Notes under the pieces: model-generated
Told to the model about the DNA's origin: nothing
The model's database searches: none
What the model saw: the letters and a program-made list of their open reading frames with translations, nothing else
Shown: positions 1 through 64,000 of the stretch, in pieces
Layout of the letters: every line of letters begins with the position of its first letter
Numbering within the stretch: position 1 is the stretch's first letter
Source of the DNA: an uncultured Desulfobacteraceae bacterium
Lineage (GTDB): Bacteria; Desulfobacterota; DSM-4660; Desulfatiglandales; Desulfatiglandaceae
Direction of reading: 5' to 3'
NCBI GenBank assembly: GCA_964627015.1
Contig: CAZVGY010000002.1
Location: forward strand, 36,554-100,553
DNA length: 64,000 nucleotides
Made by a program: the position numbers and the translations under genes

Positions 1-189
1 GCGGAACATCTAAATCGGACAGGACGAATCAATCAGGTGACAGGAATAGATTTGAATTGTTTGGAAGGGGCGGTGGTTTCTTTTCGGAAAAGTTAGCCCC
101 AGAGTTTCTTAAACGAGCGTTTTTCTGTCTGAAGCTTGTCGTAAGTAATTGAAGCCTTTTCATACTTATAAGACGAGGTGACGAATAGG

Positions 190-1416
190 ATGTCAGGTGA
201 AATAATTGTTGGTCTGGACATCGGGACTACCAAAATCTGTGCGGTAGTTGGTGAAGCTCGACCCGACGGCGTGGAAATTATAGGAATTGGCAGCCACCCT
301 TCAGAAGGCCTCAGGAAAGGTGTGGTCATAAATATTGAGCATACCGTGAATTCCATAAAGGAGGCTGTAGAAGAGGCTGAGACCATGGCTGGATGCGAAA
401 TCAGCTCGGTATATGCAGGTATAGCAGGAGGCCATATAAAAGGTTTCAATAGCCAGGGTGTAATCGCGCTTAAGGAAAAGGAGGTTACCAAAAAGGATAT
501 TGACCGCGTTATTGAAGCTGCCAGTGCCGTGGCTATACCAATGGATCGGGAGGTAATTCACACGCTTGTTCAGGAATTTATTGTGGATGAGCAGGACGGG
601 ATCATGGATCCTCTTGGGATGTCAGGCGTCCGGCTGGAATCTAAGGTCCATATTGTTACCGGCGCTGTCACTTCAGCCCAAAATATCATCAAGTGCGCTA
701 ATAGGGCAGGTCTGGACGTCTGCGACATCATCCTGCAATCCCTCGCTTCCAGTGAGGCGGTCCTCACCAAAGAGGAGCGCAGTCTTGGGGCAGCCCTCAT
801 TGACTTTGGAGGAGGCACCACAGACATGGCGTTGTTTTCAAGAGGAGCCATAAAGCATACTGCCGTTCTGCCTCTTGGCGGAAATAATTTGACATATGAC
901 ATAGCCATTGGGCTCAGGACGCCCAAACTGGAGGCGGAAAAGATCAAGATAAAATATGGCTGCGGTCTTTCTTCGCTTATCGGCAAGGATGAAACTATAG
1001 AGGTTCCTGGCATGGGGGGAAGAAAGCCCAGAGTCCTGTCGCGGCAGATCCTGGGTGAAATACTTGAGCCCAGGGTGGAAGAGATATTTTCTTTGATCTA
1101 CGGTGAACTCCTTCGTAGCGGGGACGAAGACGCTTTCAGTTCTGGCGTTATCGTAACAGGAGGTTCTGCAGAGCTGCAAGGCGTCGCAGAGATCGCGGAA
1201 CAGATATTCGATGCACCCGCCAGAATAGGTTACCCGCAGGAAATCAGCGGGCTGGTGGAGGTGGTAAACAAGCCTATGTACGCTACAGCAGTAGGCTTGG
1301 TCCTGTATGGGGCTAAGAGGGGCAAGAAGCAAAAAAAATTCAGGATAAGAGATTCCAATAACATATTTAACCGGGTAATGGTCAGGATGAAAAAATGGTT
1401 TATGGACGTTGTATAA
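190..1416 (+). CDS. ftsA: Cell division protein FtsA (actin-like ATPase)
   Basis: Track ORF 178..1416. It has the IVGLDIGTTKICAVVGE phosphate-1 motif and a DFGGGTTD motif, and is directly followed by ftsZ. ATG at 190 has GAGGTG 9 nt upstream, so I prefer it over GTG 178. Confidence 0.95.
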   Translation: MSGEIIVGLDIGTTKICAVVGEARPDGVEIIGIGSHPSEGLRKGVVINIEHTVNSIKEAVEEAETMAGCEISSVYAGIAGGHIKGFNSQGVIALKEKEVTKKDIDRVIEAASAVAIPMDREVIHTLVQEFIVDEQDGIMDPLGMSGVRLESKVHIVTGAVTSAQNIIKCANRAGLDVCDIILQSLASSEAVLTKEERSLGAALIDFGGGTTDMALFSRGAIKHTAVLPLGGNNLTYDIAIGLRTPKLEAEKIKIKYGCGLSSLIGKDETIEVPGMGGRKPRVLSRQILGEILEPRVEEIFSLIYGELLRSGDEDAFSSGVIVTGGSAELQGVAEIAEQIFDAPARIGYPQEISGLVEVVNKPMYATAVGLVLYGAKRGKKQKKFRIRDSNNIFNRVMVRMKKWFMDVV

Positions 1417-1570
1417 AGATGGGGATTGAAGAAGTCTGTTCGACCATGAACTGTAATAAAATTTAACAAAGGTCAAGGGAAACGTGAAAAAAGTTTTCGA
1501 ATGAGGCCTGCATGACTCATTCAGGAAACTAAAACCGACAACCGGCAACTCGATAGATAGGAGGTACGCC

Positions 1571-2806
1571 ATGAAATTCGAATTTGCGGAAGAAAAGAGG
1601 AAACATGATGCCAGAATTAAGGTGATCGGCGTAGGGGGCGCTGGGGGAAATGCCATTAACAACATGATTGCCACGAAGCTGAGAGGGGTAGATTTTTTGG
1701 TAGGCAACACAGATTGTCAGGACCTTGATCGCTCTCAGTGTCCCGTTAAAATCCAGTTAGGCCCATCGACCACTATGGGTCTGGGTGCGGGTGCCGATCC
1801 GGAAATAGGAAAACTTTCTGCGGAGGAGAGTGCAGCTGAGATACGTGAAGCCGTGGAGGGCAGCGATCTTCTCTTCATAGCTGCCGGAATGGGGGGTGGC
1901 ACAGGAACCGGGGCGTCACCAGTGATCGCCCGTCAGGGCAAAGAAACCGGAGCGTTGACTGTCGCAGTGGTGACAAAGCCTTTTGCCTTCGAAGGTGAAA
2001 AACGTATGAAGAGGGCTATCGAAGGCATAGAACGTCTTAGAAGTGAAGTGGATAGTCTTATTGTAATCCCTAACGAACGTCTCAAGGCATTGGGGAGCAA
2101 GACAACCACTTTTAAGGACCTTATGTCACGTGCTGACGAGGTTTTGCTGCAGGCGGTAAAGGGTATCTCAGACTTGATCATGAGTGAAGGATTTATTAAC
2201 CTGGATTTCGCTGATGTCAGAAAAGTGATGGAGCAGATGGGTACCGCAATAATGGGGATGGGAAGTGCCAGGGGTGAGAATAGGGCCTCTGAGGCCGCCC
2301 AGGCAGCGATTAACAGCCCTATTTTGGAGGATATTTCTATAAGCAGCGCCAAAGGACTCCTCATGAACATCACAGGTCCTTCTGACATGACTATGGATGA
2401 GATAGGTGAAGCATCCAATTATATAAAGGGAGAAGTAAACGAGGATGCTGATATCTATTGGGGTGTGGTTTTTGACGATTCCATGGAGGACGAGGTACAA
2501 GTAACCGTAATCGCAACCGGTATAGAAAGCGGTTTTGCGGGGTATGGAAGGAGAAGCTTCGCCCCTGAGGCCCATACCAATGTAGTCAACATTAGAGACG
2601 TGACACCCGAAGAGGCTGAAGAAGGCTGGACTATCAAGGTTAATGGTGAGGCCCTGGATACCCCTACATTTCAGAGACGAGGGGCTGAGCCATCTCCAGA
2701 TGTAAATGCGGATAAGGAGCGGGAAAAGAAAAGAGGTATTCTAAGTAAATTTCGCATGAAGGAGGATCTTGATTATCCCACCTTTTTGAGGGTCAAAGCC
2801 GACTGA
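1571..2806 (+). CDS. ftsZ: Cell division GTPase FtsZ
   Basis: [13 protein letters not shown] and the tubulin signature [13 protein letters not shown]; conserved C-terminal DYPTFLR peptide; AGGAGG-like RBS (ataggaggtacgccATG). Confidence 0.97.
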
Positions 2807-2826
2807 ATCGGAAGGTGGTTTAGAAG

Positions 2827-4596
2827 TTGTCCGACGATATAATTTCCCTTTACAGGGAACGATTGGCCCGGGAAAAGGGAGCGGTAAAGAAAGACCGGGG
2901 GGGCAAGCTTGCAGTAGCACTTGCATACCCGAATTACTATCGTCTTGGCATGTCAAATCTGGGTTTCCAGATTGTCTATAATCTGTTGAACCGAAGGTCG
3001 GACATTGTGGCAGAGCGATTTTTTCTGCCCGAAACTCAGGAAATGTCCATTTATCTCCGTTCTGGAAGATCTCTCCTTTCTTTGGAGTCTCAGACCGCCC
3101 TCCAGAGTTTCGACCTGGTAGCATTTTCACTTTCATTTGAAAATGATTACCCCAACATTCTAAATATTCTGGAAATGGGTAAAATCCCCCTCCTTTCAGA
3201 GGATAGATATTATCCATGCCCTTTTATCATGGCGGGGGGCGTGGCGAGTTTTCTTAATCCTGAGCCTTTAGCTATATTTATAGATTTTTTCCTGGTGGGT
3301 GAGGCAGAAGCGAACTTAGATAAATTCATCGATTTTTTTATTAATATACGGTCGGGACGGTTTACTAGAGAAGAGACAATTCTAGCCCTTGCTAGAAATA
3401 TGCAAAGCCTTTATGCGCCTTCGTTGTATGCTGTTGATTACCACCGTGACGGCAGGCTCAAGTCTGTATCGCCGAAGGCAGACGGACTGCCTGAAAAAAT
3501 CAGGCCAGCTTATTTAAGCGAGGTTCGGGCTCCCGATGGTGGGGCTCCACGGTCTGTTATAAGAACACCAGATACTGAATTCGGAGACAGAATTCTTATA
3601 GAACTGGGAAGGGGTTGCGGGCGATCTTGCAGGTTCTGTGCAGCAGGATTTGTTTATCGCCCTCCAAGAACAAATACAGCGGAAGGTTTGACTACCACGG
3701 TCGACAGCGCTATGGAAGACTGTAAACAATTGGGTCTGTTGAGCGCAGCTGTATCTGACGTGCCGGGGATAGAAGAACTTACGGACCGTATTATCAAGAT
3801 GGGCGGAAGTTTCTCTGTTTCTTCACTAAGGGCTGAGAGCCTTACAAAAAGGCTTCTCGAGAACCTTAAACGTGCAGGGCAGAAGACTATTGCCATAGCT
3901 CCTGAGGCGGGCACCGAAAGGCTTAGGAAGGTCATAAATAAGCATCTAACAGAATCTCAGATCATGGAGGCCGTCAGTTTGATTGCAGGTGTAAAGGATT
4001 TTTCCCTGCGACTATATTTCCTTATAGGCCTGCCGACCGAGACCATGGATGATGTTGCCGGAATTGTAAACCTGGTCAAGGCTATCAGACATCATATGAT
4101 CAAGGATTCAGCAACACGAGGAACAATAGGACAGATCAGATTGAGCATAAACTGTTTTATTCCCAAACCTTTTACTCCTTTTCAATGGTTCGACCTGGAA
4201 CAGGTTTCTTTATTAAAAGAAAAACAGAAATGGTTAAAAAAGAAGTTGGCCAAAGAGGGTGGAATAAGGGTTAATACTGATCTTTCCAGGTGGGCTTATG
4301 TGCAGACTCTCCTTTCAATCGGTGACAGGAGAGTCGGATTCATACTTCAAAGGGTACATGAATCCAGAGGAGATTGGAGAAACGGTTTGAGGTATTCGGA
4401 TGTAAACCCGGATTTTTTCGTTTATCGCCCAAAAGGCCTGGATGAGCTTTTGCCATGGGATTTCATAGATCACGGAATCAACAAGAAATTTCTCCAAAAC
4501 GAATATGCCCTGGCCCTCAGGGCTGAAGAGTCGGATATCTGTCGTATCGGGGAATGCTTTAGGTGCGGCGTTTGTAGGAGGATTGATAAATATTGA
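2827..4596 (+). CDS. B12-binding-domain radical SAM protein (TIGR03960-like, function unknown)
   Basis: CxxxCxxC motif GCGRSCRFC. The N-terminal VALAYPNYYRLGMSNLGFQIVYNLLN region is typical of the large B12-like rSAM family. TTG start with GAAGGTGG 8 nt upstream. Confidence 0.8.
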   Translation: MSDDIISLYRERLAREKGAVKKDRGGKLAVALAYPNYYRLGMSNLGFQIVYNLLNRRSDIVAERFFLPETQEMSIYLRSGRSLLSLESQTALQSFDLVAFSLSFENDYPNILNILEMGKIPLLSEDRYYPCPFIMAGGVASFLNPEPLAIFIDFFLVGEAEANLDKFIDFFINIRSGRFTREETILALARNMQSLYAPSLYAVDYHRDGRLKSVSPKADGLPEKIRPAYLSEVRAPDGGAPRSVIRTPDTEFGDRILIELGRGCGRSCRFCAAGFVYRPPRTNTAEGLTTTVDSAMEDCKQLGLLSAAVSDVPGIEELTDRIIKMGGSFSVSSLRAESLTKRLLENLKRAGQKTIAIAPEAGTERLRKVINKHLTESQIMEAVSLIAGVKDFSLRLYFLIGLPTETMDDVAGIVNLVKAIRHHMIKDSATRGTIGQIRLSINCFIPKPFTPFQWFDLEQVSLLKEKQKWLKKKLAKEGGIRVNTDLSRWAYVQTLLSIGDRRVGFILQRVHESRGDWRNGLRYSDVNPDFFVYRPKGLDELLPWDFIDHGINKKFLQNEYALALRAEESDICRIGECFRCGVCRRIDKY

Positions 4597-4676
4597 TTTA
4601 TACGAGCGGCTTCTTAAACCGTTTGATTCATGACCTTCAGTATCTGTAATTGTGTAAAGGCCCTGGAAACCAGATA

Positions 4677-4705
4677 AGAGAGGCCTTCATGCTGAAGGCC
4701 TCTCT
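4677..4705. terminator. Perfect 13-bp stem hairpin between convergent genes (candidate bidirectional terminator)
   Basis: agagaggccttca-tgc-tgaaggcctctct, between the rSAM stop (4596) and the Usp stop (4724). No clean T-tract on either side. Confidence 0.5.
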
Positions 4706-4723
4706 AGAGGAATCCGTGTTGCT

Positions 4724-5653
4724 TTATGGTACCAGCCATACCGCGCAATTAGACGCTTCTGTGAGCACTCGCCTTGACACACTTCCCATGAAAAATGAAT
4801 TATTTGCCCCTCTCCTGCCAACAACGATAGTGCCAAAATTTCCCCTTTCAGCTTCATCGACAATTGTTTTACCGATATTTATGGTACTCTTAACTTCCTT
4901 TATTTCAATCTGGTTTTCTTTTAGTCCGGATTCTTTGAATTTCTGTTTGGCATGAACGTAAAAGCTATCTACGCATTGTTTGTCGCCTTCGGTGATTACC
5001 TCGCTCAATTCATCATTTTCCTCTTCAAAATCGATGGTGCAATAATCCCTGAGCCTCGGCGTTATATGAAGAAGTGTTATTTTTACGTCAGGATTACCTC
5101 CAGTCATGAAGCCTACGTGGTCCACAGCACGAAGAGCACTTTCAGAGCCATCAATGGCGACCATTATTTTTGGCGATGTCACATCTCCCCCAATAGCCCA
5201 GACCGGGATAACATCTGCGTGTTCCAGTACGCTGTTCGTCACGCTTCCTATAAAGGTTTCCGCCAGGCGCGAAAGACCTCTCTTCCCTATGAGGATTGCA
5301 TCGCATAACGATTGTCTGCTGTAATCCAGGATGCTCTTTGCTGTCCCTGCTGTCTGAGCCTGGCTTACTGTATCGATAAGGTTCTCTGCTATTCCTGACT
5401 TTACCATAATATCTTTTGATTTTTTAAGCAGATCTCTGGAATCGTCCTGGTTTTTCTTTGTAGCGGTTTTTAGAGCGGATATGGCCTTTGGGTCAAGCCT
5501 GGCGTCCTCCAGTAAGAACTCCGATATTTTTGGTTGTATGTGAAGAAGTGTATAATTGACATCCTTGATCATCGATCCAATCATTGCTGCGTATTCCATA
5601 GCCCTTTTCGAATAAGCGGACTCATCAACGGCAATCAAGATTTTTTTTTCCAC
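4724..5653 (-). CDS. Tandem universal stress protein (two UspA domains)
   Basis: Two Usp-like halves (KILIAVDES...G and KIMVAIDGSE...VVGRRG...GSVS...C.VWLV). GTG start with AGGAGG 7 nt upstream. Confidence 0.85.
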   Translation of the reverse strand: MEKKILIAVDESAYSKRAMEYAAMIGSMIKDVNYTLLHIQPKISEFLLEDARLDPKAISALKTATKKNQDDSRDLLKKSKDIMVKSGIAENLIDTVSQAQTAGTAKSILDYSRQSLCDAILIGKRGLSRLAETFIGSVTNSVLEHADVIPVWAIGGDVTSPKIMVAIDGSESALRAVDHVGFMTGGNPDVKITLLHITPRLRDYCTIDFEEENDELSEVITEGDKQCVDSFYVHAKQKFKESGLKENQIEIKEVKSTINIGKTIVDEAERGNFGTIVVGRRGANNSFFMGSVSRRVLTEASNCAVWLVP

Positions 5654-5875
5654 AGTAAATCCTCCTGCGTTTAGTTTTTTTGTCTGCCTGACTCAAGCCT
5701 CATGCCTTCAGATGTGAGATAATAAAAATAGTGAATAATTAATCTCATCAATTTTAAAAAGCTGTTTAAAATCATTATTAAAAAACTACATTCTACTAAG
5801 AGTCGCCCACTGGGTCAACCCCTTCGCACCTCGAACCTCAACCTACTCACAAACAGGGCTTGGACTGCTTCAGCC

Positions 5876-6886
5876 TCAATCACTCGTGGGGATGACCCTG
5901 TATGGTATCGATATTTTTGGCATGCCCTCATCATTAGTAACTATAACCAGGTCTCCGTTTATCTGCTTATCTATATTTTTTCCTTTCCATACCAATGCCA
6001 GAACACAGCTCTTGTTTTGTTCTACGGGAATTATTCCCCAGATAATATTCTTGTTGTTGGTATTTACCTGCTCCAGCCTAAGGGGTTTGCCTGATGACTG
6101 TATGAAATGTACGGTATTGGATGCTTGACCATTATTGACCTTTTTGTGTGAATAAAAGACAAGCTCATCCGGGTAATAAGATATATTCCCTTCTATTTTG
6201 CCGAAGAGGAAAAGTTTGAGATTTGAAGCGTTTGGGACATCTGTTTCAATGGTGATAATATCCTCCACCCTTCCAAGGGGAATATTGGGGGCAACTTTTA
6301 TTTTCAGCTCGTAACCGGGACTTTCATTCTTTCCCTGGTTAATCGGTTTGTATGTGGTAGTAAAAAATTTGGAGGAGCTTTCTATCCCTTTTATTTCAAA
6401 AAATTTTCCATCATTAGAAATGATTTTGAGTTCCTGTATCCATGTTTCTCCTCTCTGGATATGGATCAGCAGATTCTCTTCGGGTATGACACTGAGGATG
6501 GTTTTCACCCTGGCGCTGAGAAGCAGTCTAAGTTCGGGCCAGACCGGATCATTTGAGATTACCATGACTCCCATGGTAGTGCTGCCTCTCAAACCTTCTG
6601 TTTTTACCTCCAGAACGACTTCACCCTCCTTCCCGGGAGGGATTACCCGGTCAAACCGGGCGACTGAGCAGCCTCAGTCTGGATAAGCCTCTTCAATTAT
6701 CAGATCCGCATTCCCATTGTTTTTCAGGATAAAAGCATGGCTGATTTTTTTACCGCGTATTACTTCACCGTAATTGTGCAGGGTGGAATCTACTGCCAGT
6801 TCGGGCACGGGGCTGGCTATCAATTTTCCCCCCATGAACATATGCATGATAAACAGGATCATTAACATAATATTTATATTTTTCAT
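5876..6886 (-). CDS. Exported DUF1573-family protein with in-frame TGA (candidate selenocysteine, U-G-C motif)
   Basis: Track ORFs 6674..6886 and 5876..6592 are in one frame, joined by a single TGA (6674..6676) with no other stop. The read-through peptide is ...NNGNADLIIEEAYPD-U-GCSVARFDRVIPPGKEGEVVLEV..., which fits the DUF1573 pattern ...SCGCT....I.PG..G.I.V. It has a signal peptide (MKNINIMLMILFIMHMF) and AGGAG 8 nt upstream of the ATG. Confidence 0.7.
6645..6661 (-). promoter_or_regulatory. Candidate bacterial SECIS hairpin for the DUF1573 UGA
   Basis: On the mRNA strand the sequence is G-CCCGG-UUUGA-CCGGG-U, starting 12 nt after the UGA. A second hairpin CCCUCC-CGGGAA-GGAGGG follows at 6621..6640. 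Confidence 0.4.
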
Positions 6887-6927
6887 TCAGTTCACTCCTG
6901 CCATGATTTCTTGGAGTTATATAAAGG

Positions 6928-8121
6928 TCATTCTGATCTGAGAGCAGTTATAGGATCCAGTTTGGATGCCTGTCTTGCGGGATAGAAACCAAAAAAGATA
7001 CCAACTGCGGAAGAGACTCCGAATCCCAGGGCAATTGCGAGGTATGATATCAGGAACTGCCATTTTGAAAAATAGGAGATAATGTATGAGGCTGACACTC
7101 CAAGTATAATTCCGAAAATGCCCCCTGCCAGAGAGAGGAGGATAGATTCGATCAGGAATTGGCTCTGAATATCTCCCCTTTTTGCCCCGAGTGCTCTTCT
7201 GATGCCGATCTCTCTGCGACGCTCGGTTACTGATACGAGCATAATATTCATTACACCTACACCGCCTACGATCAGAGAGATACTCCCGACTGATCCCAGA
7301 AGCAAAGTGTAGAGTTTCATCTGTTTTTCCATTCGCTCTATCAGTTCCTCAGCACTGTTTACGTTCATGGGGTTGTGTCCTAAATATTCTGTGAAATAGG
7401 TCACGATCTCGTCCCGGGCCGCCAGGTGATGTGCACCTTCGGTCATCCTCGCCATTATATTGCTGATTTCTCCGCCTTCAATAAACCTTTCTGCCGTAGT
7501 TATAGGGATCAGAATACCTTCATTTATACCCCAGGGGCGCATACCACCAAAAGAGGTATATTCAAGGACCCCTATAATTGTTAATATATGATTCCCGGCC
7601 TTGATCTTCTTTCCTATAAGATCCGCCTGCATGCCTGCTTCAACAAACTTGGAAGCTATTTCTGCGCCGAGGACACAGAAGTAGCTGTACCTGTCAAGGT
7701 CGCTTATAAACCGCCCCTCCTTAATTCGAATTTTATTCAGTTCCTGGAATGATTCGGTAACCCCTAAAACGGATCCGTGGTTTTCCTTTCCCTCCAGCCT
7801 TATTACCGAGTTTCCCTGGATATATGGAGCCACCATACTTATAGCAGGGCAATAATCGGGAATCTTGAGGGTGTCTTCAAGTATAATGGCCTTATCCTGG
7901 AATTTTCCTTCGGCCGGGCCGAACCCCTTCTGTATGGTTAATATGTCAGTGCCCATCTCTCTAAACTGTCTGAGAGCTTCGGCTTCAACAATTTTTCCCA
8001 CAGATACCATGGCAATAACTGATCCGATTCCTATGATAATGCCTATTAGCGCCAGCACGGTGCGCTGTTTGGCTCCGAGGAGGCTTCTGGCGGCTTCCTT
8101 CAGGCTCGTGTCAAGGATCAT
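6928..8121 (-). CDS. ABC transporter permease, FtsX/MacB family
   Basis: 397 aa with an N-terminal TM, a large periplasmic domain and a C-terminal FtsX 3-TM bundle. 4-nt overlap with the upstream ATPase gene. Confidence 0.85.
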   Translation of the reverse strand: MILDTSLKEAARSLLGAKQRTVLALIGIIIGIGSVIAMVSVGKIVEAEALRQFREMGTDILTIQKGFGPAEGKFQDKAIILEDTLKIPDYCPAISMVAPYIQGNSVIRLEGKENHGSVLGVTESFQELNKIRIKEGRFISDLDRYSYFCVLGAEIASKFVEAGMQADLIGKKIKAGNHILTIIGVLEYTSFGGMRPWGINEGILIPITTAERFIEGGEISNIMARMTEGAHHLAARDEIVTYFTEYLGHNPMNVNSAEELIERMEKQMKLYTLLLGSVGSISLIVGGVGVMNIMLVSVTERRREIGIRRALGAKRGDIQSQFLIESILLSLAGGIFGIILGVSASYIISYFSKWQFLISYLAIALGFGVSSAVGIFFGFYPARQASKLDPITALRSE

Positions 8122-8786
8122 TCTTCAAAAACCCTCCCGTCCTTCATATTAACGCGACGATTGCATTGAATCGCAATATCCGAATCATGGGTTATAATAA
8201 TAACTGTAATTCCTTCCTCCACGTTGAGCCTGATAAACAGGTCCATTATGTCCTGCCCGACGCCGGTATCAAGTGCACCGGTGGGTTCATCAGCAAGAAT
8301 GATCGCCGGTCTGGCGGCCAGAGCTCTTGCAATTGCAACCCTCTGTTGCTGGCCTCCTGACAGTTCATTTGGCCTGTGGTTAAGCCGATCCTCCATATTT
8401 ACTTTTTTTAAATATTCGAGCGAGGATTGCCTGATCTCCGACTTTTTCATGCCTCTGTATATGAGGGGTACTCCAACATTTTCAAGAGCCGTGAGCCGTG
8501 ACAATAAATTAAAGGATTGGAAGACGAATCCGATTTTCTGGTTGCGGATAACTGAGATTTCATCATCGCTGAGCTTCCCGGTTTCCTTTCCTTCTAACAC
8601 ATAAGAGCCGGATGCAGGCTTATCCAGAAGTCCTATTATGTTCATCAGTGTTGATTTACCGCAGCCGGAGGCACCCATAATCGAAACGAGTTCTCCTTCT
8701 TCCACCTCCAGAGAGATGCCTTTCAGTACCTCTACATCGATCGGCCCGATTCTGTAAGCCTTTCTGATATCAACCAGCTTTAACAT
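8118..8786 (-). CDS. ABC transporter ATP-binding protein (MacB/LolD-type)
   Basis: Walker A GASGCGKST, signature LSGGQQQRVAIARAL, Walker B ILADEPTGALD. Confidence 0.93.
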   Translation of the reverse strand: MLKLVDIRKAYRIGPIDVEVLKGISLEVEEGELVSIMGASGCGKSTLMNIIGLLDKPASGSYVLEGKETGKLSDDEISVIRNQKIGFVFQSFNLLSRLTALENVGVPLIYRGMKKSEIRQSSLEYLKKVNMEDRLNHRPNELSGGQQQRVAIARALAARPAIILADEPTGALDTGVGQDIMDLFIRLNVEEGITVIIITHDSDIAIQCNRRVNMKDGRVFEE

Positions 8787-8829
8787 TTATTTTCAACCTG
8801 TGAGTTATTACAAAAGCCTTACAGGAGAA

Positions 8830-10608
8830 CTATTTTTCTGTAATCAGTTTTTTTCCAGGCTCAAGTCCCTTAAGTACTTCTACTGAATCTAGAGTAGTTA
8901 TGCCTGGTTTCACCAACACCTCTTTGATTGTTCCATTCTCGTCTTCGACCCTGACAAAGTAATTGCCTCCCTTGATTTCAACAGCATCTATGGGAACCAT
9001 GATAGCATCGGACCGTTTATATGTCTGGATTTCCATATCTGCAGACATTCCGACCTTAATTTCTTTCCTATGTTTCGGATCAAGCCGTTCGACAACGATT
9101 GTGATGTCAAAGGTGGGTATATTCCGCTCTCTTTTAGCCTGTGAGGATATCTTGGTGATTTGGCCTTCCAGTTTCAGGCCGGGGAAGGCATCTCCTGTAA
9201 TTATAGCAGGTTGTCCTTTTTTAATTTTGGAAATATCCACTTCATCCACACTGGCCTTTACCGACAGGCCACTCAGGTCTCCGATGGAGAACATGATGGA
9301 ACCATATTCAAAGTCCATGCCTTTTTCTACTTTTTGGACACTTTTTCCCCTCACCGCTACAGTGGGAAGAATGACAATCCCTGACACAGGTGCAAGAACT
9401 TTGGCGTTTTTTATCCTGGTTTCAATACCTTGCATTCTGATCCGGGAGTTTTCGGCTTCCATCCTGGCAATATCGATATTTTCCTCTTTTCCTTTTTCGA
9501 GGACCGCCTCAAGTTCTTCTTGAGAAGCCCTGAAATCTATTTCCATGTTCCGAAGCTGCTCCATCGCTGATTTATATTCGCTGGCCGGAATAATCCCTTT
9601 CTGGAAAAGACGTTCAGTTTCCTCCACCTTACGCCTCTGGGAATCCAGTGAAAGTGTCGCTTTGGATAAAGATCTGCGGGCTTGTTTGACTTCGGTCCCG
9701 CTTTCCCAGTCTCTCAACTGTCTAAGATTCTGAAGTGCTTTTATGTGCGCGGCCTTTGCTTCGCGATATTTGATTTCTATATCCGAGGTGTCCATCTCCA
9801 GAAGCAAGGTCCCCTGTTCAACACGGTCACCATAACTGAAGTAAATTTCCTTTACTTTCCCGCCAAGTGGGCTGAGTATGTTAACAACTCTCAGGGGTTC
9901 CAGGTTGCCCGGAACGGATATGGTATGGGAAACGGCCTCGGGGGTTGCAGTGAATGTTTTTATCTGCATATTTTCCGGAATATTCAGAGAAGCTTCTCCG
10001 GATTTCGCGGGCCGCTTCAGGAGTTTTTTGTTCCAGAAAAAGAGGCCGGAACCCAAAAAAACAGATATTATCAGGATTGTGGAGAAAATACGGATAACCT
10101 GCACCTTTCGAAGGGCGGAGTGAAGCCCCTTATTAGTCTCCTCTATTTTGAGATAGGCCTCCTGGAGTTTTGCGTGTTTATTTTTAAGGTCTTCTGTCAG
10201 CCTTGCCTCTGTGTCGCGCAGTTTTTTCAACTCTGTAATATCGCTGAAAACGGCGATAACGCCTACTTTTTCGGCCTTTCCATCTTCTCTCATATCTTTG
10301 AGAAATGACGTTGTTAGAGAGAGAAAGACCTCCTTCTCACCGTTGAAAAAAGCGACAGTCCTGTTATGAGAAGTACTTGATTCATATATCGCATCCAGGA
10401 TGGCCTGGTTAAAGTCATCGTTACCTTCGTGTTCAAAAAAAATCTGAGCAAATTTTTTACCTGAAACTTTCTCCTGATCCAGGCAAAGGATAGATGATGC
10501 CGCGGAATTAAAGGTTATGATCTGACCGCTGAGGTCAATGGCCATGACTCCGTCGCTCATGTTTTCAAGGATATTCTTATAGACAATGGATCTCTGCCCC
10601 ATGTCCAT
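8830..10608 (-). CDS. Membrane-fusion (HlyD/MacA-type) periplasmic adaptor with N-terminal cytoplasmic PAS domain
   Basis: Domain order is PAS-like (ILENMSDGVMAIDLSGQIITFNSAASSILC...VFSDITELKKL), coiled coil, one TM (IFSTILIISVFLGSGLFFW), then lipoyl/hairpin/barrel adaptor regions. The likely start is ATG 10608 (GAAGGAGGA upstream), which forms a TGATG overlap with the TolC-like stop. The track start at 10644 is probably over-extended. Confidence 0.8.
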   Translation of the reverse strand: MDMGQRSIVYKNILENMSDGVMAIDLSGQIITFNSAASSILCLDQEKVSGKKFAQIFFEHEGNDDFNQAILDAIYESSTSHNRTVAFFNGEKEVFLSLTTSFLKDMREDGKAEKVGVIAVFSDITELKKLRDTEARLTEDLKNKHAKLQEAYLKIEETNKGLHSALRKVQVIRIFSTILIISVFLGSGLFFWNKKLLKRPAKSGEASLNIPENMQIKTFTATPEAVSHTISVPGNLEPLRVVNILSPLGGKVKEIYFSYGDRVEQGTLLLEMDTSDIEIKYREAKAAHIKALQNLRQLRDWESGTEVKQARRSLSKATLSLDSQRRKVEETERLFQKGIIPASEYKSAMEQLRNMEIDFRASQEELEAVLEKGKEENIDIARMEAENSRIRMQGIETRIKNAKVLAPVSGIVILPTVAVRGKSVQKVEKGMDFEYGSIMFSIGDLSGLSVKASVDEVDISKIKKGQPAIITGDAFPGLKLEGQITKISSQAKRERNIPTFDITIVVERLDPKHRKEIKVGMSADMEIQTYKRSDAIMVPIDAVEIKGGNYFVRVEDENGTIKEVLVKPGITTLDSVEVLKGLEPGKKLITEK

Positions 10609-12110
10609 CAATCCTCCTTCATTTTTTTTATATCTATTTTCCACGTATCCAAGGTGGTACCCAGCGTCCTGTCCATTGCTGCCAATTCGTTCAGGTAGCT
10701 GATGGTGGCATCAAGTTCATTGTTCCGGGCATTTAGAAGGTCATTATGAAATGTTACAAGCTGAAAATTGGATGATCGACCCGTTCTTAATTTCTCTCTT
10801 TCAAGCTCCAGTTTTCTTTCTGTAAACTCTCTCGCCCGTTGGGCGGATCCAACCTGGCTCAATTTCATTTCAACATCCCGAACAGCATCCATTACCTCTG
10901 TTTCGATACTGTCAGTCAGCTCATCCAGGGCCAGTCTGGCTTTTTTTAGGTGGTTTTCCGCTCTTATGACTCGTTCTTCACGGGTCAGGTCTCCGAAAGG
11001 TATGTTAAGGCTCACTCCCGCATTCAAATCACTCATGTCGGCGTTGCCTGTCGCCTTCCAGGAGTGCCGCCGTTCTGGGGTGTCGGTGGCGTCTACGCCG
11101 TAAGCCCCGTCCGGGGATACGTCCCAGAGGTAGTTGTTTTCGGCTGCGATGAGATTTAGTTCCGCTACTTTGAGGTTGAGAAGTGCCTGGAGGTAGTCGG
11201 GCCTTGCATTCAGGGCAACTGCCATGTACTTCACCGGGTCGGGTTTGATAGATTTTATTTTCATGGTTCCACTAGGGATGATCATTGTATTTTTATCAAT
11301 GTCAAGTATCCTCAGCAAAGAATAGCGTGCCGCCTCCATGGCGTTTCTGGCCCGGGTGAGGCCGAATTCCTTATCTGCCAAATCCGCCTGAGCCTGAACA
11401 ATTTCCACCTGTGCCATTCTCCCTGCCCCTATCAGGGCCCTGTTTACTTCAAGCAGGTCTTTAGCCCTTTCTAGGGATTTTGTGCTGATTTCAAGCTGTT
11501 TTCCAGCTTGAAGAAAGTTGCGGTAGGCATTGATGGCGGAGGTTACCGTGTCCATGATTGTAGATTTCAAAAAGAGGATATTGATCTGTTTATTTATCCT
11601 TGCCATTTCGAGCGGTATGGTTTTTACGGTTATACCCTCACCCTTCAATAATGGCTGATTAAATGCGAGATTCCAAGAGGAACTGTAGGTATCATCTGGA
11701 GAATTACCGTCGATTTCGCGAGCAGTAGAGTTATCCCACACAAAAGAAAGCTCCGCACCGGTTTGGAGTTTTTGAGTGACCGTGGCGAAGATTTCGGCCC
11801 GGTTAGCATATGACCTGTTTTGACCGTCGCCTACGGATACATGTTTTACTGAAGGGTTTATGGCGAGATCCGGGTGAAATTCATCTTCATCAACTCTCAG
11901 ATCAAACTTCTGGACAACGCCGTCCAGGCAAGCGCTTTTGATGCTTCTATTATGCCTCAAGGCAAGGAAGACACAGTCTGTCAGGGTCATTTCCTTAGCC
12001 TGTCCTGTCTTGGATTTGTTTTTTTCATAAGAGTGCGCAGGTACAAAAATCCAAAAGGGAACCGAAAAAATTAAAAGCAGGCAGGAAATTTTCTTGAGAG
12101 AGAAACGCAT
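10608..12110 (-). CDS. TolC-family outer membrane efflux protein
   Basis: Two-repeat OEP architecture. ATG 12110 gives the signal peptide MRFSLKKISCLLLIFSVPFWIFVPAHS. The track ORF extends to TTG 12179, and the true start is uncertain. Confidence 0.8.
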   Translation of the reverse strand: MRFSLKKISCLLLIFSVPFWIFVPAHSYEKNKSKTGQAKEMTLTDCVFLALRHNRSIKSACLDGVVQKFDLRVDEDEFHPDLAINPSVKHVSVGDGQNRSYANRAEIFATVTQKLQTGAELSFVWDNSTAREIDGNSPDDTYSSSWNLAFNQPLLKGEGITVKTIPLEMARINKQINILFLKSTIMDTVTSAINAYRNFLQAGKQLEISTKSLERAKDLLEVNRALIGAGRMAQVEIVQAQADLADKEFGLTRARNAMEAARYSLLRILDIDKNTMIIPSGTMKIKSIKPDPVKYMAVALNARPDYLQALLNLKVAELNLIAAENNYLWDVSPDGAYGVDATDTPERRHSWKATGNADMSDLNAGVSLNIPFGDLTREERVIRAENHLKKARLALDELTDSIETEVMDAVRDVEMKLSQVGSAQRAREFTERKLELEREKLRTGRSSNFQLVTFHNDLLNARNNELDATISYLNELAAMDRTLGTTLDTWKIDIKKMKED

Positions 12111-12544
12111 AATCGCAATGAAAAATTTTAAATCCGTTAGAAGTTGGTTTATGTTTTTCCCGCTCAGTGGGTTGGCCAATTTATTCAGCTGTTTTTGAGG
12201 TATACCCTGCGGCCGGAATTAAAACACAATGGGTTTTTGTGAAAAAACATAGGTTACGGGGGAGGAACTGTCAATGACGAAATACATTGATGATCCAGGC
12301 ACAGTAGGTGCGTATCAGGGGCCTTTAAATTAAAATTCATTGCAATGTGATAAAGTTTAAGTACATTTAAGCTGTGTAACCGGCATTTGAATTCCGGCCT
12401 TTCCAAGATTCTCTTCCTTTTTCCTGGCACTTGTTTTATAGTAAAAAACGAGGGTCTAAATTCAAAGATATTTAGTAATGAGTACATGTTGAGTCAATGA
12501 TTCCAGAAATGTTGTCTGTCTGGATGGCAGGAAAGGAGGGCAGT

Positions 12545-12931
12545 ATGAGTTATCTTAAAAAGGTTCCGGCTATGTTGGTTGTATTGTTTTTTGCGTTTGC
12601 TCTTACTGGTTGCGGGGTGAGCAAAGAGGAGCATGAAAAGATCGTAGAAGAGCTTAACAAGGTAAAAGCTGAATTAGCAGAAGCAAAGAAAAAAATTGCT
12701 GAGCTTTCGGGTGGAGGTGGAATAAGCGCCGGATTGACTGACAAACTTCGTGAAGCTCAGGCAAAGGCAAACGAACTGCGCGAAAAACTGGAAATAGTTA
12801 CTGGCGAAAAGAGTGAACTCATGGAGAAGTTGGGAAACATGCAGGCAGAATTCGACGAGCTTATGGAAAAACTGAAGAGTTTCCAGGGAAAAAGCGGGGG
12901 ACTGCCTACAGATCTACTTAAAAATCGCTAG
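12545..12931 (+). CDS. Small coiled-coil lipoprotein (unknown function)
   Basis: ATG 12545 is preceded by GGAGGG. Lipobox FALTGC, followed by heptad-rich EELNKVKAELAEAKKKIAEL... sequence. Confidence 0.65.
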   Translation: MSYLKKVPAMLVVLFFAFALTGCGVSKEEHEKIVEELNKVKAELAEAKKKIAELSGGGGISAGLTDKLREAQAKANELREKLEIVTGEKSELMEKLGNMQAEFDELMEKLKSFQGKSGGLPTDLLKNR

Positions 12932-13010
12932 GCTGTTTTTTTTCTTGCAGATCGAAAGGTTTGAACACATTTCAAGGGTACCTACCCCCACGTACTTACT
13001 TTAACAACAC

Positions 13011-13034
13011 AGAGCCCGGTTTTTCCCGGGCTCT
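13011..13034. terminator. 9-bp GC-rich hairpin between convergent genes
   Basis: agagcccgg-tttttc-ccgggctct, lying between the lipoprotein stop (12931) and the PNPOx-like stop (13147). Confidence 0.45.
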
Positions 13035-13146
13035 GCTGAGTTAGGCTTTTCTAAAATCCTTGCAGGAGAAGGTTGCTGGTTCTCCCTATTAATGACGAGG
13101 TGGTAGGAGTCTGATTTATAAATCTTTCATTAATTGTTCAATATAG

Positions 13147-13524
13147 TTATAAAAGCTTTTTCGCTCCTGAGTAGACCTCTTCTACTTTTAAGGCTGCTGC
13201 CGCATTTCCAGGATGCTCTTTAGGGTTCCACTTTTTCATGTCATCAAAAATTGCTCCCTCGGTGTGATAATCAATAGTCCCCTTGATCTGAAATGACTTG
13301 TTTTCCGGCGTGATGAACAGCAGCGCCCCTTTGCTGCCTGCAAATATGTTTTCTTTCGTCTTGCTGAAATAATTGTCAGCAACTACCAGCGTGTCTTCAC
13401 TGAATTTGGATACACAGGTCGCATAAATAGCATTGGGTGTACCATTTTTGTCAACGGTTATCAGAACCACTGGCCCTTTGCGGTTATCCCATTCCTTGCT
13501 GACCGATTCCGGTAATGATGGCAT
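13147..13524 (-). CDS. Pyridoxamine 5'-phosphate oxidase-like (split-barrel flavin-binding) family protein
   Basis: 125 aa with a pattern typical of small PNPOx-like proteins (VVLITVDKNGTPN...GALLFITPE...FQIKG). Family-level call only. Confidence 0.55.
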   Translation of the reverse strand: MPSLPESVSKEWDNRKGPVVLITVDKNGTPNAIYATCVSKFSEDTLVVADNYFSKTKENIFAGSKGALLFITPENKSFQIKGTIDYHTEGAIFDDMKKWNPKEHPGNAAAALKVEEVYSGAKKLL

Positions 13525-13656
13525 GTTTTATCCCCCTTGATTATAGTTAAAGGTTTGTACGTGATAATCTCAAACGGCTTTTGATGACAATAAATATTTA
13601 ATGAAACACAGGTATTTGATTGTAGCGTTTTAGAATAAGACCTGATCGACAGACCT

Positions 13657-14091
13657 TCAGCCGCCCCGGCCCTGCCGGGTGATGTCCATGTCGCGCAGGT
13701 AGATTTTTATTATATCTCTCCACGTAATGATACCCTCGATTTTGCCCTCATCAGAAGTTATAGGAAGGCATGATATCTTTTTACCCAGCAATAAGGCAAT
13801 AGCATCTTCTAAACTCGTGTCTTTGGTGACGGTAACGGGGTTTCTGCTCATAATCTGATGTGCCCTCCTGTCCAGTATGGCGATATCCCTGGACTGTTCG
13901 GAAAGAGTATTCAGGAAAGGGCTCGTGGCCTTGAGCAGATCGCGATCCGAAATCACTCCTCTGAGTTTATCGCCGGAAACCACCAATAAATGATGGAATT
14001 TTACTTTGGCAAAGATTTGGCTGATGGTCCTCAGGGAATCGTCCATCTCCACTGTTACCACTTCGGTTTTCATTATAGAAGCTATTTCCAT
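13657..14091 (-). CDS. CBS-pair domain protein
   Basis: 144 aa with two CBS repeats (HHLLVVSGDKLRGVISDRDLL ; SCLPITSDEGKIEGIITWRDI). GGAGGTGA RBS. Confidence 0.85.
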   Translation of the reverse strand: MEIASIMKTEVVTVEMDDSLRTISQIFAKVKFHHLLVVSGDKLRGVISDRDLLKATSPFLNTLSEQSRDIAILDRRAHQIMSRNPVTVTKDTSLEDAIALLLGKKISCLPITSDEGKIEGIITWRDIIKIYLRDMDITRQGRGG

Positions 14092-14480
14092 GAATCACCT
14101 CCATCCTGTAAGCGGGGTAATAATTTTAGCAATGCATGGGGCAGGTGGCTTTTTTGCAGGACCGTGTGTCTATTCGGGCCATAGCAGGTGTGTTTCACAT
14201 CCACTTGCATTTGTGAGCAGGCCCTGCGAGATCATATTGAATAGATAGGGAAAGTCAAGGGGATTGGGGGCCATGAGAAGCGCGGTTAAATGAATAGCTA
14301 TTGGACGGATTGACATCATTTTGATATGTTTCAACTTTTATAAGATATTAACTTATGCAGTTTCGAGAGCCCGGTATGGCAAACAAGGGCCGAATAAAGC
14401 CTGTGGTTGCATAAAAAATATGATAAAGAAGGTTGAAAAAGAGGAATTTGCAACCATAGGGTAGAGAGAGGTTACGAATA

Positions 14481-15065
14481 ATGCTTAGAAAATTGGCAGT
14501 AGGGCCTTATCAGGCGAATTGCTATATTCTTGGATGTAACACCACCAGGGAAGGTCTGGTTATAGATCCGGGTGGTGATGTGCCCCGGATAATGAGAGAG
14601 GTGTCCAAAGCGGGCCTTACTATCCGCTATATCCTCTTAACTCATGGCCATTTTGATCACACCGGGGGGGTAGGTGAACTGAAAAATATTACCGGCGCGC
14701 CGGTTTGGATTCACCCCCTGGATGCTCGGGGCACGAATGTACAGCCTGATGGAGATCTTTCAGACGGCCAGGAAATAAGGCTGGGAACCTATTCAATATC
14801 TGTTATACACACGCCTGGCCATTCCCCCGGAGGGGTGTGTTTCCACGCCCCGGGAGTGGTATTTACAGGTGATACCCTTTTTGCAGGATCTATAGGCAGG
14901 ACGGATTTTCCCGGAGGAAGCCAGGATGAGCTGATTCGTGGAGTGGTGAACAAGATTTTTCCCCTGGGAGACGATTTGCGGGTATATCCAGGCCATGGAC
15001 CGGCCAGCACAATAGGACGAGAACGTATGTACAATCCATTTTTCAGGTCGGTCGGACGAGTTTGA
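14481..15065 (+). CDS. MBL-fold metallo-hydrolase (glyoxalase II-like)
   Basis: THGHFDHTGG motif, HTPGHSPG, and a GDTLF...GRTDFPGG tail typical of the YcbL/GloB-like group. Confidence 0.85.
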   Translation: MLRKLAVGPYQANCYILGCNTTREGLVIDPGGDVPRIMREVSKAGLTIRYILLTHGHFDHTGGVGELKNITGAPVWIHPLDARGTNVQPDGDLSDGQEIRLGTYSISVIHTPGHSPGGVCFHAPGVVFTGDTLFAGSIGRTDFPGGSQDELIRGVVNKIFPLGDDLRVYPGHGPASTIGRERMYNPFFRSVGRV

Positions 15066-15089
15066 TCCACCTTTTAAATACGTTGCTTC

Positions 15090-16016
15090 TTATATGCTTA
15101 TTCGCAGCCCGTCTTGAGCCACAGTTACCTTGAAGTTCAGGCCACGGTCAGTCAATGCCCTTTCAACGGTTCGCTGCCACTGCTCCTGGTTAAGAGGCAC
15201 AGGATAGGGATCGTCTCCTGATGGCGGCCCAAGAGGGGACTTGGGTTGGTATTTTTTTAAGTTTATGTTAGCAGGGTCCCCTTTAACCATGTCCGCATCT
15301 CCGATGTGTACCAGGAAGGTCTGTTTTTTCGGTTTTAGAAGCCCAATAAAATGCAATGCCCTCTGGAAGCTCATGTGATGAGGCCGGTTATCAAGAGGTT
15401 CGTTCAGCCAGAAGGATTGGATGATAAGGTAATCGGGTTGAAAAAGTTCCTCGGAGATTGACGGAATGTCCATGAAATCCGAAGTATATAAAATACGGCA
15501 TTCCTGCCCCTCGCAGTCTTTGAACTTTATAACAAAACCCACGGAACCCTTTGCAAAGACCCCATGTTCCGTCTTAAAGGGGAGTACCTCGAATTCCCCC
15601 TGTTTAAACCAGATGCCCGGTTCGACCTTCCTGGTCTCTATTACTCCCATTTGTTCCAGATAGGCAAATCTTGGAGCAATGGTCTCCCAGGATTCTGCAG
15701 TCAGGAAAACCGGTACAGGCATAAAAGAGTTTCGGGGCGAGTTTCGTTTGTATGCGAACAGCTCATCCATGCCCATATAATGGTCCCCATGCTCATGGGT
15801 TATCAGAACTCCGTCAATATAATCTACGCTATGCCGCAAAAGCTGTGCACGTATATCAGGCCCACAGTCAACAAGCAGCCTGGTTTTATCAGAGAGGAGC
15901 AGGGCGGTCCTTTCTCTCTTCTCCCCTATTCTCCTCATTTCCTGACATATAAGACATTCACAGTTTACCTCAGGTAATCCCCAGGCCCCTCCGGTCCCCA
16001 AGAAATCTAGATCCAT
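15090..16016 (-). CDS. MBL-fold metallo-hydrolase (PhnP/PqqB-like subgroup)
   Basis: FLGTGGAWG start, N-terminal Cys cluster CECLIC, and HEHGDHYMG metal motif. Confidence 0.75.
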   Translation of the reverse strand: MDLDFLGTGGAWGLPEVNCECLICQEMRRIGEKRERTALLLSDKTRLLVDCGPDIRAQLLRHSVDYIDGVLITHEHGDHYMGMDELFAYKRNSPRNSFMPVPVFLTAESWETIAPRFAYLEQMGVIETRKVEPGIWFKQGEFEVLPFKTEHGVFAKGSVGFVIKFKDCEGQECRILYTSDFMDIPSISEELFQPDYLIIQSFWLNEPLDNRPHHMSFQRALHFIGLLKPKKQTFLVHIGDADMVKGDPANINLKKYQPKSPLGPPSGDDPYPVPLNQEQWQRTVERALTDRGLNFKVTVAQDGLRISI

Positions 16017-16086
16017 GTGCCATCCTCTGTTCTGGTTTGACTGTTTTTTAGCCTTAACCCTCTAGAAAGAAATCGCCAGACAGGAG

Positions 16087-17055
16087 TCAATCTCTTATTT
16101 CGACTTTCAGGTAAAGATCACCACGTCCTTCCTCCCACTGCTTTCCCATCCCCTCAAGCCTTAGATTTGTCCCGTCTGTAACACCAGACGGGACTGTCAC
16201 ACTGAACAAGCGTTTCTGAAATCCCCAAGGTATATTTACCAGCTTGCGTGTGCCAGTATGCGCTTCTGCCGGGGAGACGGTGATAGTGCCATAGAGATGA
16301 GGGCTGTCTGGCTTACTGATAGTAGGAATAACCTGAAGACGGTGAGTTCCGTGTTTGGCTGTCAGGCTCTGGACACGGTTATCGGCTCCGAGTTTTGGAA
16401 CCCTGTCAAACATTTTAAGAAAGAGCATACCAAAGAGAAATCCGCCTATGTGTGCCCACCACGCCACACCTCCTGCGTGCCCGGGAGTTCCAGCAGCACT
16501 GATAAACTGAATCATGAACCATATCCCCAGGAAAAAAAACGCAGGCAGTTCAACGAAATATGGGATGAAAATAATCGGGATGAGGGTAAGTATTTTGGAC
16601 CTGGGATAAAGGAGAAAATAGGCTCCCATTACTCCCGCGATGGCACCGCTGGCCCCTATAGTGGGGATTTCAGAGTGCCAGTTTAAAAAGAGGTGAGAAA
16701 TGCCTGAAGCGAGTCCGCACAGAATATAAAAAATAAGATAACGTAGAGGGCCCATCCGGTCCTCTATATTGTCTCCGAATATATAAAGGGTCCACATGTT
16801 TCCCAGCAGGTGCCAGAAACTTCCATGGATGAACATAAAAGAGAAAAAGGCGGTAAACTGCTGGCCGGTGGTGAAGTATGCTCCTATCTCGGGAATTGTA
16901 TATCTGGCAGGAACAAGGCCGTAAGTGAAGATAAATTTATCCAGGCCGGGTCCCTGAGCCATTTGGATAATATAAAAAAAGATATTGGAACCTATAAGAA
17001 TGCTGTTTACAAGCGGATAATTTTTGGATTCAATTGTATCGCGTATAGGGATCAT
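16087..17055 (-). CDS. Rhomboid-family intramembrane serine protease with C-terminal DnaJ-C-like soluble domain
   Basis: Rhomboid motifs HGSFWHLLGNM, GASGAIAGVMGA and AHIGGFLFG. The roughly 85-aa tail LYGTITVSPAEAHTGTRKLVNIPWG...TVPSGVTDGTNLRLEGMGK...GDLYLKVEI resembles a DnaJ/CbpA C-terminal repeat. Confidence 0.8.
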   Translation of the reverse strand: MIPIRDTIESKNYPLVNSILIGSNIFFYIIQMAQGPGLDKFIFTYGLVPARYTIPEIGAYFTTGQQFTAFFSFMFIHGSFWHLLGNMWTLYIFGDNIEDRMGPLRYLIFYILCGLASGISHLFLNWHSEIPTIGASGAIAGVMGAYFLLYPRSKILTLIPIIFIPYFVELPAFFFLGIWFMIQFISAAGTPGHAGGVAWWAHIGGFLFGMLFLKMFDRVPKLGADNRVQSLTAKHGTHRLQVIPTISKPDSPHLYGTITVSPAEAHTGTRKLVNIPWGFQKRLFSVTVPSGVTDGTNLRLEGMGKQWEEGRGDLYLKVEIRD

Positions 17056-17167
17056 AGAAGACTTGAATGATTAAGGAGAGGCCGGCCAAATGAGTTTTTA
17101 TTGAATTATAACAGGATTTGCCTTTTTTGAAAAGATCTCTATCTGTAACGGACGGCCTCAGGTGTGG

Positions 17168-18091
17168 CTATCGCCCGGAGAGCCGTTCCCATATGTCACT
17201 GGCCTCTGATTTGCTGTCTGCGCTGTAAATATCTTTCTTCGAAGTTGATATCTTTTTACCGCGGAGCCTGGCAATACGCTCTTCCAGCGGGGGATGGGTG
17301 GAAAAAAGGCTTGAAAGGCTTTTTCCAGAAAGAGGATTAGTGATAAACATATGTGCTGTCGAAGGGGCGGCTTGTAGGGGAGTACGGCGTGAATAGGCCC
17401 CCAGTTTTTCCAGCGCATTTGCAAGCCCTTCAGGATGGCCTGTAAAACTTGAACCAGTAGCATCAGCCTGATATTCCCTGGACCGTGAAATAGCCATCTG
17501 GATCAATGCGGCTGCGACAGGGGCAAGTATGGACATCACTATAAGGCCGATTGAACCCATTCCGCCTTCTTCGTCATCGCGGCCTCCACCGAAGATAGCC
17601 GACCAGCGAGCCATAGTAGCCAGCAACATGATAGCACCGGCCATTGTCGCGGCGATTGAACCTATGAGTATGTCCCGGTTCTTAATATGTGCCAGTTCGT
17701 GGGCAAGCACACCTTGTATTTCCTCCATATTCAATAGCTGCAGGGCGCCTTGTGTTAAGGCAACCACAGCATGTTCCGGATTTCTGCCTGTCGCGAATGC
17801 ATTAGGTGATTCCTGGGGAATGATATATATTCTCGGCATGGGCAGACCAGCGTTTTGGGCCAAATTTTTTACTGCATCATAGAGCTCCGGCTTTTCCTGA
17901 GGCGTTACTTCTCGAGCCCTGTACATCTTAAGGACTATTTTATCGGAATACCAGTAGGAGAAAAAATTCATTCCTGCGGCCAGAATAAGGGCTATAAACA
18001 TACCCTGGCGACCACCGAGGATTTGGCCTATAACCATGATAAAGACGGTCATAAGAGTCAGTAATATGGTCGTTTTGATCTGATTTCCCAT
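17168..18091 (-). CDS. htpX: Zinc metalloprotease HtpX
   Basis: [10 protein letters not shown] zinc motif, four TM segments, and a conserved [22 protein letters not shown]-terminal region. Confidence 0.92.
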
Positions 18092-18217
18092 CTGTTTTTA
18101 TCTCCATTATATGAAATTTTCAGATTCGCATATACAATACTCACTGATTTTAGCATACAATATAAGCATTGTATGTATAGATGAAACCCTCATATTACAT
18201 AAAAATCGGTTTCTGTT

Positions 18218-18365
18218 GGCGGAGGGCCTGAAGTCCCCTCCCTGGCCCACGGCGATCTCCTGGGATGTATATCCTGAAGTTGCAGACTTTCGAGAGGACC
18301 GCAAGCTCTCCGCCGTACAAGGAGAAATAAAGCATTTTCAAATGTTACCGGCGGAAGTCTTCCGT
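18218..18365 (+). repeat. Short diverged relative of the Y element (see 20355..20769)
   Basis: The core gcagactttcgagaggaccgcaagctctccgc matches Y copy B gcggactttcagagggaaccgcaagctctgcgc at about 27 of 33 positions. The flanks align only weakly by eye (ggcgatctcctgggatg versus ggtggtatctcccattatg). Confidence 0.4.
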
Positions 18366-18441
18366 GGATAAGCCGCGATGAAAGACCGGGCCGGTAACCT
18401 TGAAACCGAAAAAATTGTCTCATCCAGACCAAAAAACGCCT

Positions 18442-19866
18442 TTATGCTATGATCTTGATTACAACAAGACCGGTTCCGGGCCTTTTTATCAGAAAATTTA
18501 TTGCTTCTCCAGTTTTAACCTTACTTATCACTTTCCTGTATTCCTCCGGCGAACTGATTGGTTTCCGATTGATTTCCTTTATAAGATCGCCCCGGAGTAT
18601 CCCCGCCTGCTCTCCCCTGCTGCCAGGCATCACATCCGTTACGATAGCTCCTTTTTCCGATTCCGGGTGGGCGAACCTGCGGGCGGTTTCAGTTGTGGCC
18701 TCCAGCAAAGCGAGCCCAAGCATATTTTTGTCAGGTCTCAAGGCCGTTGCTTCTGAAAACTCAGTTTCAGATCTTTTTGCGAGTTCAACCTGAACGGTTT
18801 TTTGTTTGCCCTGTCTCAGGAGTTTGATTTTCACCCTGGTACCAACTGGTGTGTTTGCCACAATACTTGACAGTTCACGGCTCGAAGAAACAGGCTTGCC
18901 GTTTATCTCGATTATTATGTCTTCAACCTTGATACCGGCTCTGTCCGCCGGGTCTCCGTCATACACCTGGGAAACCAGGACTCCATCTTTGCCTTTGACA
19001 TTATAGTATTCGGCCAATTCGGATGTAAGGTCCTGAATTCCTATGCCCAACCATCCCCGTGTAACACTTCCTCCGTTTTTCAGCTGGTGGATGATTCCTT
19101 TTGCGAGATTTACAGGAATGGCAAATCCTATTCCCTGACCGTTAGGGATAATGGCGGTATTTATACCAACAACTTCACCTGTCATGTTGACAAGAGGGCC
19201 TCCACTGTTCCCGGGGTTAATGGATGCATCTGTCTGAATAAAGTCATCATACGGTCCTGCCCCTATAGTACGTCCCTTTGCACTTACAATACCGGCCGTA
19301 ACTGTCTGCTCCAACCCGAAAGGACTTCCTACAGCGACTACCCATCTGCCCACCTCAAGCAGATCGGAGTCGCCCATTTCCAGTGGATAAAGGTTTTCTG
19401 ACGCCTCGATTTTTATAAGAGCGAGATCAGTCTTCGGGTCACGGCCTACCAACTCTGCATCAAACTCTTTTTCATCGGCTAACCTCACTTTGATCTGATC
19501 CGCATTCTCAATGACATGATTGTTTGTTACTATGTAACCCTCCCTGTCAATAATGAATCCTGAGCCAAGGCTTTTCTGTTTAAACTCATGGGGCGGTCCG
19601 CCGAAAGGTGGAATATTACCAAAGGGGTTGTTCGGGCCGAAAGGGTTCCCGAAAAAATGGCGGAACACAGGCCCGCCCCCGGATATTGTTTTTACAGTTC
19701 GAATATTGACTACTCCAGGGCCAACCTTTTGTGCAATTGCCGTAAAATTACCGGGCATAATTTGCTCTGTGGGCGGGGGAGGTGTGGCAGGGGATTTTAT
19801 GCCGGATCCCACAATTAATCCTGCAGATACCAAAGTCATTGCTAAACCTATAATTATTCGTTTCAT
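18442..19866 (-). CDS. htrA: Periplasmic serine endoprotease, HtrA/DegP/DegQ family (protease + 2 PDZ)
   Basis: TNNHV, DLALIK and GNSGGPL catalytic triad contexts, plus two PDZ regions. ATG 19866 (GGAGGAA upstream) gives the signal peptide MKRIIIGLAMTLVSAG. The track start at 19947 is over-extended. Confidence 0.92.
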   Translation of the reverse strand: MKRIIIGLAMTLVSAGLIVGSGIKSPATPPPPTEQIMPGNFTAIAQKVGPGVVNIRTVKTISGGGPVFRHFFGNPFGPNNPFGNIPPFGGPPHEFKQKSLGSGFIIDREGYIVTNNHVIENADQIKVRLADEKEFDAELVGRDPKTDLALIKIEASENLYPLEMGDSDLLEVGRWVVAVGSPFGLEQTVTAGIVSAKGRTIGAGPYDDFIQTDASINPGNSGGPLVNMTGEVVGINTAIIPNGQGIGFAIPVNLAKGIIHQLKNGGSVTRGWLGIGIQDLTSELAEYYNVKGKDGVLVSQVYDGDPADRAGIKVEDIIIEINGKPVSSSRELSSIVANTPVGTRVKIKLLRQGKQKTVQVELAKRSETEFSEATALRPDKNMLGLALLEATTETARRFAHPESEKGAIVTDVMPGSRGEQAGILRGDLIKEINRKPISSPEEYRKVISKVKTGEAINFLIKRPGTGLVVIKIIA

Positions 19867-20224
19867 GAATTGTTCCTCCGTAACTGAAATTAAAATATTC
19901 GATTTCACAGCTTTGGCAATTATAAGACAGCAACTTGACCGGAACATGACGGCAGCATTACCAAATGGTAATGTTAGAAATGAGGGGACCAGGGGTTCAG
20001 GGGGTCATGGGAAGGAAGTGTATTGATAGGGCATGTTCTTGGTTCCAATTCTCATGGACTGGTTTTTTCATTTAACTACAAGAAGGGCAAAATTCGAAAT
20101 TCTAATATCGAAATTATAAACAAATTTAAATATCTAATGTTCAAAATATAAAAACAGAGGATAACTACAGTATGAGTAGCTATTGTTTTGATCACTTGAA
20201 TTTTATTTATTGAGTATTGTTTAG

Positions 20225-20329
20225 GATTTCAATTTTCTAAACAGGCCTTTCGGCTTTAAAAAGAGAGTTCTGAGCAGTCGCCAAGGGTTGTTTGCAGGGT
20301 TGGCTTCGAGCTTACGATTCCCTCTTCAG
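20225..20329 (+). repeat. X repeat, copy A (about 100 nt)
   Basis: ...caattttctaaacaggcctttcggctttaaaaagagagttctgagcagtcgccaagggttgtttgcagggttggcttcgagcttacgattccctcttcag. Related copies lie at 25148..25255 and 53111..53216, with a partial copy at 37705..37737. Confidence 0.8.
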
Positions 20330-20354
20330 ACCGCCTCTACTCCAGCAGAGGAGG

Positions 20355-20769
20355 CGGTCCTGGCTTCAAGGGTGCCGGTGCAGGCCGGTGGTATCTCCCA
20401 TTATGCCCATAAAAGGCACCCTTAGCTGCGGACCGCGGCCAAAGTTTTGAGTAGAATATTGAAAGATGCGGACATAGAGGGAACCGCAAACTCTCCGCTG
20501 ACGGCAATGGGGTATACTGAAGGAGCCTTGCCAGCAGTCACCTTTGAAAATACCTTATCCCTTCCGGGTATGGCGGGAAGCTCATATTGTGAGAGTCAAG
20601 GGGCCGATTTTATACAGACTGTCCAGGGCTCTCTGTTACAAGCCGACCAGGTACAGTGGTAAACAGGGTGGCATACTAAGAGGGTGAGGCGAGCGGCGGG
20701 ATAGCAGGGAGTGAGCCTTATTAAAGAAGCGACGGATTCAGCAAAAACGCCCTCCGCTCGTCTTTATGG
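20355..20769 (+). repeat. Y element copy A: about 415-nt non-coding repeat, candidate structured RNA
   Basis: Collinear with 24731..25147 at roughly 90 percent identity by eye. A 2-nt indel and non-periodic substitutions rule out conserved coding. It sits in the 1.1-kb htrA/hisS divergent intergenic region. Confidence 0.75.
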
Positions 20770-21130
20770 TGTTTGGTTTTAATTTTCCACATGGGGCTTT
20801 CCACTTTGAAAGATAGTTATAAACAGGTCCCATATTCAACAGACAGAGTTTGAGCATTCAATGTGACCGGTTGCATATTTTAAAGAGCTTATGCAGTATC
20901 AGGGAGCTTGTAGTATAGTATGCTTCAGGATTATAAGCTGCTGTAAAGAGATTAAAATGGAAGGAGCTTTGAATTTTTTGGAATAGACATTTACAGTTCG
21001 GCGTATTAAGTTGTACCGCTATCAACTGAAGCCCTGAATTTGACATGATTAATAATCATCTCAGAGCCGTTGACGTATGCTCGGGGCTTTTGATAAAAGA
21101 CCTTCTAGTAAAGAAGGGGGAGGCAGTAAT

Positions 21131-22390
21131 TTGGAATTTTCTACTGTAAAAGGTTTTAAAGATATATTACCTTCAGAAGCGGGTAAGTGGCAGAAGCTTG
21201 AAGCCTCAGCCCGTAAGGTGTTTCATTCCTTCGGATACCATGAGATCAGGACTCCCCTGTTAGAGAGAACCGAGCTTTTCAGTCGCGGAATTGGACAGGA
21301 CACTGATATTGTTTCAAAGGAGATGTATTCCCTCGAGGACAGCAAAGGCAGGGGGATGACAATGAGGCCTGAAGCTACTGCATCAGTGGTGAGGGCCTAT
21401 ATCCAACACCGACTTTATCAGGCAAGCCCTGTACAGAAGCTTTTCAGTATCGGCCCGATGTTTCGGCACGAGAGGCCTCAAAAAGGGAGATTCAGGCAGT
21501 TTCACCAGGTGAATGCAGAGATTTTAGGTGATCCAGGGCCCAGAAGTGATGCCGAAATTATTATAATGGCCGTGTTCCTGTTGGAGACGATAGGTGTCAA
21601 AAGTCTAAGCCTTAAACTTAACTCACTCGGATGTCCTACATGCAGACCCCGTTATAAAGAAGAACTCAGGGATTACCTTTTGGGAAAAGTTGCTTTATTT
21701 TGTTCGGATTGCAGGAGGAGATCAGAGGTTAATCCCTTGAGGGTATTTGATTGCAAGATGGAAGAGTGCAACAGAGTTGTGGAAGGCGCCCCGTCGACAC
21801 TGGAGTTTCTCTGTGATGAATGTCGCGATCACTTTGAATCCGTTCAGGGTTATCTGAAAAGATCGGATGTATCTTTTGTCCTGGATCACAGGCTTGTTAG
21901 AGGGCTTGATTATTATACCCGCACTGCTTTTGAGATACAGACGGAACTGCTGGGCTCTCAGAATGCTGTTGCAGGTGGGGGCAGATACGACGGCCTGATA
22001 AAACTTCTTGGAGGGCCGGACCATCCAGCAATTGGATTTGCTTTGGGAATTGAAAGGGTGATTTCCCTGGTGCAAGGGCAAGATGAGGAGGATTTTGAAA
22101 TCAGAGGGCCTGACCTTTTTATTGCTGCACTGGGGGACAATGCGGTTAAGGGCTGCTTTAAATGGGTCATAGAACTGAGGAAAGCTGGTTTCTGGGTTGA
22201 AATGGACTACGCCTCAAGAGGTCTGAAGGCCCAGATGAAAAAGGCTGACAGGCTCCGGGCAAGGAAGGTCCTGATTGTAGGCGACGATGAATTGGCCTCT
22301 GGAAGAGGTATCTTACGTGACCTGGTAACAGGAGACCAGGGTGAACTGGGCCTTGATGCCATCGCAACAATTATTGAGAAGGTATTATAG
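21131..22390 (+). CDS. hisS: Histidine--tRNA ligase
   Basis: Class II motifs (RPEATASVVRAY, FRHERPQKGRFRQFHQ, GGGRYDGL). Typical HisS proteins start near KGFKDILP, so I prefer TTG 21131 (GGGGGAGG 7 nt upstream). The track ATG 21077 remains possible. Confidence 0.93.
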   Translation: MEFSTVKGFKDILPSEAGKWQKLEASARKVFHSFGYHEIRTPLLERTELFSRGIGQDTDIVSKEMYSLEDSKGRGMTMRPEATASVVRAYIQHRLYQASPVQKLFSIGPMFRHERPQKGRFRQFHQVNAEILGDPGPRSDAEIIIMAVFLLETIGVKSLSLKLNSLGCPTCRPRYKEELRDYLLGKVALFCSDCRRRSEVNPLRVFDCKMEECNRVVEGAPSTLEFLCDECRDHFESVQGYLKRSDVSFVLDHRLVRGLDYYTRTAFEIQTELLGSQNAVAGGGRYDGLIKLLGGPDHPAIGFALGIERVISLVQGQDEEDFEIRGPDLFIAALGDNAVKGCFKWVIELRKAGFWVEMDYASRGLKAQMKKADRLRARKVLIVGDDELASGRGILRDLVTGDQGELGLDAIATIIEKVL

Positions 22391-22394
22391 ACTA

Positions 22395-24194
22395 ATGAAG
22401 AATAATGAAGAGTTTAGGATTGATCCTTTGGGTGAATGGAAGCGAACCTGTGATTGCGGCAGTCTGAGGGTGGAAAATGTAGGCGAGGAAGTTGTTTTGA
22501 TGGGCTGGGTGAATTCGAGGCGGGATCTGGGAAGCCTTATTTTTATTGACCTTCGTGACCGAGGTGGACTCACACAGGTAGTTTTTGATCCCCAGGTAGA
22601 CCGGTCGTGTCATGATAGGGCTCATATACTCAGGAATGAGTGGGTCTTGGCGGTCAAAGGAACGGTTTTCCCTCGTCTTGAAGGACAGGAAAATCCTGAT
22701 TTGCCTACTGGAGATATAGAGATACATGTAAGGGAGATAAAGATTCTTAACAGGACTGAGACCCCTCCCTTTCAGATCGACGGTCCTGTGGATGCCTCTG
22801 AGATACTTAGGCTCAAATACCGTTACCTTGAGCTGCGGAGGGCTCAGGTACAAAACCTTTTCCGTAAACGCCATGAGATTTCATCCTGTATAAGGGAGTA
22901 CCTGAACAGAGAGTCATTCATTGAGGTGGAGACGCCCTTTTTGACAAAGAGCACCCCTGAAGGTGCGAGAGATTATCTTGTTCCCAGCAGGGTAAACAGG
23001 GGTATGTTTTATGCTTTGCCTCAATCCCCCCAGCTTTTTAAGCAGTTGCTTATGGTAGCTGGATTTGACCGTTATTATCAGATTGTTAAGTGCTTCAGGG
23101 ATGAAGACCTGAGAGCGGATCGTCAGCCCGAATTCACCCAGGTGGATCTTGAGATGTCCTTCATTGATGAAGAGGGGGTTATGGGGGTTTTTGAAGGCAT
23201 GATGAAGGAGATCTTTGACCGAGTCTTGAGTCGTTCTATTGAAACTCCTATCCCGCGATTGGAATACAGCCAGGCTATGGATCGTTTTGGGACCGATAGA
23301 CCAGACACGCGATTCGGTATGGAGTTGAGAGACATAACCGACATCGCTGGCAGATCGGATTTCAGGGTGTTCAGGGGAGTAATCCAAAATGGTGGTGTAG
23401 TCAAGGCGATTATGGTCAGAAGAGGGGCGGATTATTTTTCCAGGAAAGGCATAGATGAACTTTCACAAGTGGCTAATGAAAATGGTGCCAAAGGACTTGT
23501 CTGGATAAAGGTTGTCGATAACGGGTGGCAATCCTCTATTGATAAATTTTTCAAAGAGCAGGACAAGGCTGCTATCAACAAGAGGCTGGAAGCTGAACCA
23601 GGTGACTTGGTGTTAATTGTGGCTGATAATACAGAAATTACCAATGAAGCTCTGGGGCGCCTCAGAATCGACTTGGCTGGACGCCTGGGGCTGATCGATA
23701 AGGATGAATTCGCCCTCGTATGGGTCATAAAGTTTCCACTCTTTGAATATAATGAAACTGAAAAAAGGCTGGAAGCGGTGCATCATCCTTTTACTGCACC
23801 GGTTCAAGATGACCTCCACCTTTTTGGCGACAATCCGGGAAGGGTAAGGGCTAGGGCCTATGATTTGGTTCTGAATGGTGCTGAAATAGGGGGAGGAAGT
23901 GTGAGGATACACAACCTTGCCCTTCAGGAGAGGATGTTCGACATTCTGGGGATAGCACCTTCTGAGGCCCAACGTAAGTTTGGGTTTCTCCTCGAGGCCT
24001 TGAAATACGGGGCTCCTCCCCATGCCGGGATGGCAATCGGTTTAGACCGTCTGGTTGCTATTATGACAGGTGTGGGATCAATAAGGGAGGTCATTGCATT
24101 CCCAAAGACAACCAGCGCAACCTGCCCGCTTACCGACGCACCCTCCACGATTGATGAAGAACAACTAAAAGAACTCGGCCTTAAAAATTTATGA
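22395..24194 (+). CDS. aspS: Aspartate--tRNA ligase
   Basis: OB-fold N-terminus (VVLMGWVNSRRDLGSLIFIDLRDRGG), motif 2 FRDEDLRADRQPEFTQVD, motif 3 GLDRLVAIM. ATG 22395 lies just after the hisS stop. The track start at 22341 overlaps hisS. Confidence 0.95.
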   Translation: MKNNEEFRIDPLGEWKRTCDCGSLRVENVGEEVVLMGWVNSRRDLGSLIFIDLRDRGGLTQVVFDPQVDRSCHDRAHILRNEWVLAVKGTVFPRLEGQENPDLPTGDIEIHVREIKILNRTETPPFQIDGPVDASEILRLKYRYLELRRAQVQNLFRKRHEISSCIREYLNRESFIEVETPFLTKSTPEGARDYLVPSRVNRGMFYALPQSPQLFKQLLMVAGFDRYYQIVKCFRDEDLRADRQPEFTQVDLEMSFIDEEGVMGVFEGMMKEIFDRVLSRSIETPIPRLEYSQAMDRFGTDRPDTRFGMELRDITDIAGRSDFRVFRGVIQNGGVVKAIMVRRGADYFSRKGIDELSQVANENGAKGLVWIKVVDNGWQSSIDKFFKEQDKAAINKRLEAEPGDLVLIVADNTEITNEALGRLRIDLAGRLGLIDKDEFALVWVIKFPLFEYNETEKRLEAVHHPFTAPVQDDLHLFGDNPGRVRARAYDLVLNGAEIGGGSVRIHNLALQERMFDILGIAPSEAQRKFGFLLEALKYGAPPHAGMAIGLDRLVAIMTGVGSIREVIAFPKTTSATCPLTDAPSTIDEEQLKELGLKNL

Positions 24195-24334
24195 CCTGGT
24201 AAATAGGATCCGTATCCAGATCCGGTAATTTTTTAAGGACAGTTTGTTTAATTTTCTTGACATGAAAACGCCAATCAGGCATATACCAATGTTCTCAAAT
24301 TTTGCAATTTTATAGATGAAAGGATGTGATTAAA

Positions 24335-24619
24335 ATGGTTTGTTCAACTGTTAAGGAAGGGTATGATTGTGCTTTTATGAGCAAGCAGGGCTGTCAGTTT
24401 AATGGTGGTACCTGTCACGTGATTGTAGAACAGTGCGAAGGATGCAGCAAGGCGCAGGAATTCCCCTCAGGCAAGTATTGCCTCATTTTCCCCGATCCCT
24501 CTGCCAAATGGAGATTAGGCAACTGCAGTATGGCCACACATTTGAAGGCATTGGAAGGAAAAGAAAAAACAAACGGGAAATTGAACCCCCTGAAGGCCTC
24601 CAAGCGAGGCGGTCGTTAA
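24335..24619 (+). CDS. PxxKW-family cysteine-rich small protein
   Basis: 94 aa with eight Cys (C..C......C......C....C..C) and the motif DPSAKW (P-x-x-K-W). Family name is from memory of NCBI naming. Confidence 0.6.
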   Translation: MVCSTVKEGYDCAFMSKQGCQFNGGTCHVIVEQCEGCSKAQEFPSGKYCLIFPDPSAKWRLGNCSMATHLKALEGKEKTNGKLNPLKASKRGGR

Positions 24620-24730
24620 TTATACCTATTGGTTCCCTTTTAGGTCCCGCTTTAGTTTTACATTTTTTGAGGAGACGATAGACTTCGGCCTTGTGGTGTC
24701 CTTCAAAGGAAGCCTACTCTAGTAAAGAGA

Positions 24731-25147
24731 CGGTCCTGGCTTCAAGTGTGCCCGCGCAGTCCTGTGGTATCTCCCATTATGCCCATAAAAGGCACACTTA
24801 GCTGCGGACTGCGGCCAACGTTTTGCCTGGAATATTGAAAGATGCGGACTTTCAGAGGGAACCGCAAGCTCTGCGCTGATGGCACCGGGGTATGCTGAAG
24901 GAGCCTTGCCACCAGTCACCTTTGAAGACACCTTATCCCTTCCGGGTATGGCGGGAAGCTCATATTGTGAGAGTCAAGGCGCCGATTTTATATAGACTTT
25001 TCGGGGCTCTCTGTTACAAGCCGACCAGGTACGGTGGTAAATAGGCCTGCATGCTAAAAATGTGAGGCGAGCGGCGGGATAGCAGGGAGTGAGCCTTAGT
25101 AAAGAAGCGACGGATTTAGCAAAAACGCCCTCCGCTCGCCTTTATGG
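24731..25147 (+). repeat. Y element copy B
   Basis: Same order and orientation as copy A, and ends in the same long stem (gaggcgagcggcggg ... ccctccgctcgcc). Confidence 0.75.
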
Positions 25148-25255
25148 CACCGGGTTTAATTTTGCAAATAGGACTTTCGGCTTTAAAAAGAGAGCCCTGA
25201 GCAGTCGTTAAGGTCTGTTTTGAGTATTAGCTTCGAGCCTGCAGTCCCCTCAAAG
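25148..25255 (+). repeat. X repeat, copy B (directly 3' of Y copy B)
   Basis: caccgggtttaattttgcaaataggactttcggctttaaaaagagagccctgagcagtcgttaaggtctgttttgagtattagcttcgagcctgcagtcccctcaaagg. Confidence 0.8.
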
Positions 25256-25316
25256 GGGAAATTTCAGTACAGCAAGAGATAGACGCTAGATACAGCGTGC
25301 CGAATAGAGAACGATC

Positions 25317-25970
25317 TTAACTCCATTCTGCTGCAAAGTGCTCTGGCCCGACGATATTGAATTTTCTTTCCTTAAGTGCCTCAACAATAGGAGCCAAATC
25401 GTCAGTTTCTACCCTGAAAACTAATATACAGCTATTTTTATGATAGAAGCTGGCAGCAGATACGAAATTTATACCCATTTCGCTGATTACATTTGACACC
25501 TCGGCCATTACGCCTGGCCGGTCAGTGAATTCTATGGCGAATCTTTTTCCTCCCCTGCGCAGTCCCATCTCTTCCACGAGCACCTCAAGCATTATGGTAC
25601 GGTCTATATATCCGACCAATCTGCCATCGGCATCCACTACGGCTAGGCCCTGCTGCTGCTCATTAGACATAATTTCAGCTGCGGTCTCTATCTCGGTTTC
25701 AGGCCTAACTGTAACGATATCCTTTTGAACGAGGTCTTTCAATTTGATTTTCTCAATTATAGAAGGGATTTCATGCTTACTGAGCATTGTAGCAGAAGAG
25801 GGTAAGGCAGCACGAATATCTTCTTTTTTCACGTAACCTACAAGCTTCTTGCCTTCAACTACGGGGAGCATATAGAGCATTTTCTTTTCCATAAGCTCGT
25901 GAGCGTCGCTAAGGGAAGTGTTTGGAGTTACGGTAGTTACCTCGGTCATCATTTTCAGCCCCACATACAT
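25317..25970 (-). CDS. CBS-pair + ACT domain protein (AcuB-like)
   Basis: Two CBS repeats followed by a C-terminal ACT-like fold (FAIEFTDRPGVMAEVSNVISEMGINFVS...VFRVE). Confidence 0.8.
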   Translation of the reverse strand: MYVGLKMMTEVTTVTPNTSLSDAHELMEKKMLYMLPVVEGKKLVGYVKKEDIRAALPSSATMLSKHEIPSIIEKIKLKDLVQKDIVTVRPETEIETAAEIMSNEQQQGLAVVDADGRLVGYIDRTIMLEVLVEEMGLRRGGKRFAIEFTDRPGVMAEVSNVISEMGINFVSAASFYHKNSCILVFRVETDDLAPIVEALKERKFNIVGPEHFAAEWS

Positions 25971-26446
25971 TACTTGATCCTCCTAAACTATCTTTTCACA
26001 AGGTGTTGAATTCGGATGGTCCTTTAAAGTCCACGACTAAAGCGTGATCTGATAGGCCTCATAATACCAAAAACACATCGGTCGACTGTTGCTTTATATC
26101 CAGAGCTTAAATTATGGATAATTTCCCTCACTTTGTGCCCAGTCTGACGGAAGAGATCAGGGGATATATTGAGAAGCAGAAAGTGAGATAGTTTTAAGAC
26201 TGCGTAAAAAAAATAAATATGACTGATGAAAAATAATAGAAAGGCAATGTCCTTATGTCAAGCGAAGATATTTTTATGTGTCTTAATATATAAGTATGAT
26301 CTATAAATGCTCTTTAAAAAAGAGATAAAAAAAATTGGGGCCATTGATTTAAAGCAGTATAATAGGAAAAAAATTTTACCGAATACTGGTCGTTTCAAAA
26401 GAGTGCTGCAGTCTTGGATAAATTAGAATCCTATTTGGCTTTTAAC

Positions 26447-27913
26447 TCAGGTGTGGCTGGATAAGATCTCCGTTTTTACTGTCTTTGATGATCTAGATTC
26501 GGAATATGGCTTTGCCGGAAGTGTTACTGAAAAAATAGTGCCTTCGCCCGGTTTACTCTCTACATGGATCTGCCCCCTGTGAGCCCGGACGATAGCCAGT
26601 GCGAGGCTCAGCCCCAGTCCGGCCCCTGACTTTGATCGGCTTGGGTCGCACCTGTAAAACCTTTCAAATATATGTGGCAGATCTTCTTCGGATATGCCAA
26701 CTCCTGAATCCTTTACAGTTATATTTATTTTTTCACTCTCTTCAGAGGATAGTAGTAAATAGACCTCGCCACCAGCTGGTGTATATTTAACTGTATTGTC
26801 AAGAAGATTGGCTATCATTCTCTGAATCATTCGAATGTCTCCACTAAGTACCAAGCTCTCCGGCAGATCACAGGTCAATTTAATACCATTGTCTTCAGCA
26901 ACCGGCTGAAACAAATCACAGGCATTTCTGGCCACTTTTGCTAAATCTAATTCCTCTAACCTTAGGTTATCTGCACCTGCCTCGGTTTCGGATATAACGA
27001 GCATGGTATTTATCATATCCAGCAGTCTATCGCACTCTTCTACTATATTTGAGGCCATGCTTTCGAAATCACGCACAGAGGTCCCAGTGGTCAATGTCAC
27101 CTCAGCTATACCCCGGATCCTGGTCACCGGACTCTTCAGATCATGGGCAATGTTATCGCTCATTTCCCTTATCCCAATTATAAGTGTCTGTATTCGGTCT
27201 AGCATTTGGTTGAAAGTTTTGGCCAGTAGGTCAATCTCATCTCCTCTGGCATTGACTGGGACACGTTCGTCAAGCGTGCCACCGGATATTCGACGGGCAA
27301 TTTTAGTGACCTCACCCAGGCCTGACAGCGCTTTTTTTGACATGAACCATCCTATAAAGGCTGCCAGGACTACAAGAAAGGACATGGTTGATACGAATAT
27401 ATTTTTGAATGCCTCAATGAATTGGGCGTAATCCTCCATGGATTGACCAAGCTGGATAATGACACCAGGACCTATCAAATCATACAGGATGCGTACCTCA
27501 TCTTTTCGTTCTCTGAACAAAATAGTGTCAAAAATTTTGCCGGAGCCATTCACCAGCCCCCTTACCGCGTTATTCTGTATATCTATATCTTTCCAGTAAG
27601 ACATATTTGAGGACGAAAACACCTCACCGTTTCGGGTGAGAAGCCGAAAAAATATCTTTTTCTCGCCGGCTGCCTGGGATTCGACTATCGCCACGCGTCG
27701 GACAGCGTCTATTCCATTGGTCACGAGAAGGGTGGAAAATTTCTCAGCCCGCTCCAGGAGGTCCCGGTCTATTTTGTCCCGGATAGCTGTGCTTATGAGG
27801 AAATAAAAGAGTAAAAAGGCCACAAAGGAGGAGACTGTGAAAATTCCTGCATACCAGAATGTCAGCCTGAATACAAGGGCGTGACGGAGCTTAGCTAGCT
27901 TCCTTAAGGACAT
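26447..27913 (-). CDS. Sensor histidine kinase (2 TM, HAMP, HisKA, HATPase_c)
   Basis: H-box SDNIAHDLKSPVT, N-box LLDNTVKYT, G-boxes DSGVGI and GAGLGLSLA. Overlaps the upstream response regulator gene. Confidence 0.92.
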   Translation of the reverse strand: MSLRKLAKLRHALVFRLTFWYAGIFTVSSFVAFLLFYFLISTAIRDKIDRDLLERAEKFSTLLVTNGIDAVRRVAIVESQAAGEKKIFFRLLTRNGEVFSSSNMSYWKDIDIQNNAVRGLVNGSGKIFDTILFRERKDEVRILYDLIGPGVIIQLGQSMEDYAQFIEAFKNIFVSTMSFLVVLAAFIGWFMSKKALSGLGEVTKIARRISGGTLDERVPVNARGDEIDLLAKTFNQMLDRIQTLIIGIREMSDNIAHDLKSPVTRIRGIAEVTLTTGTSVRDFESMASNIVEECDRLLDMINTMLVISETEAGADNLRLEELDLAKVARNACDLFQPVAEDNGIKLTCDLPESLVLSGDIRMIQRMIANLLDNTVKYTPAGGEVYLLLSSEESEKINITVKDSGVGISEEDLPHIFERFYRCDPSRSKSGAGLGLSLALAIVRAHRGQIHVESKPGEGTIFSVTLPAKPYSESRSSKTVKTEILSSHT

Positions 27914-28571
27914 AGCCTACTCCCCGTATAGTATGTATCAATTTCGTTGGAAAATCTTTGTCTATTTTATCTCGCAACCTGCATATCCTTGCCTCGACTA
28001 CATTAGTCTGCGGGTCAAAGTTATAATTCCAAACGTGCTCCATGATCATGGTCTTGGAAACTACTTTGCCTGTATTACGCATAAGGTATTCGAGTAGAGA
28101 AAATTCAAGGGGCTGGAGTTCGATTTTCTTGCCTTCCCGCGTTACCTCACGGGTGAGAAGATTAATAGAAAGGCCTTCCACGGAAATATGAGTAGGTTCC
28201 GACACGCCGCTCGCTCTGCGTATTAGTGCCTGAACTCTTGCGAGGAGCTCGGAAAATGCGAATGGTTTTGTCAGGTAATCGTCGCTTCCTCTTTGCAGCC
28301 CTTTGACTCTGTCATCTACTGATCCTTTTGCACTCAGAATAATGACGGGCGTATTTAACTCCTCCTTCCTCACCTTTTCGATGAGCGACAATCCATCCAG
28401 CCGAGGAAGCATGATGTCAACGATAGCTGCATCGTAAGGCTCTGTTAGAGCTATGAAGAGACCTTGCTCCCCATCCACTGCGTGATCCACTGCAAAGCCG
28501 GCGGATCTAAGGCCCTTTATGATAAAAGAGGCTATTTTAGTGTCATCTTCTACCAGGAGTATCCTCATCAT
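27891..28571 (-). CDS. OmpR/PhoB-family response regulator
   Basis: Receiver domain (ILLVEDD ... DAAIVDIMLP ... ILSAK) plus a winged-helix output domain (LTREVTREGKKIELQPLEFSLLEYLM...IHTIRGVGYVL). Confidence 0.95.
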   Translation of the reverse strand: MMRILLVEDDTKIASFIIKGLRSAGFAVDHAVDGEQGLFIALTEPYDAAIVDIMLPRLDGLSLIEKVRKEELNTPVIILSAKGSVDDRVKGLQRGSDDYLTKPFAFSELLARVQALIRRASGVSEPTHISVEGLSINLLTREVTREGKKIELQPLEFSLLEYLMRNTGKVVSKTMIMEHVWNYNFDPQTNVVEARICRLRDKIDKDFPTKLIHTIRGVGYVLKEAS

Positions 28572-28649
28572 AACACCCTGTAAAGTTTCTTTGCCCAGTC
28601 TGAAATCTATAAGACAAGGGCTGGAAATTCAACATAATCCACCGAAGGA

Positions 28650-29423
28650 TTATTGGGTAGAAGCGATTGAGTCGCCTGTTTTTCTCGTCAAATAAATTAG
28701 AAACTCCCGGTTTCCTTTAGGCCCCAGAATAGGGGAGGCCACATGCCCTTCCACTTTCCAACCGTTAGCCCTGAAAAATGCGGCGAGTTCCTTGATGACG
28801 TCTGTGTGCAGCTTTGTATCTCGGACTACCCCGCCCTTGCCTACCAGTGTTTTCCCCACCTCGAACTGGGGTTTTATCAGGGCGATTATAAAAGATTCCT
28901 TGAGGAGCAAATCAGAGATCGGCGGAACTACAAGTTTAAGTGATATAAAGGAAACATCGATGACTGCGCCATTTAAGGGCACCTCAAGATCCTCAGGTCG
29001 CAGGTAGCGGGCATTCATTTTTTCCATAACTACCACTCTGGGATCTTGCCGGAGATTCCAGTCGAGCTGGCCATGGCCGACATCCACTGCAAAGACCCTT
29101 TGCGCGCCATGCTGAAGCAGGCAATCTGTGAATCCGCCGGTAGAAGCACCGACATCCAAAAGCTCGAGGCCGGCTACATCCACATTAAAGTGCTCCAGAG
29201 CGGCCTCAAGTTTGAGCCCTCCGCGACTCACATAAGGCGGGTATTTTTTTTTAATTGATACGGTCGCCGAGGCAGGGATCATGTGTCCCGGTTTATCCAG
29301 TTTCACTCCATCAATCTGAACCAGGCCTGCCATAATGACAGCCCTGGCCTTTTCCCGGCTCTTAACCAAGCCTAACCGGACCAGGAGCTGATCGAGCCTG
29401 GTTTTATCTGAAATTTTATCCAT
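28650..29423 (-). CDS. tlyA: TlyA-family rRNA 2'-O-methyltransferase (S4 + FtsJ domains)
   Basis: N-terminal S4-like RLDQLLVRLGLVKSREKARAVI, SAM motif LDVGASTGGFTDCLLQHGA, and DVSFISL. Confidence 0.9.
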   Translation of the reverse strand: MDKISDKTRLDQLLVRLGLVKSREKARAVIMAGLVQIDGVKLDKPGHMIPASATVSIKKKYPPYVSRGGLKLEAALEHFNVDVAGLELLDVGASTGGFTDCLLQHGAQRVFAVDVGHGQLDWNLRQDPRVVVMEKMNARYLRPEDLEVPLNGAVIDVSFISLKLVVPPISDLLLKESFIIALIKPQFEVGKTLVGKGGVVRDTKLHTDVIKELAAFFRANGWKVEGHVASPILGPKGNREFLIYLTRKTGDSIASTQ

Positions 29424-29549
29424 AACCTCTAATCTTTAAGGTCATTTGGATGTCGATCTTTTCAGTAAGCACCCGGGACATAAGCGGTCATTCCAGGAAA
29501 AATTCATTGCGGGGGTCATTTTCCAAGGTGTTTCCTAATCATAAACCTG

Positions 29550-31475
29550 TTAAAGGACGCTATACTGATTCCGGGAAGGTTTATACTGCAGGAGAACTCT
29601 TGCCCCTCTGTCTATTCCAGATGCGTCAATCCCGTATTTTTTTCTCAGGAGAGAGACAGGGCCTTGCTCCACGAATTTATCCGGCAAACCGAGTCGCTTT
29701 ATTTTCACATTATGGATTTCCATATCGTTCAGGAGTTCAAGGACTGCGCTTCCTAGCCCTCCCTTCCTGGTATTTTCTTCTACTACCAGGATTCGGCCTG
29801 TATTCCTCGCTATGTCCCCTAAGATTTCGTCGAGGGGGCTCGCGAAACGGCAATTCACAACACCAACAGAAAACCCTTCTTTTTGCAACCCGGCGGCGGC
29901 CTGTATGGAAGGTTGCACAGTACTTCCCAGGGCAAAAATCATTAGGTCTTTCCCTTCAGTCAGGACTTCCGCTCTGCCTATGGGTATGCTTTTATAGTCA
30001 TTGTCCAGGGTGACTCCCAGGCCCTTCCCCCTTGGATACCTTATGGCCACAGGGCCAGAGGCCCTCAAGGCAGTGTATAGCATATGCCTGAGTTCGTTTT
30101 CATCTTTTGGAGCCATAACGATTATATTCGGCAGGTAGCGCAGATATGTGATATCGAAGTGCCCATGATGTGTGGGGCCATCTTCCCCTACAAGACCACC
30201 ACGATCGATCGCAAAGACTACCGGCAGGTTAGGCATACAAACGTCATGGATGACCTGATCATATGCTCTCTGCAGAAAGGTGGAGTATATCGCTACTACA
30301 GGCCTGAATCCTTCAGTTGCCAGACCTGCCGCAAAAGTAACAGCGTGTTGCTCGGCTATTCCCACATCCAGAAAGCGCTCTGGATAGGACCTTGCAAATT
30401 CCGCAAGCCCCGTACCTTCGGGCATGGCTGCAGTAATGGCAAACAGGTTTTTTTCTTCTCTGCCCAGGTCCACCATTGTCCTGCCGAATATTTCAGTATA
30501 TGAGGGTGGAGTGCCGATCTTGGATTTTGGCAGTGAACCCGTAACAATATCGAAGCTGCCTACGCCGTGATAATGCGAGGGGTCTTCCTCAGCAGGACCG
30601 TACCCCTTACCTTTTACTGTCAATACATGAACCAGGACGGGGCCTTCAAGGTATTTTGTATTGTTAAATGTTTCTATAAGCCTTCCCAGCCAGTGTCCTT
30701 GTATAGGGCCTATATACTTAAACTTGAAGGCCTCGAATAACATGCCTGGGGTAAAAAAGGTCAGAAATGAATCTTCGCTCTTCCTGACAAGGTTTAAAAT
30801 ATTTTCACCAACTCCCGGAAGCGATTTTATGAAGTTTTCCAAGTCCTTTTTAAAATTCACGAATCTCCTTCCGGTCATTTTGCGGCTCAGAAAGGAGGAA
30901 AAAGCTCCCACATTGGGAGATATGGACATCTCGTTATCGTTTAACACTACAATGAGGTCTTTTTCGGTCTCTCCAGACTGGTTGAGTCCCTCAAAAGCCA
31001 TACCCGCTGTCATTGAGCCATCACCTATAACGGAAATAACCTTTCCTTTTTCACCCTTAAGAGCCTTAGCTGTTGATATGCCAAGGCCGGCGGATATGGA
31101 AGTGCTGCTGTGACCCGTATCAAAGGCGTCATATGGGCTTTCACCCCTTTTGGGGAAACCGCTTATCCCCCCATGAGTTCTAAGAGTGCAGAAAGAATCT
31201 CTTCTCCCGGTTACAAGCTTGTGTGCATAGGCCTGGTGGCCAACATCCCATATTATTTTGTCTTTAGGGGTATCAAATACGTAATGGAGAGCTAAGGTAA
31301 GCTCCACTACCCCGAGGCTGGGAGCCAGATGTCCACCGGTTTTGGACACTGTCTCTATAATTTTTTGCCTGATTTCAGTCGCCAGGATTTCCAGATCCTG
31401 AAGCGATAGGCTTTTAAGATCTGCCGGGCTGTTGATTCTTTCCAAGAAATTAAAATCGCTAACAGACTCTTTCAT
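29550..31475 (-). CDS. dxs: 1-deoxy-D-xylulose-5-phosphate synthase
   Basis: [18 protein letters not shown], the TPP motif [15 protein letters not shown], and the DGPTHHG motif. 4-nt overlap with ispA. Confidence 0.97.
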
Positions 31476-32380
31476 TTCTTTCTCTCAATTATATATCTGG
31501 CAATCAGTCTAAGAGGGTCAGCCCTCCGGTCAAAGGACTGAATAGAGTTTATAGCCTCTTCCACGAGCTCAGATTGTAAAGCTTTTGATTTCGCAAGACC
31601 TGCCACAGCCGGATAGGTTGGTTTCCCTTTTCGCTCGTCTGCCCCTACTTTTTTTCCAAGGGCTTCGCTATTTCCCTCGATATCCAGAATGTCATCGGAG
31701 ATTTGGAATGCGAGTCCTATCTTCCTGCCATACGAGTCCAGTGAACGGATTTGTGATTTACTGCCTCCGCCCAATATTGCCCCTGACATTACTGAAGCAG
31801 TGATCAGTGCGCCAGTTTTATGATTATGTATGAATTCGACTACAGATATGTCAATATCTTTGCCTTCAGATTGGATATCAACGACTTGGCCACCTACCAT
31901 TCCACGATAGCCGGCGGCAGAGGAAATCAACCCTATCACACTTAAGATCGCATCCGGGTGCACAGTTACCGGATACTTTGACATTGCCATAATGTTAAAA
32001 GCTTCTGTCAAGAGTCCATCGCCTGCCAGCAGTGCGAGGGCCTCTCCAAATACCTTGTGGCTGGTAGGCTTTCCCCTTCTTAAATCATCGTCATCCATTA
32101 TTGGCAGATCATCGTGAATAAGTGAATACGTGTGTATAAGTTCAAGGGCGCACGCTACCGGAAGAACCTCCTCGGGGTTTCCACCCACCGCCTCAGCCCC
32201 TGCTATGCTGAGTATCGGCCTGAGTCTTTTGCCCCCTGCAAAGAGACTGTATCTCATTGCAGTCATGATATCCAGATCAGACATCCCTTCGTCAGGGCAG
32301 TATGCTTCAAGTGCCCGGTCTACATATGTCTTCTTTTCTTTGAGATAAATTTTGAGATCAGAAGCCTGATCACTCCTCAT
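31472..32380 (-). CDS. ispA: Polyprenyl (farnesyl/geranylgeranyl) diphosphate synthase
   Basis: First and second Asp-rich motifs, [17 protein letters not shown] and [12 protein letters not shown] 32380 has GGAG 7 nt upstream. The track start at 32422 runs deep into xseB. Confidence 0.9.
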
Positions 32381-32609
32381 CCTTTTCTCCTTCGTCAAAA
32401 GGTGCCAGAGAGTGCTTTCCACCGCTTTCCCGTATGAGAATACTTACCTTTTGTTCAGCTTCTTCAAGTTTATCTGAACAGAATTTGACCAGTTTCATAC
32501 CTTCCTCAAAGGCCCTTATAGAATCTTCTAGTGATAACTCTCCGCTATCCAGTTCTTTTACTATTGTTTCCAGCCGCTGCATTGCCTCTTCAAATTTTTT
32601 ACCGGCCAT
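32370..32609 (-). CDS. xseB: Exodeoxyribonuclease VII small subunit
   Basis: 79 aa with FEEAMQRLETIVKELDSGELSLEDSIRAFEEGMKL, typical of XseB. Classic xseB-ispA-dxs linkage. Confidence 0.92.
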   Translation of the reverse strand: MAGKKFEEAMQRLETIVKELDSGELSLEDSIRAFEEGMKLVKFCSDKLEEAEQKVSILIRESGGKHSLAPFDEGEKDEE

Positions 32610-32825
32610 TTTTCCTCCAGATTCCTGAATCTTTTGTGACTGTATAACGGGCCGACCCAGGTGTCAAACGGGATCACGAGACTATTTCTGTATCAGTAAT
32701 AAAATAACAATCCACTTTTTTTCCATTAATTTCTTTATGCGAGGCACGCGTGATAACTGCTTGCCGCGTCCATTTACAGTAATGATGTTATCTATGTTGC
32801 GTAGAAGGCCTAAATAAAACGTTAG

Positions 32826-34286
32826 CTATGATTCGGGTGATAAATCTTTAGCGAGACTCAGGTAAGGGTGTGCGGTTATATCTTTTTCCCCTCCTTCGAG
32901 CATCGGGCTGGTTTTTTCAACACGACATTCCATTTCTCCCTGTGCCAAAATTATCTGGACTTGATTCCCTTGTTTCACGCTGGAGGCTTCTCTCAATATT
33001 GTTTTTTCAGGCAGTTTCCTTGTAATGCTATATCCTCTGTTCAGGATCGCCGGCGGACTGAGGTCGTCCAGCCTCTTGGACAGCAGAGAAAGGGTTACTC
33101 GTTTACCACCGAGTCTGTTGCTCAAGGTCTGTCTGAGAGTCGCTGCCTGAAAATCCAGTCTCTGGTTCATTGACATGATTTTGTTTATGGGTGAATGAAG
33201 TCGAATGCCACGCTCCTCGGTTTCGAGCCTCCTGCCTCGGTCAAGAATAATAAAATTAATATTTCTAGTGATAATGGATAATATGCTGTCCAGGCGCATC
33301 CAGGAGTCTGCCAGCCGCTTTCCAGGATGCAGAATCGCCTTTTCGAGGCGTTTTAATTCCTGTGAGAAATGTTTTAAAGCAAGTCCTATTCCAAAAATGA
33401 GCTTTTCCCTCGAGTCAAAAAGTCTGTACAGAAGTAATTCCTTTTCTCTCACCAGAAGTTCAGCGGCTGCAGAGGGGGTGGGTGCTCTGAGATCTGATGC
33501 AAGATCCGAAATGGTTATATCAATCTCGTGACCCACGGCGGATATGACCGGTATTTTAGAACGTCTGATAGCAAGTGCGGGCTCTTCGCAGTTAAAGGCC
33601 CAGAGGTCTTCAAGTGAACCACCTCCACGTGTCAGGACAATTACATCCACATCCAATTCCCGGTTCACCAAATCTAAAGCCCTGACTATATCCTCTGCGG
33701 CTTCATTGCCCTGCACTCTTATAGGAACCAGTATGATTTCAATATTGGAGAATCTACGGCGTATGACTTTAAGAAAGTCATGTATGGCAGCACCCGTGGG
33801 AGATGTTATGACTGCTACACGCTGAGGCAGATAGGGCAACTGTTTTTTTATTTTATTATCGAAAATGCCTTGAGCCGCCAGCTTTTTTTTTAGCTGCTCG
33901 AAGTTCATTGCAAGAGCCCCCACGCCCATTGGCTCAAGATAATCGAGGATTAGCTGGTACTCTCCACGAGGCGGGTATATATTAATCCTGCCCTGAGCAA
34001 GAACTTTCATTCCGTTTTCAGGGAGAAACCTTAAATGGCGGGCCTGAAGCCGAAACATGACCGTTCTGATCTGGGCTTTATCATCCTTCAGAACCATGTA
34101 ATAGTGACCTGATGCGGGAGCACTGAAGTTTGAGATTTCACCTTCCACCCAGATAAAATCAAAGTGCTTTTCGAGGAGGGCCTGTACTTCCTCTGTAAGT
34201 CTGCTCACCGTGTAGACTTTCGGTTCATCTATGCCTATGCCTGTTGATAAACTCAAACTTTGTTTCCTTCCAAGATCCTTGATCAA
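32826..34286 (-). CDS. xseA: Exodeoxyribonuclease VII large subunit
   Basis: OB-fold N-terminus (VYTVSRLTEEVQALLEKHFDFIWVEGEISNF...SGHYYMVLKD), catalytic core (RGGGSLEDLWAFN, SAVGHEID) and a long coiled C-terminus. TTG start is uncertain. Confidence 0.9.
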   Translation of the reverse strand: MIKDLGRKQSLSLSTGIGIDEPKVYTVSRLTEEVQALLEKHFDFIWVEGEISNFSAPASGHYYMVLKDDKAQIRTVMFRLQARHLRFLPENGMKVLAQGRINIYPPRGEYQLILDYLEPMGVGALAMNFEQLKKKLAAQGIFDNKIKKQLPYLPQRVAVITSPTGAAIHDFLKVIRRRFSNIEIILVPIRVQGNEAAEDIVRALDLVNRELDVDVIVLTRGGGSLEDLWAFNCEEPALAIRRSKIPVISAVGHEIDITISDLASDLRAPTPSAAAELLVREKELLLYRLFDSREKLIFGIGLALKHFSQELKRLEKAILHPGKRLADSWMRLDSILSIITRNINFIILDRGRRLETEERGIRLHSPINKIMSMNQRLDFQAATLRQTLSNRLGGKRVTLSLLSKRLDDLSPPAILNRGYSITRKLPEKTILREASSVKQGNQVQIILAQGEMECRVEKTSPMLEGGEKDITAHPYLSLAKDLSPES

Positions 34287-34492
34287 ATGTTGAAGGAGTT
34301 TAATCTTCCCCTTTTGTATTGTCTATCTATTAGAATAATATGGATATATTAACAAGACCATTTTTTGCCTTCTAAGGATGAGGCCTGAATTTGCTTGACC
34401 CAATGAGTCAATTTAACTTACATTCTTAAGAAAGTAAAAAAAAAGAATGGCTCCGGGAAAGAAGATCAGCTCCTGGGGAATGGAGGATTAAA

Positions 34493-35986
34493 ATGAATGA
34501 TTTATTAAATGAAGGCCCTAAGAATCCGATTAAAATTCAGGATAACACCTTCAGGGATGGACACCAGTCGCTTTTGGCGACCAGGATGAGAACTGAGGAC
34601 ATGCTTCCAATAGCCGAGAAAATGGATGACGTAGGTTTTTGGGCCATGGAGGTCTGGGGCGGAGCAACATTTGACTCTATGCACCGCTTTCTGGGCGAAG
34701 ATCCATTCGAGCGCATTCTGACTCTGAAAAAATATATCAAAAAAACCCCTTTTTCGATGTTACTGAGGGGGCAGAACCTGGTAGGCTACAGGAATTATGC
34801 GGACGATGTTGCCAGTCTGTTTGTAGATAAAGCGTGCGAAGCAGGCATGGATGTTTTTCGAGTTTTTGATGCGTTGAATGACTTCCGCAATTTCGAGACT
34901 GTGGTAGAACGAATCAAGGCCAATGGCAAGCATTTTCAGGGTACGATCTGCTATTCTCTGACCGAGCGACGGATGGGCGGGGATGTGTTTAACCTTGAAT
35001 ATTATCTCAAAAAGGCCCTCGAGATTCAGAATATGGGGGCGGATACCCTGTGTCTCAAGGATATGGCCGGAATTATGGCTCCGTTTGATATTGCTAGATT
35101 GGTAACTGGCCTCAAGAAGGAGATCACGATCCCCATTCATCTACATACCCATTATACGAGCGGTATGGCTTCTATGGTTTATCTGGAGGCAATCAAGGCA
35201 GGTGTCGACATCGTAGATACATGCCTGGCCCCTTTTGCTTTACGTACATCACAGCCAGCAGTTGAGCCTATCTGCGCTACTTTATACGAAACCACCCGTG
35301 ATCCGGGATTTGATCTGGCGATATTGTTGGAACTCGGTGATTATATAGAGTCGATTGCCCCTAAGTATCGTGACTACCTCGCAAAGCACAGGATGTCTGT
35401 TATTGACACGGGAGTTCTGGCGCATCAGGTACCTGGTGGTATGATTTCCAATCTGGTGAGCCAGCTTAAAGAAGCCAAGGCATTGGACCGCCTGCCGGAG
35501 GTTTACAGGGAAGTGGCCGTGACACGCAGGGAACTTGGAATGCCGCCTCTGGTGACTCCTACAAGCCAAATTGTCGGGGTTCAGGCTGTGCTGAATGTAC
35601 TGTTCGGCCGTTATAAAATGGTGACCAACGAGGTTAAGGATTTGGTTTTCGGACTCTATGGTAAGACGCCCATACCTGTAGATCCTGAGGTTCAGAAGAA
35701 AGTCCTTAAAGGTTACAAGCGCGGTGATGTGCCAGTGACGGGTCGTGCAGCGGATTATTTGGAACCTGAATTAGAATCGGCCAGGGAAAGGGCGGGTGAC
35801 CTAGCCAAGAATGATTTTGACCTCTTGATTATTGCGCTTTATCCCAGGACTGGGGAACAGTTCCTCAAATGGAAGTACGGGCTTGAGGAAAGGCCTCCTG
35901 AGGTAAAGCCGAAGACTCTGGAGGATATTAGAAGAGAGGACGAGGCTATGGCCGCGGCTCTGGAAAAGGTATGTGCTACAACATGA
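34493..35986 (+). CDS. Carboxyltransferase, transcarboxylase 5S / OadA / PycB family, without biotinyl domain
   Basis: TFRDGHQSL opening motif and HLHTHYTSGMA metal site. The protein is 497 aa and its C-terminus lacks an AMKM biotinylation motif. Confidence 0.85.
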   Translation: MNDLLNEGPKNPIKIQDNTFRDGHQSLLATRMRTEDMLPIAEKMDDVGFWAMEVWGGATFDSMHRFLGEDPFERILTLKKYIKKTPFSMLLRGQNLVGYRNYADDVASLFVDKACEAGMDVFRVFDALNDFRNFETVVERIKANGKHFQGTICYSLTERRMGGDVFNLEYYLKKALEIQNMGADTLCLKDMAGIMAPFDIARLVTGLKKEITIPIHLHTHYTSGMASMVYLEAIKAGVDIVDTCLAPFALRTSQPAVEPICATLYETTRDPGFDLAILLELGDYIESIAPKYRDYLAKHRMSVIDTGVLAHQVPGGMISNLVSQLKEAKALDRLPEVYREVAVTRRELGMPPLVTPTSQIVGVQAVLNVLFGRYKMVTNEVKDLVFGLYGKTPIPVDPEVQKKVLKGYKRGDVPVTGRAADYLEPELESARERAGDLAKNDFDLLIIALYPRTGEQFLKWKYGLEERPPEVKPKTLEDIRREDEAMAAALEKVCATT

Positions 35987-36128
35987 TTGAATGGGCAATA
36001 AACATATTAAAAAATAGAATGAAGTGATGGTGTAAAGTTGGTTTAGAGGTGGCATAGAAAAAATTTCCTCGTTTTTTTTTGCAATGTTGGGGTTTATGCG
36101 CCTGAAGGGCCAATGCCATCAAGATACA

Positions 36129-36163
36129 GGTCAACAGCTGGAAAATAGCTGTTGACCTTTTTT
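36129..36163 (+). terminator. Rho-independent terminator of the 5S-like carboxyltransferase gene
   Basis: ggtcaacagct-ggaaaat-agctgttgacc followed by tttttt. The T-tract abuts the stop of the convergent amidase gene. Confidence 0.8.
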
Positions 36164-37568
36164 ATGTGTCCGGCCAATTATTATTCCACGGCCGTGCCTG
36201 CTCATAAGCATAGGCAGCCTGAAGCACTAGGTCGTCTCGATATCTGGGCCCGATAATTTGAAGTCCTGCCGGGAGTCCGGCCTGGGTAAGTCCTGCTCTC
36301 ACGGTTGCGGCGGGGTTTCCAGACACATTAAAAGGATATGTGAAAGCTACCGCGCCCAGAAGAGGAATGGGATGGCCTTCGATCTCTGAGGGTGGAGGTC
36401 CCTTGGCAGCGAATGGCCCGGTAGGCATGGCAGGTGTCAGAAGCAGGTCAAATCGGGTAAATAAGTGTGCTAGTTTTTGTTTCAGCTCCGTAGACGTTTT
36501 TTGTATTCTTATAAAGTCGTCAAGTGACAGAGTGGCAGCGTGTTCCAGAGCTGCTACGAGTGTCTTTCCCAGTTCAGATCTTATTCTTTCAAAGTCCCCT
36601 CGGATTTGAGCGTAAATATCACAGCTCATGAATTCTGCCCATGCGTTCCCCACATCAGGCAGGTCGCCTTCCCAGATTTCTACACTGTAACCCATATCAT
36701 CAAATGCCTTGACAGCTTCTTCTACCAGGCCTCGAATTTCTTTCTCAACCCGGGCGTAACCTAGAGTAAGGCTGAAGGCTATGTGAAGAGATTTAGGTAG
36801 TTTGTTCAAGCATTCTCTATATAATATGGGCGGAGAAGGCAGGGAATCAGGGTCGGCGGGGTGGTGACCCGAGACACAATCCATATATAAGGCCGCGTCA
36901 GTTACCGTCCTTGAAAGAGGGCCTAATGTTGAGTTCTGGCTCGCAGGCATTGAGGGAAACGGCCCAAGCGGGACTCTTCCGTAAGTGGGTTTAAATCCGA
37001 AGCAACCCGAATAGCAGGCTGGAATACGAATAGATCCACCTGCATCGGAACCTGTGGACAGGGAAACCATGCCGGAGGCGACTGCAGATGCGGAACCTCC
37101 GCTCGAACCGCCTGGTGTGCGTTCTAAGTCCCAGGGATTTCTAGTTATTCCATACAGACGATTTTTAGTGAAGCCGGTGAAACCAAATTCAGGCGTATTT
37201 GTTTTGCCTACCACTATTGCACCTGCCTCACGGAGGCGAGCTACCTGGATCGAATCATGATTTGCCATGTTATTTTTGTAAGGTATTGATCCGAAGCTTG
37301 TGACCATCCCTTGCACGTCTTCAAGGTCCTTAACACCTATTGGTATTCCTCCCAAGGGCCCGGGATCTTTACCCCGTGCAATAGCATCAGCCATTGCTCT
37401 TGCCTCCTGCATAGCCTCTTCCGCACGAATGGCTACAAATGCATTGAGTGGGGGATTCTTGCGGCTTATTATTTCAAGAGTCTCCTCCATTAGTTCAACG
37501 GGAGAAAGCTTGCCACCGCGAATAAGTTGAGCAATTTCGTAGGCGGATCCGTAATTGATTGAGGACAT
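36162..37568 (-). CDS. Amidase-signature (GatA-like) family amidase
   Basis: AS motif GGSSGGSASAVASGMVSLSTGSDAGGSIRIPA and the catalytic Lys context GVKDL. Confidence 0.9.
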   Translation of the reverse strand: MSSINYGSAYEIAQLIRGGKLSPVELMEETLEIISRKNPPLNAFVAIRAEEAMQEARAMADAIARGKDPGPLGGIPIGVKDLEDVQGMVTSFGSIPYKNNMANHDSIQVARLREAGAIVVGKTNTPEFGFTGFTKNRLYGITRNPWDLERTPGGSSGGSASAVASGMVSLSTGSDAGGSIRIPACYSGCFGFKPTYGRVPLGPFPSMPASQNSTLGPLSRTVTDAALYMDCVSGHHPADPDSLPSPPILYRECLNKLPKSLHIAFSLTLGYARVEKEIRGLVEEAVKAFDDMGYSVEIWEGDLPDVGNAWAEFMSCDIYAQIRGDFERIRSELGKTLVAALEHAATLSLDDFIRIQKTSTELKQKLAHLFTRFDLLLTPAMPTGPFAAKGPPPSEIEGHPIPLLGAVAFTYPFNVSGNPAATVRAGLTQAGLPAGLQIIGPRYRDDLVLQAAYAYEQARPWNNNWPDT

Positions 37569-37645
37569 TATTGCGCACCATCTTTGTAAGTTTTTGTAAT
37601 TGCGGAAGACCTGTCAAATTAGAGTTTTTATATTAGCACCAGAAT

Positions 37646-37659
37646 TTGTCAATTGACAA
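37646..37659. promoter_or_regulatory. Perfect 14-bp palindrome TTGTCAATTGACAA in a divergent intergenic region (operator candidate)
   Basis: Self-complementary, and contains TTGACA on both strands. It lies between the amidase start (37568, minus) and the MBL start (37955, plus). Confidence 0.35.
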
Positions 37660-37704
37660 TAATCTTAATGTCTGGGTTATAGGAGGATGAGAAAATTCCA
37701 GTTA

Positions 37705-37737
37705 GGGTCGGCTTCGGTCTTACGGTCCCCTCTTCAG
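37705..37737 (+). repeat. Partial X repeat (3' part only)
   Basis: gggtcggcttcggtcttacggtcccctcttcag versus copy A gggttggcttcgagcttacgattccctcttcag, about 30 of 36 identical when the flanking bases are included. Confidence 0.55.
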
Positions 37738-37954
37738 TCCTCCCACCTATGATTGCTTGACAGCGGGTGACCTTTCCCATATTCTCCATTTATTCGAAAG
37801 TCATTTTGGGTTCCATACATTTGGTCATTGTAATTTTTGTTTATTAGAAGCCCTGTGGGCTGTGACTCATGAGTCGGCTCCAGGTTTGTTCGTATATAAT
37901 CAAACAGTTTTCACGCTTCATATGCCCATATGAGACAAACAAAGGAGTCAACTC

Positions 37955-38935
37955 TTGATTGAAGAAGTTTTACCTGATCTATTTCGAATAAAAATACCTT
38001 TGCCTAACAGTCCTCTGAAATTTCTCAATTCTTATGCGATAAGGAGTTCGAGGCGGAATCTAATCGTGGACACCGGCTTGAACAGAAAAGAGTGTCTAAA
38101 GGTTATGTTGTCGGCTTTGCGTGAATTGGGGCTGGACATGGGACAGACTGATTTTTTTATCACTCACCTCCATGCTGATCATTTCGGCCTGGTGACGAAG
38201 CTGGCTACAAATACGAGCCGGATCTTTTTTAATAAGCCGGATAAAGAGATACTCGAGGTCTCAGACGGCTGGAAATATATACTTGATTATGCAGGGGGGC
38301 ATGGATTTCCGGAGTATGAGCTTAAAAAGGCTCTGGAGAGCCATCCAGGCTATCGGTATAGATCAGATTGGATTCCCGATATGATTATTTTGAAGGATGG
38401 AGACGAAATAGAAGCAGGCAGATTTTTATTCAGATGTGTTCACACTCCCGGGCACACAAAGGGGCACACGTGCCTATACGAATCTGAGAAAAAGATTCTG
38501 TTAGCCGGGGATCATGTACTCGCGGATATAACGCCTAATATTCAGTGCTGGTCCGATCAGGACAATCCACTTAAGAGTTATCTGTCAAGCCTGGATAAGA
38601 TCTATGAACTCGACCTGGCCCTTGTCCTTCCGGGACACAGGGGTTTTATAGAGAATCATAAGGAAAGGATCGAGGAGTTGAAAGTCCATCACTACCAACG
38701 GATCAGTGAAATACTCGATATACTGGATAAGGGCCCTATGAATGCCTACCAGATAGCTTCTGAGATGGAATGGGATATAGTTTGCGATTCCTGGGATCAG
38801 TTTCCAATAGCACAAAAATGGTTTGCTACAGGGGAGGCAATCGCCCACATTCGATACCTCGAGGACGAGGGCAAAATTATAAGAAAAACAGTAGAAAAGA
38901 CAATAACGTTTTCACGGAACTTTGGATCAGTCTAG
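37955..38935 (+). CDS. MBL-fold metallo-hydrolase with C-terminal helical/winged-helix-like extension
   Basis: HLHADHFG, HTPGHTKGH, GDHVLADITPNI, and the tail HHYQRISEILDILDKGPMNAYQIASEM. TTG start with AAGGAG 7 nt upstream. Confidence 0.8.
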   Translation: MIEEVLPDLFRIKIPLPNSPLKFLNSYAIRSSRRNLIVDTGLNRKECLKVMLSALRELGLDMGQTDFFITHLHADHFGLVTKLATNTSRIFFNKPDKEILEVSDGWKYILDYAGGHGFPEYELKKALESHPGYRYRSDWIPDMIILKDGDEIEAGRFLFRCVHTPGHTKGHTCLYESEKKILLAGDHVLADITPNIQCWSDQDNPLKSYLSSLDKIYELDLALVLPGHRGFIENHKERIEELKVHHYQRISEILDILDKGPMNAYQIASEMEWDIVCDSWDQFPIAQKWFATGEAIAHIRYLEDEGKIIRKTVEKTITFSRNFGSV

Positions 38936-38994
38936 GCTGTGCAATAAGGTCGGAAGACACTGATTTTAACAGCTTTGAGCCAAGGAGAAGATCA

Positions 38995-39792
38995 ATGCGA
39001 CGGAATGGACGTTTGAATGACAAAGTTGCAATAATAACGGGCGCTGCGGATGGGATAGGACGAGCAACTGCTTTACTTTTTGCAAGGGAAGGTGCCAGGC
39101 TGGTGCTGGCTGATATAAACAGGGAAGGTCTTGAGGAAAGCATGTCACTGGTCCATAAGCAGGGTGGAAATGGTATTGTCCTGATGACTGACGTATCTGT
39201 CGAGGAGGAAGTCAAGAAGCTTATAGACCTAACATTGGAAACCTGGTCACAAGTGGATATCCTGTGTAATAACGCAGGAATAGTAGGGGATTTGGTTGAT
39301 TTGGAGGTTCAGGATGCCTTCGAATGGCGACGTATCATGGAGGTGAATCTGCTTGGTGCCATGTTTGCTACAAAATACGTAGCCGGGCACATGAAGGAGA
39401 GAAGGCGGGGTGCTATTGTTAACACCGCCTCAGTGGCTGGAATTCGTTCAGGAGCTGGTGGAAACGCTTACAGCGCCAGTAAAGCGGCGCTTATAAATTT
39501 CACAAAAACTTCTGCCTGCGACTTCGGGGCATATAATGTGAGGGTGAATGCGGTTTGTCCGGGTCTGATCGAAACCGGAATGACGAAACCGGTTTTTGAC
39601 TATGCACGTGAGGCAGGCAAGGCCGATAAGCTGGGCAGTCGATGCGAATTGCGACGTTATGGCAAGCCCGAAGAGGTTGCAGCGGCGATTCTTTTTCTGG
39701 CAAGTGATGAAGCGAGTTACATAACAGGCCAGGTTCTGCCAGTAGATGGGGGAAATACTGCATCCCTCAACTTGCCTGGCATGAAGGTATGA
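38995..39792 (+). CDS. Short-chain dehydrogenase/reductase (classical SDR)
   Basis: TGAADGIGRA cofactor motif, NNAG, and catalytic YSASKAA. ATG 38995 has AGGAG 7 nt upstream. The track start at 38770 overlaps the MBL gene and is rejected. Confidence 0.9.
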   Translation: MRRNGRLNDKVAIITGAADGIGRATALLFAREGARLVLADINREGLEESMSLVHKQGGNGIVLMTDVSVEEEVKKLIDLTLETWSQVDILCNNAGIVGDLVDLEVQDAFEWRRIMEVNLLGAMFATKYVAGHMKERRRGAIVNTASVAGIRSGAGGNAYSASKAALINFTKTSACDFGAYNVRVNAVCPGLIETGMTKPVFDYAREAGKADKLGSRCELRRYGKPEEVAAAILFLASDEASYITGQVLPVDGGNTASLNLPGMKV

Positions 39793-39864
39793 GGTAGTCT
39801 TAAATGAAAATAACGAAATTCAAGGTGACTTGGTAATGGTTCGATCTAATGTGCGGACCAGGGC

Positions 39865-41409
39865 CTAAAATTTGGTGGGCCAGTTTGAGAGCAAATGCCT
39901 TCCTATCCCTTGGCTTTTTGAATCACGAATTATTTTTAACACCTCGATCAAGTACTTTCTTGTATCAAGTGGATTTATGATGTCCTGAAGAAAATACGCT
40001 CGGGCAGCCGGGAAGGGTGATGTATCCGCTACCATCTTTTCCATCATCTCTTGCCTTTCCTTTTCAGGTAAACCGCCAAATACCACGTCGGCTGCTATGG
40101 CTGGATCCATGAAACCGAGTTCTGCTGTGGGCCAGGCAACGTTAAAATCAGCACCTACGCCAGGGCCACACATATTAAGGGCCCCCTGCCCAAATGCCTT
40201 TCTGATAACTATAACAATTTTCGGTACAGTAACCTGAAAAAGCGCCTGGATATTATTAACCACCTTGGAACCAACCCTTTTCAGTTCCGCTTCTTTCCCA
40301 GTATGGTGTCCGGGTGTGTCCTCTAAAAATATTATCGGTATGTTGTAGGAATCACAAAGGCACAGAAAGCTAGTATGTTTTTCCAGTGCATCGGTATTTG
40401 TTGCCCCTGCATTTATTAACGGATTGTTGGCTATAATTCCCACAACATGGCCGTTGATTCTGGCTAGACATGTAATGAGCATGTTCCCGAAATTGGGCTT
40501 TAACTCGAAATACTGCCCACCATCCACAATGCATTCTATGATCTTATGCATATCATATGATCGGGTTCTCTTTTCCGGAAAGAAACGGAGGATATCTGTG
40601 ATAAGTTCCCCCGCATTCTCCGGCACAGGCCGGTCAGGTGGAAGTTCAGTGTTGTTAGAGGGCATATAATCCAGAAATTGTCTCAGAATGTTAAGGCAAT
40701 CCTCTTCGTCTTCAGCTATTTTGTCTGACATTCCAGTTATTTCGGAGTGTATTTTCCATCCTCCCATATCCTCAGGAGAACAGGATTCTCCGATCGCTCT
40801 TCCCAGTGCCCTGGGACCTGAGACAGAAATAACACTTCCCTTGACCTGGACTACAAAGTCGGCAACACATGCCTGGAAATCAGCGACGCCATAACATTCA
40901 CCCATGGCCGCCATAAGAAACGGGCACTCCCTAAAATGGGTATACTCAGGGAATAGCGTGTCGGTGCCTCCTCCACCAAGATTGAACACTTTATCCGAAC
41001 CTTGACAGTCGGGCATTCTGGCTCCTCCGGCCTCTCCCAGCCAGATCATAGGAATACCGTATTCACGTGCCTGTTTTTTGAACTGCAGCATTTTTTTGAG
41101 GTTTATCTTTGCATTTGTGGATGCTAAAACGGTGAAATCATTAACAATCAGAGCTACTCTTCGACTGTTTACCAGTCCATAACCACAGATGAGTCCATCA
41201 GCAGGTGTAGTATCCTCCATCCCGGGCTGATCAGAGGTACAGAAGATGCCGAATTCCATAAAAGACCCAGGATCCAGAAGCCTTTCGATACGCTCCCTGG
41301 CGGTCAGTTTACCTTGGTCATGTTGCCTCCTGACCTTTTTAGCTCCTCCCTGCTGTAGAGCTTTATCTCTTTTTGTGTTTAATTCCTGGATGAGTTCTTC
41401 AAGGGCCAT
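39865..41409 (-). CDS. Acyl-CoA carboxylase carboxyltransferase subunit (PccB / transcarboxylase 12S / methylmalonyl-CoA decarboxylase alpha family)
   Basis: 514 aa with an N-terminal QGGAKKVRRQHDQGKLTARERI and two crotonase-like halves (VNDFTVLAST..., GIIANNP...GA). Confidence 0.88.
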   Translation of the reverse strand: MALEELIQELNTKRDKALQQGGAKKVRRQHDQGKLTARERIERLLDPGSFMEFGIFCTSDQPGMEDTTPADGLICGYGLVNSRRVALIVNDFTVLASTNAKINLKKMLQFKKQAREYGIPMIWLGEAGGARMPDCQGSDKVFNLGGGGTDTLFPEYTHFRECPFLMAAMGECYGVADFQACVADFVVQVKGSVISVSGPRALGRAIGESCSPEDMGGWKIHSEITGMSDKIAEDEEDCLNILRQFLDYMPSNNTELPPDRPVPENAGELITDILRFFPEKRTRSYDMHKIIECIVDGGQYFELKPNFGNMLITCLARINGHVVGIIANNPLINAGATNTDALEKHTSFLCLCDSYNIPIIFLEDTPGHHTGKEAELKRVGSKVVNNIQALFQVTVPKIVIVIRKAFGQGALNMCGPGVGADFNVAWPTAELGFMDPAIAADVVFGGLPEKERQEMMEKMVADTSPFPAARAYFLQDIINPLDTRKYLIEVLKIIRDSKSQGIGRHLLSNWPTKF

Positions 41410-41490
41410 TTTGCGTTTTCTCCCTTTGACTTTTTTATTTTAAAGAGACGGGAACGAACCTTTGCTTGTTTTCAGAGCGGGGATCAATCT

Positions 41491-42126
41491 CTAATTTAAA
41501 AGGTTGCTTGGTCCAGCGACTACGTCATTTTGATAAATAGGGTTCTGGATAGAGAGCACATTCGGCGCTTCGGCCTTTATTAGGATATGGATCCCTATCG
41601 GTGCATAAATATAACCGAAGAGACGATTGTCAGGTCCATATATCGCTCCGAGAAATGGTGACAGTTTATTCGGATCCGTTTCCAGTTCAACGGCAATGGA
41701 CCTCAATTTTTCTTTCAAGTCAACTTCTAGGTAGCCGCTACTTATCTCCTTACTTTTTTCTTCTGCGGGACCTTTTAGAATAAATTTCCCGAGCCCAAGA
41801 CTCTCGTCAACTTTTACCCAGTCTTTGGGAACGATGCTCAGACCGTCATCCCGCGGATCAAACAGCAGGGCCATAAAAAGGCCTTCCGATCCTCCGGAAT
41901 ATACTTGGTAGTGTTCGCAATTGTCAATGAGATCTCTAAGGCTCATGTTGGATTTAGCATCAGGCAAAAAACCTATTTGACCGTAATTAGCTAAATAATT
42001 GCAGCCGCTGAGTGCAGGCAGAAGAAGAATACATAGATAAATAGTTACCCATTTGGCCCGCCATAATAAATTTTTCTGGCAGACAACATTTTTTTCTATC
42101 ACCCCTGACACATTTTTTCCTCTCAT
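41491..42126 (-). CDS. Hypothetical lipoprotein
   Basis: Lipobox LPALSGC. I recognise no family, and the start codon is uncertain. Confidence 0.5.
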   Translation of the reverse strand: MRGKNVSGVIEKNVVCQKNLLWRAKWVTIYLCILLLPALSGCNYLANYGQIGFLPDAKSNMSLRDLIDNCEHYQVYSGGSEGLFMALLFDPRDDGLSIVPKDWVKVDESLGLGKFILKGPAEEKSKEISSGYLEVDLKEKLRSIAVELETDPNKLSPFLGAIYGPDNRLFGYIYAPIGIHILIKAEAPNVLSIQNPIYQNDVVAGPSNLLN

Positions 42127-42210
42127 GATTCCTTCCTATCAAAATCTTCCTGGGAGAACGATTAATTTTCTAAGAATCAAAAAAAATGTTCTGGTGATCA
42201 AACACAGTTA

Positions 42211-44631
42211 TTATTTTTTGTTTTTCAGTATTCGAGTGGTTTCAGCAATCTCTTCTGCTGAAACGGAACGCCGGAGTTTTTCTAATCGCAACATGACATC
42301 TGCAAATCTGACACCCTCTGCCGCGCTTATCCATTCGAGTTGGAGACGCTCAGCTCGAATCCCAAGTTTAATCATTTTTTTATGAATTTTTGCGACTCTT
42401 TTTTCTGTCCAGTGGTTTGCGTCTATATAATGACAGTCTCCTATGTGGCAGCCGCTGACCAATATAATCGGTGCTCCCTTAAGAAACCCGTCCCATATGA
42501 ACTTTTCATCCACCCGTCCGGAACACATGGTTCTGATAAGTCGGATGTTAGGAGGATACTGGAGCCTGGAGACACCTGCGTAATCGGCACCGGCGTATGA
42601 ACACCAGTTACAGGCAAAGGCGAGAATTTTTTGCTCTGGTTCTTCCTCTAGTAAGGCATTAACCTGGTTCATTATCTGGGCGTCTGTGAAATGGTTCATT
42701 ATTATGGCGTCAAAGGGGCACTCTGCAGCGCATGTGCCGCACCCGGCACATGCCGCTGTATTAACCACGGCCGGAAGTTTCTTTTTGACATCCACTGTTA
42801 TTGCGTTATATGGACATACTTCCGCACATTTGCCGCAGAATCTGCAATTTTCCGGTATAACCTGGGATGTAATAGGTTCAGAGGTGATCTCTCCACTGTG
42901 CATAAGACGGATAGCACGGGCAGCAGCAGCAGAAGCCTGGGTGACGCTCTCTTTTATATCTTTTGGAGATTCAGCACATCCAGCATAAAAAATGCCACGG
43001 GTTGCAGCATCTACAGGTTGGAGTTTGGGGTGGGCTTCCAGAAAGAAACCATCTGAAGAAAGCTGTAATCCCAGCATCTCCTGTAGCTTTTGTGTGCCTG
43101 GTGCGGGTTTGATCCCCAGGGCCAGTACAAGCATATCCAGTCTGTGTATTTCAAGTTTGCCTGTGGCGGTATTTTCGACTGCAACACGTAAGCTGCCGTC
43201 AGTTTCCTGCTCAACCGTACCAGGCAGGCCCCTGATATAATGCGCCCCAACCCTCCGACTTCTTTTATAAAGGTCTTCAAATCCCTTGCCGAACGCCCTG
43301 ATGTCGATGTAAAAGACCTTCACATCCATGTGAGGATAATGCTCCTTGAGCATCAATGTGCCTTTTATCGTGTTCATGCAGCATATATTGGAGCAGTAAT
43401 CACTACCTTTTCTTGCAGACCGTGATCCAACGCACTGTACGAAGCCAATTGAGCTTGGCCTTTTTCTATCAGTGGGACGGATCAATTCTCCATTGGTTGG
43501 CCCTCCGGCATTAATAAGGCGTTCAAATTCAAGGCTGGTCACGACATTTTCAAAACGCGTGTATCCGTATTCATCGAGTTCAGTAGGATCATAGACCTCA
43601 AGGCCTGTAGCTACGATAATGGACCCGACTTTTTCAGTGATTTCCTCATCGGACATATGAAAATTTATGCAGCCCTTGTCACATGCGTCTATACACTTAG
43701 CGCATACAGCCGGATTATGACCCAGGCATTCATTTATATTTATCACATAAGCAGAAGGGACGGCCTGCGGAAATGGCGTAAAAACAGCTCTACGAGATGA
43801 GAGACCGAGGTTGAATTCATCTGGACGGACAACAGGGCATACTTTGGCGCACTCACCGCATGCGGTGCACTCCTTTTCATCAATATAGCGGGCTTTTTTG
43901 AGTATTCCTACCTCAAAGTTACCAACGTATCCTTTTACACTTTCTATTTCGCTCAAGGTGTAAAGTTTGATCCGGGGATGTCGACCGACATCCGTCATCT
44001 TCGGACCGAGTATTCAGATGGAACAGTCCATGGTAGGAAATGTTTTGTCGAGCTGGGCCATTGTTCCGCCTATCGAAGGCCTCTTCTCTACCAACACTAC
44101 ATCAAAACCATTATCTGCCAGATCCAGAGCAGCCTGTATGCCTGCAATTCCACCGCCTATAACTAAGGCTCTCTTGGTTAGGGGAAGCTTTTCCTCCTGT
44201 AAGGGCTCAAGCAGCTTTACCCGGGATATGGCCATTTTTACCAGATCTGTGGCTTTTTTTGTTGCGGCGCTTGCTTCATTCATGTGCACCCAGCTGCATT
44301 GCTCACGAAGATTGGCCATCTCAAGGAGATAAGGGTTCAGACCTGCTGACTGAAGCATCTGACGGAAGGTAGGTTCATGAAGCCTTGGGGAACAGGAAGC
44401 AACCACCACACGGTCCAGGGAGTATTCTTCTATATCATCTTTTATTTGTTGCTGTCCAGGTTCGGAACATGCATAGACTATATCCTTTGATATAATAACA
44501 TCCTCAATTTGCGCAGCAAATTCAGCTACTTCGTTGCAGTTGACGCTTTGGGCAATGTTGAGGCCGCAATGACATACGTAGACTCCAATTCTGGGGCGCT
44601 CTGGCGGGTAATCAGAATTGTTTGCGAGCAC
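42211..44631 (-). CDS. hdrA: Heterodisulfide reductase subunit A fused to MvhD-like domain; selenocysteine-containing (TGA 44014..44016)
   Basis: Track ORFs 42211..43998 and 44014..44787 share one frame. Read-through gives [30 protein letters not shown], which puts the TGA at the Cys/Sec position known for HdrA. Other features are FAD motif VIGGGIAGIQAALDLA, several 4Fe-4S motifs, and the C-terminal MvhD signature FACNWCSYAGADYAG. The likely start is GTG 44631 (GGAGGG upstream), giving MLANNSDYPPERPRIGVYVCHCG. Confidence 0.88.
43977..43992 (-). promoter_or_regulatory. SECIS hairpin for the hdrA UGA
   Basis: On the mRNA strand the sequence is GAUGUC-GGUC-GACAUC, a 6-bp stem with a GGUC apical loop as in the E. 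coli fdhF SECIS. It starts 21 nt after the UGA. Confidence 0.6.
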
Positions 44632-44675
44632 TTTTCCCTCCGTGTTTCTGTTGATCGCTACTACGTGTTTAAAAT

Positions 44676-46256
44676 CTATTCCCAGCGTATGGTTTTCGTT
44701 ACAACACTGGTGAGATCCATCATATCCATCCTTAGTTCTTCTCCAAAAAACGGATCCTCCATTGCACAGCGCAGATGGATCTGGCATTTTGGACAGGCTG
44801 TTACAAGGAGGTCACTCCCGGTATCTTTGGCCTGTCGAATGCGTTTCATTTGAAGAGCTTTGCTAAAAGAATCACAACCCGTCCACGCACAATTACCACA
44901 ACAGATGGCACTGGCAGCGCTATCCTGCATTTCAGAAAAATCCTGGAGGTTTAACCGGGAAATCAGTTTTCTTGGCAGGTTGGGACGATTTTCAAGCCTG
45001 CTTAATCTGCAGGGATCCTGGAAGGTCAATCTTCGATTCATTTTTTTAAATCCTACAGCCCCTTTATCAATCTCTCTCTCAAGTACATCGAAGATGTGTG
45101 TAACCTTGAAATTAACCTGAACGCCATTTTCCGGGTAGTCGTGGGCAAATGTTCTGTAGCATTCGGGACAGGCAGTTATAAGTTCGCGTATTCCACGTTT
45201 ATGAATCGCCTCTACGTTTAAATTTGCCAGCTTAAGGTAATTTTCCTTATCCCCTGACCAAAGAAGATCATGTCCACAGCAACGTTCGTCTTCAAGTAGT
45301 GCAGGATGGATGTCGAAAAAGTTCAGAAGCCTAAGCCCGTCTACTAATATGCTCCTGGTATGGATCCCCAGGTGCTTTCTAAAAAAAATGTCAAAATATG
45401 GCGCACAGCCGCCGAAAAAAAGGGTCTCACTTTGATTATCGGTTTGTATGTCTTCTGGTAGCCATTCCCAGTGCCTGACTTTCAGGTCGGGAGGGGTCAT
45501 GGTCCGCATCAGCGAATGGAAAAACCCACCGTGAGCCTCAAAGCCTTCTGAACCTGTAATTTTAAGGATATGACGCATGTCTTTTATAAATTCTGGAAAA
45601 TTGACGGCTGAAGGGCACCTGTCATAACAGAGCCCGCATGTGAGACAAGACCAGATGTCTTCACGTACAGAAGAAGAATCCATATTTTTTGTAACTATTG
45701 CATTTGCTATAGCCCTTGGGGAAAAAGGCTTGCCAGCCAGAGTCAAAGGGCATGCTGATGAACATTTTCCGCAGTCCTGGCATGCGTAGACGTCATACTT
45801 GGCTACCACAGAATCAATAAGGCCTTGTATCTCGGTTTCTGATAACCTCTTAGGTTGGGGAGCTATGGGGCTCTTACCTATAGGCTCTATCTCCTCTATA
45901 AATTCTTCAAGAAATTTGAGAAGGCCTTTTGAGTCTTCCGGCATAAAAGTTGCCAGTCGGAGCCGGTTTTTGCCGAGACCGAGAAGGTCAAGTATGCCCC
46001 TTGTGTCTTCAACATTTTCTTCGGCTGTAGATGTCCCCGCACCGTAACGGCAGGTACCCGCTTCGCACCCCACCAGTGCTACTCCATCGGCGCCCATTTC
46101 AAAAGGTTTAAATAAGAGGGCCTTACTTATTCTTCCTGTACAGGGGATTCGGACCATTTTTATTTCAGGTGGGATCCTGGATAAACTGTCCTGAAGCTCC
46201 TGATAGGCAGCATGAGGTCCCCAGTTACAGAGAAAAAGGATAATATTTATGTCCAC
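44676..46256 (-). CDS. MvhD-like + HdrC-like (2x4Fe-4S) + HdrB-like (CCG domains) fusion protein
   Basis: N-terminal LFLCNWGPHAAY...RIPCTGR...VALVGC, ferredoxin motifs CQDCGKCSSACP and CLTCGLCYDRCP, and two CCG-type Cys-rich regions (ERCCGHD..., ICCGNCAWTGC). GTG start. Confidence 0.8.
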   Translation of the reverse strand: MDINIILFLCNWGPHAAYQELQDSLSRIPPEIKMVRIPCTGRISKALLFKPFEMGADGVALVGCEAGTCRYGAGTSTAEENVEDTRGILDLLGLGKNRLRLATFMPEDSKGLLKFLEEFIEEIEPIGKSPIAPQPKRLSETEIQGLIDSVVAKYDVYACQDCGKCSSACPLTLAGKPFSPRAIANAIVTKNMDSSSVREDIWSCLTCGLCYDRCPSAVNFPEFIKDMRHILKITGSEGFEAHGGFFHSLMRTMTPPDLKVRHWEWLPEDIQTDNQSETLFFGGCAPYFDIFFRKHLGIHTRSILVDGLRLLNFFDIHPALLEDERCCGHDLLWSGDKENYLKLANLNVEAIHKRGIRELITACPECYRTFAHDYPENGVQVNFKVTHIFDVLEREIDKGAVGFKKMNRRLTFQDPCRLSRLENRPNLPRKLISRLNLQDFSEMQDSAASAICCGNCAWTGCDSFSKALQMKRIRQAKDTGSDLLVTACPKCQIHLRCAMEDPFFGEELRMDMMDLTSVVTKTIRWE

Positions 46257-46343
46257 TTTATCACCAATTAATAAATTCTGATCAGTACTTTTATTCCGTA
46301 AGAGTAAGTTACAGTTATATTCTTTTCCAACTGCCTTGAATTA

Positions 46344-49300
46344 TCAACCGCCGAGTACTTCTTCAAGAATACGCTCCAGATATGCCTGGTCACGATAGGG
46401 ACTGTCAGCCGCGTTTGACGGGCACACTGAAATACAATTGCCGCAACCCTTACAAAGGGCCTCATCCACTACAGCGTACCATCCTCCTACTGAATTTTTG
46501 CGTAACGTGATAGCTTGATAGTGGCAGACTTGTATACAGCGTCCGCAGCCCCTGCATCGATTCTCGTCTATAACAACCGTATATCCTTTGCTCTGCCTAG
46601 GCCCTCGCGGCATTATCGCAGCCGCAAGTACCGCTGCAGCGGCCCCTTTTTTTCTTTCGGAAACCTTGATTCCAGAGGGATTAGCTACAAAAAGTCCGGA
46701 GATCGGGGTCGCCCCGGGATATAAAAAAGGAATGCCGGCTACTCCATGTTTTTGCATGCTGGAAGCGATGAAGCTGGTAGGCAGGCCCTCCTGAGATATA
46801 TAGGGGATAAGCCGCCTACTTTTTTCACCCAGTATGACACTCCCTACCTGCAGGGCTTGAGAAAAGCCGTTTGATTCGACAAATACCTGGAAATCTCCCA
46901 GGGTTCCACTTATTCCCCTGACACTGGTATCTTCGAAATAATAGATATTTGAATGAGACAAATCCCCGGGTGTCTTTTTGCCTTTAGAGCCGAATTTTAA
47001 AACTTCGATTCCGGCCTGAGCCAGAGTTAGTGCGCTTACTGATGCTGCTTCGGAATCTCCTATTACAGCTGTGGTAAAGTTATATGTCCTCGCCGGCGCG
47101 GGCAGCGCCCTCAATCTTCTGGCCCTTCGGATTGATCTTTCTATTAACCCTTCAAAGCGGGACACGACACAGGCGGGGTCATGCCTCAGGTACTGAAGCA
47201 CTTCCCCTCTGAGATTGCAGGTCTCAACCATAGAGCGGCTTACACCTGTCCCAGTAAAAAGTGCGGTTTTCAGTCGGCTTCTTTGATCTGTGCATGCACT
47301 GCAAACAAAGTCAAGGGGGCAGCACACGCAGGATGCGAGGACAACACGTGTAATACCCTTTTCACGTACGGTCCTGACAATGCCAGCGGAGCCTTCGGGG
47401 ATGCATGCCGAAGGAATAGTTTCGGCATGGACAATATCTCCATTCTCCAGCAGTTGTTCAACGTAATTATCCAGCTCTTTGAGCCACCCCATTGAGTCAT
47501 TGCAGCGGCATATAAAGACCCCAATACGAATTTCAGGCGATAACTCAGGGTCAGGCGGTGAAAATGAGACTCCTCGGCCTTTGGGAAGTTGTGACGTCCC
47601 CCCTAGCAAAATCATCGACTTCGCAGCTGCTGAAAAACCACGAATGACCATTCCATAGACATCAGGTTTTGCCACTTTGGGCCCATATGCCCTGATCACG
47701 TCCTCACCCTTGATCTGGGGGGCTGCATCAGGGTCGGCTATTATTACCACTCCTGCGTGTTCTTTGCTTTCCAGCGGCTGTTCAGAATGGTTTATCGCTC
47801 CTATTGGCTGACAAGCTTCAACGCATAAGTTACACTCGGAGCAGATGCCGCATTGGAGGCATCGTTCAGCCTCCAGCAGGACTTGAGTCTGGCTGAGCCC
47901 CAACGCGACCTCAGAAAAATTGTCTATTCTAGAACTGGGCTGTCTTTCGGGCATTGTTGGTCGGGCAAGGGAAGGAATGTCGCCGGGAATCGGCGGATAA
48001 TCCTTGTCTTCAGGCCTCGAAGGTAGTGTTGAGAATATATCTTCTCCACAAATATATTCATGGATAGAAGCTGCAGCGGCTCTTCCCGTTGCCATGGCTT
48101 CGACTACGGACGAAGGCCCGGAAACAGCATCCCCGGCCGCGTAAACACCAGAGATTCCTGTATAGAATTCTTTATTTACTTTGATAAAGCCCCGGGGAGT
48201 GAGGCTTATTCTGTCTCTATGTCCCTCTTTTTTTGAAAATCCTGCTTGGCCTATAGCCACTATAGCCCGTTCAAACTTTAGTTCAAAGGATTCACTCCCG
48301 GGGATTAACACAGGCCACGGTATTCCGTTGCTATCGGGTTCCCCCGGTTTGGTGGGCTTACAGCGCAGGTGGTCCAGCTTCCCGTTTTGTCCTGAAAAGG
48401 ATATTACTTGTGTCCGGTCTTTGACGGTAATCCCTTCCTCTCTAGCCCCTCTGATTTCCTCTTTGTCCGCCGGAATAAGGTCTTCGGGAAACCAGGACAA
48501 AATCGTAACGCTGGCACCCAGACGCTTGAGAACTCGAGCCAGGTCGAATGCCGCGTTGCCGTCGCCGATGACAGCTACGTTTTGTTTTATTTTCAAAGGT
48601 TTTTCGTGGTAAAGGCTGGTAAGGAAACTCAGACAGCCCTCTACACCCTCTAAATCTTCTCCCTGGATGCCCATCTTACGGTCTGTCCAAATACCGACAG
48701 TTAGCAGGACAGCATCAAATTCCTTTTTCAGTCTTTCAAGGTCCTCCATTATATTTATTTTACGAGAGGTTATGAATTGGACGCCTATCACTCTAATATA
48801 ATCGAGTTCATGGTCAAGGATTTCCCTGGGGAGACGGTGCGGGCCTATGCCGTAACGGAGCAACCCTCCAGTCATGGCTTCTTTCTCAAAAACCGTTACC
48901 ATATATCCAAGACGAGCCAGGTCTCCTGCTGCGGCGAGCCCGGCGGGCCCTGAACCTATTACAGCAATTTTTTCCGTCTTTTGAGGTGTTTTTACCTCTT
49001 TGGAATTGTGAGGATGGCTGAGCTCAAAGTCTGCCAGAAAACGCTTGATATCTTTAATAGCAATGGCTTCATCAAGCTCTCCCCGTCTGCATACCTCTTC
49101 ACAAGGATGTGTGCATACTCTGCCGCAGATACCGGGCAAAATGTTGTCACGGCGGACTGTTTCAAGAGCCTCATGAAAACGACCAGCTCGAGTCAGAGCC
49201 ACATAAGCTTGCACATTAACTCCGAGGGGACAATTAGACTGGCATGGGGGTGTACGCCTTTTATCTATAACAGGTCGGCCTGGCAGGCTCCTTCTATCAT

Positions 49301-49703
49301 AAAACAGGATAGGTTTGCCTCCATCCGGTGTCAGGACCGGGCAGACTTCTAGGCAGCGGCCACAAAGGATACATCGATTCAGATCTATAAATGTAGGCAT
49401 CCCTTGCACCCTAGCTCTGAAACCCTGGGGCGTATGCCTTATAGATGTGACATCAGCGGGCATTATGCAACGGATAAGAGGGTTGTGAAATATTCTTAGT
49501 AGTCCAGACTTATGCGCGAAGTTAAAGTGGATACCAGAGGGTAGTTTCCATTGTTCTCTGGAAAGTTTTTGATTCAGGTCAGGATCCCGATCAACCAGTG
49601 TGACAGGGATCCCCAGTTCACCCAGCTTGTTGGTTGCAGCAATTCCAGCGGGAGTGGCACCGATTACGATCACTTTGTGCAGGCGGTCTTTAGAGCGTTT
49701 CAT
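46344..49703 (-). CDS. Giant HdrL-like flavo-iron-sulfur protein (GltD-like NAD(P)H module + HdrA-like modules + ferredoxin domains)
   Basis: 1119 aa with dinucleotide motifs VIGATPAG, VIGSGPAGLAAAGDLA and VIGDGNAAFDLA. The GltD-like region is CPLGVNVQAY...ICGRVCTHPCEEVC. The HdrA N-domain-like region is RIGVFICRCNDSMGW...VVLASCVCC. The terminal region is CRGCGRCIQVC / CKGCGNCISVCP. The ATG lies 2 nt after the korG stop. Confidence 0.8.
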   Translation of the reverse strand: MKRSKDRLHKVIVIGATPAGIAATNKLGELGIPVTLVDRDPDLNQKLSREQWKLPSGIHFNFAHKSGLLRIFHNPLIRCIMPADVTSIRHTPQGFRARVQGMPTFIDLNRCILCGRCLEVCPVLTPDGGKPILFYDRRSLPGRPVIDKRRTPPCQSNCPLGVNVQAYVALTRAGRFHEALETVRRDNILPGICGRVCTHPCEEVCRRGELDEAIAIKDIKRFLADFELSHPHNSKEVKTPQKTEKIAVIGSGPAGLAAAGDLARLGYMVTVFEKEAMTGGLLRYGIGPHRLPREILDHELDYIRVIGVQFITSRKINIMEDLERLKKEFDAVLLTVGIWTDRKMGIQGEDLEGVEGCLSFLTSLYHEKPLKIKQNVAVIGDGNAAFDLARVLKRLGASVTILSWFPEDLIPADKEEIRGAREEGITVKDRTQVISFSGQNGKLDHLRCKPTKPGEPDSNGIPWPVLIPGSESFELKFERAIVAIGQAGFSKKEGHRDRISLTPRGFIKVNKEFYTGISGVYAAGDAVSGPSSVVEAMATGRAAAASIHEYICGEDIFSTLPSRPEDKDYPPIPGDIPSLARPTMPERQPSSRIDNFSEVALGLSQTQVLLEAERCLQCGICSECNLCVEACQPIGAINHSEQPLESKEHAGVVIIADPDAAPQIKGEDVIRAYGPKVAKPDVYGMVIRGFSAAAKSMILLGGTSQLPKGRGVSFSPPDPELSPEIRIGVFICRCNDSMGWLKELDNYVEQLLENGDIVHAETIPSACIPEGSAGIVRTVREKGITRVVLASCVCCPLDFVCSACTDQRSRLKTALFTGTGVSRSMVETCNLRGEVLQYLRHDPACVVSRFEGLIERSIRRARRLRALPAPARTYNFTTAVIGDSEAASVSALTLAQAGIEVLKFGSKGKKTPGDLSHSNIYYFEDTSVRGISGTLGDFQVFVESNGFSQALQVGSVILGEKSRRLIPYISQEGLPTSFIASSMQKHGVAGIPFLYPGATPISGLFVANPSGIKVSERKKGAAAAVLAAAIMPRGPRQSKGYTVVIDENRCRGCGRCIQVCHYQAITLRKNSVGGWYAVVDEALCKGCGNCISVCPSNAADSPYRDQAYLERILEEVLGG

Positions 49704-49705
49704 TC

Positions 49706-50302
49706 TCAGGCTCCTGTCATACCTTTGGCTTTCTTGTTCCGCCCTTTTAGTACCGCCAGTCCATAGTCGTAGCCCTTGTCAAATGCCGTTATATTCATTT
49801 TTTCGGTGCCTTTGGGTACCGATGCGGCCACGGAATCACGTAATGCTTTAACCGATACAGCTCCGGTGGCCGAGGTGAAAAAGCCTAGCATAATGATATT
49901 GGCCATCATCGTCCTTCCCAACTCCTCAGCCATCCGCGTCGAGGGGATGGAGTAAAAATCAGTGTCTATTCCTGCAGGTTTGACCAGATCCTGATCGATC
50001 AGTAGCACACCATCTCTTTTTAACTGACCTATGAACTTATCAAAACCTGCCTGGGACATGCATACAAGTATATCTGGGTATCTAACATTGGGATAATGAA
50101 TCTGCCTGTCGGAGATTATTACTTGTGCACTGCAAGCTCCACCCCGTGCCTCAGGACCGTAGGCTTGGACAAGGGTGCTTTGCCTGTGGTCGCCCAGGAC
50201 GACAGCTTTTCCCAGGATCCGCCCTGCCAGCACTATTCCCTGCCCCCCGAACCCGGTTAAAATAATTTCTTGCCTTACAGTTTCTTCTTTTTGCTCAGTC
50301 AT
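49706..50302 (-). CDS. korG: 2-oxoacid:ferredoxin oxidoreductase gamma subunit
   Basis: ILTGFGGQGIVLAGRILG opening typical of POR/KOR gamma subunits. The kor (2-oxoglutarate) assignment rests on the delta-alpha-beta-gamma gene order, as in OorDABC, and substrate is unproven. Confidence 0.8.
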   Translation of the reverse strand: MTEQKEETVRQEIILTGFGGQGIVLAGRILGKAVVLGDHRQSTLVQAYGPEARGGACSAQVIISDRQIHYPNVRYPDILVCMSQAGFDKFIGQLKRDGVLLIDQDLVKPAGIDTDFYSIPSTRMAEELGRTMMANIIMLGFFTSATGAVSVKALRDSVAASVPKGTEKMNITAFDKGYDYGLAVLKGRNKKAKGMTGA

Positions 50303-50347
50303 GTATCCCCTGCAAAAATATACGTTATGGGGTTTTGAGGTTTTAAG

Positions 50348-51223
50348 CTAGGCCTTAGCAGCCTTGTATTCGTTTAGCTGTTCTTCGTGCCGGTAAATTT
50401 TATCATACGTGTCTATCCATGTAGGCCGGTCAATGTCGACAAATTTTCCGAGAATTATCGCCCTTTCGAAGTCGATATCGAGCTCCAGTGGATGGGCTTC
50501 GTTTTTTATTATGGTTTTTTCCTGGTAGATTTTAAGAGTGTCGATCGGTTTTTCTCTATTACGGCGCCCATAGTTAACAGGACAAGGAGCCAGGACTTCA
50601 ACGAAGGAAAATCCCCTCTTCACTATAGCCTCTTCAATAGATTCGGTGAGATCACGAGCGTGTAAAATGGTCCACCTTGCTACATAGGTGGCACCTGATG
50701 CGTATGCCAGCAGAGGGAGGTTAAAAGGGGATTCAGGATTTCCTGAAGGAGTGGTAGTCGTCCTGGCATTATAGGGAGTAGTGGCAGCAACTTGTCCGCC
50801 AGTCATGCCATAGTTAAAGTTATTGACACAAACGATTGTAAGGTCTACGTTCCTGCGTGCTGCATGTATGAAGTGGTTTCCACCAATAGCAAAGAGATCT
50901 CCATCCCCACTAAAAACGATTACATTCAATTCTGGATTTGCAAGCTTCATCCCTGTCGCGAATGGGATGGCCCTTCCGTGCGTAGTATGATAGGAATCCA
51001 GGTTTACGTATCCTGCACCCCGTCCGGTACATCCGATCCCTGAAACCATTACGGTTTTTTTCAAATCAATTCCGCTTTCTTTCATGGCGATCAGACATGA
51101 AGAAAATGCTGTGCCGATGCCACAACCCGGACACCATATGTGCGGGATACGATCAGTTCGCAGGAGACCGTCAAGAGGGTGGATCTGCTGTTTGTCGGTT
51201 TGCTTCATGACTTCCCTGATCAT
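50348..51223 (-). CDS. korB: 2-oxoacid:ferredoxin oxidoreductase beta subunit (TPP-binding)
   Basis: WCPGCG, the GIGC motif, the GDGD...N TPP motif (SGDGDLFAIGGNH), and NNFNYGMTGGQ. Confidence 0.9.
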   Translation of the reverse strand: MIREVMKQTDKQQIHPLDGLLRTDRIPHIWCPGCGIGTAFSSCLIAMKESGIDLKKTVMVSGIGCTGRGAGYVNLDSYHTTHGRAIPFATGMKLANPELNVIVFSGDGDLFAIGGNHFIHAARRNVDLTIVCVNNFNYGMTGGQVAATTPYNARTTTTPSGNPESPFNLPLLAYASGATYVARWTILHARDLTESIEEAIVKRGFSFVEVLAPCPVNYGRRNREKPIDTLKIYQEKTIIKNEAHPLELDIDFERAIILGKFVDIDRPTWIDTYDKIYRHEEQLNEYKAAKA

Positions 51224-52407
51224 CCAAAAGCATTTTTAAGGGTTTCGATTACACGCTCCGGTGGGATGATGGCGCCTCCAGAGTGTCCTACTAGAATAGA
51301 TGGAACCTTGCTGCCTGTGCATCTTTCAACTTCTTTATGTATCTGACCCAGGTTTATTTCTACAGTCACAAAGCCCTTTACTCTATCGGCAAGTGCTTTG
51401 ATCTCATCTTCAGGAAAGGGCCAAACCGTAATCAACCTTAGCAGACCGGCCTTTATACCTTGCTCTCGGGCCTCATCCACCGCGGCTAGACTTGTTCTGG
51501 AAGACACACCGTAGGAAACGATCACGATTTCTGCATCATCCAGTCTGTAGTGTTCCGTCTGTAGGATATGAGGAAGATTTTGCCGGATTTTTTGTACCAG
51601 CCTGGTCATCATCTGTTCCTGGGCTTCTACAGTCATAACCGGGTAGCCCTTTTCATCATGGGTAAGTCCGGTGACATGTATATTATACCCCTCACCGGCA
51701 ATGGCCATGGGCGCAACTCCATTTGGTCCTGGCTGAAAAGGTTTGAACCGGTCTCTTCTACCTTTTGGTTTAGGTCTTGATACCGTGTGGATAGCTTTTG
51801 AATCCGGTATGATAACTCTTTCACTGAGGTGCCCGATCATCTCATCGGTCATTATCATTACTGGCACGCGATAGGTCTCGCTGAGGTTGAAGGCCTCGAT
51901 CGTTTGGTAAAAAATTTCCTGAGGAGATGCTGGTGCAAGGGCTATGATTTCATAGTCCCCGTGTGATCCCCATTTGGCCTGCATTATGTCGCCTTGCGCT
52001 CCTTGGGTGGGAAGGCCCGTAGAAGGGCCGGCTCTTTGAACGTTTACAATTACACAAGGAGTCTCGGTGCAGATGGCCAGGCCTATATTTTCCATCATGA
52101 GGCTGAACCCTGGTCCTGAGGTTGCCGTCATGCTTTTGAGTCCGGCACACGAGGCACCGATTACCGAGGCGATTGCACCGATTTCGTCCTCCATCTGTAT
52201 AAAAGTTCCGCCTACTTCAGGCAGGTGGGCGGATATATGCTCAGCCACCTCCGTTGCAGGCGTTATTGGGTATCCGCCGAAGAATAGGCATCCTGCAGCG
52301 AGGGCGCCTTCGGCACAGGCCACGTCCCCTGTCATAAAATGTTCACCAGTCAGAACTGCTGGTCTCATGCTGTGTCTTTCTCCGAATACCAGTTCATGCC
52401 GGACCAT
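51220..52407 (-). CDS. korA: 2-oxoacid:ferredoxin oxidoreductase alpha subunit
   Basis: FMTGDVACAEGALAAGCLFFGGYPITPATE and TATSGPGFSLM. An alternative start is ATG 52368 (GGAGAA upstream). Confidence 0.9.
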   Translation of the reverse strand: MVRHELVFGERHSMRPAVLTGEHFMTGDVACAEGALAAGCLFFGGYPITPATEVAEHISAHLPEVGGTFIQMEDEIGAIASVIGASCAGLKSMTATSGPGFSLMMENIGLAICTETPCVIVNVQRAGPSTGLPTQGAQGDIMQAKWGSHGDYEIIALAPASPQEIFYQTIEAFNLSETYRVPVMIMTDEMIGHLSERVIIPDSKAIHTVSRPKPKGRRDRFKPFQPGPNGVAPMAIAGEGYNIHVTGLTHDEKGYPVMTVEAQEQMMTRLVQKIRQNLPHILQTEHYRLDDAEIVIVSYGVSSRTSLAAVDEAREQGIKAGLLRLITVWPFPEDEIKALADRVKGFVTVEINLGQIHKEVERCTGSKVPSILVGHSGGAIIPPERVIETLKNAFG

Positions 52408-52481
52408 TCCTTACTGGAAGGGCCAGGGCGCTTGAATTCATTTGTTTTTAGTATTCTTTGTTAAAAAGTGTGTGATAGGTG

Positions 52482-52766
52482 TTAGCCTGGAGAAGCCTCC
52501 ACCGAGTAAATGGCAAATTCCGGGCATAGAATTTCACAGTAATGGCAGTTGACGCAGTCAGCAGGATTTTTGACGATGGGGGGATGATAACCCTTTTGAT
52601 TGAAACGGGTAGAAAATTCAAGGACCCCTTTAGGGCAAAAATCTATACAATAGCCGCATCCTTTGCACCGATCCTCAATAATATGTACCTCGCCGAGGGA
52701 AACAGCGATTTGATCCGCATCAAGTGGAATCCGCCAGAATTTCATATGGCTTTCCTGTTTATCCAT
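52482..52766 (-). CDS. korD: 2-oxoacid:ferredoxin oxidoreductase delta subunit (2x[4Fe-4S] ferredoxin)
   Basis: CKGCGYCIDFCP and CVNCHYCEILCP. It is the first gene of the minus-strand cluster. Confidence 0.85.
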   Translation of the reverse strand: MDKQESHMKFWRIPLDADQIAVSLGEVHIIEDRCKGCGYCIDFCPKGVLEFSTRFNQKGYHPPIVKNPADCVNCHYCEILCPEFAIYSVEASPG

Positions 52767-53078
52767 CCGAAATTGTTTGTCTGTTTGAAGAATAGGGATA
52801 TACTTTTACCTTTATGCATGTCAAGTGTAAAGTTGTAGTTAGGTTTGCTAGTTAAGGAGATGGTCTTCAAAAATTCCTGGGGGTATGTCCAAAATAATAG
52901 GGTCCGATATAGCCAGGTGGGCGGCTTTTGCTTATTTAAGGAAGTCTCTCTTCCATAAAAGAAACAGATCCCTTCTTTTTTATTAGTCGATTTGCCTGAA
53001 CCCCTCTTTTTTTTAAGGCGGTTTCTAAGAAGGCGCCTGGATAGAACCCTTACCTGGAATTTAAAAGTGTTTATTCAC

Positions 53079-53216
53079 CTCAGCAAAAGGGCCTTCTGTT
53101 CGCCTTGGTGGCACCGGGTTTTAATTTCCCATATAGGACTTTCGGCTTTAAAAAGAGAGTTATGAACAGTCGTCAAGGTTTGTTTTGAGGATTAGCTCCT
53201 AGCTTCCAGTCCCCTC
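53079..53216 (+). repeat. Y 3'-end remnant plus X repeat copy C
   Basis: cctcagcaaaagggccttctgttcgccttggtggcaccgggttttaatttcccatataggactttcggctttaaaaagagagttatgaacagtcgtcaaggtttgttttgaggattagctcctagcttccagtcccctc aligns with the last ~35 nt of Y copy B (its 3' arm) plus X copy B. Confidence 0.7.
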
Positions 53217-53381
53217 TCTAATATGTTTATACTTTATCAGAGAGAAGGGCCTTGCTTGAGGGTTGGGTGGATCCAAAGAGAAGTGAAGTTTTGGTTCTTG
53301 ATTACTTGGGGTTTTTTATCTATACTGAACAGCTCTAAACTTAAAAACCTGTTGAACTTCGACCAGTTATGGGGGTGAAGA

Positions 53382-54023
53382 TTGTTTATAACCTTTGAGG
53401 GTATAGAAGGGTGCGGTAAATCCAGTCAAGCGAAGCGGCTTGCCGATCGGCTGAAACAGATTGGGGTACCTCTTCTCCTGACACTCGAACCAGGGGGGAC
53501 CAAGATAGGGGCAGAAATAAGGAGGCTTCTCCTGGATTCCAAGAATGATGACCTTTCTCCTCTGGCAGAACTTCTGCTGTACGAGGCAGACAGGGCACAG
53601 CATGTGAGTGAAGTCATAGCCCCTGCTCTGGAAAGAGGTAAGTGGGTGCTCTGCGACCGTTTTTTTGACGCAACCACGGTTTACCAGGGATATGGGCGTG
53701 GTCTCGATCTTGGATTTGTCCAGGAGCTTAATGGAAGAGCCTCCTGTGGTATCAGGCCTGACATCACCTTCCTGATAGATTGTCCTGTTCATGTAGGGAT
53801 CAAAAGGGCTTTGGAGAGGAATGAATCGCTTTTGGAAGATGGCCAGGATAGATTCGAAAGAGAAAGGGTGGTTTTTCACGAGGCCGTTCGGCGAGGATAT
53901 CTTGCACTCGCCGTCGAGGAAAGAAGGCGATTTGTTATAACGGACGGCACGCTGACAGAAGAAGATGTAGAAGAACAAATATTTAAACATCTCGCACCAT
54001 ACCTTCCCGTAATGGCGAAATAA
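53382..54023 (+). CDS. tmk: Thymidylate kinase
   Basis: P-loop FITFEGIEGCGKSSQ, DR(F/Y) motif LCDRFFDAT, and a lid region. TTG start. Confidence 0.93.
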   Translation: MFITFEGIEGCGKSSQAKRLADRLKQIGVPLLLTLEPGGTKIGAEIRRLLLDSKNDDLSPLAELLLYEADRAQHVSEVIAPALERGKWVLCDRFFDATTVYQGYGRGLDLGFVQELNGRASCGIRPDITFLIDCPVHVGIKRALERNESLLEDGQDRFERERVVFHEAVRRGYLALAVEERRRFVITDGTLTEEDVEEQIFKHLAPYLPVMAK

Positions 54024-54033
54024 GAGTAGGTCA

Positions 54034-55056
54034 ATGCTGTTTTCCAGTATATTGGGTCAGGAGAGAGCTAAGGGTTTCCTGAGGGGTGTAATTACCAGTG
54101 GAAAAATCTCCCACGCCTATCTTTTTACAGGAATTCCCGGGATTGGGAAAACAAGTACTGCCAAAGCCCTTACAACGGCACTCAATTGTATCGAAACCAT
54201 TAATGGCGACGGGTGTGGTCGTTGTCTGTCCTGTCGGCAGATGATGAGCGGCAATTTCCCGGATTTTATAGAAATCAGGCCGGACGGACAAAATATAAAG
54301 ATAGATCAGATAAGGGAATTGAAAAGGCGACTGAGTTTTGCCTCCGTATCGGGGGGGTACAGGGTTTGTGTTCTTTGTGAGGCGGAGACAATGACCGAGG
54401 AAGCAGCCAACTCCTTTCTGAAGACCTTGGAAGAACCCTTTCCGGGAAATATACTGGTCCTGAACACTATCGAGCCTATGGACCTGCTAACTACAATAGT
54501 ATCGCGCTGTCAGAGGTTGTCTTTCCAGCCTATTCCTGCTCCGGACATAGAAGGATGGCTTCTCAAAAACAGGGGTGTGCAGGCTGAGAGTGCGAAAGTC
54601 CTTGCACGTATCTCAAACGGCAGCCTGGGGCGTGCTATAAAGATGCTCGAAGGGGATATTTTGGAAAAGAGGGAGCTATGGCTTCAGAAGATAATGCAAC
54701 TATCAGCGGTTCCAAGGGAAAAGGCCCTTGAGATCGCCCTTGAATGTACCGGAGAAGGTATGACGTCTCAGGAAAATTTTCCAAATGACAGGGAAGGGCT
54801 GTCAGACATGCTATCCATATGGGAAGGCTGGTATAGAGATCTCCTTCTCTTGTGTGTAGGGGGCTCTAATGATTTGTTGGTCAACATGGATTTTTCTAGT
54901 AAGTTGAAAAATATTTCGCAAAGAGTTAATATAAAAAGTTTAACTGAAAGCATATCAGTTTTAGATCAAGCTCAGAGGGACCTCGGCAGGATGAGAAACA
55001 GGGTATTGGTAATAGAGCATACAGTATTGAGTTTAAATCAACTTGCTAGAGGTTAA
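54034..55056 (+). CDS. holB: DNA polymerase III delta' subunit
   Basis: HAYLFTGIPGIGKTSTA, zinc module CGRCLSCRQMMSGNFPDF, and SRCQRLSF sensor motif. tmk-holB synteny. Confidence 0.9.
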   Translation: MLFSSILGQERAKGFLRGVITSGKISHAYLFTGIPGIGKTSTAKALTTALNCIETINGDGCGRCLSCRQMMSGNFPDFIEIRPDGQNIKIDQIRELKRRLSFASVSGGYRVCVLCEAETMTEEAANSFLKTLEEPFPGNILVLNTIEPMDLLTTIVSRCQRLSFQPIPAPDIEGWLLKNRGVQAESAKVLARISNGSLGRAIKMLEGDILEKRELWLQKIMQLSAVPREKALEIALECTGEGMTSQENFPNDREGLSDMLSIWEGWYRDLLLLCVGGSNDLLVNMDFSSKLKNISQRVNIKSLTESISVLDQAQRDLGRMRNRVLVIEHTVLSLNQLARG

Positions 55057-55145
55057 TTTTCTATACTGATTTTTACTGGTATATTATATCCAGGTGTTTT
55101 ATTCAATACATAAGACATGCGGTTATTGAATCATGAGAGATTACT

Positions 55146-55961
55146 ATGAGTAAAATCGTCGGGGTTCGATTCAAGAACCATGGCAAAATATACGATTTTG
55201 ACTCGGGGCATTTTGTACTCAAAAGAGGCGACAAGGTAATGGTCATAACCAATGAGGGACCTGCCGTGGGTTGTGTTTGTACCGAGCCAAGAAATGTTGA
55301 CACAGAGATATCGAAAAGGGAACTCAAGAAGGTTTTTCGTCTGGCAACGGATGAAGAGATGGGTAAATTTGAGAAGGCCTGTGAGCTTGAGGGGGTCGTT
55401 TACGATTTTTGTTATAGAAGGATAAAAGAAAGGGCCATGCCAATGTGCTTAGTCTCCGTTGATAGACGGTTCGACGGCAGCAAAATTGTAGTTTATTTTA
55501 CAGCGGACGGAAGAGTGGACTTTCGGGAGCTCGTTAAGGACCTAGTCCGAAAATTTAGGACTAGGATAGAAATGAGACAGATCGGTGTCCGGCATCAGGC
55601 CAAGATGGTGGGAGGGCTCGGGACCTGCGGCCGTCCTCTCTGCTGTGCTACTTTTCTTAAAAATTTTGCCCCTGTAACTATAAAGATGGCAAAAGAACAG
55701 AATATATCTTTAAATCCCGGAAAGATTTCAGGCATGTGTGGAAGGCTGATGTGCTGCCTAACATATGAATATACATATTATGAAGGGATAAAAAGGAATT
55801 TCCCGAAGGTCGGCAAGAAGGTCATAACCACAAAGGGAGAGGGGAAGGTAACCAGACAAAATATTTTAAAAGAGAGTATCACGGTCCTGCTTGATAACGG
55901 AGAAGAAATAGAAGTGCCGGCCGACCAGATTGACACTGAGTTCAAAAGGGATAAAAATTAA
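55146..55961 (+). CDS. PSP1-domain protein (RicT/YaaT-like)
   Basis: VGVRFKNHGKIYDFD opening and the Cys cluster CGRPLCCATFL...CGRLMCCLTYE. Usual position after holB. Confidence 0.88.
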   Translation: MSKIVGVRFKNHGKIYDFDSGHFVLKRGDKVMVITNEGPAVGCVCTEPRNVDTEISKRELKKVFRLATDEEMGKFEKACELEGVVYDFCYRRIKERAMPMCLVSVDRRFDGSKIVVYFTADGRVDFRELVKDLVRKFRTRIEMRQIGVRHQAKMVGGLGTCGRPLCCATFLKNFAPVTIKMAKEQNISLNPGKISGMCGRLMCCLTYEYTYYEGIKRNFPKVGKKVITTKGEGKVTRQNILKESITVLLDNGEEIEVPADQIDTEFKRDKN

Positions 55962-55984
55962 AAGAGGAGTAACCACTAAGAGCT

Positions 55985-57892
55985 TTGCCTAAAAATTTTT
56001 ATGTAACAACGCCTATATATTATGTTAATGCCGAACCACATATAGGTCACGCTTACTCGACCATAGTGGCTGATGTTATGAACCGTTTTCATGTTATCTC
56101 AGGTTGTGATACGTTTTTCTTGACCGGGACTGATGAACACGGGGATAAAATAGTTAAGGCATCCGTCAAGGCCGGACAGACACCCAAGGATTATGTGGAT
56201 CGTATAAGCAAGCTGTTTCGAATGCTATGGCCCAAACTGGATATCAGCAATGACTATTTTGTTCGTACGACTGACCCTCAACATCAGGAAACCGTGAGGT
56301 TGATCCTAGATCGAGTAAATGAAAATGGTGATATATATTTCAGCGAATATGAAGGCCTGTACTGTTATGGTTGCGAACGTTTTTACACAGAAAGGGAATT
56401 GGTAGATGGTAAATGCCCTGATCACCTTACTGAACCTGAATTGATTAAGGAATCGAATTATTTTTTCAGGATGAGCAGATACCAGGAATGGTTGATAAAC
56501 CATATACGTTCTCATCCCGATTTTATAAGGCCGCAGAGATATAAGAACGAAGTACTTGCTTTTTTAAAAGAGCCTCTGGAGGATCTTTGTATCTCCAGGC
56601 CTAAATCCAGACTCAATTGGGGAATTACCCTGCCTTTTGATGAAGGGTTTGTAACCTATGTATGGTTCGATGCACTCATTAATTATATCTCAGCGCTTGA
56701 ATATCCGGATGGAGAGCATTTTAGAAAATTCTGGCCATCCGCACAGCATGTTATCGCCAAGGATATTCTGAAACCACATGGTATTTACTGGCCTTGCATG
56801 CTAAAGTCGGCGGGTATTGAGCCGTATCAGCATTTAAACGTACACGGCTACTGGAATGTCAACCAAGGCAAGATGTCCAAGAGTATTGGAAATGTGGTAA
56901 AGCCTCTTCAATTAGTGGATGTTTACGGTCTTGATTGTTTCAGATACTTTCTGATGCGTGAAATGGTATTTGGACTCGATTCGGAGTTCAGTGAAGCCGC
57001 TCTGGTTAACAGAATCAATTCCGATCTGGCTAATGATCTGGGAAATTTGACCAGTAGAAGCCTGGCCATGGCCCAGAAGTATTTTAAAGGAGAACTGCCC
57101 GAACCAGGACAATCAAAAACCGATGATGAAGAGATAAAGGAAAAGGCCCTTAAACTCATCGACAAGTATGAATCATTTATGGTCGAACTGGGTTTTCATA
57201 AGGCCCTCATGGCTGTTTGGGATTTAATCAATAGCGTGAACAAGTATATTGACGAAATGGCGCCATGGGTACTGGCAAAATCTGACAGACAGAGATTGTC
57301 GACGGTGATTTTTCATATAATAGAAACACTCAAAATTATTTCTGTTCTTATATGGCCTTTTATGCCGAATTCAGCGGAGAAAATGCAGGAACAGCTGGGC
57401 TTCGCCAAGAAGGGAGAGGAGTTGAGGCTGCAGGAGATCCGCACCTGGGGAGGCAAAAAGCCGGTGAAGCCGCTTATTAAGGCCCCGGCATTATTCCCCC
57501 GTATTGATATAATTTCTGAGGGAACCAGAGAAAATCAGATCGAGCAGAATAAATCGGCGGAAAAACAACTTCCGTTGATTCCCCTTTCACATTTTAAGGA
57601 TCTGGATCTCAGGATCGGAACTATAAAAGAAGCAAAGGCGATTCCTGGCTCGAAGAAACTGTTAAAGCTTACGGTTGATGGCGGTGAGGAAAGAACTATT
57701 GTGGCAGGTCTGGCAGGTTATTATAATGAAACGGATCTAGTTGGGAAACAGGTCGTGTTTGTAGCAAATTTAGAGCCTGCAAAATTAATGGACGTGGAGT
57801 CTCATGGCATGGTACTGGCGGCTGGAGATGGAGCAGGCTTGCATCTGGTGGTACCCGATGGCGATACTTCCCCAGGTTCTAAAGTTAAATAG
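55985..57892 (+). CDS. metG: Methionine--tRNA ligase with C-terminal tRNA-binding (EMAP/Trbp111-like) domain
   Basis: HIGH motif (AEPHIGHAYS), KMSKS motif, zinc knuckle CYGCERF...CPDH, and C-terminal LDLRIGTIKEAKAIPGSKKLLKLTVD. TTG start with a weak RBS. Confidence 0.95.
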   Translation: MPKNFYVTTPIYYVNAEPHIGHAYSTIVADVMNRFHVISGCDTFFLTGTDEHGDKIVKASVKAGQTPKDYVDRISKLFRMLWPKLDISNDYFVRTTDPQHQETVRLILDRVNENGDIYFSEYEGLYCYGCERFYTERELVDGKCPDHLTEPELIKESNYFFRMSRYQEWLINHIRSHPDFIRPQRYKNEVLAFLKEPLEDLCISRPKSRLNWGITLPFDEGFVTYVWFDALINYISALEYPDGEHFRKFWPSAQHVIAKDILKPHGIYWPCMLKSAGIEPYQHLNVHGYWNVNQGKMSKSIGNVVKPLQLVDVYGLDCFRYFLMREMVFGLDSEFSEAALVNRINSDLANDLGNLTSRSLAMAQKYFKGELPEPGQSKTDDEEIKEKALKLIDKYESFMVELGFHKALMAVWDLINSVNKYIDEMAPWVLAKSDRQRLSTVIFHIIETLKIISVLIWPFMPNSAEKMQEQLGFAKKGEELRLQEIRTWGGKKPVKPLIKAPALFPRIDIISEGTRENQIEQNKSAEKQLPLIPLSHFKDLDLRIGTIKEAKAIPGSKKLLKLTVDGGEERTIVAGLAGYYNETDLVGKQVVFVANLEPAKLMDVESHGMVLAAGDGAGLHLVVPDGDTSPGSKVK

Positions 57893-57935
57893 ATTGTGAA
57901 GTCAGGGAGCTTTTGATTGGATTTCGTGTGTGATT

Positions 57936-57963
57936 GAGGCCGCTTTGTCCGGCCTCTCTTTTG
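57936..57963 (+). terminator. Rho-independent terminator after metG
   Basis: gaggccg-ctttgtc-cggcctc followed by tcttttg. Confidence 0.7.
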
Positions 57964-57972
57964 CATAAATTT

Positions 57973-58001
57973 TTGTCGTTTTTGAGGCTGGAAAGTATAA
58001 T
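57973..58001 (+). promoter_or_regulatory. Candidate sigma70 promoter for the downstream MBL gene
   Basis: TTGTCG, a 17-nt spacer, then TATAAT (57996..58001), about 75 nt upstream of ATG 58077. Confidence 0.35.
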
Positions 58002-58076
58002 ATCTGCAACAAGAAGAATAATTAATCGGGTGAGAGGCCAGTAAAATTCAGAAGAATTTAGAAAAGGAAGTATAAA

Positions 58077-59249
58077 ATGATCCGGGTCCTGCATAAGGGT
58101 GACGAATTTGGGAATGACATGATTGTGAAGATAAGGCTTTCTTCCGGCAGGGAAATTTTTGCGTTTGCCACAAGAAACACCTATGGAGGGGATTGGGATC
58201 TGGGACCTACCTGGAATTATCTGGTTTTGTCAGACAGACCCTTCTTAGTGGACACGGGAAGAAGGGGCATGGGGACAATCCTAATCCAGATGATCGAATC
58301 CTTGGGTTTTAAAAGCAAAAATCTAGATTCTGTTTTGTTGAGCCATGGACACGAAGACCATGATGGGGGTGTTTTCGAGATAGTAAAGGAAACAGGAGCC
58401 AAGGTAATGGCCAATGCTATCTACTCTCGTCTTATCCAGACATATCCGGAGCATGCGCCCTCTGGCGAAAAGGAGAGCCTTCCTGCATCGTGCTGGCGTT
58501 GTCTCATGCCGGAGGCTTTTGTTCGGGAAAATTGTTTATCATATCACAAGGAGCGGCAGCGTTTGCATATAGAGGATCTGGAAAGTCCTTTGCATTTCCT
58601 GGAAGATGGGATAAAAGCAATTCATGTGCCCGGGCATTCACCTGATTCCATTGCCCTGTTCATAGATGAAGAGGCACTTTTGGCAGGAGATACCATACTT
58701 CCGGATATTACTCCTCATATTTCCCTGGAGGAATCTTTTCTGCTCACAAAAGATATATTACCCAGTCAATATATTGAAGCTCAGCAACTTTATGGTCTAA
58801 GGTGCTATCTTAAATCGTTGAAAACCCTTAAAGCTCTGGGGAAAATTCTCGAGGATCCTTTTGTGTTGCCTGCACACCGATTATATTATAACAATAGATG
58901 GAACCATGTGCGTGCCGAAGAGCGGATAGATACACTGATTGAGCATCACATACAGCGGTGTTCAGATATCTTGGATATACTGAGTATGGGACCTTCTAAT
59001 CCAGGCCGAATAGCCAGGGAATATTTTGATGCCAAATTGCTCGAGGGGTTCGGGATGAACCTGGCAGTGTCGGAGGTACTCAGCCACTGTGAACTCTTGC
59101 GGGTTAGCAAGGATGTGGTTTTTGGAGAGGAAGGAAAGATTCAGGCGACAGGGGGAATTTATTTTGAATCTGTGATAAGGGGCCTAGAAGGAGATGAGCG
59201 CCTTTTCAGTGATGTGCCCTCTAGCAAAAAAATGAAAAGTCTTAGGTAG
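58077..59249 (+). CDS. MBL-fold metallo-hydrolase with C-terminal helical/winged-helix-like extension (paralogue of 37955..38935)
   Basis: SHGHEDHDGG, HVPGHSPDS, GDTILPDITPHI, and the tail EHHIQRCSDILDILSMGPSNPGRIAREY. Confidence 0.8.
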   Translation: MIRVLHKGDEFGNDMIVKIRLSSGREIFAFATRNTYGGDWDLGPTWNYLVLSDRPFLVDTGRRGMGTILIQMIESLGFKSKNLDSVLLSHGHEDHDGGVFEIVKETGAKVMANAIYSRLIQTYPEHAPSGEKESLPASCWRCLMPEAFVRENCLSYHKERQRLHIEDLESPLHFLEDGIKAIHVPGHSPDSIALFIDEEALLAGDTILPDITPHISLEESFLLTKDILPSQYIEAQQLYGLRCYLKSLKTLKALGKILEDPFVLPAHRLYYNNRWNHVRAEERIDTLIEHHIQRCSDILDILSMGPSNPGRIAREYFDAKLLEGFGMNLAVSEVLSHCELLRVSKDVVFGEEGKIQATGGIYFESVIRGLEGDERLFSDVPSSKKMKSLR

Positions 59250-59341
59250 TTAAGAGAGTTTCCTATCTTTTTCTGGTGCAGTAAATGACAGGATTTTTGC
59301 CATTCAAACACCGTGATAACAATATGTAAAAGGATAGATCA

Positions 59342-59572
59342 ATGACTGATGATTTTGGCTCCAGCAAAGAAATGCAGAGGGATTTTGATATTGTTGAAGA
59401 ACTTGAAAAGACGCTGGATGAAATAGATAAAGCCTTTGAACTGGAAGAAACGGATAATGTGCAGGATAAAATTTCTTATCTCAGGTTTCTTATAAGAGAT
59501 CTTGATGATCTACTTTCAGGAGACTATGAAAAATTGAGAAATAGAAGGTTTGTAATCAAGAGGGCAACTTAG
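59342..59572 (+). CDS. Small acidic hypothetical protein (76 aa)
   Basis: ATG preceded by AAGGA. The sequence is helical and acidic, and I recognise no family. Confidence 0.4.
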   Translation: MTDDFGSSKEMQRDFDIVEELEKTLDEIDKAFELEETDNVQDKISYLRFLIRDLDDLLSGDYEKLRNRRFVIKRAT

Positions 59573-59689
59573 CAGGCTGGTCGCTGTTTTTAAAAAAATC
59601 AGCATGTTCGGTTTAGGCTGGTGCAGCATTATCATCAGTATTTTTACGGCCCCTAATTTTGTTCAAAAGAGTCTGTCTGATCGTCTTTT

Positions 59690-60316
59690 TCAATCTGTAT
59701 GTAATGTTTCATGAATATCTCCAATAATTTTTTTCGAAACTTGTTCAAGCGCCCTGCTCATCGCTTCAGCCAGGGATCTCGGATTTTTCATTCTGCATGG
59801 TACCCTGGAATAATAGGTTTTCTGAAATATGATAAGTTTTGATATGTCCGGTTCGTTTTCCCTCATAAGAATTATGTCGAGCGACAACACCGCCTCCCAT
59901 CGATTTTCAAGATCCCATTCAAGAAATTCATTTAATGAACCTTCCAGCACATAGGACGCAGTAAATGAGCTGTCGTAACCAAGTACACCCTCGAATGCGC
60001 CGGATCGCACAATATCCCTGGTAAGGAAATGTGTTACGAGATCACCGGGATTGGCCCTCCATTTGTGATATATATAGGCGTTTCTCCTGAAAGACAGATC
60101 CCTATAGATTATTTCATCGGTATTATATTCCGGGGCTACACTTAAGGGCTTAACTTTTATGATAACCGGAATAGGTTGGCAGGTTTTTTCCACAGGGGGT
60201 TCGTATTCGAGGGTATAGAATTCGATCTTGTTTCTGGGCTTATTATAGATGCCCGCACATGCCCCGAGCGTTAGAAAAAAAACCAACAGAGTCGGCATAA
60301 TTCTTCTGTAATGCAT
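59690..60316 (-). CDS. ABC-type transport auxiliary lipoprotein (DUF330 / PqiC-YmbA-like)
   Basis: ATG 60316 (AGGAGAA upstream) gives MHYRRIMPTLLVFFLTLGACAG with a lipobox. It lies directly after the MCE gene. The track start at 60385 is over-extended. Confidence 0.65.
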   Translation of the reverse strand: MHYRRIMPTLLVFFLTLGACAGIYNKPRNKIEFYTLEYEPPVEKTCQPIPVIIKVKPLSVAPEYNTDEIIYRDLSFRRNAYIYHKWRANPGDLVTHFLTRDIVRSGAFEGVLGYDSSFTASYVLEGSLNEFLEWDLENRWEAVLSLDIILMRENEPDISKLIIFQKTYYSRVPCRMKNPRSLAEAMSRALEQVSKKIIGDIHETLHTD

Positions 60317-60332
60317 GTCATAATTCTCCTGC

Positions 60333-61349
60333 CTATTTCTTGCCGTTTTCGGATTCCACCTGCCTGGGGGTGGGCGGCGCACCAAATATCAACTGAGAAG
60401 GCTGGTCCGCAAGCAAGTCAGTCAGGCGGTTCAGGTTCCCGCTCGCCTCTTCGAGATTTCTACCAATAACCAAAAGCCTGGTTTTAAGCTGGGAAAAACT
60501 GTAGTCTGTCTTTTTAATCATGAAGGTAGTTTTTTCAACAAGCTGGTTGGTTTTTTTCATTGCTAGGCTAAAGTCTTCAATGGCTGATCTGATCGCCTTG
60601 TCCTTGTCTTCAAGAACTCCTTCTACTTTTGCGGTTGCATTGTCAACTCGGGCCAGACTTTTGTTTGCCTTGTCCATAAGATTATTGAGCTTTTTTCCAG
60701 CGTCCTGGGCGGCTGTTATGATAACATCCCATTTCTCCCGGTTTAGGATATGGCTCAGGTCCTTCAGAGAGGATTGAATACCGGCGGAAATTCCTTTTAT
60801 ATTGGTATCGAGTATGATCCTGTTTATACTATCCAGTGTAGACTTTGTTTTGTCTGAAATTGACCTTAAATCAAGCGATTTGATCTGGGCAAGGACATCG
60901 TCAATACTGCGTATAATCTCACTGATATCAGAGGGTTTTGAGGCCACTACAGGGAATTCAGGGGAGAAGGTGAGGCTGGGGGAATGATCAGCCTCTCCAG
61001 GTTTTTTGTGATCCAGCCCTACGAATTTGCTTCCAGTAATCCCCACAGTTTTCAATTGTGCAACGATATCGCTTTCAAGAGCCAGATCCGATTCTATTTT
61101 TAGCACAACCTGCACCAATTTGGAGTCTGGTGCAACGCTTATGCTTTTTACACGGCCGACATGGACTCCCCTGTATTTTACCGGAGAGTCTATGTCAAGG
61201 CCCTGAACAGACTCGTCGAAATAGGTGGCATAGTACTTCCCCTTTTCCAGGAATCGGGACATTCCAAGCCAGATTGCCGCTACAGTAATTATAGCAATTC
61301 CACTGACCACGAATAATCCTACGGTGAATTTGGTCCTCTGGGAATTCAT
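60333..61349 (-). CDS. MCE/MlaD-family substrate-binding protein with long helical C-terminal extension
   Basis: N-terminal TM (KFTVGLFVVSGIAIITVAAIW), an MCE core (GLDIDSPVKYRGVHVGRVKSI), then about 200 aa of helical repeats. ATG 61349 lies just after the ATPase stop. Confidence 0.8.
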   Translation of the reverse strand: MNSQRTKFTVGLFVVSGIAIITVAAIWLGMSRFLEKGKYYATYFDESVQGLDIDSPVKYRGVHVGRVKSISVAPDSKLVQVVLKIESDLALESDIVAQLKTVGITGSKFVGLDHKKPGEADHSPSLTFSPEFPVVASKPSDISEIIRSIDDVLAQIKSLDLRSISDKTKSTLDSINRIILDTNIKGISAGIQSSLKDLSHILNREKWDVIITAAQDAGKKLNNLMDKANKSLARVDNATAKVEGVLEDKDKAIRSAIEDFSLAMKKTNQLVEKTTFMIKKTDYSFSQLKTRLLVIGRNLEEASGNLNRLTDLLADQPSQLIFGAPPTPRQVESENGKK

Positions 61350-61353
61350 TGTC

Positions 61354-62124
61354 TCAGGTCCTTGCAGATGTGCCTGGCAGGCGGTTAAAAAAACGACTGA
61401 CAAATATATTCTGACTGTGATCTCTCAAGTATACAGGGTCCCCCTCTGCAATGACTCCCCTTGTTTGTTTGTCAAGCATCAGCACTCTGTGAGCCACTTT
61501 AAATATACTTTGAAGTTCGTGTGTCACAATGACCATTGTCGTCCCCAAGCTTTTATTGATATGGATTATAAGTTCATCGATCTCAGCTGAGGTTACAGGA
61601 TCGAGTCCTGCAGAGGGCTCATCAAAAAAAAGTATCCGTGGATTAAGTGCCATGGCCCTTGCAAGCCCTGCTCTTTTTTTCATACCACCGCTCATTTCAG
61701 ATGGAAAATGATTCTCGTAGCCGCCTAGGTTTACCATATTCAACTTCATGGCGACCAGGGTGTCAATAGCAGTTCGGGGCAGATTCGTATATTCAGTTAT
61801 GGGCAAAGCCACATTCTCGGCAATTGTCATGGAACCGAAAAGCGCGGCACTTTGATAGAGAACACCGAATTTTCTTATGACTTTTTGAAATGCAGCTGCA
61901 TCAGATCCTGAGATCTCATATTCGTCTATAATGATTTTTCCTGAAAGAGGCTGAATGAGACCAATCAAACTTTTCAGCAGCGTGCTTTTACCGCATCCGC
62001 TTTCGCCAAGTATCACAAATATCTCCCCTTCGTGAACATCGAATGATACACGGTCAAGGATTACTTCTTCATCATATCCGGCTATCAGGTCCCTAACTTG
62101 AATAATGCCTGGCTTTTTCGTCAA
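61354..62124 (-). CDS. ABC transporter ATP-binding protein, MlaF-like
   Basis: Walker A GESGCGKST, signature MSGGMKKRAGLARAM, Walker B LFFDEPSAGLD. Confidence 0.9.
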   Translation of the reverse strand: MTKKPGIIQVRDLIAGYDEEVILDRVSFDVHEGEIFVILGESGCGKSTLLKSLIGLIQPLSGKIIIDEYEISGSDAAAFQKVIRKFGVLYQSAALFGSMTIAENVALPITEYTNLPRTAIDTLVAMKLNMVNLGGYENHFPSEMSGGMKKRAGLARAMALNPRILFFDEPSAGLDPVTSAEIDELIIHINKSLGTTMVIVTHELQSIFKVAHRVLMLDKQTRGVIAEGDPVYLRDHSQNIFVSRFFNRLPGTSART

Positions 62125-62130
62125 TGGCCT

Positions 62131-63282
62131 TCACCCCCAATACCGAAGAATGACCGCAAAGATCGAATCAGTCACTATTATTAGAAAGATACTGCTGACC
62201 ACGGCTGAGGTAGTAGCCTGGCCTACTGCTGCCGCTCCGCCTCTTACTCGAAATCCTCTGAAACATCCGATCCAGGCGATAAGAAGGGCGAATACGACGC
62301 TTTTGAGAAGACCCCAAAAAATATCAAAAAAAGTCAGTGTTTTTATAGTCTGTGCAATATATGCATTTGCTGTCAAGTCTAGCATCGAAACCCCTACCAA
62401 AAGCCCACCCAAAATAGCAAAAAAATCAGAAAACATTGTCAGGAAGGGAACCATTATTGCAGCGGCTATAATTTTGGGTATCACCAGAAACCTTGTGGGG
62501 TCAAAGCCCATGGTAAACAGCGCGTCGATTTCCTCCGATATTTTCATTGTCCCAATTTCCGCAGCAAAGGAAGAACCCGACCGGCCTGCAACTATTATGG
62601 CGGTCATGATTGGGCCCAACTCACGTACCATTGATAGGCTAACCAGGGAAGCGACATAGATATTGGCGCCAAACTGCTCCAGTTGAAATGAAGACATGAA
62701 CGCCATGATAAGCCCGAGCAGAAAACTTATCAAACCTACAATGGGGAGGGCGTCTACACCTGTCTTCTGCATGTATAAGATGGTGTCTTCTTTTCTTAAT
62801 GATGCGGGGTGAATGAAGACATGGATCAGGGCGAGGTATACCGACCCTACAAAAGAAATCATATATTTCATATCGGAAGCATATTTCATAGTAGCCGCGC
62901 CCAAACGAATAATTATATTGGGGCGGCTTCTTTTTAAAAAAGGGGATTTTTTTTCGAGTGTTTCGAAATCAAATAACCCTAGAATTTCACAAATATTATC
63001 ACTTGCATTTTTTACATAGAATTCGCCTTTTCCGTCCCTCATTATTTTTTTCAATTCAACCAGGACCAATGCGCCGAAATCGTCGAGATATGTCACCTTT
63101 TGAAGGTCGACATTAAGGGAGTGAGGGCGGGCGGTCTTTATACGGCCTCCAAGATCCCTGAGCAGATATGATGTAGTGGAGGCATCTATGCGGCCTTGAA
63201 TACGAAGTGTAACAGACCCATTCTCGCTTTCAGAAATATCATATTGGCAGTTATAGGGTTCTCTTGATGAAGTCATAGGCAA
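62131..63282 (-). CDS. MlaE-family ABC permease with N-terminal STAS domain
   Basis: The N-terminal ~100 aa are STAS-like (VTLRIQGRIDASTTSYLL...VDLQKVTYLDDFGALVLVEL), followed by an MlaE permease core (...ELGPIMTAIIVAGRSGSSFAAEIGTMKISEEIDAL...). Confidence 0.85.
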   Translation of the reverse strand: MPMTSSREPYNCQYDISESENGSVTLRIQGRIDASTTSYLLRDLGGRIKTARPHSLNVDLQKVTYLDDFGALVLVELKKIMRDGKGEFYVKNASDNICEILGLFDFETLEKKSPFLKRSRPNIIIRLGAATMKYASDMKYMISFVGSVYLALIHVFIHPASLRKEDTILYMQKTGVDALPIVGLISFLLGLIMAFMSSFQLEQFGANIYVASLVSLSMVRELGPIMTAIIVAGRSGSSFAAEIGTMKISEEIDALFTMGFDPTRFLVIPKIIAAAIMVPFLTMFSDFFAILGGLLVGVSMLDLTANAYIAQTIKTLTFFDIFWGLLKSVVFALLIAWIGCFRGFRVRGGAAAVGQATTSAVVSSIFLIIVTDSIFAVILRYWG

Positions 63283-63658
63283 TTACTGAAAGGATCTCCA
63301 GGCTTTTTGAGACAATTGCTACAGGGCTAAGGGGAGCTTTTAGACTAAAAGGCAAAAATCTGATAGTGATTCACTCAGCTTTTGAGAAGTTTAGAAGCCT
63401 TTGCTAAAATCCTAGTCAAGGGTAATCTATAGGCTAATAAACCTGTTAAGTCAATGAACTCACTTATTATGGCCCTGGTTTTTTATGAAATGTCAAAATT
63501 TATTAAGGTGGGGGACCGGTTTTTTCCTGTATTAAAAATGGCTTGGGGCGAACTGAAAGGTCAAGTTGTTTAAAATTCGTACAAGGTTGCCTCAATTAAA
63601 ATTTTCACCTTGCAAAAGAAGGTGCTGAACAGTAATCATCTAAAGAACTGAAAAACTA

Positions 63659-64000
63659 GTGCTTCCTAAAGAGGGCCCTTCGTTGCATTATCAGACAATA
63701 AAATTATCTTACCTATTTTGCTTGGTCCTTTTGGTTTTGGCTTTTTCTGGTGCGGGGTGCGGAACCGATGTTGAGGGGAAAAGAAAAATAGATGAGAAAA
63801 TTGAAGCCGGGGAATATGAAGAAGCTGTAAAGCTTGCACATAAATATTTTTCAGCTGATAAACTTCTCCTGTTAACTAACCTGGAGTATATTGCTTACAG
63901 AAGAGAGAAGTCTCTGAAAAGTGCATATAAAAAGAATTTAAGTTTACAGGTTTGTTCCCGGGAAGATAAGGAGACCGGCTTGATCTACGTTGCAGGAAAG
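63659..64000 (+). CDS. 5' part of a hypothetical lipoprotein gene (runs off the window)
   Basis: The frame is open from 63644 to the window end. GTG 63659 and TTG 63683 are both possible starts. Lipobox-like LAFSGAGC. Not in the ORF track because no stop is reached. Confidence 0.35.
   Translation, partial: MLPKEGPSLHYQTIKLSYLFCLVLLVLAFSGAGCGTDVEGKRKIDEKIEAGEYEEAVKLAHKYFSADKLLLLTNLEYIAYRREKSLKSAYKKNLSLQVCSREDKETGLIYVAGK

Follow-up and report, generated by a model that had tools for sequence, protein, structure and literature searches.

The locus considered here raises the question of whether two minus-strand open reading frames, interrupted by a TGA at 6674..6676, represent two small genes, the remains of one gene, or a single gene in which the UGA is read as selenocysteine (Sec). 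The last of these had been proposed from the letters of the window (the whole 64-kb stretch of DNA that was analysed), with Sec replacing the first Cys of the C-G-C motif of an exported DUF1573 protein. Translation of the frame 6886..5876 on the minus strand reveals a sole internal stop ('...LIIEEAYPD*GCSVARFDRVIPPGKEGEV...'), and the mechanically delimited ORFs, 6674..6886 (70 aa) and 5876..6592 (238 aa), both lie in this one frame, exactly as the original prediction had described. The parts of the gene are the following.

5876..6886, minus strand: probable OS_HP2/DUF1573 selenoprotein coding sequence, 336 sense codons including the Sec codon, colinear with homologues
6895..6899, minus strand: AGGAG ribosome-binding site, 8 nt 5' of the ATG at 6886, read directly from the sequence
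6674..6676, minus strand: in-frame UGA, codon 71, very probably Sec and the U of U-G-C, by alignment to the first Cys of CGC
6668..6670, minus strand: TGC codon, codon 73, the putative resolving/partner Cys of U-G-C; C73 is invariant in the protein alignment
5876-5878, minus strand: terminal TGA stop of the coding sequence, by translation

The motif is encoded by the triplets TGA-GGC-TGC, which lie opposite the CGC of two full-length Cys homologues, P0004 ('KPSCGCTIARFDRVIPPG') and P0005 ('SPDCGCTVARFDRVIPPG'). In both, the first Cys of C-G-C stands against the TGA, and this alignment bears out the predicted position of the recoded residue. Moreover, the read-through product is colinear along its full length with these 338-aa homologues, and columns 7-8 (T, G) of the DNA alignment are invariant. 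With Cys in place of the TGA, residues 31-114 of the read-through protein match positions 2-86 of the 98-position PF07610 (DUF1573) profile; the score of 60.6 bits (E=1.6e-16) exceeds the gathering score of 26.1 bits and confirms the proposed domain. Its best NCBIfam match by far is NF041425, the model dedicated to the 'OS_HP2 family (seleno)protein' (93.7 bits, E=6.9e-27, model positions 3-98 of 98).

The suggestion that DUF1573 might be an undescribed selenoprotein family did not survive this comparison, since OS_HP2, i.e., pfam07610 with a UxC motif, has been on record since 2007 (Zhang and Gladyshev, 2007, PMC1976440; Zhang and Gladyshev, 2008, PMC2398784). It was first found in two symbionts of Olavius algarvensis, delta1 and delta4 (PMC1976440, PMC2398784), and reviews of 2022 and 2026 list a "DUF1573 domain-containing protein, UGC" (PMC9312934, PMC13188914). 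The OS_HP2 family as a whole is founded on comparative genomics. The window protein falls short of the curated whole-protein cut-off of NF041425 (93.7 vs 100 bits; PGAP naming rule), and this shortfall would block automatic naming of the gene. We ascribe it to the threshold of one model and not to any missing feature, because TGA-bearing relatives with the same motif lie on either side of the cut-off (89.9-112.6 bits). Within the clade that the window protein forms with L002, L004 and L007-L010, the two members tested (L002 and L009) score 91.7-97.3 bits, and TGA-bearing relatives outside this clade reach 105-113 bits. The protein collection searched has the window locus only in split form, as products of 70 aa and 232 aa; therefore, the gene seems to be one more member of the known OS_HP2 family, apparently unannotated.

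The codon at the UGA column was tabulated across 80 related loci of species-representative genomes (the best 80) and four metagenome contigs. The outcome sides with the original prediction: TGA occupies the column in 62 distinct loci and a Cys codon in 18 (TGC in 15, TGT in 3), and neither TAA nor TAG occurs there in any of the 80 loci or the 4 contigs. Sec forms are hence more frequent than Cys forms within the 'ARFDRVIPPGGEGK' branch of DUF1573 (62 vs 18 among the best 80 genome loci, a ratio that the search pattern may bias). The loci come from Thermodesulfobacteriota, Acidobacteriota, Myxococcota, Krumholzibacteriota and unclassified MAGs, and their cultured carriers include Desulfacinum hydrothermale DSM 13146 (L029) and Desulfoferrobacter suflitae DRH4 (L020). 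Independent contigs at 60%, 41% and ~38% identity have TGA at the identical column, and each was split by gene callers in the same way.

These observations bear on the possibility that translation truly ends at the TGA, so that a nonsense mutation has turned a Cys-type DUF1573 gene into a pseudogene or the locus comprises two separate small genes. Such a reading accords with the 70-aa and 232-aa products held in the protein collection and with the use of TGA as a normal stop in this genome, yet it does not explain why one column holds TGA, and never another stop, in so many distinct loci of several phyla, nor why in-frame protein conservation runs on past the TGA, on both sides of it. Furthermore, the 70-aa product would consist of no more than a signal peptide and one half of a beta-sandwich, the called downstream ORFs begin at arbitrary internal GTG or ATG codons and lack a signal peptide, and stable hairpins (see below) are specific to the TGA-bearing genes. 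Given this, we consider a true stop very improbable.

An alternative genetic code (TGA as Trp or Gly) was ruled out, because TGA terminates 10 of the 19 family-supported genes of the window and is the commonest true stop among them. A second recoded gene lies in the same window: the hdrA frame at 44787..42211 (minus strand) contains one TGA (44014-44016, 'TMDCSI*ILGPK') at the classical CxxU site, and its read-through product reaches 1200.5 bits on the HdrA2 model NF040770 (cut-off 1100), so that the earlier statement that hdrA is recoded at its established Sec position holds. None of selA, selB, selC and selD lies within the 64-kb window, and ARAGORN found no tRNA genes in it, tRNA-Sec included.

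It is also conceivable that the UGA is decoded by a non-Sec route (near-cognate Trp or Cys), or that it is a sequencing or assembly error for TGC or TGT. tRNA-Trp and tRNA-Cys do read UGA at a low level in bacteria, and Cys forms of the OS_HP2 family exist. However, two independent assemblies, that of the window and Logan contig L001, both have the TGA, and its occurrence in 61 further loci rules out a sequencing error. The gene is also carried by Logan run SRR15988952. Near-cognate decoding is at odds with the combination of Sec/Cys pairing and hairpins restricted to TGA genes, which is the standard signature of a Sec gene, and with the TGA at a classical Sec site in hdrA of the same organism. 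We thus find near-cognate decoding or an error scarcely credible.

If the UGA is a Sec codon, as we prefer to read it, a recoding signal would be expected directly downstream, and two hairpins are found there.

6642..6664, minus strand: hairpin 1, the likeliest SECIS, with the core stem GCCCGGU/ACCGGGU at 6645-6661 and the loop UUG
6664/6642 and 6663/6643, minus strand: outer pairs of hairpin 1, G.U and U-A respectively, from the MFE structure
6624..6641, minus strand: hairpin 2, CCCUCC-CGGGAA-GGAGGG, over the I-P-P-G-x-E-G codons, from the MFE structure

The hairpin predicted earlier, CCCGG-UUUGA-CCGGG, is present at 6646-6660, 13 nt past the TGA or 12 nt with the flanking G.U pair included. 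Hairpin 1 has 7 bp and a 3-nt loop (-10.6 to -11.4 kcal/mol, ViennaRNA), and its apical loop starts 18-19 nt past the UGA; hairpin 2 has 6 bp and a 6-nt loop (-10.0 kcal/mol), which starts at 38 nt. Of the 58 Sec genes that were aligned, most have the hairpins. Relative to Cys genes, for which the comparison draws on only 11 in-register and phylogenetically clustered sequences, the hairpins are more stable in TGA genes, both for hairpin 1 (mean energy -10.0 vs -4.2 kcal/mol, p=1e-5) and for hairpin 2 (-10.5 vs -7.2 kcal/mol, p=8e-5), at a GC content of 0.63 in TGA genes and 0.62 in Cys genes. The inner pair 18-30 of hairpin 1 is formed in 88% of Sec genes vs 27% of Cys genes, and the inner pair 19-29 in 71% vs 0%. 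Hairpin 1 also carries compensatory changes, with both-sided changes at 6/9 pairs; 78.5% of cells are paired in its register vs <=50.5% in slid registers, and pairing is kept despite R->E and R->S replacements (e.g., in L044). The expectation of a conserved downstream fold in TGA-containing orthologues was thereby substantiated. Hairpin 2 showed no covariation in the aligned genes, several of its columns being fixed by codons, and the fold z-score of the window sequence is only -1.79. High conservation of the peptide 3' of the UGA (RFDRVIPPGGEGK) accounts for part of the RNA conservation, and hairpin 2 may either belong to the recoding signal as its second element or owe its presence mostly to this peptide.

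The published bSECIS model sets an apical loop of 3-9 nt, an upper stem of 4-16 bp, an MFE <= -7.5 kcal/mol, a UGA-to-loop spacing of 16-37 nt and a G in the first two loop positions, and a subset of real bSECIS elements break it (PMC13188914). Hairpin 1, situated within the coding sequence just 3' of the UGA, fits this model in its stem (7 bp), loop (3-5 nt), MFE (-10.6 kcal/mol) and spacing (18-19 nt), but its loop (UUG or UUUGA) lacks a G at either of the first two positions. Hairpin 2 fits in loop size, stem and MFE, and its loop CGGGAA has the required G, but this loop lies at 38 nt, 1 nt over the 37-nt limit; its G43 and G44 do not vary, but they belong to a Gly codon that fixes them. 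Rfam gave no match over the whole window at the gathering threshold, and at permissive E-values nothing meaningful, and no bacterial SECIS family, over 6560-6720. It is conceivable that the OS_HP2 family uses a recoding signal of two hairpins that the published bSECIS model does not cover.

Collectively, the Sec/Cys pairing at the column, the TGA-specific hairpins, the use of TGA as a normal stop and the recoded hdrA make the selenoprotein reading well supported, and the UGA of the window is, in our view, very probably a Sec codon, located at the first Cys of C-G-C as had been proposed. It is likewise highly probable that 6886..5876 (minus strand) forms one gene, whose product is an exported selenoprotein belonging to the known OS_HP2/DUF1573 family. 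The comparative evidence suggests that, when the ribosome reaches the UGA at 6674-6676, SelB with Sec-tRNA(Sec) would be recruited by the stem-loop directly 3' of it, for which hairpin 1 (6642-6664) is the best candidate and to which hairpin 2 (6624-6641) may contribute. Insertion of Sec instead of termination would then yield a 336-residue precursor, which the signal-like N-terminus would take across the cytoplasmic membrane. The precursor comprises the following segments.

6815..6886, minus strand: signal-peptide-like segment, MKN + hydrophobic INIMLMILFIMHMFMGG + KLIA|SP, from Kyte-Doolittle hydrophobicity
6545..6796, minus strand: DUF1573 Ig-like beta-sandwich with U-G-C, residues 31-114, from PF07610 and PF22544
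From DUF1573 down to 5879, minus strand: two further predicted beta-sandwich domains, from the AF2 model of P0005

Kyte-Doolittle means at the N-terminus reach up to 2.8 across residues 3-10, the signal-like segment has no Cys and therefore no lipobox, and homologues have comparable N-termini with AxA-like sites. As to the signal peptide and export claimed previously, the signal-like segment is indeed seen, and its hydrophobicity suggests that the window protein may be exported. The AF2 model of the Cys homologue P0005 (mean pLDDT 86.8) consists of three tandem all-beta domains and places CGC in the turn that joins strands 70-77 and 81-86. By analogy, the mature window protein would be built of three tandem Ig-like beta-sandwich domains, the first of which, DUF1573, would present U-G-C in a tight turn between two strands. 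A sequence search of the PDB returned only one marginal match (2qsv, E=0.039), and Foldseek comparison of the P0005 model with the PDB returned only generic tandem Ig/ASH-domain proteins (HYDIN/CFAP-like proteins, cadherins, titin) and no functional lead. Most likely, the selenol and the adjacent thiol would form a redox-active selenylsulfide/selenol-thiol couple that acts on an extracytoplasmic substrate, this U-G-C couple being a Sec version of the C-x-C centre.

The main alternative to a redox couple is that the U-G-C pair binds a metal or metalloid (Cu(I), Hg(II), Zn or a chalcogen oxyanion), perhaps passing it to or from the adjacent MacB-type exporter. The selenoprotein gene ends a co-oriented series of TolC-like, HlyD, ABC and MacB genes (6928..12179, minus strand), which were assigned by Pfam.

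10608-12179, minus strand: outer-membrane efflux protein
8830-10644, minus strand: PAS + HlyD membrane-fusion protein
8118-8786, minus strand: ABC ATPase
6928-8121, minus strand: MacB/FtsX permease, ending 41 nt ahead of the selenoprotein start

C-x-C motifs bind metals in several protein classes, the Ig-like scaffold is not a classical oxidoreductase fold, and MerP/MerT-like proteins, cation ATPases and CobW-like selenoproteins stand in the same published tables as OS_HP2; together with the adjoining cluster, these points lend a metal site some plausibility. However, tblastn with six neighbouring proteins of the window against all 86 loci found homologues of these neighbours, MacB, HlyD and the outer-membrane efflux protein included, only in the identical contig L001, apart from ABC ATPase matches in L029 and L059, several kb off; a conserved exporter linkage was thus ruled out. 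The ORFs flanking TGA loci form clade-specific contexts only. Rex and RNase H occur in 11-13 loci, and L009/L010 carry an aminotransferase and a rhodanese; the adjacency of the redox sensor Rex (13 loci) or of rhodanese in other clades points to redox or sulfur chemistry and away from a metal site. Moreover, the invariant alignment columns hold no further conserved His, Cys or Met ligands, and the describing authors placed UxC among redox motifs (Zhang and Gladyshev; PMC1976440, PMC2398784). Hence, we regard metal or metalloid binding as possible, but rather unlikely, and continue to favour a selenol-thiol redox couple.

No conserved gene neighbourhood hinting at a substrate emerged across the loci compared, a promoter and terminator scan around the selenoprotein gene gave background level only, and a literature search on DUF1573 function yielded passing mentions only. 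It is an improbable idea that OS_HP2 was recruited here as the fifth, co-transcribed gene of the TolC-like/PAS-HlyD/ABC/MacB cluster, to serve as a periplasmic selenol partner that captures or redox-processes the substrate of the pump; if true, this role would offer a first lead on the function of a family called 'hypothetical' since 2007.

The existence of the OS_HP2 family is not new, and our findings do not overturn its current understanding. Their main value lies in annotation quality: a genuine selenoprotein gene, as we read it, is stored as fragments of 70 aa and 232 aa, and its clade sits a few bits below the NCBIfam cut-off that triggers automatic Sec annotation. An exported Ig-fold protein with U-G-C would also be a reasonable target for extracytoplasmic selenium biochemistry.

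Compared with the described OS_HP2 family, the window gene shows no difference in kind. The two have in common PF07610, U-G-C, coexisting Cys homologues, a stem-loop 3' of the UGA and sulfate-reducing deltaproteobacteria as hosts; the window gene differs in that its clade lies just under the NF041425 cut-off and in the MacB-type exporter cluster upstream, which is found in no other locus. Cys-type DUF1573 proteins of Bacteroidota, Planctomycetota and others share the Ig-like beta-sandwich, the C-G-C turn and the N-terminal signal sequence, but have Cys instead of Sec, and the 18 Cys-type relatives compared (from Acidobacteriota, Krumholzibacteriota and related lineages) lack a stable hairpin 1. 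DsbA-like and DsbG-like proteins (UxxC) are among the listed bacterial selenoproteins (Zhang and Gladyshev; PMC1976440, PMC2398784). They resemble the putatively exported window protein in being extracytoplasmic and in pairing Sec with a nearby Cys, but combine a thioredoxin fold with UxxC, whereas the window protein would combine an Ig-like fold with UxC.

The minus-strand frame at 6886..5876 (the window's member of the DUF1573 selenoprotein family OS_HP2) translates as a single continuous frame of 336 sense codons with one internal stop, a TGA at 6674-6676 (...NGNADLIIEEAYPD*GCSVARFDRVIPPGKEGEVVLEV...), and both the coordinates and the translation put forward in the original prediction, one frame broken only by this TGA, were correct. 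The mechanical ORF list holds two halves that share the frame, and a ribosome-binding-like AGGAG precedes the first:

6674..6886, minus strand, N-terminal half ORF (70 aa)
5876..6592, minus strand, C-terminal half ORF (238 aa)
8 nt before the ATG at 6886, minus strand, AGGAG

A version translated with Cys for the TGA has a Pfam DUF1573 domain (PF07610) at residues 31-114, scoring 60.6 bits (E=1.6e-16; gathering score 26.1).

Only seven relatives turned up among the 5.8 billion proteins searched. Two, P0004 and P0005, are full-length Cys homologues of 338 aa (with ...KPSCGCTIARFDRVIPPG... and ...SPDCGCTVARFDRVIPPG..., respectively), and three of the seven start abruptly ('MARFDRVIPPG', 'MARHDRVIPPG', 'MAHFDRVIPPG'), the pattern expected if a gene caller restarts right after an in-frame stop. 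When the contigs of these three were translated through, every one carried TGA-GGC-TGC at the same position, with a signal peptide and half a DUF1573 domain encoded in frame ahead of it. In the protein alignment with homologues, the window TGA falls on the first Cys of C-G-C, as had been predicted; C71, G72 and C73 do not vary in this alignment, nor does the D-R-V-I-P-P-G that comes next. We then tabulated Cys versus TGA across orthologues, a check suggested at the outset, by scanning species-representative genomes with two peptide patterns, one of which excluded the Cys and is therefore blind to Sec versus Cys; among the best 80 genome loci, the codon at this column is TGA in 62 distinct cases and a Cys codon in 18 (15 TGC, 3 TGT), and never TAA or TAG. 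The TGA carriers belong to Thermodesulfobacteriota (Desulfobacteraceae, Syntrophobacteraceae, Syntrophales), Acidobacteriota, Myxococcota (Polyangia, Nannocystaceae), Krumholzibacteriota and unclassified MAGs, and include two cultured strains, Desulfacinum hydrothermale DSM 13146 and Desulfoferrobacter suflitae DRH4; the window TGA is present too in an independent Logan assembly. A nonsense mutation or a sequencing error cannot account for this distribution over loci. A reassigned genetic code is excluded, because genuine stops in the window are TGA more often than any other codon, in 10 of the 19 genes with family support.

In Acidobacteria and Krumholzibacteriota MAGs, OS_HP2 paralogues occur in tandem at a spacing of about 1.1 kb; one copy has Cys and the other Sec at this column, giving natural Sec/Cys pairs inside one locus:

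Locus L032, TGC at 6211 and TGA at 7403
Locus L077, TGC at 1073 and TGA at 2188
Locus L081, TGC at 4075 and TGA at 5191

Folding of the window RNA 3' of the UGA predicts two hairpins:

6645-6661 (outer pairs to 6642-6664), minus strand, hairpin 1, GCCCGGU-UUG-ACCGGGU, -10.6 to -11.4 kcal/mol
6624-6641, minus strand, hairpin 2, CCCUCC-CGGGAA-GGAGGG, -10.0 kcal/mol

The CCCGG-UUUGA-CCGGG hairpin recognized earlier was correctly described, its CCCGG arm beginning 13 nt past the TGA, or 12 nt counting the flanking G.U pair. The single-sequence fold of the window is unimpressive (z-score -1.79). Across 58 in-register TGA genes, a two-helix model has 78.5% of cells paired versus at most 50.5% in any slid register, and hairpin 1 shows double-sided changes in six of its nine pairs, some of these compensations coming with amino-acid replacement (GCC-GAG...TCG-GTC, A-E...S-V, in locus L044 versus GCC-CGG...CGG-GTA, A-R...R-V, in the window). 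No covariation was found in hairpin 2 among the aligned TGA genes; the peptide encoded at the hairpins is itself conserved, and hairpin 2 especially is partly forced by the I-P-P-G-x-E-G codons. Hairpin 1 averages -10.0 kcal/mol in TGA genes versus -4.2 in Cys genes (Mann-Whitney p=1e-5) and hairpin 2 -10.5 versus -7.2 kcal/mol (p=8e-5), at equal GC (0.63 in Sec, 0.62 in Cys genes), the Cys control set comprising only 11 in-register genes and the sequences being phylogenetically non-independent. Of the inner pairs, 18-30 is formed in 88% of Sec genes versus 27% of Cys genes, and 19-29 in 71% versus 0%. We conclude that there is a Sec-specific RNA structure 3' of the UGA.

The bSECIS model calls for a G within the first two loop positions and a loop at most 37 nt from the UGA, although some genuine elements break it (PMC13188914). 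Hairpin 1 conforms in its stem length, its loop size, its MFE and its 18-19 nt spacing, yet has no G in the first two loop positions; hairpin 2 has the G, but its loop begins 38 nt from the UGA. Of the two, hairpin 1 is the stronger candidate for the SECIS, and either may be the one that binds SelB. By established Sec biology, SelB with Sec-tRNA(Sec) would bind the hairpin and insert Sec at the UGA. Comparison among the homologues shows the UGA to be a sense codon paired with Cys and followed by Sec-specific structure; this column pairing and the Sec-specific hairpins support the proposed selenoprotein with U-G-C at the DUF1573 motif, and we consider decoding of the UGA as Sec highly probable.

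None of selA, selB, selC or selD lies within the 64-kb window, so we infer the Sec machinery of the organism. The hdrA frame 44787..42211 (minus strand) contains one TGA, at 44014-44016 in 'TFPTMDCSI*ILGPKM'. It occupies the CxxU site, the Sec site listed for HdrA selenoproteins (PMC2398784), and the product of read-through reaches 1200.5 bits against NF040770 HdrA2 (cut-off 1100), in agreement with the earlier view that hdrA is recoded at its established Sec position. This HdrA2-MvhD-type hdrA adds a second selenoprotein gene to the window; gene callers would split it into 257 aa and 595 aa. Its mechanical ORF start at 44787 gives an overlap of ~110 nt with the preceding gene (44676-44787), and since the HdrA2 model aligns only from residue 66, the true start is probably further downstream. 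The genes 5' of hdrA, which together look like a flavin-based electron-bifurcation cluster, are:

44676-46256, minus strand, MvhD-like and HdrC/HdrB-like (CCG) fusion protein
46344-49703, minus strand, 1119-aa GltD-like NAD(P)-binding protein with HdrA-like C-terminus, partial match to NF045663 'diclust_near_Sec'
49706-52407, 2-oxoacid:ferredoxin oxidoreductase alpha/beta/gamma set

A run of five co-oriented genes in the window ends with the DUF1573 selenoprotein gene; the other four are:

10608-12179, minus strand, outer-membrane efflux protein
8830-10644, minus strand, PAS-HlyD membrane-fusion protein
8118-8786, minus strand, ABC ATPase
6928-8121, minus strand, MacB/FtsX permease, ending 41 nt 5' of the selenoprotein start

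The PAS-HlyD protein of this MacB-like exporter has an N-terminal PAS domain (residues ~22-140), an unusual fusion of a sensor domain to a periplasmic adaptor. No MacB, HlyD or OEP homologues occur in the flanks of any other locus, so the exporter linkage is not conserved; a functional link of the selenoprotein to the adjacent exporter appears unlikely. The closest full-flank orthologues, L009 and L010 (36-37% identity), lack the window's exporter genes; a class I/II aminotransferase lies upstream in both, and a rhodanese-domain protein directly downstream in L009 (flank genes at L009 6971-7468, L009 4560-5714 and L010 3401-4588). An ORF at L010 7121-7618 matches the L009 rhodanese gene in size and position. 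In 13 loci of one TGA-bearing sub-clade (including L006, L036, L040, L049, L053 and L055), a Rex-type redox-sensing repressor (Put_DNA-bind_N + CoA_binding) lies ~1 kb upstream, with RNase H just downstream in 11; a PAS/GAF histidine kinase is found further upstream in this sub-clade. No universal neighbour partner emerges for OS_HP2.

The N-terminus (MKN, a 17-residue hydrophobic run, KLIA|SP) resembles a type-I signal peptide, and the equivalent segments of homologues carry AxA-like sites, suggesting that the protein is exported. The AlphaFold2 model of P0005 comprises three tandem all-beta domains (mean pLDDT 86.8), with C-G-C in a short turn between strands 70-77 and 81-86. Its Foldseek matches are generic tandem Ig/ASH-like arrays only (HYDIN/CFAP proteins, cadherins, titin) and the best PDB sequence match is marginal; hence, the fold supplies a scaffold and no chemistry. 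UxC is classed as a redox motif by the authors who described the family (PMC2398784), and by analogy the U-G-C turn would most likely form a selenylsulfide/selenol-thiol redox couple. Two of the genomic contexts, Rex and rhodanese, hint at redox or sulfur chemistry; binding of a metal or metalloid by the U-G-C pair is a live, if less likely, alternative.

The suggestion that DUF1573 might be an undescribed selenoprotein family finds no support. Zhang and Gladyshev described the OS_HP2 selenoprotein family as new, from the delta1 and delta4 symbionts of Olavius algarvensis (PMC1976440), and their GOS paper has the entry 'OS_HP2, pfam07610, UxC', for which it gives 2 Sec sequences and 354 Cys homologues (PMC2398784); since the literature and NCBI annotation models already cover family, motif and Sec/Cys pairing, the implied novelty is unsupported. 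The best NCBIfam match of the window protein is NF041425 'OS_HP2 family (seleno)protein' (93.7 bits, E=6.9e-27, 96/98 positions), just below the curated cut-off of 100 bits, a plausible reason for the gene being present in the protein collection as two fragments only. The nine TGA-bearing sequences scored (the window, L002, L006, L009, L013, L020, L029, L044 and L067) range from 89.9 to 112.6 bits, a scatter that puts the window clade inside a single continuous family, as a branch of slight divergence. The window gene belongs to OS_HP2, and the current NF041425 would leave a good share of genuine Sec forms, the window's included, unnamed and probably split.

Follow-up and report, generated by a model that had tools for sequence, protein, structure and literature searches.

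Two near-identical, same-strand copies of a ~415-nt non-coding sequence bracket hisS-aspS in the window (the whole 64,000-nt stretch of DNA that was analysed), which raises the question of whether the sequence is a hitherto unrecognised large structured RNA or a non-autonomous repeat of a new kind. A sequence-only reading had left both answers standing. The repeat half of that proposal gains support, with modules at ≥6 loci that are permuted, strain-variable and evolving in concert, while a single 415-nt RNA finds no covariation support; the repeat reading is favoured over a single 415-nt structured RNA. We consider it somewhat better than an even bet that the family is a lineage-specific, modular, hairpin-forming repeat with REP-, BIME- or MITE-like behaviour and a probably transcribed plus strand, which would spread by recombination, conversion and in-trans seeding.

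The element and the unit that contains it

The element, E, is present as E_A and E_B. Their repeat match (20337-20811 versus 24714-25188, same strand) shows 87.8% identity over 477 columns (BLASTN E 2e-170) and 90% in the ungapped blocks, in line with the ~90% first estimated. Between the copies lie hisS (21077-22390), aspS and the DUF6811 gene (24326-24619), as the claim that hisS-aspS and a third gene are flanked required. The reported 2-nt indel is present in the alignment (gacat--agaggg versus gactttcagaggg), and the open reading frames are copy-specific as described, with a 71-aa plus-strand ORF (20447-20662) in copy A only and a 70-aa minus-strand ORF (24719-24931) in copy B only. Neither matched Pfam, and a chimeric six-frame query built from all the long stop-free frames of E, designed to catch E copies annotated as ORFs by mistake, retrieved nothing from a 5.8-billion protein set. 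The 38 core changes fall 16/13/9 across the three phases and are therefore not 3-periodic, again as proposed; the A versus B substitution spectrum is mixed (29 transitions and 24 transversions, every type), without significant clustering (P 0.21).

Searches for a known class were negative. The earlier failure to place the element in a known RNA class was repeated with Rfam 15, which gave nothing at the gathering score across the whole window and zero matches at that threshold on four related loci; in E-value mode only chance-level matches appeared, the best on E being ar15 on the minus strand with 22 bits versus 40 needed. The absence of a mobility gene was likewise upheld, as no transposase, integrase, reverse transcriptase (RT) or nuclease was found in the 64 kb. 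No RAYT/Y1 (Y1_Tnp) gene was found in the window; Y1_Tnp genes were seen only in more distant relatives, which lack the repeat. BLASTN of E against plasmids and phages and scans of viral contigs with the E and D3 cores returned no match, and a contig scan with the 18-mer TATGGCGGGAAGCTCATA gave six matches, all attributable to chance.

The element had been described in two copies. Further related pieces occur at 18.2, 37.7 and 53.1 kb, all on the plus strand:

18232-18315 (+): lone module b fragment, with the M48 peptidase and DegP genes on either side (E-profile nhmmer match 18244-18315, E 2e-5)
about 20224-20329 (+): D3 upstream of E_A, comprising D3a (~20224-20276) and D3b (~20277-20329) (repeat families D3/D4, BLAST, nhmmer)
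20330-20361 (+): hairpin h, CCGCCTC ... GAGGCGG, between D3 and E (read from the sequence)
20337-20774 (+): E_A, modules b (to about 20513) and c, covering the originally named 20355-20769; the repeat match reaches 20811
20617-20646 (+): E core in E_A, a nearly invariant 30-nt block, inverted copy of the D3a core (inverted repeat I1)
20775-20830 (+): degenerate D3a 3' of E_A, with hisS beginning 247 nt beyond (D4 family; nhmmer E 2e-4)
24650-24713 (+): degenerate D3b-like remnant 5' of E_B (GATAGACTTCGGCCTTGTGGTGTC-CTTCAAAG aligned with the D3b tail)
24714-25154 (+): E_B, with its E core at 24995-25024 and P3 at 25064-25142; the repeat match reaches 25188
25155-25251 (+): intact D3 immediately 3' of E_B; the CBS/ACT gene is convergent and its 3' end faces this copy (BLAST, nhmmer)
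37704-37743 (+): D3b-tail remnant GGTCGGCTTCGGTCTTACGGTCCCCTCTTCAG, 212 nt upstream of a metallo-beta-lactamase (MBL)-fold gene (BLAST and alignment)
about 53080-53218 (+): site C, a full D3 together with the 3' strand of a P3-like stem; tmk lies 164 nt downstream (BLAST, nhmmer)

Far from being a self-contained 415-nt gene, E makes up most of a modular non-coding unit of ~550 nt. The unit runs D3a, D3b, hairpin h, module b (87-nt hairpin), module c (E core and P3) and the next D3a, with modules of 50-260 nt; units form short head-to-tail arrays, or truncated remnants, at ≥6 intergenic loci of one uncultured Desulfobacterota lineage. All family copies are intergenic. D3 is about 100 nt long, its matches spanning 20228-20324, 25155-25251 and 53082-53217, and every E copy is joined to one; the invariant core CTTTCGGCTTTAAAAAGAGAG sits in D3a, and a D3 21-mer occurs three times in the window versus zero expected. 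The 18.2-kb fragment corresponds to the middle of the 5' half of E (module b), shares ACCGCAAGCTCTCCGC in the alignment and is antisense to both neighbouring genes. Hairpin h is kept in two related arrays (L015 and L022) and is degenerate ahead of E_B.

Along E, nearly invariant blocks alternate with variable ones in the copy alignments, and the E core GGGCTCTCTGTTACAAGCCGACCAGGTA is kept across copies. The statement that E lacks terminal inverted repeats is correct for the ends then given, but not internally, where the 30-nt blocks at 20617-20646 and 24995-25024 invert the flanking D3 core. An 11-nt direct repeat, ATGGCACCGGG, brackets module c (24879-24889 and 25144-25154); it is exact in E_B only and has no matching inverted ends. 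The centre of module c diverges by indels and broken pairs.

Predicted folds of the plus strand

Three structures are predicted within the unit:

20354-20436 (+): 5' hairpin domain of E_A, about 87 nt, helices P1 and P2 closing a conserved 38-nt loop
20686-20764 (+): P3, 14 pairs (20686-20700 with 20750-20764) and a variable loop of ~50 nt
24994-25207 (+): M hairpin, a long imperfect hairpin of 214 nt formed by the last third of E_B plus D3a, with P3 nested inside

The 5' hairpin folds with z scores of -3.7 (A), -1.85 (B), -3.7 (L015) and -2.4 (L022) relative to shuffles and contains a single compensatory pair, G-C to U-A, in E_B. P3 is the terminal stem of about 14 bp noted at the outset; across copies its cells are 100% paired, 12/14 pairs are invariant and the other two vary from G-C to G-U. 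The base helix of the M hairpin pairs the E core with D3a, an inverted pair that also forms the most conserved blocks of the family. Its predicted MFE is -88.1 kcal/mol (z -4.7) on the plus strand and -70.9 kcal/mol (z -3.6) on the minus strand, a difference of about 17-18 kcal/mol in favour of the plus strand, and the same fold is predicted for L015 (z -5.7). Over seven copies, 94.5% of M hairpin cells are paired versus 37-53% in slid controls. The 415-nt boundaries first drawn cut this one strongly stable structure, because the downstream D3 half is needed. D3a itself holds a 36-nt imperfect palindrome, GACTTTCGGCTTT-AAAAAG-AGAGYYCTGARCAGTC.

Stem columns vary less than loop columns (23/134 versus 31/79; Fisher p 5e-4). 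On the plus strand the helices contain 76 G.U cells versus 8 A.C cells, and polymorphic pairs mostly change from G-C to G-U (20, versus 6 going to A.C), an excess that is partly circular because the structure prediction used the plus strand. The excess mildly favours plus-strand transcription and an RNA-level role for the hairpins, both of which are possible.

Over the entire 511-nt region the predicted fold is no more stable than that of shuffled sequence (z about 0), and RNAalifold covariation for the full element is penalised (+1.92 with three copies, +3.81 with four). In P1/P2/P3, 31/37 pairs are invariant and 126/500 column shuffles equal the real alignment; the M hairpin has one compensatory pair, and 331-482/500 column shuffles do as well, depending on the measure. 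These covariation tests are low in power, since just 4-7 closely related copies enter them. When the structure predicted on one copy is scored on the other, only 9-11/29 changed pairs are kept on the plus strand and 6-7/22-27 on the minus strand, and hence there is no global structure signal.

At site C, about five substitutions let the remnant 3' strand of P3 pair with the unrelated flank (AGAAGGC/GCCTTCT), so that a hairpin is retained though the original partner is lost. This pairing does not count as family covariation: the sister strain shows the 5' strand to be ordinary flank, so a reading in which site C is a divergent M hairpin copy kept by compensatory changes was dropped, and the pairing stands as a curiosity. 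Candidate promoters for sigma-54 and sigma-70, within D3 and where E begins, were also discarded, their hexamers not being kept between copies.

Sister-strain arrays and competing explanations

A sister strain was recovered by one metagenome scan and several cluster look-ups. The scan identified a relative array downstream of an FG-GAP gene (L014, L015); the same gene turns up in the sequencing run of the window organism itself (L020), where the module content differs from that of L015. The sister HisS belongs to the same 90% cluster as the window HisS and comes from the same metagenome (L022). Flanks are 95-97% identical, with hisS at 96.65% and intergenic DNA at 94.9%. The sister strain carries family modules at the same loci as the window and downstream of the FG-GAP gene, and unit number, order and phase differ between the strains at every locus. 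Upstream of hisS the sister has E-D3-h-b'-D3a' versus D3-h-E-D3a' in the window, and downstream of DUF6811 it has c-D3-h-b versus b-c-D3. The orthologue of the degenerate D3a at 20775-20830 is 92.7% identical. At site C the sister has a longer c plus D3, with a purA-like gene on the far side (L026 and L027, two independent assemblies). At the 37.7-kb junction it has a full c + D3 unit exactly where the window has a 40-nt remnant (L029, 138-447), and the orthologue of the 18.2-kb fragment (L029, 1-78; 93.6% identical) is followed by module c and then D3; this 18.2/37.7-kb rearrangement, a 19.4-kb difference between 18.3 and 37.7 kb, comes from a single, possibly chimeric metagenome contig, L029.

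Paralogues within a genome are 98% (L022 versus L023) and 88% (A versus B) identical, while positional orthologues reach only 79% and 85%; that paralogues are closer than positional orthologues indicates gene conversion. E_A is 86% identical to its positional orthologue in a 95% identical flank; the rate of change of that orthologue is about threefold that of neutral flank DNA. The order hisS-aspS-...-DUF6811|FtsJ-dxs-ispA-xseBA is retained, without E, in more distant relatives (HisS about 71% identical), and BLAST and nhmmer found no E or D3 at the syntenic hisS loci of the nearest distinct relatives (L008-L013, L018, L019). This places the two window copies at synteny breaks, and several family copies lie at synteny breakpoints. 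Contig ends also fall within the repeat: in E at the start of L001, in h at the start of L022 and in D3 at the end of L014.

As judged from these alignments, the two-strain comparison shows that arrays gain, lose and permute units between sister strains and that copies are evidently homogenised within one genome. A ~550-base unit scattered and reshuffled in this way behaves like a selfish or recombining repeat, not like a single new RNA gene. The copies around hisS-aspS-DUF6811 are most likely two arrays converting each other, not a simple gene duplication. The short junction repeats GGCACCGGG|TTTAATTTT would be the sites at which recombination adds and removes units, and gene conversion would keep the copies alike. 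New loci may be seeded by single-strand hairpin-dependent transposition or a template switch catalysed in trans, on the model of REP/REPIN or IS200/IS605-derived elements, with the conserved inverted pair of E core and D3a core as the recognised structure. Plus-strand transcription together with the genes alongside is probable, and the hairpins may then have a role as RNA too.

Several observations sit uneasily with this recombining-repeat reading. The M hairpin was found only within the larger unit, never alone, and the units far exceed REP/REPIN size. No transposase, RAYT/Y1, integrase or RT gene accompanies them in the 64 kb and no target-site duplications were found; a duplication around the M hairpin is undefinable because its flanks are always the same repeat sequence. 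Half of the loci are divergent promoter regions, unlike typical REPs. All pieces in the window share one strand, all loci found fall in one lineage, and local recombination alone could explain much of the pattern. The plus-strand G.U excess and stabler plus-strand fold fit a function in RNA no less well than one in DNA.

That last point bears on the foremost rival, in which the unit (~550 nt, or the 415-nt E) is a multi-copy, trans-acting structured ncRNA gene transcribed from its own plus-strand promoter, its paralogues being homogenised because the RNA sequence matters. We judge this unlikely but possible. The GC content of E (52-54% versus 31-40% in flanking intergenic DNA), the alternation of nearly invariant and variable blocks, two sub-domains that fold significantly better than shuffles, stems more conserved than loops, and polymorphic pairs that mostly go from G-C to G-U, with one G-C to U-A compensatory pair, would all suit RNA genes, as would two arrays that sit behind terminators in convergent gaps, the position of an independent transcription unit. 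Yet the unit ends carry no conserved sigma-70-like promoter or intrinsic terminator, the whole-element fold equals shuffles, covariation is penalised and the helices do no better than column shuffles. The centre of module c accumulates indels and broken pairs, and there is some circularity in the G.U excess. Many copies are truncated, permuted or degenerate and the positional orthologue changes ~3x faster than its flank, which is unlike a conserved RNA gene. If this explanation were true, it would add a large RNA class without a known partner protein.

Alternatively, and with rather small probability, the family is a cis-acting host element spread by recombination, whose hairpins work in flanking transcripts or in DNA as a 3'-end stabiliser, terminator, insulator or portable upstream regulatory region. 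Such cis roles have been proposed for REP, ERIC and Correia elements. Arrays end 160-250 nt upstream of a co-oriented gene at four loci (hisS, tmk, the MBL-fold gene and purA in L026) and lie 3' of a co-oriented gene in a convergent gap at two, and the site C hairpin is kept through flank pairing after its original partner has gone, all of which is consistent with a local role. The downstream genes, however, are functionally unrelated, the structures have no U-runs 3' of them, the 18.2-kb fragment is antisense to both neighbours, and array content differs between the sister strains with no visible consequence.

It is improbable, on our assessment, that the ~550-nt unit is a new large structured RNA element copying itself into head-to-tail arrays without a recognisable enzyme of its own. 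Under such a scheme the two complementary conserved blocks, E core and D3a core, might provide the sequences that guide a recombinase encoded at another locus or are recognised by it; alternatively, a rolling intermediate of RNA or single-stranded DNA might carry the spread.

It is highly improbable that E stems from one isolated segmental duplication, or is the scar left by one integration that brought in or moved hisS-aspS-DUF6811, and has no wider family. Two direct repeats do bracket a 4.4-kb block whose upstream neighbour differs from that of relatives, but there are more copies and fragments, both in the window (18.2, 37.7 and 53.1 kb) and downstream of the FG-GAP gene, the ancestral gene order is already hisS-aspS...DUF6811...FtsJ-dxs, and the sister strain has both arrays in different forms. 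The guess that E is a CsrA/RsmE-type protein sponge or decoy with many GGA in hairpin loops is barely credible, as it drew on an impression of frequent GGA/AGGA motifs that counting contradicts (GGA 8-9 versus 8-9.5 expected; AGGA 1 per copy versus ~2; ANGGA 4 versus about 2, P 0.12-0.20), and CsrB, CsrC and RsmX/Y/Z gave no Rfam match.

If the family is indeed a lineage-specific recombining repeat, it is a previously undescribed one in an uncultured Desulfobacterota lineage, with unusually large, modular units, and its effects among strains only 3-5% diverged are visible as array turnover and gene conversion and probably extend to genome rearrangement. Because ~475-nt direct repeats bracket two essential aminoacyl-tRNA synthetase genes, the 4.4-kb block could be amplified or deleted by recombination. 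Short-read assemblies of the lineage are broken by the family, and screens by GC content or conservation could mistake it for an RNA gene.

Relation to known repeats and RNAs

Diversity-generating retroelement (DGR) TR/VR pairs confine mismatches to the adenines of one copy and have a reverse transcriptase nearby; the mixed substitutions (29 transitions, 24 transversions) and lack of an RT in the window exclude this class. In integron attC sites, R'' (RYYYAAC) and R' (GTTRRRY) core sites bound an imperfect palindrome; none of the candidate R' sequences GTTAAGG, GCCAAGG, GTCAAGG and GTTGAGG fits GTTRRRY, and a cassette array is rejected by the housekeeping genes between the copies. OLE, GOLLD, ROOL, HEARO/IscB omega RNA, raiA and CsrB/RsmZ resemble the family in size range, GC above the surroundings and lack of an ORF. 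It differs from these large structured RNAs and sponges in having no useful Rfam 15 match, no covariation support and no IscB/TnpB-type protein gene.

MITEs and IS200/IS605-derived PATEs are likewise non-autonomous and non-coding elements of a few hundred bases that can form strong hairpins and carry conserved inverted blocks or subterminal hairpins. Unlike a MITE, neither E nor the unit ends in inverted repeats, and no target-site duplication was found; no parent IS is known for the E family.

REPINs are mobilised by RAYT tyrosine transposases; REP/REPIN families reach high copy numbers per genome, with the repeat on the flanks of a RAYT gene. A REP is a short (20-40 bp) imperfect extragenic palindrome with an unpaired GTAG or CGTC tag at one end (PMC3733652), and a REPIN consists of two REPs in inverted orientation plus a spacer, forming a hairpin, with this doublet as the unit that replicates (PMC3116915). 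The 36-nt imperfect palindrome of D3a, intergenic in all copies, fits the size and location of a REP. The tag is ambiguous, with CGTC in 4 of 9 copies: the stem end reads CAGT-CGTC in four copies (site C, L022, L023, L029), CGTT in four and CGCC in two. As in REP/REPIN systems, the family is extragenic and non-coding, its best-conserved parts are two short inverted blocks with a less conserved spacer, folding as single-stranded DNA or RNA into a long hairpin, it occurs as singlets, degenerate remnants and ordered clusters, and no transposase lies inside the element. Unlike in REPINs, the inverted blocks are about 180 nt apart versus 71 bp in the Pseudomonas GI REPIN (PMC3116915), with a spacer of about 150 nt, the inverted pair is embedded in a ~550-nt unit with three further conserved modules, the hairpin doublet was never found apart from its flanking modules and arrays run head to tail. 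The family also departs from REPs in the half of its loci that are divergent promoter regions and in the lack of a RAYT gene in the 64-kb window.

The E. coli BIME, pneumococcal BOX and B. cereus bcr elements are mosaic intergenic repeats. Modules of the present family are much longer (50-260 nt) than theirs, are uniform instead of alternating in orientation and are known only from one lineage. In common with BIME, BOX and bcr, the family is built from a few modules that vary in combination and number by locus, and it is intergenic, hairpin-forming and strain-variable.

A duplicated non-coding element and its companion repeat

E_A (20337-20811) and E_B (24714-25188) lie on the same strand and align with 87.8% identity over 477 columns (E 2e-170), reaching 90% in two ungapped blocks. 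The near-identical duplication described in the sequence-only reading is thus real, and the copies bracket hisS (21077-22390), aspS and a DUF6811 gene (24326-24619). Substitutions comprise 29 transitions and 24 transversions and fall 16/13/9 by phase in the core, bearing out the reported lack of 3-periodicity. The alignment also contains the reported 2-nt indel, and ORF comparison of the copies leaves each with one private ORF:

20447-20662, plus strand, private ORF of copy A
24719-24931, minus strand, private ORF of copy B

Neither private ORF matches Pfam, and the long open frames of E on both strands have no match among 5.8 billion proteins. The GC content of E is 52-54%, versus 31-40% in neighbouring intergenic DNA. 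Rfam 15 over the window gives no match at gathering score, in agreement with the earlier failure to place the element in a known RNA family, and its permissive mode returns matches at chance level only. A weak match to the alphaproteobacterial sRNA ar15 on the minus strand opposite E_B (24785-24909; 22 bits against a gathering score of 40; E 0.038 from a 731-nt search) was judged a chance match. As noted before, mobility genes are absent: the 64 kb contain no transposase, integrase, reverse transcriptase, Y1 transposase or nuclease, and all large ORFs are housekeeping genes.

E is accompanied by a second repeat of ~100 nt, D3, whose 21-nt core, CTTTCGGCTTTAAAAAGAGAG, is invariant. The most conserved block within E, the E core (GGGCTCTCTGTTACAAGCCGACCAGGTA; 20617-20646 in E_A, 24995-25024 in E_B), is the D3 core copied in inverted orientation. 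The claim that inverted repeats are lacking therefore holds for E's own ends but not for the E core, which is inverted relative to the neighbouring D3. Every E or D3 piece in the window is on the plus strand, and self-comparison of the window reveals no repeats beyond these:

18244-18315 (18232-18315), plus strand, fragment from the middle of E (nhmmer E 2e-5)
20228-20324, plus strand, intact D3 upstream of E_A
20775-20830, plus strand, degenerate D3 downstream of E_A
about 24650-24713, plus strand, degenerate D3 upstream of E_B
25155-25251, plus strand, intact D3 downstream of E_B
37704-37743, plus strand, 40-nt D3 tail
53082-53217, plus strand, D3 joined to the last 35 nt of E

The nearest distinct organisms, annotated as Desulfatiglandaceae or Desulfobacterota MAGs, have HisS about 71% identical and the gene order hisS-aspS-PhoU-PHO4-DUF6811 followed by FtsJ-dxs-ispA-xseB-xseA, with neither E nor D3 at their hisS loci. 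The window preserves this hisS-to-xseA backbone and breaks it at both E copies: DegP replaces ArsA/AF_1253 upstream of hisS, and a CBS, histidine kinase and response regulator block is inserted after DUF6811. Both copies therefore sit at synteny breaks. Near the hisS loci of these relatives are Y1_Tnp (IS200/RAYT-type) genes (L011 13601-13825, L013 191-625), one of which includes a fused DnaA_C-like domain, on contigs that carry no E or D3. An 18-mer scan of the genome collection returns chance matches only, and plasmid, phage and viral collections contain no E or D3 match.

Array turnover between sister strains and probable recombination

One true relative, contig Ga0272444_10036603 (L014), emerged when metagenomes were scanned with a 22-mer from a conserved loop; a longer ENA contig from the same organism, L015, shows the entire array. 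A HisS from the window's 90% cluster occurs in the same metagenome (L022; cluster look-ups), and the FG-GAP gene that opens the L015 array is also found in SRR15988952, the run holding the window's own hisS contig (L001, L020). The shared cluster and gene identify the L014/L015 organism as a sister strain. Between the strains, hisS is 96.65% identical and a neutral-looking intergenic flank 94.9%. The L015 array reads, in order:

FG-GAP gene
terminator
short unit: part of D3, hairpin h, first 175 nt of E
long unit: D3, h, full E (78% identical to E_A), D3a
bidirectional terminator
convergent gene

Both strains have another module, p (GGGAGCTGCGGTTTTMACCCRARTCTAAGT), in front of their FG-GAP arrays (L015 2935-2985, L020 1855-1900). 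The sister strain also has it before module c, the second part of E, at DUF6811 (L023 about 1650-1610, minus strand), and the window lacks it.

Module content differs at all five comparable loci despite flanks 92-97% identical.

Module order at comparable loci
Upstream of hisS: window, D3-h-E-D3a'; sister strain, E-D3-h'-degenerate b'-D3a'
Downstream of DUF6811: window, remnant-b-c-D3; sister strain, D3b-h variant, about 270 nt of other sequence, c-D3-h-b-degenerate D3
Site C, near 53.1 kb: window, short remnant and D3; sister strain, longer c and D3 (L026, L027)
37.7 kb: window, 40-nt tail; sister strain, complete c and D3 after the orthologue of the 18.2-kb fragment (93.6%)
FG-GAP: L020, from the run of the window's organism, enters c directly; L015, short unit and long unit

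The sister-strain DUF6811 array is a cyclic shift of the unit. Beyond the site C array, a purA-like gene (product start MSNTVVVGTQWGDEGK) occupies the place of the window's tmk in two independent assemblies (L026 560-830 and L027 vs window 53218-53382), which places a synteny break right at the repeat. At site C itself (window 53020-53115), stem P3 of module c lacks its 5' strand, and some five substitutions in the 3' strand left behind create pairing with the unrelated flank (AGAAGGC/GCCTTCT, AAGGCG/CGCCTT), so that a hairpin before D3 is kept. The remnants at 18232-18315 and 37704-37743, 19.4 kb apart in the window and separated by housekeeping genes from DegP to an amidase gene, form one unit in L029 (1-447). 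There, a c and D3 unit connects the 18.2-kb fragment orthologue to that of position 37704, only about 330 nt away; this may reflect repeat-mediated rearrangement or, because L029 alone shows the joined unit, a chimeric metagenome contig. Contig starts and ends often fall inside the repeat.

The junction repeat GGCACCGGG/TTTAATTTT terminates modules b and c alike. In E_B, module c (about 255 nt) is bracketed by an exact 11-nt direct repeat, ATGGCACCGGG (24879-24889 and 25144-25154), and in the L015 short unit the two halves meet at one repeat copy (ATGGCAACGGG); module c thus looks to have been either inserted with duplication or lost by recombination between the two repeat copies. The flanking pair is diverged in E_A and in L015.

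Over the E core-P3 region, identity between the two paralogous arrays that flank hisS-aspS-DUF6811 is 98% within the sister strain and 88% within the window, whereas positional orthologues reach just 79% and 85%, which shows concerted evolution. The 98% identity over the region compared shows that the two sister-strain arrays exchange sequence. E_A is a mosaic, 86% identical to its positional orthologue overall and 61% to 100% across 40-column windows, with segments most closely resembling different paralogues. The ~475-nt direct repeats (20337-25188) bracket the essential hisS and aspS; if these repeats recombined, the 4.4-kb block would be deleted or amplified in tandem.

Predicted folding of the unit

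Neither strand of the whole 511-nt region folds better than shuffled sequence, a structure predicted from one copy keeps only about one in three changed pairs in the other, and RNAalifold gives unfavourable covariation terms for the full element (+1.92 with three copies, +3.81 with four). In its centre, module c has diverged through indels. Two predicted hairpins are real thermodynamic features: an 87-nt 5' hairpin (20354-20436; z -3.7, -1.85, -3.7 and -2.4 in four copies), just as stable when read on the minus strand, and the 214-nt M hairpin, which extends from the E core through D3a (e.g. 24994-25207), with -88.1 kcal/mol in the window (z -4.7) and -89.4 in L015 (z -5.7), versus -70.9 and -71.2 on the minus strand. 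The element boundary first proposed, at 20769, splits the M hairpin.

Across seven copies, 94.5% of M hairpin cells are paired vs 37-53% with partners slid. Variable columns number 23/134 in stems vs 31/79 in loops (p 5e-4). Variation is nearly all one-sided G-C to G-U with one compensatory pair, and column shuffles score equally well for covariation. There are 76 G.U cells to 8 A.C cells, a partly circular count, the fold having been predicted on the plus strand. The hairpins are conserved, with the plus strand folding better, and the fold may matter either as RNA or as single-stranded DNA.

Nature of the repeat and its relation to known families

We consider it probable, with some reserve, that E makes up most of a modular, hairpin-forming, intergenic non-coding repeat unit of ~550 nt, lineage-specific within our sampling. 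The unit occupies multiple loci, with modular truncation and permutation, strain turnover, within-genome homogenisation and association with synteny breaks; its conserved inverted blocks close a stable hairpin, and it has no coding capacity and belongs to no known RNA family. Units would be gained and lost through recombination at the junction repeats, and gene conversion would keep copies alike. New loci might be created through a single-strand mechanism that depends on the hairpin and is catalysed in trans, like the one put forward for REPINs (PMC3116915), and the plus strand is presumably co-transcribed with neighbouring genes.

The main rival, a true multi-copy RNA gene family, would accommodate conserved hairpins, but we regard it as unlikely: between strains, E behaves as recombining repeat DNA, not as a conserved single-copy RNA gene. 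A cis-acting host element is somewhat less likely again. At four loci a gene of the same orientation begins 160-250 nt beyond the array, namely hisS, an MBL-fold gene, tmk and the sister strain's purA (window 20830-21077, 37743-37955 and 53218-53382; L026 about 606-830), which may point to a preference for inserting into promoter regions or to outward regulation by the array. The reading of the unit as a large RNA-like element of a new kind that propagates itself is doubtful, slightly more so than either. A one-off duplication is effectively excluded for a repeat present at multiple loci, as is a CsrA sponge: GGA and AGGA, earlier thought abundant, occur in E at chance frequency.

The modular repeat we favour matches no Rfam family and does not fit CsrB-like sponges, DGR repeats or integron attC sites. 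Unlike in REPINs, its inverted blocks are too widely spaced and the doublet was never found alone; the GTAG/CGTC tag of REPs is ambiguous in the E family, and no RAYT is seen within the 64-kb window. Unlike MITEs, it has no terminal inverted repeats, and no target duplications were found. Its closest counterparts in behaviour are REP/REPIN sequences, BIME-type mosaic repeats and MITEs, none of which it can be filed under.

Follow-up and report, generated by a model that had tools for sequence, protein, structure and literature searches.

Features of the window

The DNA analyzed here (the window, a stretch of 64 kb) carries hisS, aspS and a DUF6811 gene between two copies, A and B, of a sequence named Y. 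Each Y copy is made up of modules called m5, mid and m3, an element called X accompanies them, and parts of these modules combine into two larger units, ALPHA and BETA, that are predicted to fold. The features are listed below in the order of their coordinates.

18244..18316, plus strand: diverged m5 fragment (profile positions 78-150), between htpX and htrA (C2:54797-54869)
20224..20350, plus strand: X element, copy A; the BETA closing helix takes its left arm from the 3' part of this X, 20308-20324 (GAGCTTACGATTCCCTC)
20352..20523, plus strand: m5 of Y copy A, which makes up the body of BETA; 9-bp helix (20368-20376 / 20415-20423) inside a longer hairpin
20477-20493, plus strand: right arm of the BETA closing helix, copy A, within m5
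20523..20610, plus strand: mid module of Y copy A, a variable linker missing from many copies
20606..20785, plus strand: m3 of Y copy A, forming the 5' two-thirds of ALPHA; terminal stem 20686-20700 / 20750-20762 with the wobble G20689:T20761
21077-22390, plus strand: hisS, between the Y copies, outside the repeat
22341-24194, plus strand: aspS, between the Y copies, outside the repeat
24335-24619, plus strand: DUF6811 gene, between the Y copies, outside the repeat
24728..24901, plus strand: m5 module of Y copy B; 9-bp helix 24744-24752 / 24791-24799, with U:A at 24747/24796
24730-24740 / 24801-24812, plus strand: outer stem in m5 of copy B
24900..24988, plus strand: mid module of Y copy B
24995..25206, plus strand: complete ALPHA, copy B; closing arms 24995-25030 / 25173-25206
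25064-25078 / 25128-25140, plus strand: ALPHA terminal stem, copy B
25153..25277, plus strand: X element, copy B, overlapping the ALPHA 3' arm
53078..53216, plus strand: third, partial unit, made of the last 50 nt of m3 and an X

No tRNA or tmRNA gene was found in the 64-kb window. The host is an uncultured bacterium of the Thermodesulfobacteriota, close to genomes of the Desulfatiglandaceae type, and its AspRS showed 70% identity to the closest named record. Decay has removed the 3' arm of the closing helix of ALPHA from copy A, where homology is gone after about position 20815; in copy B there is no X upstream of m5, and hence the left arm of BETA is absent.

A preliminary description of the two Y copies had proposed two helices on the basis of a double base change and a wobble pair. 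We verified the bases of the 9-bp helix in the sequence: aagggtgcc (20368-20376) faces ggcaccctt (20415-20423) in copy A, and aagtgtgcc faces ggcacactt in copy B, where position 24747 reads t and position 24796 reads a. The terminal 3' stem was also as described, being perfect in copy B (ccgctcgcc) and carrying a single C-to-T change in copy A (ccgctcgTc), which places T 20761 opposite G 20689.

Repeat modules in the host genome

The host genome (4.18 Mb in 269 contigs) was searched with Y as the query, and 60 BLAST matches were obtained on many contigs. Profile searches recovered 24 full m5, 33 m3, 14 mid and 33 X modules, which fall into about 40 clusters (loci). Module length is 90-230 nt and orientation is uniform; on the sense strand the modules always follow one another in the cycle X - m5 - (mid) - m3, which then returns to X and m5. 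The smallest clusters consist of a lone X, m3+X or X+m5, others are units of about 550 nt, and the largest are arrays of four units; the arrays begin and stop at varying points of the X - m5 - (mid) - m3 cycle, and partial and permuted units are common. Contigs retrieved by the exact proteins of neighboring genes were short and ended inside repeats.

The beginning of m3 recurs, reverse-complemented, within X. ALPHA, about 215 nt long, consists of (mid), m3 and the 5' part of X; in an m3+X alignment of 45 copies, 14 of them from a sister population, it is closed by a long-range helix of 27-31 bp (GACUGUUCAGGGCUCUCUGUUACAAGCCG / CGGCUUUAAAAAGAGAGUCCUGAGCAGUC) that encloses the terminal stem, and this central stem is nearly invariant (GGCGAGCGG / CCGCUCGCC in this genome). 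BETA, about 190 nt long, consists of the 3' part of X and m5 and contains a long hairpin. Its closing helix is formed by the X 3' part GAGCCUGCGGUCCCCUC and by GAGGGAACCGCAAGCUC near the end of m5, and the 9-bp helix lies inside it.

Y had been treated as a discrete unit or gene. The closing helices of ALPHA and BETA show it instead to be a junction, at which the 3' portion of BETA meets the first (5') two-thirds of ALPHA. The transcript end that had been placed near ctttatgg is likewise contradicted, because conserved ALPHA structure continues past this point, the 3' arm of the closing helix sitting 33-66 nt beyond it at 25173-25206. No reading frame was open across copies of the modules, whose variability was without 3-base periodicity. 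Searches of Rfam 15 gave no match at the gathering score and only chance-level matches at E up to 10, and a sequence scan found no consensus promoter or terminator at the element ends.

Conservation of the helices within the lineage

The m5 hairpin was examined in an alignment of 31 distinct copies (A2), with slid partners and 500 shuffles as controls. The results showed that 94.0% of the cells were paired, compared with 32-48% when the partners were slid. Four pairs had changed on both sides (shuffled mean 1.0), and there were 16 further pair types (12.7 in the shuffles); in each case 1 of the 500 shuffles was as high. The G:C to U:A double change between the two Y copies, from which RNA structure had been argued, is one of these four compensated pairs (pair 20-69), and another m5 copy carries an additional G:C to A:U change in the 9-bp helix.

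For ALPHA, 97.0% of the cells were paired in an alignment of 44 copies (A1), versus 44-54% with slid partners. Covariation beyond the shuffles was absent in these 44 copies from this lineage, the shuffles equaling the observed pairing, and a double change was seen in one cell only. Variation of ALPHA within the lineage is one-sided, with a purine opposite a fixed U or a pyrimidine opposite a fixed G. Within the terminal stem, the 9-bp core was Watson-Crick throughout 44-45 copies except for four single G:U pairs, one of which is the wobble of copy A, and it held no A:C or other mismatch.

Both helices hold across the 31-45 further copies, and both are real, conserved and selected structures. 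The claim of RNA structure stands as far as the conservation and compensation of the helices go; compensation is also expected of the arms of a transposon-derived palindrome, and folding as RNA is plausible.

Strand signature and folding

Across all consensus helices of ALPHA in this genome, G:U occupied 377 cells versus 50 for A:C. In the long closing helix the counts were 100 and 3, and among the minority states of this helix G:U appeared at 13 positions and A:C at 1. Pairs with a G:U consensus confound a per-column count of transition directions, so unpaired columns alone were used as the control. In the same ALPHA copies these showed just a 1.4:1 excess of G:U-creating transitions, so that mutation bias cannot explain the excess of G:U in ALPHA. 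The helices of BETA together had 110 G:U and 47 A:C cells, about half of the G:U coming from two invariant pairs, and in its outer helix A:C exceeded G:U. In elements outside this genome whose orientation was fixed by at least 15 bits, the arms held 45 G:U versus 13 A:C (20 elements versus 4), though the strand choice of the covariance model could itself favor G:U; a simple comparison of arms in one relative gave 15 versus 13.

In all 45 copies, the fold predicted for ALPHA was more stable on the sense than on the antisense strand. As raw sense and antisense energies are partly compositional (G 32% vs. C 21%), z-scores were added, and the composition-corrected values were -5.6 for the sense and -4.7 for the antisense strand. 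The corresponding values for BETA were -5.0 antisense and -2.8 sense; the minus strand of BETA (for example 20308-20493) is predicted to fold better in 26 of 28 copies, which is opposite to ALPHA even though the two are always co-oriented.

As read from the sequences, the wobble asymmetry favors the plus strand for ALPHA, and BETA is without such a bias. The tolerance of ALPHA for G:U, with A:C nearly absent, would fit folding of the plus single strand. Both helices had been taken to speak for a plus-strand transcript. This part of the proposal survives for the terminal stem, since ALPHA accepts G:U and almost never A:C, but the 9-bp helix is no argument for a strand because it shows seven A:C versus two G:U on the plus strand, and BETA, its host module, folds better on the minus strand.

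ALPHA in relatives across the order

BLAST searches of 40 related genomes gave no matches, and a covariance model was therefore required to find relatives; a first pattern scan of the contigs of other genomes had returned chance matches only, in high-GC genomes. The ALPHA covariance model (R1) gave full-length matches in a second genus of the family; over the order as a whole it matched 21 of 209 genomes, representing 16 of 89 genera. Copy number was 10 to about 190 per genome in 20 other genomes, and among related genera it ranged from 0 to about 190. A covariance model of the m5 hairpin (R2) matched this genome only, and BETA is lineage-specific.

Several observations were made on single genomes. 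In G014, from the other genus of the family (loci L148, L157 and L159, for example), the arm motif AGGRCATGRGRCTCTCTTTT was counted 372 times versus 0 for a control pattern. Many of these copies lie within 200 nt of contig ends, and the arm repeat appears to be a main cause of the fragmentation of this assembly. At another locus of the same genome (L172, G014:C123:6500-11025), an ORF at 835-2067 on the minus strand encodes a 410-aa protein with a weak match to the class II aminoacyl-tRNA synthetase core; it adjoins glutamine synthetase, between repeat arms. Two near-complete genomes hold about 25 and 11 elements with the arm spacing fixed at 202 nt. In G151 and G152 (for example G151:C10:530115/530354, C14:32412/32613), both arms of each element share the same variant (GGAGG, GGGAG, CCCTCC and others), showing that the arms co-vary copy by copy.

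Order-wide covariation was measured in an alignment of 40 elements from outside this genome (A4) against 500 shuffles. The fraction of paired cells was 92.8% (71.6% shuffled), 34 of 39 pairs had double changes (22.6 shuffled), and the covariation score was 0.540 (0.165 shuffled, about 0.1 for slid controls). None of the 500 shuffles matched the observed pairing, double changes or covariation score. The terminal stem itself, GGCGGGCGG / CCGCCCGCC in relatives and GGCGAGCGG / CCGCUCGCC here, differs by a compensated pair. Covariation of the kind looked for in structured non-coding RNAs is thus present, but the same result is expected of a palindromic DNA element. The unpaired ALPHA blocks and the central stem are very strongly conserved, and this would also fit a functional RNA.

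Transposon hallmarks and the search for a partner

In relatives, complementarity runs outward to terminal inverted repeats, and ALPHA is the core of elements of 290-300 bp. The outer inverted repeats are GTAAC.../...GTTAC in several genera, where they are flanked by 8-bp duplications, or CAGTAATG.../...CATTACTG in another genus, with 9-bp duplications. Target-site duplications agreed in 9 of 9 bases twice and in 8 of 8 twice, and three more cases were near-perfect. An empty site was also found: an element present in G151 and G153 is missing at the same site in their congener G152. To judge from their sequences, the elements of the relatives bear the hallmarks of miniature transposons that would be moved by a DDE-type enzyme, a mechanism to which the 8-9 bp target duplications point.

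The genome studied here shows the internal ALPHA inverted repeat of 27-31 bp and no outer repeats. Target duplications and empty sites were seen in relatives only, none being demonstrable for the mosaic units of the host genome.

Searches for a partner element were negative. ALPHA arms were found nowhere else in the host genome when a parent element was sought, and two near-complete relatives contained no widely spaced arm pairs. Between arm copies in one relative there were ordinary housekeeping genes and no transposase partner. Y1 transposase (Y1_Tnp) genes were present in both genomes tested, on contigs without repeats and never adjacent to them, and an IS66 transposase was found in 0 of 7 carrier genomes, in searches whose controls gave matches. 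No autonomous element with the same ends was found.

Recombination and gene context

A sister metagenome population, whose flanks are 92-96% identical, carries repeats at the same loci with differing module content. The two Y copies as first compared in the window are 90% identical. In the comparison with the sister, the A and B copies flanking hisS-aspS are 87-89% identical to each other here, and the corresponding values in the sister are 96% and 88%, versus 79-89% between positional orthologues of the A and B copies in this genome and the sister, although the flanking genes are about 95% identical. On these identities, the A/B pair (20352-20785 and 24728-25163; L060 and L063) follows a pattern of concerted evolution between flanking direct repeats, and the sequences suggest gene conversion between them.

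At L064, one sister contig joins the left flank of the X at 53078-53216 to the right flank of an X 12.5 kb away. The segment between these two direct X repeats is thus absent or relocated in the sister, since the contig joins their outer flanks. The region concerned extends from position 53041 of the window to beyond 64000 (genome C2:89594-102122).

By crude ORF-based gene calls, 10 clusters of the host genome in co-directional gene contexts are in sense and 2 in antisense orientation, while 9 clusters lie between convergent and 3 between divergent genes. A co-oriented gene lies upstream in 19 of 24 clusters. Orientation to genes was unbiased in other genomes (11 sense, 18 antisense), and no conserved gene neighborhood of ALPHA was found there.

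Interpretation of the repeats

We consider it probable that Y is not a gene and belongs to a family of non-coding, intergenic repeats of mosaic build, which derives in part from an order-wide miniature transposon and whose hairpins would be kept for the folding of one strand. ALPHA and BETA would be the folding units, the core of ALPHA being shared with the miniature transposons of relatives and BETA being particular to the lineage. Intrastrand pairing is kept by compensatory and wobble changes, the mismatches tolerated in ALPHA being G:U on the plus strand. It may be a single-stranded form of the ALPHA plus strand that matters, and this strand could be RNA, made by co-transcription with an upstream gene, or single-stranded DNA formed during mobilization or replication. 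The copies recombine: the pair flanking hisS-aspS shows concerted evolution, and sister populations differ in repeat content. Any effect on neighboring genes, such as stabilization, processing or termination of transcripts, would be a by-product. Some results count against the mosaic-repeat reading: ALPHA shows no covariation beyond shuffles and one-sided variation within the genome, the simple arm count in a relative was 15 G:U to 13 A:C, orientation to genes is unbiased elsewhere, target duplications and empty sites come from relatives, and no autonomous partner was found.

Much of the same evidence bears on the idea that ALPHA, and perhaps the whole X-Y, is a functional plus-strand structured RNA with a miniature transposon as its source, by exaptation, or as its means of spread; such an RNA could be a 3'-UTR element acting in cis to stabilize, process or terminate a transcript, or a family of small-RNA genes. 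The plus-strand wobble tolerance of ALPHA, the greater stability of the sense strand in 45 of 45 copies with its lower z-score, the overwhelming order-wide covariation, the very strong conservation of the central stem and unpaired blocks, and the sense placement downstream of co-oriented genes in this genome (10 vs. 2; 19 of 24 clusters) all speak for it. On the other hand, there is no Rfam match, the element ends have no promoter-like or terminator-like site, and in other genomes the gene neighborhood is not conserved and orientation is random. Related genera carry anywhere from 0 to about 190 copies, many units are partial or permuted, BETA is predicted to fold better on the other strand than ALPHA, and the target duplications and the empty site show transposition as DNA. 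We therefore regard a functional RNA as rather unlikely. We would give similarly little weight to the proposal that ALPHA is a class of structured RNA of about 215 nt in Thermodesulfobacteriota, or else an element that moves by way of a folded single-stranded intermediate, which some enzyme would make. If this were true, the copy number would follow from spread in the form of a miniature transposon, and a function at the level of RNA or of the single strand would underlie the plus-strand wobble, the invariant central stem and the conserved loops.

Two other explanations are very improbable. A regulatory leader of hisS-aspS, of the T-box or riboswitch kind, would agree with the position of Y copy A, which shares the strand of hisS and precedes it by about 300 nt, but neither a T-box nor any other Rfam model matched even at E up to 10, the same modules occur at about 40 loci by unrelated genes, some of them downstream of genes, and the second Y copy sits after the operon; the distribution of the modules refutes a leader in practice. 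Chance complementarity, or the inherited likeness of recent duplicates under no structural constraint, might have been enough when two copies only were in view, and shuffles of ALPHA in this genome do reach the observed pairing. Yet 97% and 94% of the cells are paired versus 32-54% after sliding, compensated pairs exceed the shuffles for m5 and do so massively for ALPHA across the order, and A:C pairs are nearly absent. Chance pairing is refuted by the shuffle tests of m5 (31 copies) and of order-wide ALPHA (40 elements) and is hardly credible.

Comparison with known repeat systems

Correia/NEMIS elements of Neisseria, ERIC/RU-1 of enterobacteria and RUP of pneumococcus have been reviewed (PMC3184786, PMC2229807, PMC10969869). 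Like them, the family described here is small, non-coding, multi-copy and intergenic and forms a long imperfect palindrome, and the elements of relatives resemble Correia, ERIC and RUP further in their terminal inverted repeats, their 8-9 bp duplications and their presence or absence between congeners. It differs from these three in a second, internal inverted repeat of 30 bp, in a nearly invariant GC-rich central stem and in the negative search for an autonomous partner; the core in this genome is moreover fused to other modules, forms arrays and has no demonstrable target duplication. Of the features by which MITEs are recognized, small dispersed non-coding copies, terminal inverted repeats (in relatives) and presence/absence were found, and an autonomous partner was not.

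BIMEs are clusters of REP units in enterobacteria, and BOX elements of Streptococcus pneumoniae are built from boxA-boxB-boxC modules (PMC3184786). The combination of modules in variable number and order, the hairpin units, the link to recombination, the suspected roles at the RNA level and the bias to sites downstream of genes and between convergent genes are all shared with BIME and BOX. The modules here are far longer, however (about 90-230 nt vs. 20-60), their order is cyclic and uniformly oriented and not alternating, and there is no adjacent REP-associated transposase.

A hairpin kept by compensatory change is also a property of REPINs, and the single-strand signature would fit a single-stranded DNA intermediate. 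REPINs are mobilized by RAYT tyrosine (Y1) transposases, and REP, BIME and REPIN units are short palindromes (20-40 nt) in alternating orientation. Here the Y1 transposase genes are not flanked by repeats, and the 8-9 bp duplications of relatives suggest the DDE type. Membership in the REP/BIME/REPIN group was rejected on RAYT flanking and on the 20-40 nt alternating units.

IS66 ends are inverted repeats starting with GTAAGCG and make 8-bp duplications (PMC11946415). The outer repeats in several genera are similar in that they start with GTAAC and are flanked by 8-bp duplications, and dissimilar in that another genus has CAGTAATG ends with 9-bp duplications. Derivation from IS66 was rejected with a transposase in 0 of 7 carrier genomes. 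A T-box or other leader of aminoacyl-tRNA synthetase genes was rejected as well, there being no model match and no specificity of position for synthetase genes.

On the mosaic-repeat reading, what had looked like an oddity of two copies becomes a defined repeat system, a family of palindromic miniature transposons that spans the order and has no entry in Rfam. One lineage would have rebuilt this family into a mosaic of hairpin modules, which recombine, show concerted evolution where they flank housekeeping genes, and interrupt short-read assemblies. The wobble, being specific to one strand, is a concrete and testable hint that a single-stranded form of the element matters, and the ALPHA covariance model lets annotators mask these elements in place of calling them new RNA genes.

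What the first reader, a model, noticed from the sequence alone, without database searches (positions are those of the whole stretch)
42211..52766. Contiguous korDABG - hdrL - mvhD/hdrCB - hdrA/mvhD cluster with no hydrogenase or formate dehydrogenase: candidate ferredoxin/NAD(P)H-linked electron-bifurcating complex
Seven same-strand genes are packed tightly. The korA/korB genes overlap by 4 nt, the korG stop and hdrL ATG are 2 nt apart, the hdrCB stop overlaps the hdrA region, and the remaining gaps are under 90 nt. The cluster combines:
- A low-potential ferredoxin generator (the 2-oxoacid:Fd oxidoreductase).
- A GltD-like NAD(P)H module inside the 1119-aa HdrL-like protein.
- Two MvhD-like electron-transfer domains fused to Hdr subunits rather than to a hydrogenase.
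- An HdrB-type CCG disulfide-reducing site.
- A Sec-containing bifurcating HdrA.

This reads as a self-contained module linking 2-oxoacid oxidation (or reductive carboxylation), pyridine nucleotides and an unknown disulfide such as DsrC or a CoM-S-S-CoB analogue. The physical coupling of Kor to Hdr genes is the unusual point.
Basis: inference. Interest (0 to 1): 0.6.

Follow-up and report, generated by a model that had tools for sequence, protein, structure and literature searches.

The report
Conserved Kor-HdrL-Hdr redox operon
Seven tightly packed genes join a CO2-releasing/fixing 2-oxoacid enzyme to a selenium-containing, electron-splitting heterodisulfide-reductase module. The same block recurs gene for gene in more than 140 sulfate-reducer-type genomes, so it is almost certainly one machine, but this cluster type has been noted in print before and nobody has tested it.

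Summary
On the minus strand lie korD, korA, korB, korG, a 1119-aa HdrL, an MvhD-HdrC-HdrB fusion and a Sec-containing HdrA-MvhD. Junctions range from a 4-nt overlap to an 87-nt gap. No hydrogenase or formate dehydrogenase is nearby.

The adjacency is not chance. In 143 non-redundant loci holding an HdrL orthologue, korG (136/136), MvhD-HdrCB (137/137) and hdrA (122/123) are colinear wherever the contig reaches. No flanking gene family is shared by more than 8 of 93 loci. Every Fe-S cysteine, the HdrA selenocysteine codon (121/122) and the korG/hdrL coupling are conserved.

The best reading is one soluble complex. A methanogen-type bifurcating HdrA would link a pyridine-nucleotide site (HdrL), a CCG disulfide-reducing site, and a Kor enzyme on the low-potential branch. 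This is inference; no transcript or enzyme data could be obtained.

New detail: HdrL here replaces the NADPH-binding "YRR" of NfnB-type domains with an invariant "SWF". A sister cluster type keeps YRR.

The cluster type was noted in Syntrophobacter fumaroxidans ("HdrAL/POR"). An analogous Kor/Hdr-Flx linkage was proposed for tubeworm symbionts. This is therefore a new member of a known, uncharacterised kind.

The parts
52797..52824 (-). Promoter-like site: perfect -35 TTGACA (52824-52819), a 16-nt spacer and TATATC, about 30 nt upstream of the korD ATG. It lies in the 615-nt spacer shared with the divergent tmk gene.
   Evidence: Read directly from the sequence. The consensus scan did not list it because position 6 of the -10 hexamer is not T. 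Inference only.
52482..52766 (-). korD: delta (ferredoxin-like) subunit with 2x[4Fe-4S].
   Evidence: Pfam Fer4/Fer4_7. NCBIfam OGOR_delta and OorD hits fall below cut-off. All 8 Cys are invariant in 51 orthologues.
51220..52407 (-). korA: alpha subunit of a 2-oxoacid:acceptor oxidoreductase.
   Evidence: POR_N + PFOR_II. NF006412 scores 570 bits against a cut-off of 411. Nearest solved chains are 1YD7 (a 2-keto acid:ferredoxin oxidoreductase alpha subunit), then 8YS5 and 6N2N, with PFOR far behind.
50348..51223 (-). korB: TPP- and [4Fe-4S]-binding beta subunit. It overlaps korA by 4 nt.
   Evidence: TPP_enzyme_C. The GDG...NN motif is visible in the translation. Cys31, 34, 65 and 214 are invariant in 75 orthologues. 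The nearest solved chain is the 8YS5_C 2-oxoglutarate:Fd oxidoreductase beta.
49706..50302 (-). korG: gamma subunit. Its stop lies 2 nt before the hdrL ATG.
   Evidence: Pfam POR. The korG/hdrL junction is -4, -1 or +2 nt in 78 of 89 loci.
46344..49703 (-). hdrL: 1119-aa mosaic. Residues 10-127 resemble the start of the HdrA flavin domain. Residues 150-553 form an NfnB/GltD-type FAD + dinucleotide module with two [4Fe-4S]. Residues 726-980 resemble the HdrA N-terminal domain plus a degenerate Rossmann fold. Residues 992-1098 resemble the HdrA C-terminal 2x[4Fe-4S] ferredoxin domain.
   Evidence: AlphaFold model with pLDDT 85.7 and pTM 0.81. Foldseek TM 0.77-0.78 to NfnB chains 5JCA_L and 4YLF_B. 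Cys conservation. SWF in place of YRR.
44676..46256 (-). Fusion of MvhD ([2Fe-2S]), HdrC-like (2x[4Fe-4S]) and HdrB-like (two CCG domains). This is the putative disulfide-reducing site.
   Evidence: Pfam FlpD, Fer4_8 and CCG x2. NCBIfam TfrB, HdrC and VhuD hits fall below cut-off. PDB hits are MvhD and HdrC chains. Of the Cys, 23 of 25 are invariant or nearly so (95% or more) in 83 orthologues; all ten CCG-motif Cys are (nine at 100%, one at 95%).
42211..44631 (-). Methanogen-type HdrA with a C-terminal MvhD domain (HdrA2 architecture). Selenocysteine codon TGA at 44014-44016 (residue 206).
   Evidence: NF040770 HdrA2 scores 1200.8 bits against a cut-off of 1100. 5ODC_A scores 777 bits over residues 11-661, with U206 aligned to Cys197. 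TGA is present in 121 of 122 orthologues.
43969..44007 (-). SECIS-like hairpin with a GGUC apical loop. It begins 6 nt after the UGA; the apical stem begins 20 nt after it.
   Evidence: The MFE fold gives this hairpin at -16.5 kcal/mol, but the energy is not better than shuffles (z = -0.12). selB is present in the genome.

Best explanation
The seven genes form one operon encoding a soluble flavo-iron-sulfur complex. A four-subunit Kor-type 2-oxoacid:ferredoxin oxidoreductase is electrically coupled to a heterodisulfide-reductase-type electron-bifurcating core.

Proposed mechanism (inferred):
1. A pyridine nucleotide, probably NADH rather than NADPH, reduces the NfnB-type FAD of HdrL.
2. Electrons pass through Fe-S clusters and the two MvhD [2Fe-2S] domains to the FAD of the Sec-containing HdrA.
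3. At that FAD the electron pair is split.
4. The high-potential electron goes through the HdrC-like clusters to the HdrB-type CCG site. There it reduces a disulfide or trisulfide, with DsrC the obvious candidate.
5. The low-potential electron goes through the HdrA/HdrL ferredoxin domains to KorD and the TPP site of Kor.

Run this way, the machine would drive reductive carboxylation of an acyl-CoA (most likely succinyl-CoA to 2-oxoglutarate) or ferredoxin reduction. Run in reverse, it would couple 2-oxoacid oxidation to NAD+ reduction.

Shown: the gene content, the cofactor motifs and the strict co-inheritance of the seven genes. Inferred: physical association, wiring, substrates and direction.
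For: 1. Co-inheritance. In 143 non-redundant loci from species-level genomes, the colinear counts, wherever the contig reaches, are korG 136/136, MvhD-HdrCB 137/137, hdrA 122/123, korB 124/127, korA 115/117 and korD 108/111. All seven genes are present in 97 loci (first pass).
2. Flank control. No flanking gene family is shared by more than 8 of 93 loci. The seven-gene block is therefore the unit that is inherited and moved.
3. Translational coupling. The korG-hdrL junction is -4 nt in 53, -1 in 11 and +2 in 14 of 89 loci. The median extrapolated gap is 2 nt over 136 loci, and median gaps at the other junctions are 4-53 nt.
4. A second, distant HdrL subfamily (34% identity, separate MvhD and HdrCB) is also always preceded by korDABG, in 8 of 8 loci.
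5. HdrA is a full-length homologue of the structurally defined bifurcating HdrA (5ODC_A, 777 bits). Its Sec aligns with Cys197.
6. Cofactor ligands are essentially invariant in 51-89 orthologues. All proposed Fe-S ligands in KorD, KorB, HdrA and the HdrC-like domain are invariant. One CCG Cys is at 95% and one HdrL N-domain Cys at 87%. This includes both complete CCG motifs.
7. HdrL has an NfnB-type fold, with TM 0.77-0.78.
8. A genuine DsrC with both C-terminal Cys is encoded in the genome.
9. Published analogy. A four-subunit OGOR lies between hdrA and hdrBC, with flx genes, in the rTCA cluster of tubeworm symbionts. The cluster is co-expressed and was proposed to feed electrons directly to OGOR (PMC6315080; PMC11636981).
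Against: - There is no transcript, protein or enzyme evidence for this cluster type.
- The only proteomic statement found says the S. fumaroxidans 'HdrAL/POR' proteins were not detected during growth on propionate (PMC5947623).
- The genome has other OFOR sets (five further POR_N alpha genes plus two IOR-type), so Kor does not obviously need a private electron supply.
- The 2-oxoacid substrate is not established. The OGOR-specific NCBIfam models fall below cut-off.
- The NADPH-binding YRR is missing from HdrL, so even the pyridine-nucleotide donor is uncertain.
- CCG domains also occur in enzymes that do not reduce disulfides.
- Gene order cannot prove hard-wiring as opposed to coupling through free ferredoxin.
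Confidence: 0.5

Rival explanations
1. The proteins are co-regulated but not physically joined. Kor is an ordinary ferredoxin-reducing (or ferredoxin-consuming) enzyme, and the HdrL/HdrCB/HdrA proteins form a separate ferredoxin-dependent complex. Free ferredoxin carries electrons between the two, and the operon only ensures matched expression.
For: KorD is of ordinary length (94 aa) and has the ordinary 2x[4Fe-4S] pattern. Canonical Mvh-Hdr and Flx-Hdr complexes use free ferredoxin (established knowledge). The genome carries several other OFORs that presumably use ferredoxin.
Against: The korG/hdrL translational coupling is the tightest and most conserved junction in the block. The linkage is kept in two HdrL subfamilies that are only 34% identical. 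Nothing else is co-inherited with the block.
Confidence: 0.25
2. It is a downhill, non-bifurcating oxidoreductase. Electrons from 2-oxoacid oxidation (about -500 mV) simply flow through HdrA to the CCG site and/or to NAD+. This would make it a 2-oxoacid:DsrC (or NAD+) oxidoreductase with no energetic coupling.
For: All parts needed for such a chain are present, as is DsrC. All carriers identified are sulfate-reducer-type Desulfobacterota.
Against: HdrA keeps every feature of the bifurcating enzyme, including the Sec/Cys197 position. Three distinct redox termini (pyridine nucleotide, 2-oxoacid and CCG site) are conserved together. A linear chain would not need all three.
Confidence: 0.15
3. The adjacency is fortuitous. 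Unrelated kor and hdr transcription units happen to be neighbours in this genome.
For: Weak promoter-like matches (9 of 12) fall in the korB-korG and hdrL-hdrCB spacers.
Against: The census of 143 loci and the flank control argue against it. Promoter-like and terminator-like counts do not exceed shuffles, and no terminator-like site lies in any intergenic gap.
Confidence: 0.03

Closest known systems
'HdrAL/POR' gene cluster of Syntrophobacter fumaroxidans (Sfum_0012-0018; Sedano-Nunez et al. 2018, PMC5947623)
   Same: It is a seven-gene cluster described as a heterodisulfide-reductase-like HdrA/HdrL set associated with a 2-oxoacid (called pyruvate):ferredoxin oxidoreductase. Five Syntrophobacter MAGs carry the same block as this window (L066, L089, L153, L157, L194).
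   Different: The cluster was only named in passing, and its proteins were not detected in the proteome. I could not fetch the S. fumaroxidans locus, so sequence-level identity with this cluster is inferred from the description and from the congeners. By sequence, the Kor here is closer to 2-oxoglutarate enzymes than to pyruvate enzymes.
korABCD interspersed with flxABCD-hdrABC in the rTCA gene cluster of tubeworm symbionts and Thioflavicoccus mobilis (PMC6315080; PMC11636981)
   Same: A four-subunit OGOR is genetically embedded in an HdrA/HdrBC set together with an NADH-oxidising module. The cluster is co-expressed and was proposed to pass bifurcated low-potential electrons directly to OGOR.
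   Different: The NADH module there is FlxABCD, not an HdrL fusion. The gene order differs (kor lies between hdrA and hdrBC). The hosts are gammaproteobacterial sulfur oxidisers, and the context is an rTCA cluster with ATP-citrate lyase. No such context exists here.
MvhAGD-HdrABC and Fdh/Mvh-Hdr-Fmd supercomplexes of methanogens (PDB 5ODC, 7BKB, 8RVU)
   Same: HdrA is a full-length homologue (777 bits), with Sec at the Cys197 position. MvhD, HdrC-like and HdrB-like CCG modules are all present. The supercomplex sets the precedent for wiring the low-potential branch straight into a CO2-reducing enzyme (from my own knowledge of the literature).
   Different: There is no hydrogenase or formate dehydrogenase donor here. 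HdrB and HdrC are fused and are of the TfrB/HdrD type, below the CoB-CoM equivalog cut-offs. The partner on the low-potential side would be a TPP enzyme, not formylmethanofuran dehydrogenase.
HdrA2B2C2 of Methanosarcina acetivorans (NCBIfam NF040770)
   Same: The HdrA-MvhD fusion architecture matches, and the window protein passes the model's cut-off (1200.8 against 1100).
   Different: That enzyme uses F420H2 and CoM-S-S-CoB in an archaeon. No F420 or CoM/CoB context is evident here.
HdrL1-3/MvhD of Desulfobacterium autotrophicum and HdrABC/HdrL of S. fumaroxidans (PMC2702500, PMC5947623)
   Same: These are HdrA-like proteins carrying a GltD/NfnB-type insertion and paired with MvhD.
   Different: Classical HdrL proteins are about 1480-1500 aa with a complete HdrA. 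They share 34-38% identity with this one and are not next to kor. This holds for the paralogues in this genome too. The Kor-linked HdrL is shorter, with degenerate HdrA flavin motifs.
NfnAB, NfnABC and StnABC transhydrogenases (PDB 4YLF, 5JCA, 9N5U, 9BOV, 8OH5)
   Same: HdrL residues 150-553 have the NfnB fold, with the two-[4Fe-4S] domain and both dinucleotide folds.
   Different: The YRR triplet found in all five solved chains is SWF here. That triplet sits at what I take, from general knowledge of NADP-binding Rossmann folds, to be the 2'-phosphate-binding position. There is also no NfnA-type partner.

Membership tests
2-oxoacid:ferredoxin oxidoreductase (OFOR), four-subunit delta-alpha-beta-gamma type | Alpha (POR_N + domain II), beta (TPP-binding, GDG...NN, [4Fe-4S] Cys), gamma (POR) and delta (2x[4Fe-4S]) subunits | tested here: met
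   All Pfam domains score above cut-off, and NF006412 scores 570 against 411. The GDG...NN motif is in the translation. The beta and delta Cys are invariant.
2-oxoglutarate-specific OFOR (Kor/Oor/OGOR) | Score above the curated cut-off of an OGOR equivalog, or known 2-oxoglutarate-binding residues | tested here: inconclusive
   NF007206 alpha scores 398 against 579, NF007207 beta 240 against 364, and OGOR_delta 67 against 125. The nearest named solved enzymes are OGORs (8YS5, 6N2N), with PFOR far behind. Substrate-binding residues were not checked because the reference paper was not available.
Bifurcating HdrA (methanogen type, HdrA2 architecture) | Full-length HdrA with an FAD GxGxxG motif, N-terminal, inserted and C-terminal Fe-S domains, the Cys197-position ligand and a fused MvhD | tested here: met
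   NF040770 scores 1200.8 against 1100. 5ODC_A scores 777 bits over residues 11-661, with U206 aligned to Cys197. All 35 Cys/Sec positions are invariant in 70 orthologues.
HdrB/HdrC (CoB-CoM heterodisulfide reductase catalytic subunits) | Two CCG domains (C...CCG...CxxC) plus a 2x[4Fe-4S] HdrC domain; membership in the CoB-CoM equivalogs | tested here: inconclusive
   Both CCG motifs and the HdrC Cys are complete and conserved. However, the HdrC equivalogs (44 against 160, 35 against 350) and TfrB (131 against 385) are below cut-off. It is a CCG-type thiol/disulfide site of unknown substrate, not a demonstrated CoB-CoM reductase.
NfnB/GltD-type NADPH-binding flavoprotein module | Fer4_20 two-cluster domain, FAD and NAD(P)H Rossmann folds, and the Arg-Arg pair after beta-2 that binds the 2'-phosphate of NADPH | tested here: not met
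   The fold and both GxGxxG/A motifs are present. However, the YRR of 9N5U, 9BOV, 8OH5, 4YLF and 5JCA is SWF in the window. It is SWF, TWF or AWF in all 121 orthologues that the motif search matched, out of 143 loci. The sister cluster type keeps YRR.
Flavin-based electron-bifurcating complex | Demonstrated coupled reduction of a low-potential and a high-potential acceptor by one mid-potential donor | not testable with these tools
   This needs enzyme assays. Only the parts list is shown here.
Single operon | One transcript spanning korD to hdrA | not testable with these tools
Indirect support comes from the short or overlapping junctions, the absence of terminator-like sites in the gaps and the conserved junctions.
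Selenoprotein | In-frame UGA at a conserved Cys position, a downstream SECIS hairpin, and Sec machinery in the genome | tested here: met
   TGA is present in 121 of 122 orthologues at the Cys197 position. There is a GGUC-loop hairpin, though its energy is not better than shuffles. selB scores 383 bits against 242.

The most novel reading that the evidence does not exclude
Kor and the Hdr proteins form one hard-wired super-assembly. It would be built on a pseudo-dimeric HdrA/HdrL core, each half with its own MvhD domain. Electrons from a non-NADPH donor would be bifurcated at the HdrA flavin, and possibly also at the NfnB-type flavin of HdrL. They would then be injected through KorD directly into a TPP enzyme.

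In this reading, reductive carboxylation of succinyl-CoA proceeds without free ferredoxin and is paid for by DsrC or another disulfide. It would be the bacterial counterpart of the methanogen Hdr-Fmd CO2-fixing supercomplex, and the first TPP enzyme found inside a bifurcating machine.
Probability: 0.28. Interest if true: 0.8.

Novelty: new member of a known kind. Interest (0 to 1): 0.5.

Why it matters
If the seven proteins work as one complex, anaerobes have a way to drive or harvest the very low-potential 2-oxoacid/acyl-CoA + CO2 couple directly. They could do so from pyridine nucleotides and a thiol/disulfide couple, without going through the ferredoxin pool.

That would change energy and carbon budgets for sulfate reducers, syntrophs and hydrocarbon degraders. 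These organisms sit at the thermodynamic limit.

It would also add a new class of flavin-based electron bifurcation. The block occurs in about 6% of sampled genomes of the phylum and in about two-thirds of the window's own family. Cultured carriers exist (Desulforhabdus sp. TSK, Desulfatitalea alkaliphila M08but and, per the literature, S. fumaroxidans), so the question is directly testable.

Tried and rejected
- Pereira et al. 2011 could not be read, and the supplements of PMC5947623 are not held.
- The S. fumaroxidans locus was not retrieved, even with a Syntrophobacter query. Equivalence with 'HdrAL/POR' therefore rests on the paper's wording and on five congeneric MAGs.
- A search for conserved flanking genes (a dedicated thiol carrier, succinyl-CoA synthetase, glutamate synthase and the like) found none. 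The neighbouring carboxyltransferase and the 211-aa lipoprotein-like ORF are not part of the unit.
- Class II benzoyl-CoA reductase (Bam) reading: rejected. No BamB-type tungsten enzyme is nearby, and the cluster occurs in many lineages not known as aromatic degraders.
- A hydrogenase- or formate-linked Hdr: rejected. No such genes were found among the large ORFs scanned, which cover most of the window.
- Spread to other phyla: not established. The few loci labelled Methanothrix, Bacteroidales, Acidobacteriota or Leptospirales are mostly short MAG contigs (2.7-4 kb; the Leptospirales one is 16.6 kb) with Desulfobacterota-like sequence.
- Kor substrate residues: the MmOGOR structural paper was not in the library.
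- The SECIS fold energy is not better than shuffles. Only the motif and its position support the hairpin.

Full report
**Observation**

The window carries seven co-directional minus-strand genes between 42211 and 52766.

Pfam and NCBIfam assign the genes as follows:
- korD (52482-52766): 2x[4Fe-4S].
- korA (51220-52407): POR_N + PFOR_II; NF006412 scores 570 bits against a cut-off of 411.
- korB (50348-51223): TPP_enzyme_C.
- korG (49706-50302): POR.
- HdrL-like protein, 1119 aa (46344-49703): a GltD/NfnB-type core plus HdrA-like segments.
- MvhD-HdrC-HdrB fusion, 526 aa (44676-46256): FlpD, 2x[4Fe-4S] and two CCG domains.
- HdrA-MvhD protein, 806 aa (42211-44631): read through one TGA at 44014-44016. 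It passes the NCBIfam HdrA2 cut-off at 1200.8 against 1100.

The junctions are:
- korD-korA: 74-nt gap.
- korA/korB: 4-nt overlap.
- korB-korG: 45-nt gap.
- korG-hdrL: 2-nt gap.
- hdrL-hdrCB: 87-nt gap.
- hdrCB-hdrA: 44-nt gap.

The GTG at 44631, preceded by GGAGGG, fits where the orthologues and the M. wolfeii HdrA alignment begin.

The true upstream neighbour is the divergent tmk gene (53382-54023, plus strand). The minus-strand ORF at 53367-53990 is its shadow. The rest of the window that was scanned holds housekeeping and other unrelated genes, with no hydrogenase or formate dehydrogenase. Consensus scans show no terminator-like site in any intergenic gap, and counts do not exceed shuffles.

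**Is the adjacency more than chance?**

I collected loci that encode orthologues of this HdrL. Sources were species-level genomes and the window's relatives.

After removing duplicates, 143 loci remain, with HdrL 53-71% identical. Wherever the contig reaches the expected place, the partner genes are present and colinear:

| Gene | Colinear / reachable |
|---|---|
| korG | 136/136 |
| MvhD-HdrCB | 137/137 |
| hdrA | 122/123 |
| korB | 124/127 |
| korA | 115/117 |
| korD | 108/111 |

All seven genes are present in 97 loci. The few exceptions are rearranged or interrupted copies (L079, L092, L161).

As a control, I clustered all ORFs within 8 kb on either side of 93 loci. No flanking family is shared by more than 8 loci. 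The seven-gene block, and nothing else, is therefore what is inherited together.

The korG/hdrL junction is an ATGA-type overlap or a gap of at most 3 nt in most loci. The extrapolated median gap is 2 nt over 136 loci.

A second, distant HdrL subfamily tells the same story. It is about 34% identical and has MvhD and HdrCB as separate genes. It occurs in a genome of the window's own family (L039/L121) and in seven other loci. It is also always preceded by korDABG and, where the contig reaches, followed by MvhD, HdrCB and a Sec-HdrA.

By contrast, the classical HdrL paralogues of about 1480 aa are not next to kor. This includes three in this genome.

Prevalence:
- 24 of 401 evenly sampled genomes of the phylum (21 of 255 genera).
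- 15-16 of 24 genomes of the window's own family.

Record titles place the carriers in Desulfobacterales, Desulfatiglandales, Syntrophobacterales, Desulfobulbales, Desulfarculales and relatives. The handful of loci with labels from other phyla are mostly short MAG contigs, and I do not regard cross-phylum spread as shown.

**The parts**

*HdrA.* It aligns with the structurally characterised bifurcating HdrA of Methanothermococcus wolfeii over its whole core (5ODC_A, 777 bits, residues 11-661). Its C-terminus aligns with MvhD (5ODC_D). The in-frame TGA falls exactly on Cys197 of that enzyme. The codon is TGA in 121 of 122 orthologues.

A GGUC-loop hairpin follows the TGA, although its energy is unremarkable. 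selB is present in the genome. This is the only canonical HdrA in the genome; other HdrA-like genes are at most 41% identical.

*MvhD-HdrCB fusion.* It keeps four Cys in the MvhD part, eight in the HdrC part and all ten Cys of two complete CCG motifs. These are invariant or nearly so in 83 orthologues. It scores below the cut-offs of the CoB-CoM and TfrB equivalogs, so its substrate is unknown. A bona fide DsrC with both C-terminal Cys is encoded elsewhere in the genome.

*Kor.* It has every OFOR hallmark. Among solved structures with a named substrate, it is closest to 2-oxoglutarate enzymes (8YS5, 6N2N) and far from PFOR and oxalate oxidoreductase. The OGOR-specific NCBIfam models are nevertheless not passed, so 2-oxoglutarate is likely but unproven. 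The genome has other OFOR sets (five further POR_N alpha genes plus two IOR-type).

*HdrL.* It is a mosaic:

| HdrL residues | Resemble |
|---|---|
| 10-127 | Start of the HdrA flavin domain; dinucleotide motif degenerate (GATPAG) |
| 150-553 | NfnB-type module |
| 726-980 | HdrA N-terminal domain (Cys ligands kept) plus a degenerate Rossmann motif (GDSEAA) |
| 992-1098 | HdrA C-terminal 2x[4Fe-4S] domain |

An AlphaFold model from 64 sequences is confident (pLDDT 85.7, pTM 0.81). Its NfnB-like part superposes on NfnB chains at TM 0.77-0.78.

One new detail concerns the dinucleotide pocket. All five best solved NfnB-type chains read YRR immediately after the second Rossmann beta-2 strand. From general knowledge of NADP-binding folds, this is the 2'-phosphate-binding position. 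The window reads SWF there. Every orthologue that the motif search matched reads SWF, TWF or AWF (121 of 143 loci). The sister cluster type keeps YRR. "NAD(P)H-linked" is therefore reasonable by fold, but NADPH is unlikely for this subtype and the donor is unresolved.

**Most likely mechanism (inference)**

There are three conserved redox termini:
- a dinucleotide site (HdrL);
- a CCG thiol/disulfide site;
- a TPP 2-oxoacid site at about -500 mV.

All three surround a complete bifurcation-type HdrA. This matches the logic of Mvh-Hdr: a mid-potential donor, a high-potential disulfide and a low-potential acceptor.

There are two MvhD domains for two HdrA-type N-terminal domains, one in HdrA and one in HdrL. 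This suggests a pseudo-dimeric HdrA/HdrL core.

The low-potential branch would end at KorD/Kor rather than at free ferredoxin. The precedent is the methanogen Hdr-Fmd supercomplex (from my own knowledge).

The direction is open. The complex could perform reductive carboxylation of succinyl-CoA, or 2-oxoacid oxidation feeding NAD+ and a disulfide.

I put 0.5 on this coupled-complex reading. The rivals are:
- 0.25 on co-regulated but ferredoxin-mediated modules;
- 0.15 on a non-bifurcating downhill chain;
- 0.03 on chance adjacency.

**What is known**

- Strittmatter et al. 2009 defined HdrL (PMC2702500).
- Sedano-Nunez et al. 2018 list "HdrAL/POR (Sfum_0012-0018)" in S. fumaroxidans as an Hdr-like set associated with a pyruvate:ferredoxin oxidoreductase. 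Its proteins were not detected in their proteomes (PMC5947623). No other paper in the library cites those loci.
- Rubin-Blum et al. 2019 proposed that korABCD interspersed with flxABCD-hdrABC forms a complex shuttling electrons directly to OGOR (PMC6315080). Their systems were tubeworm symbionts and T. mobilis.
- A 2024 study found that cluster co-expressed (PMC11636981).

Both the idea and this cluster type are therefore in print, but no biochemistry exists.

Earlier notes of this scan describe the same block in other genomes and reach similar readings. They are not independent evidence. One of them led me to the tubeworm literature, which I then read myself.

**Verdict**

This is a real, strongly conserved and self-contained seven-gene module. 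It is a new member of a known but uncharacterised kind.

It is of moderate interest. In this window it is not surprising, but the class remains an attractive and directly testable candidate for a new bifurcating enzyme wired to CO2 chemistry.

Noticed in passing
L039 (= L121) 831-11806; also L122-L128: A sister 'type 2' cluster occurs in a genome of the window's own family. It has korDABG, a 1127-aa HdrL (34% identical, NADPH-type YRR kept, N-terminal GGTPQG), a separate 161-aa MvhD, a separate 388-aa HdrCB and a Sec-HdrA (68% identical). The MvhD-HdrCB fusion and the SWF pocket are therefore specific to the window's subtype.
   Followed up: partly
window 53367-53990 (-) and 53382-54023 (+): The 207-aa minus-strand ORF just upstream of korD has no family match. 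It is a shadow of tmk (dTMP kinase, TIGR00041, 170 bits) on the plus strand. The tmk-holB unit is divergent from the kor operon across a 615-nt spacer that also holds a repeat noted by another reader (53079-53216).
   Followed up: yes
G000 C2:121188-123161, C33:12656-14401, C41:11730-13637 (outside the window): The genome has three further HdrL-type genes in open frames of about 1480-1500 aa, 34-39% identical to this one. Two carry an in-frame TGA. None is next to kor. The C2 copy lies only about 35 kb from this cluster.
   Followed up: partly
window 47289-47333 (HdrL residues 791-805): HdrL has four extra invariant Cys in ASCVCCPLDFVCSAC (C794, C795, C801, C804), plus C767. The homologous HdrA N-terminal domain lacks them. 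This may be an additional metal or Fe-S site.
   Followed up: no
window 46218-46229 (HdrCB residues 10-13): The MvhD domain fused to HdrCB reads CNWG where the HdrA-fused MvhD reads CNWC. It keeps four invariant Cys against five.
   Followed up: no
L004, L123, L127, L188: Contigs binned as Methanothrix, Bacteroidales, Acidobacteriota and Leptospirales carry this Desulfobacterota-type cluster at 55-63% identity. Three are 2.7-4 kb long and one is 16.6 kb. This is probably mis-binning rather than cross-phylum transfer.
   Followed up: no
window 41491-42126 (-): A 211-aa ORF with no family match, apparently lipoprotein-like, starts 84 nt after the hdrA stop on the same strand, with no terminator-like hairpin between them. 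It is not conserved next to the cluster in other genomes.
   Followed up: partly
L092 14929-17330; L079 13346-15317: Two variant loci were seen. In L092, hdrA is replaced by a second GltD-like gene and a Kor-alpha-like gene. In L079, korDAB is missing and about 2 kb is inserted between hdrL and hdrCB.
   Followed up: no
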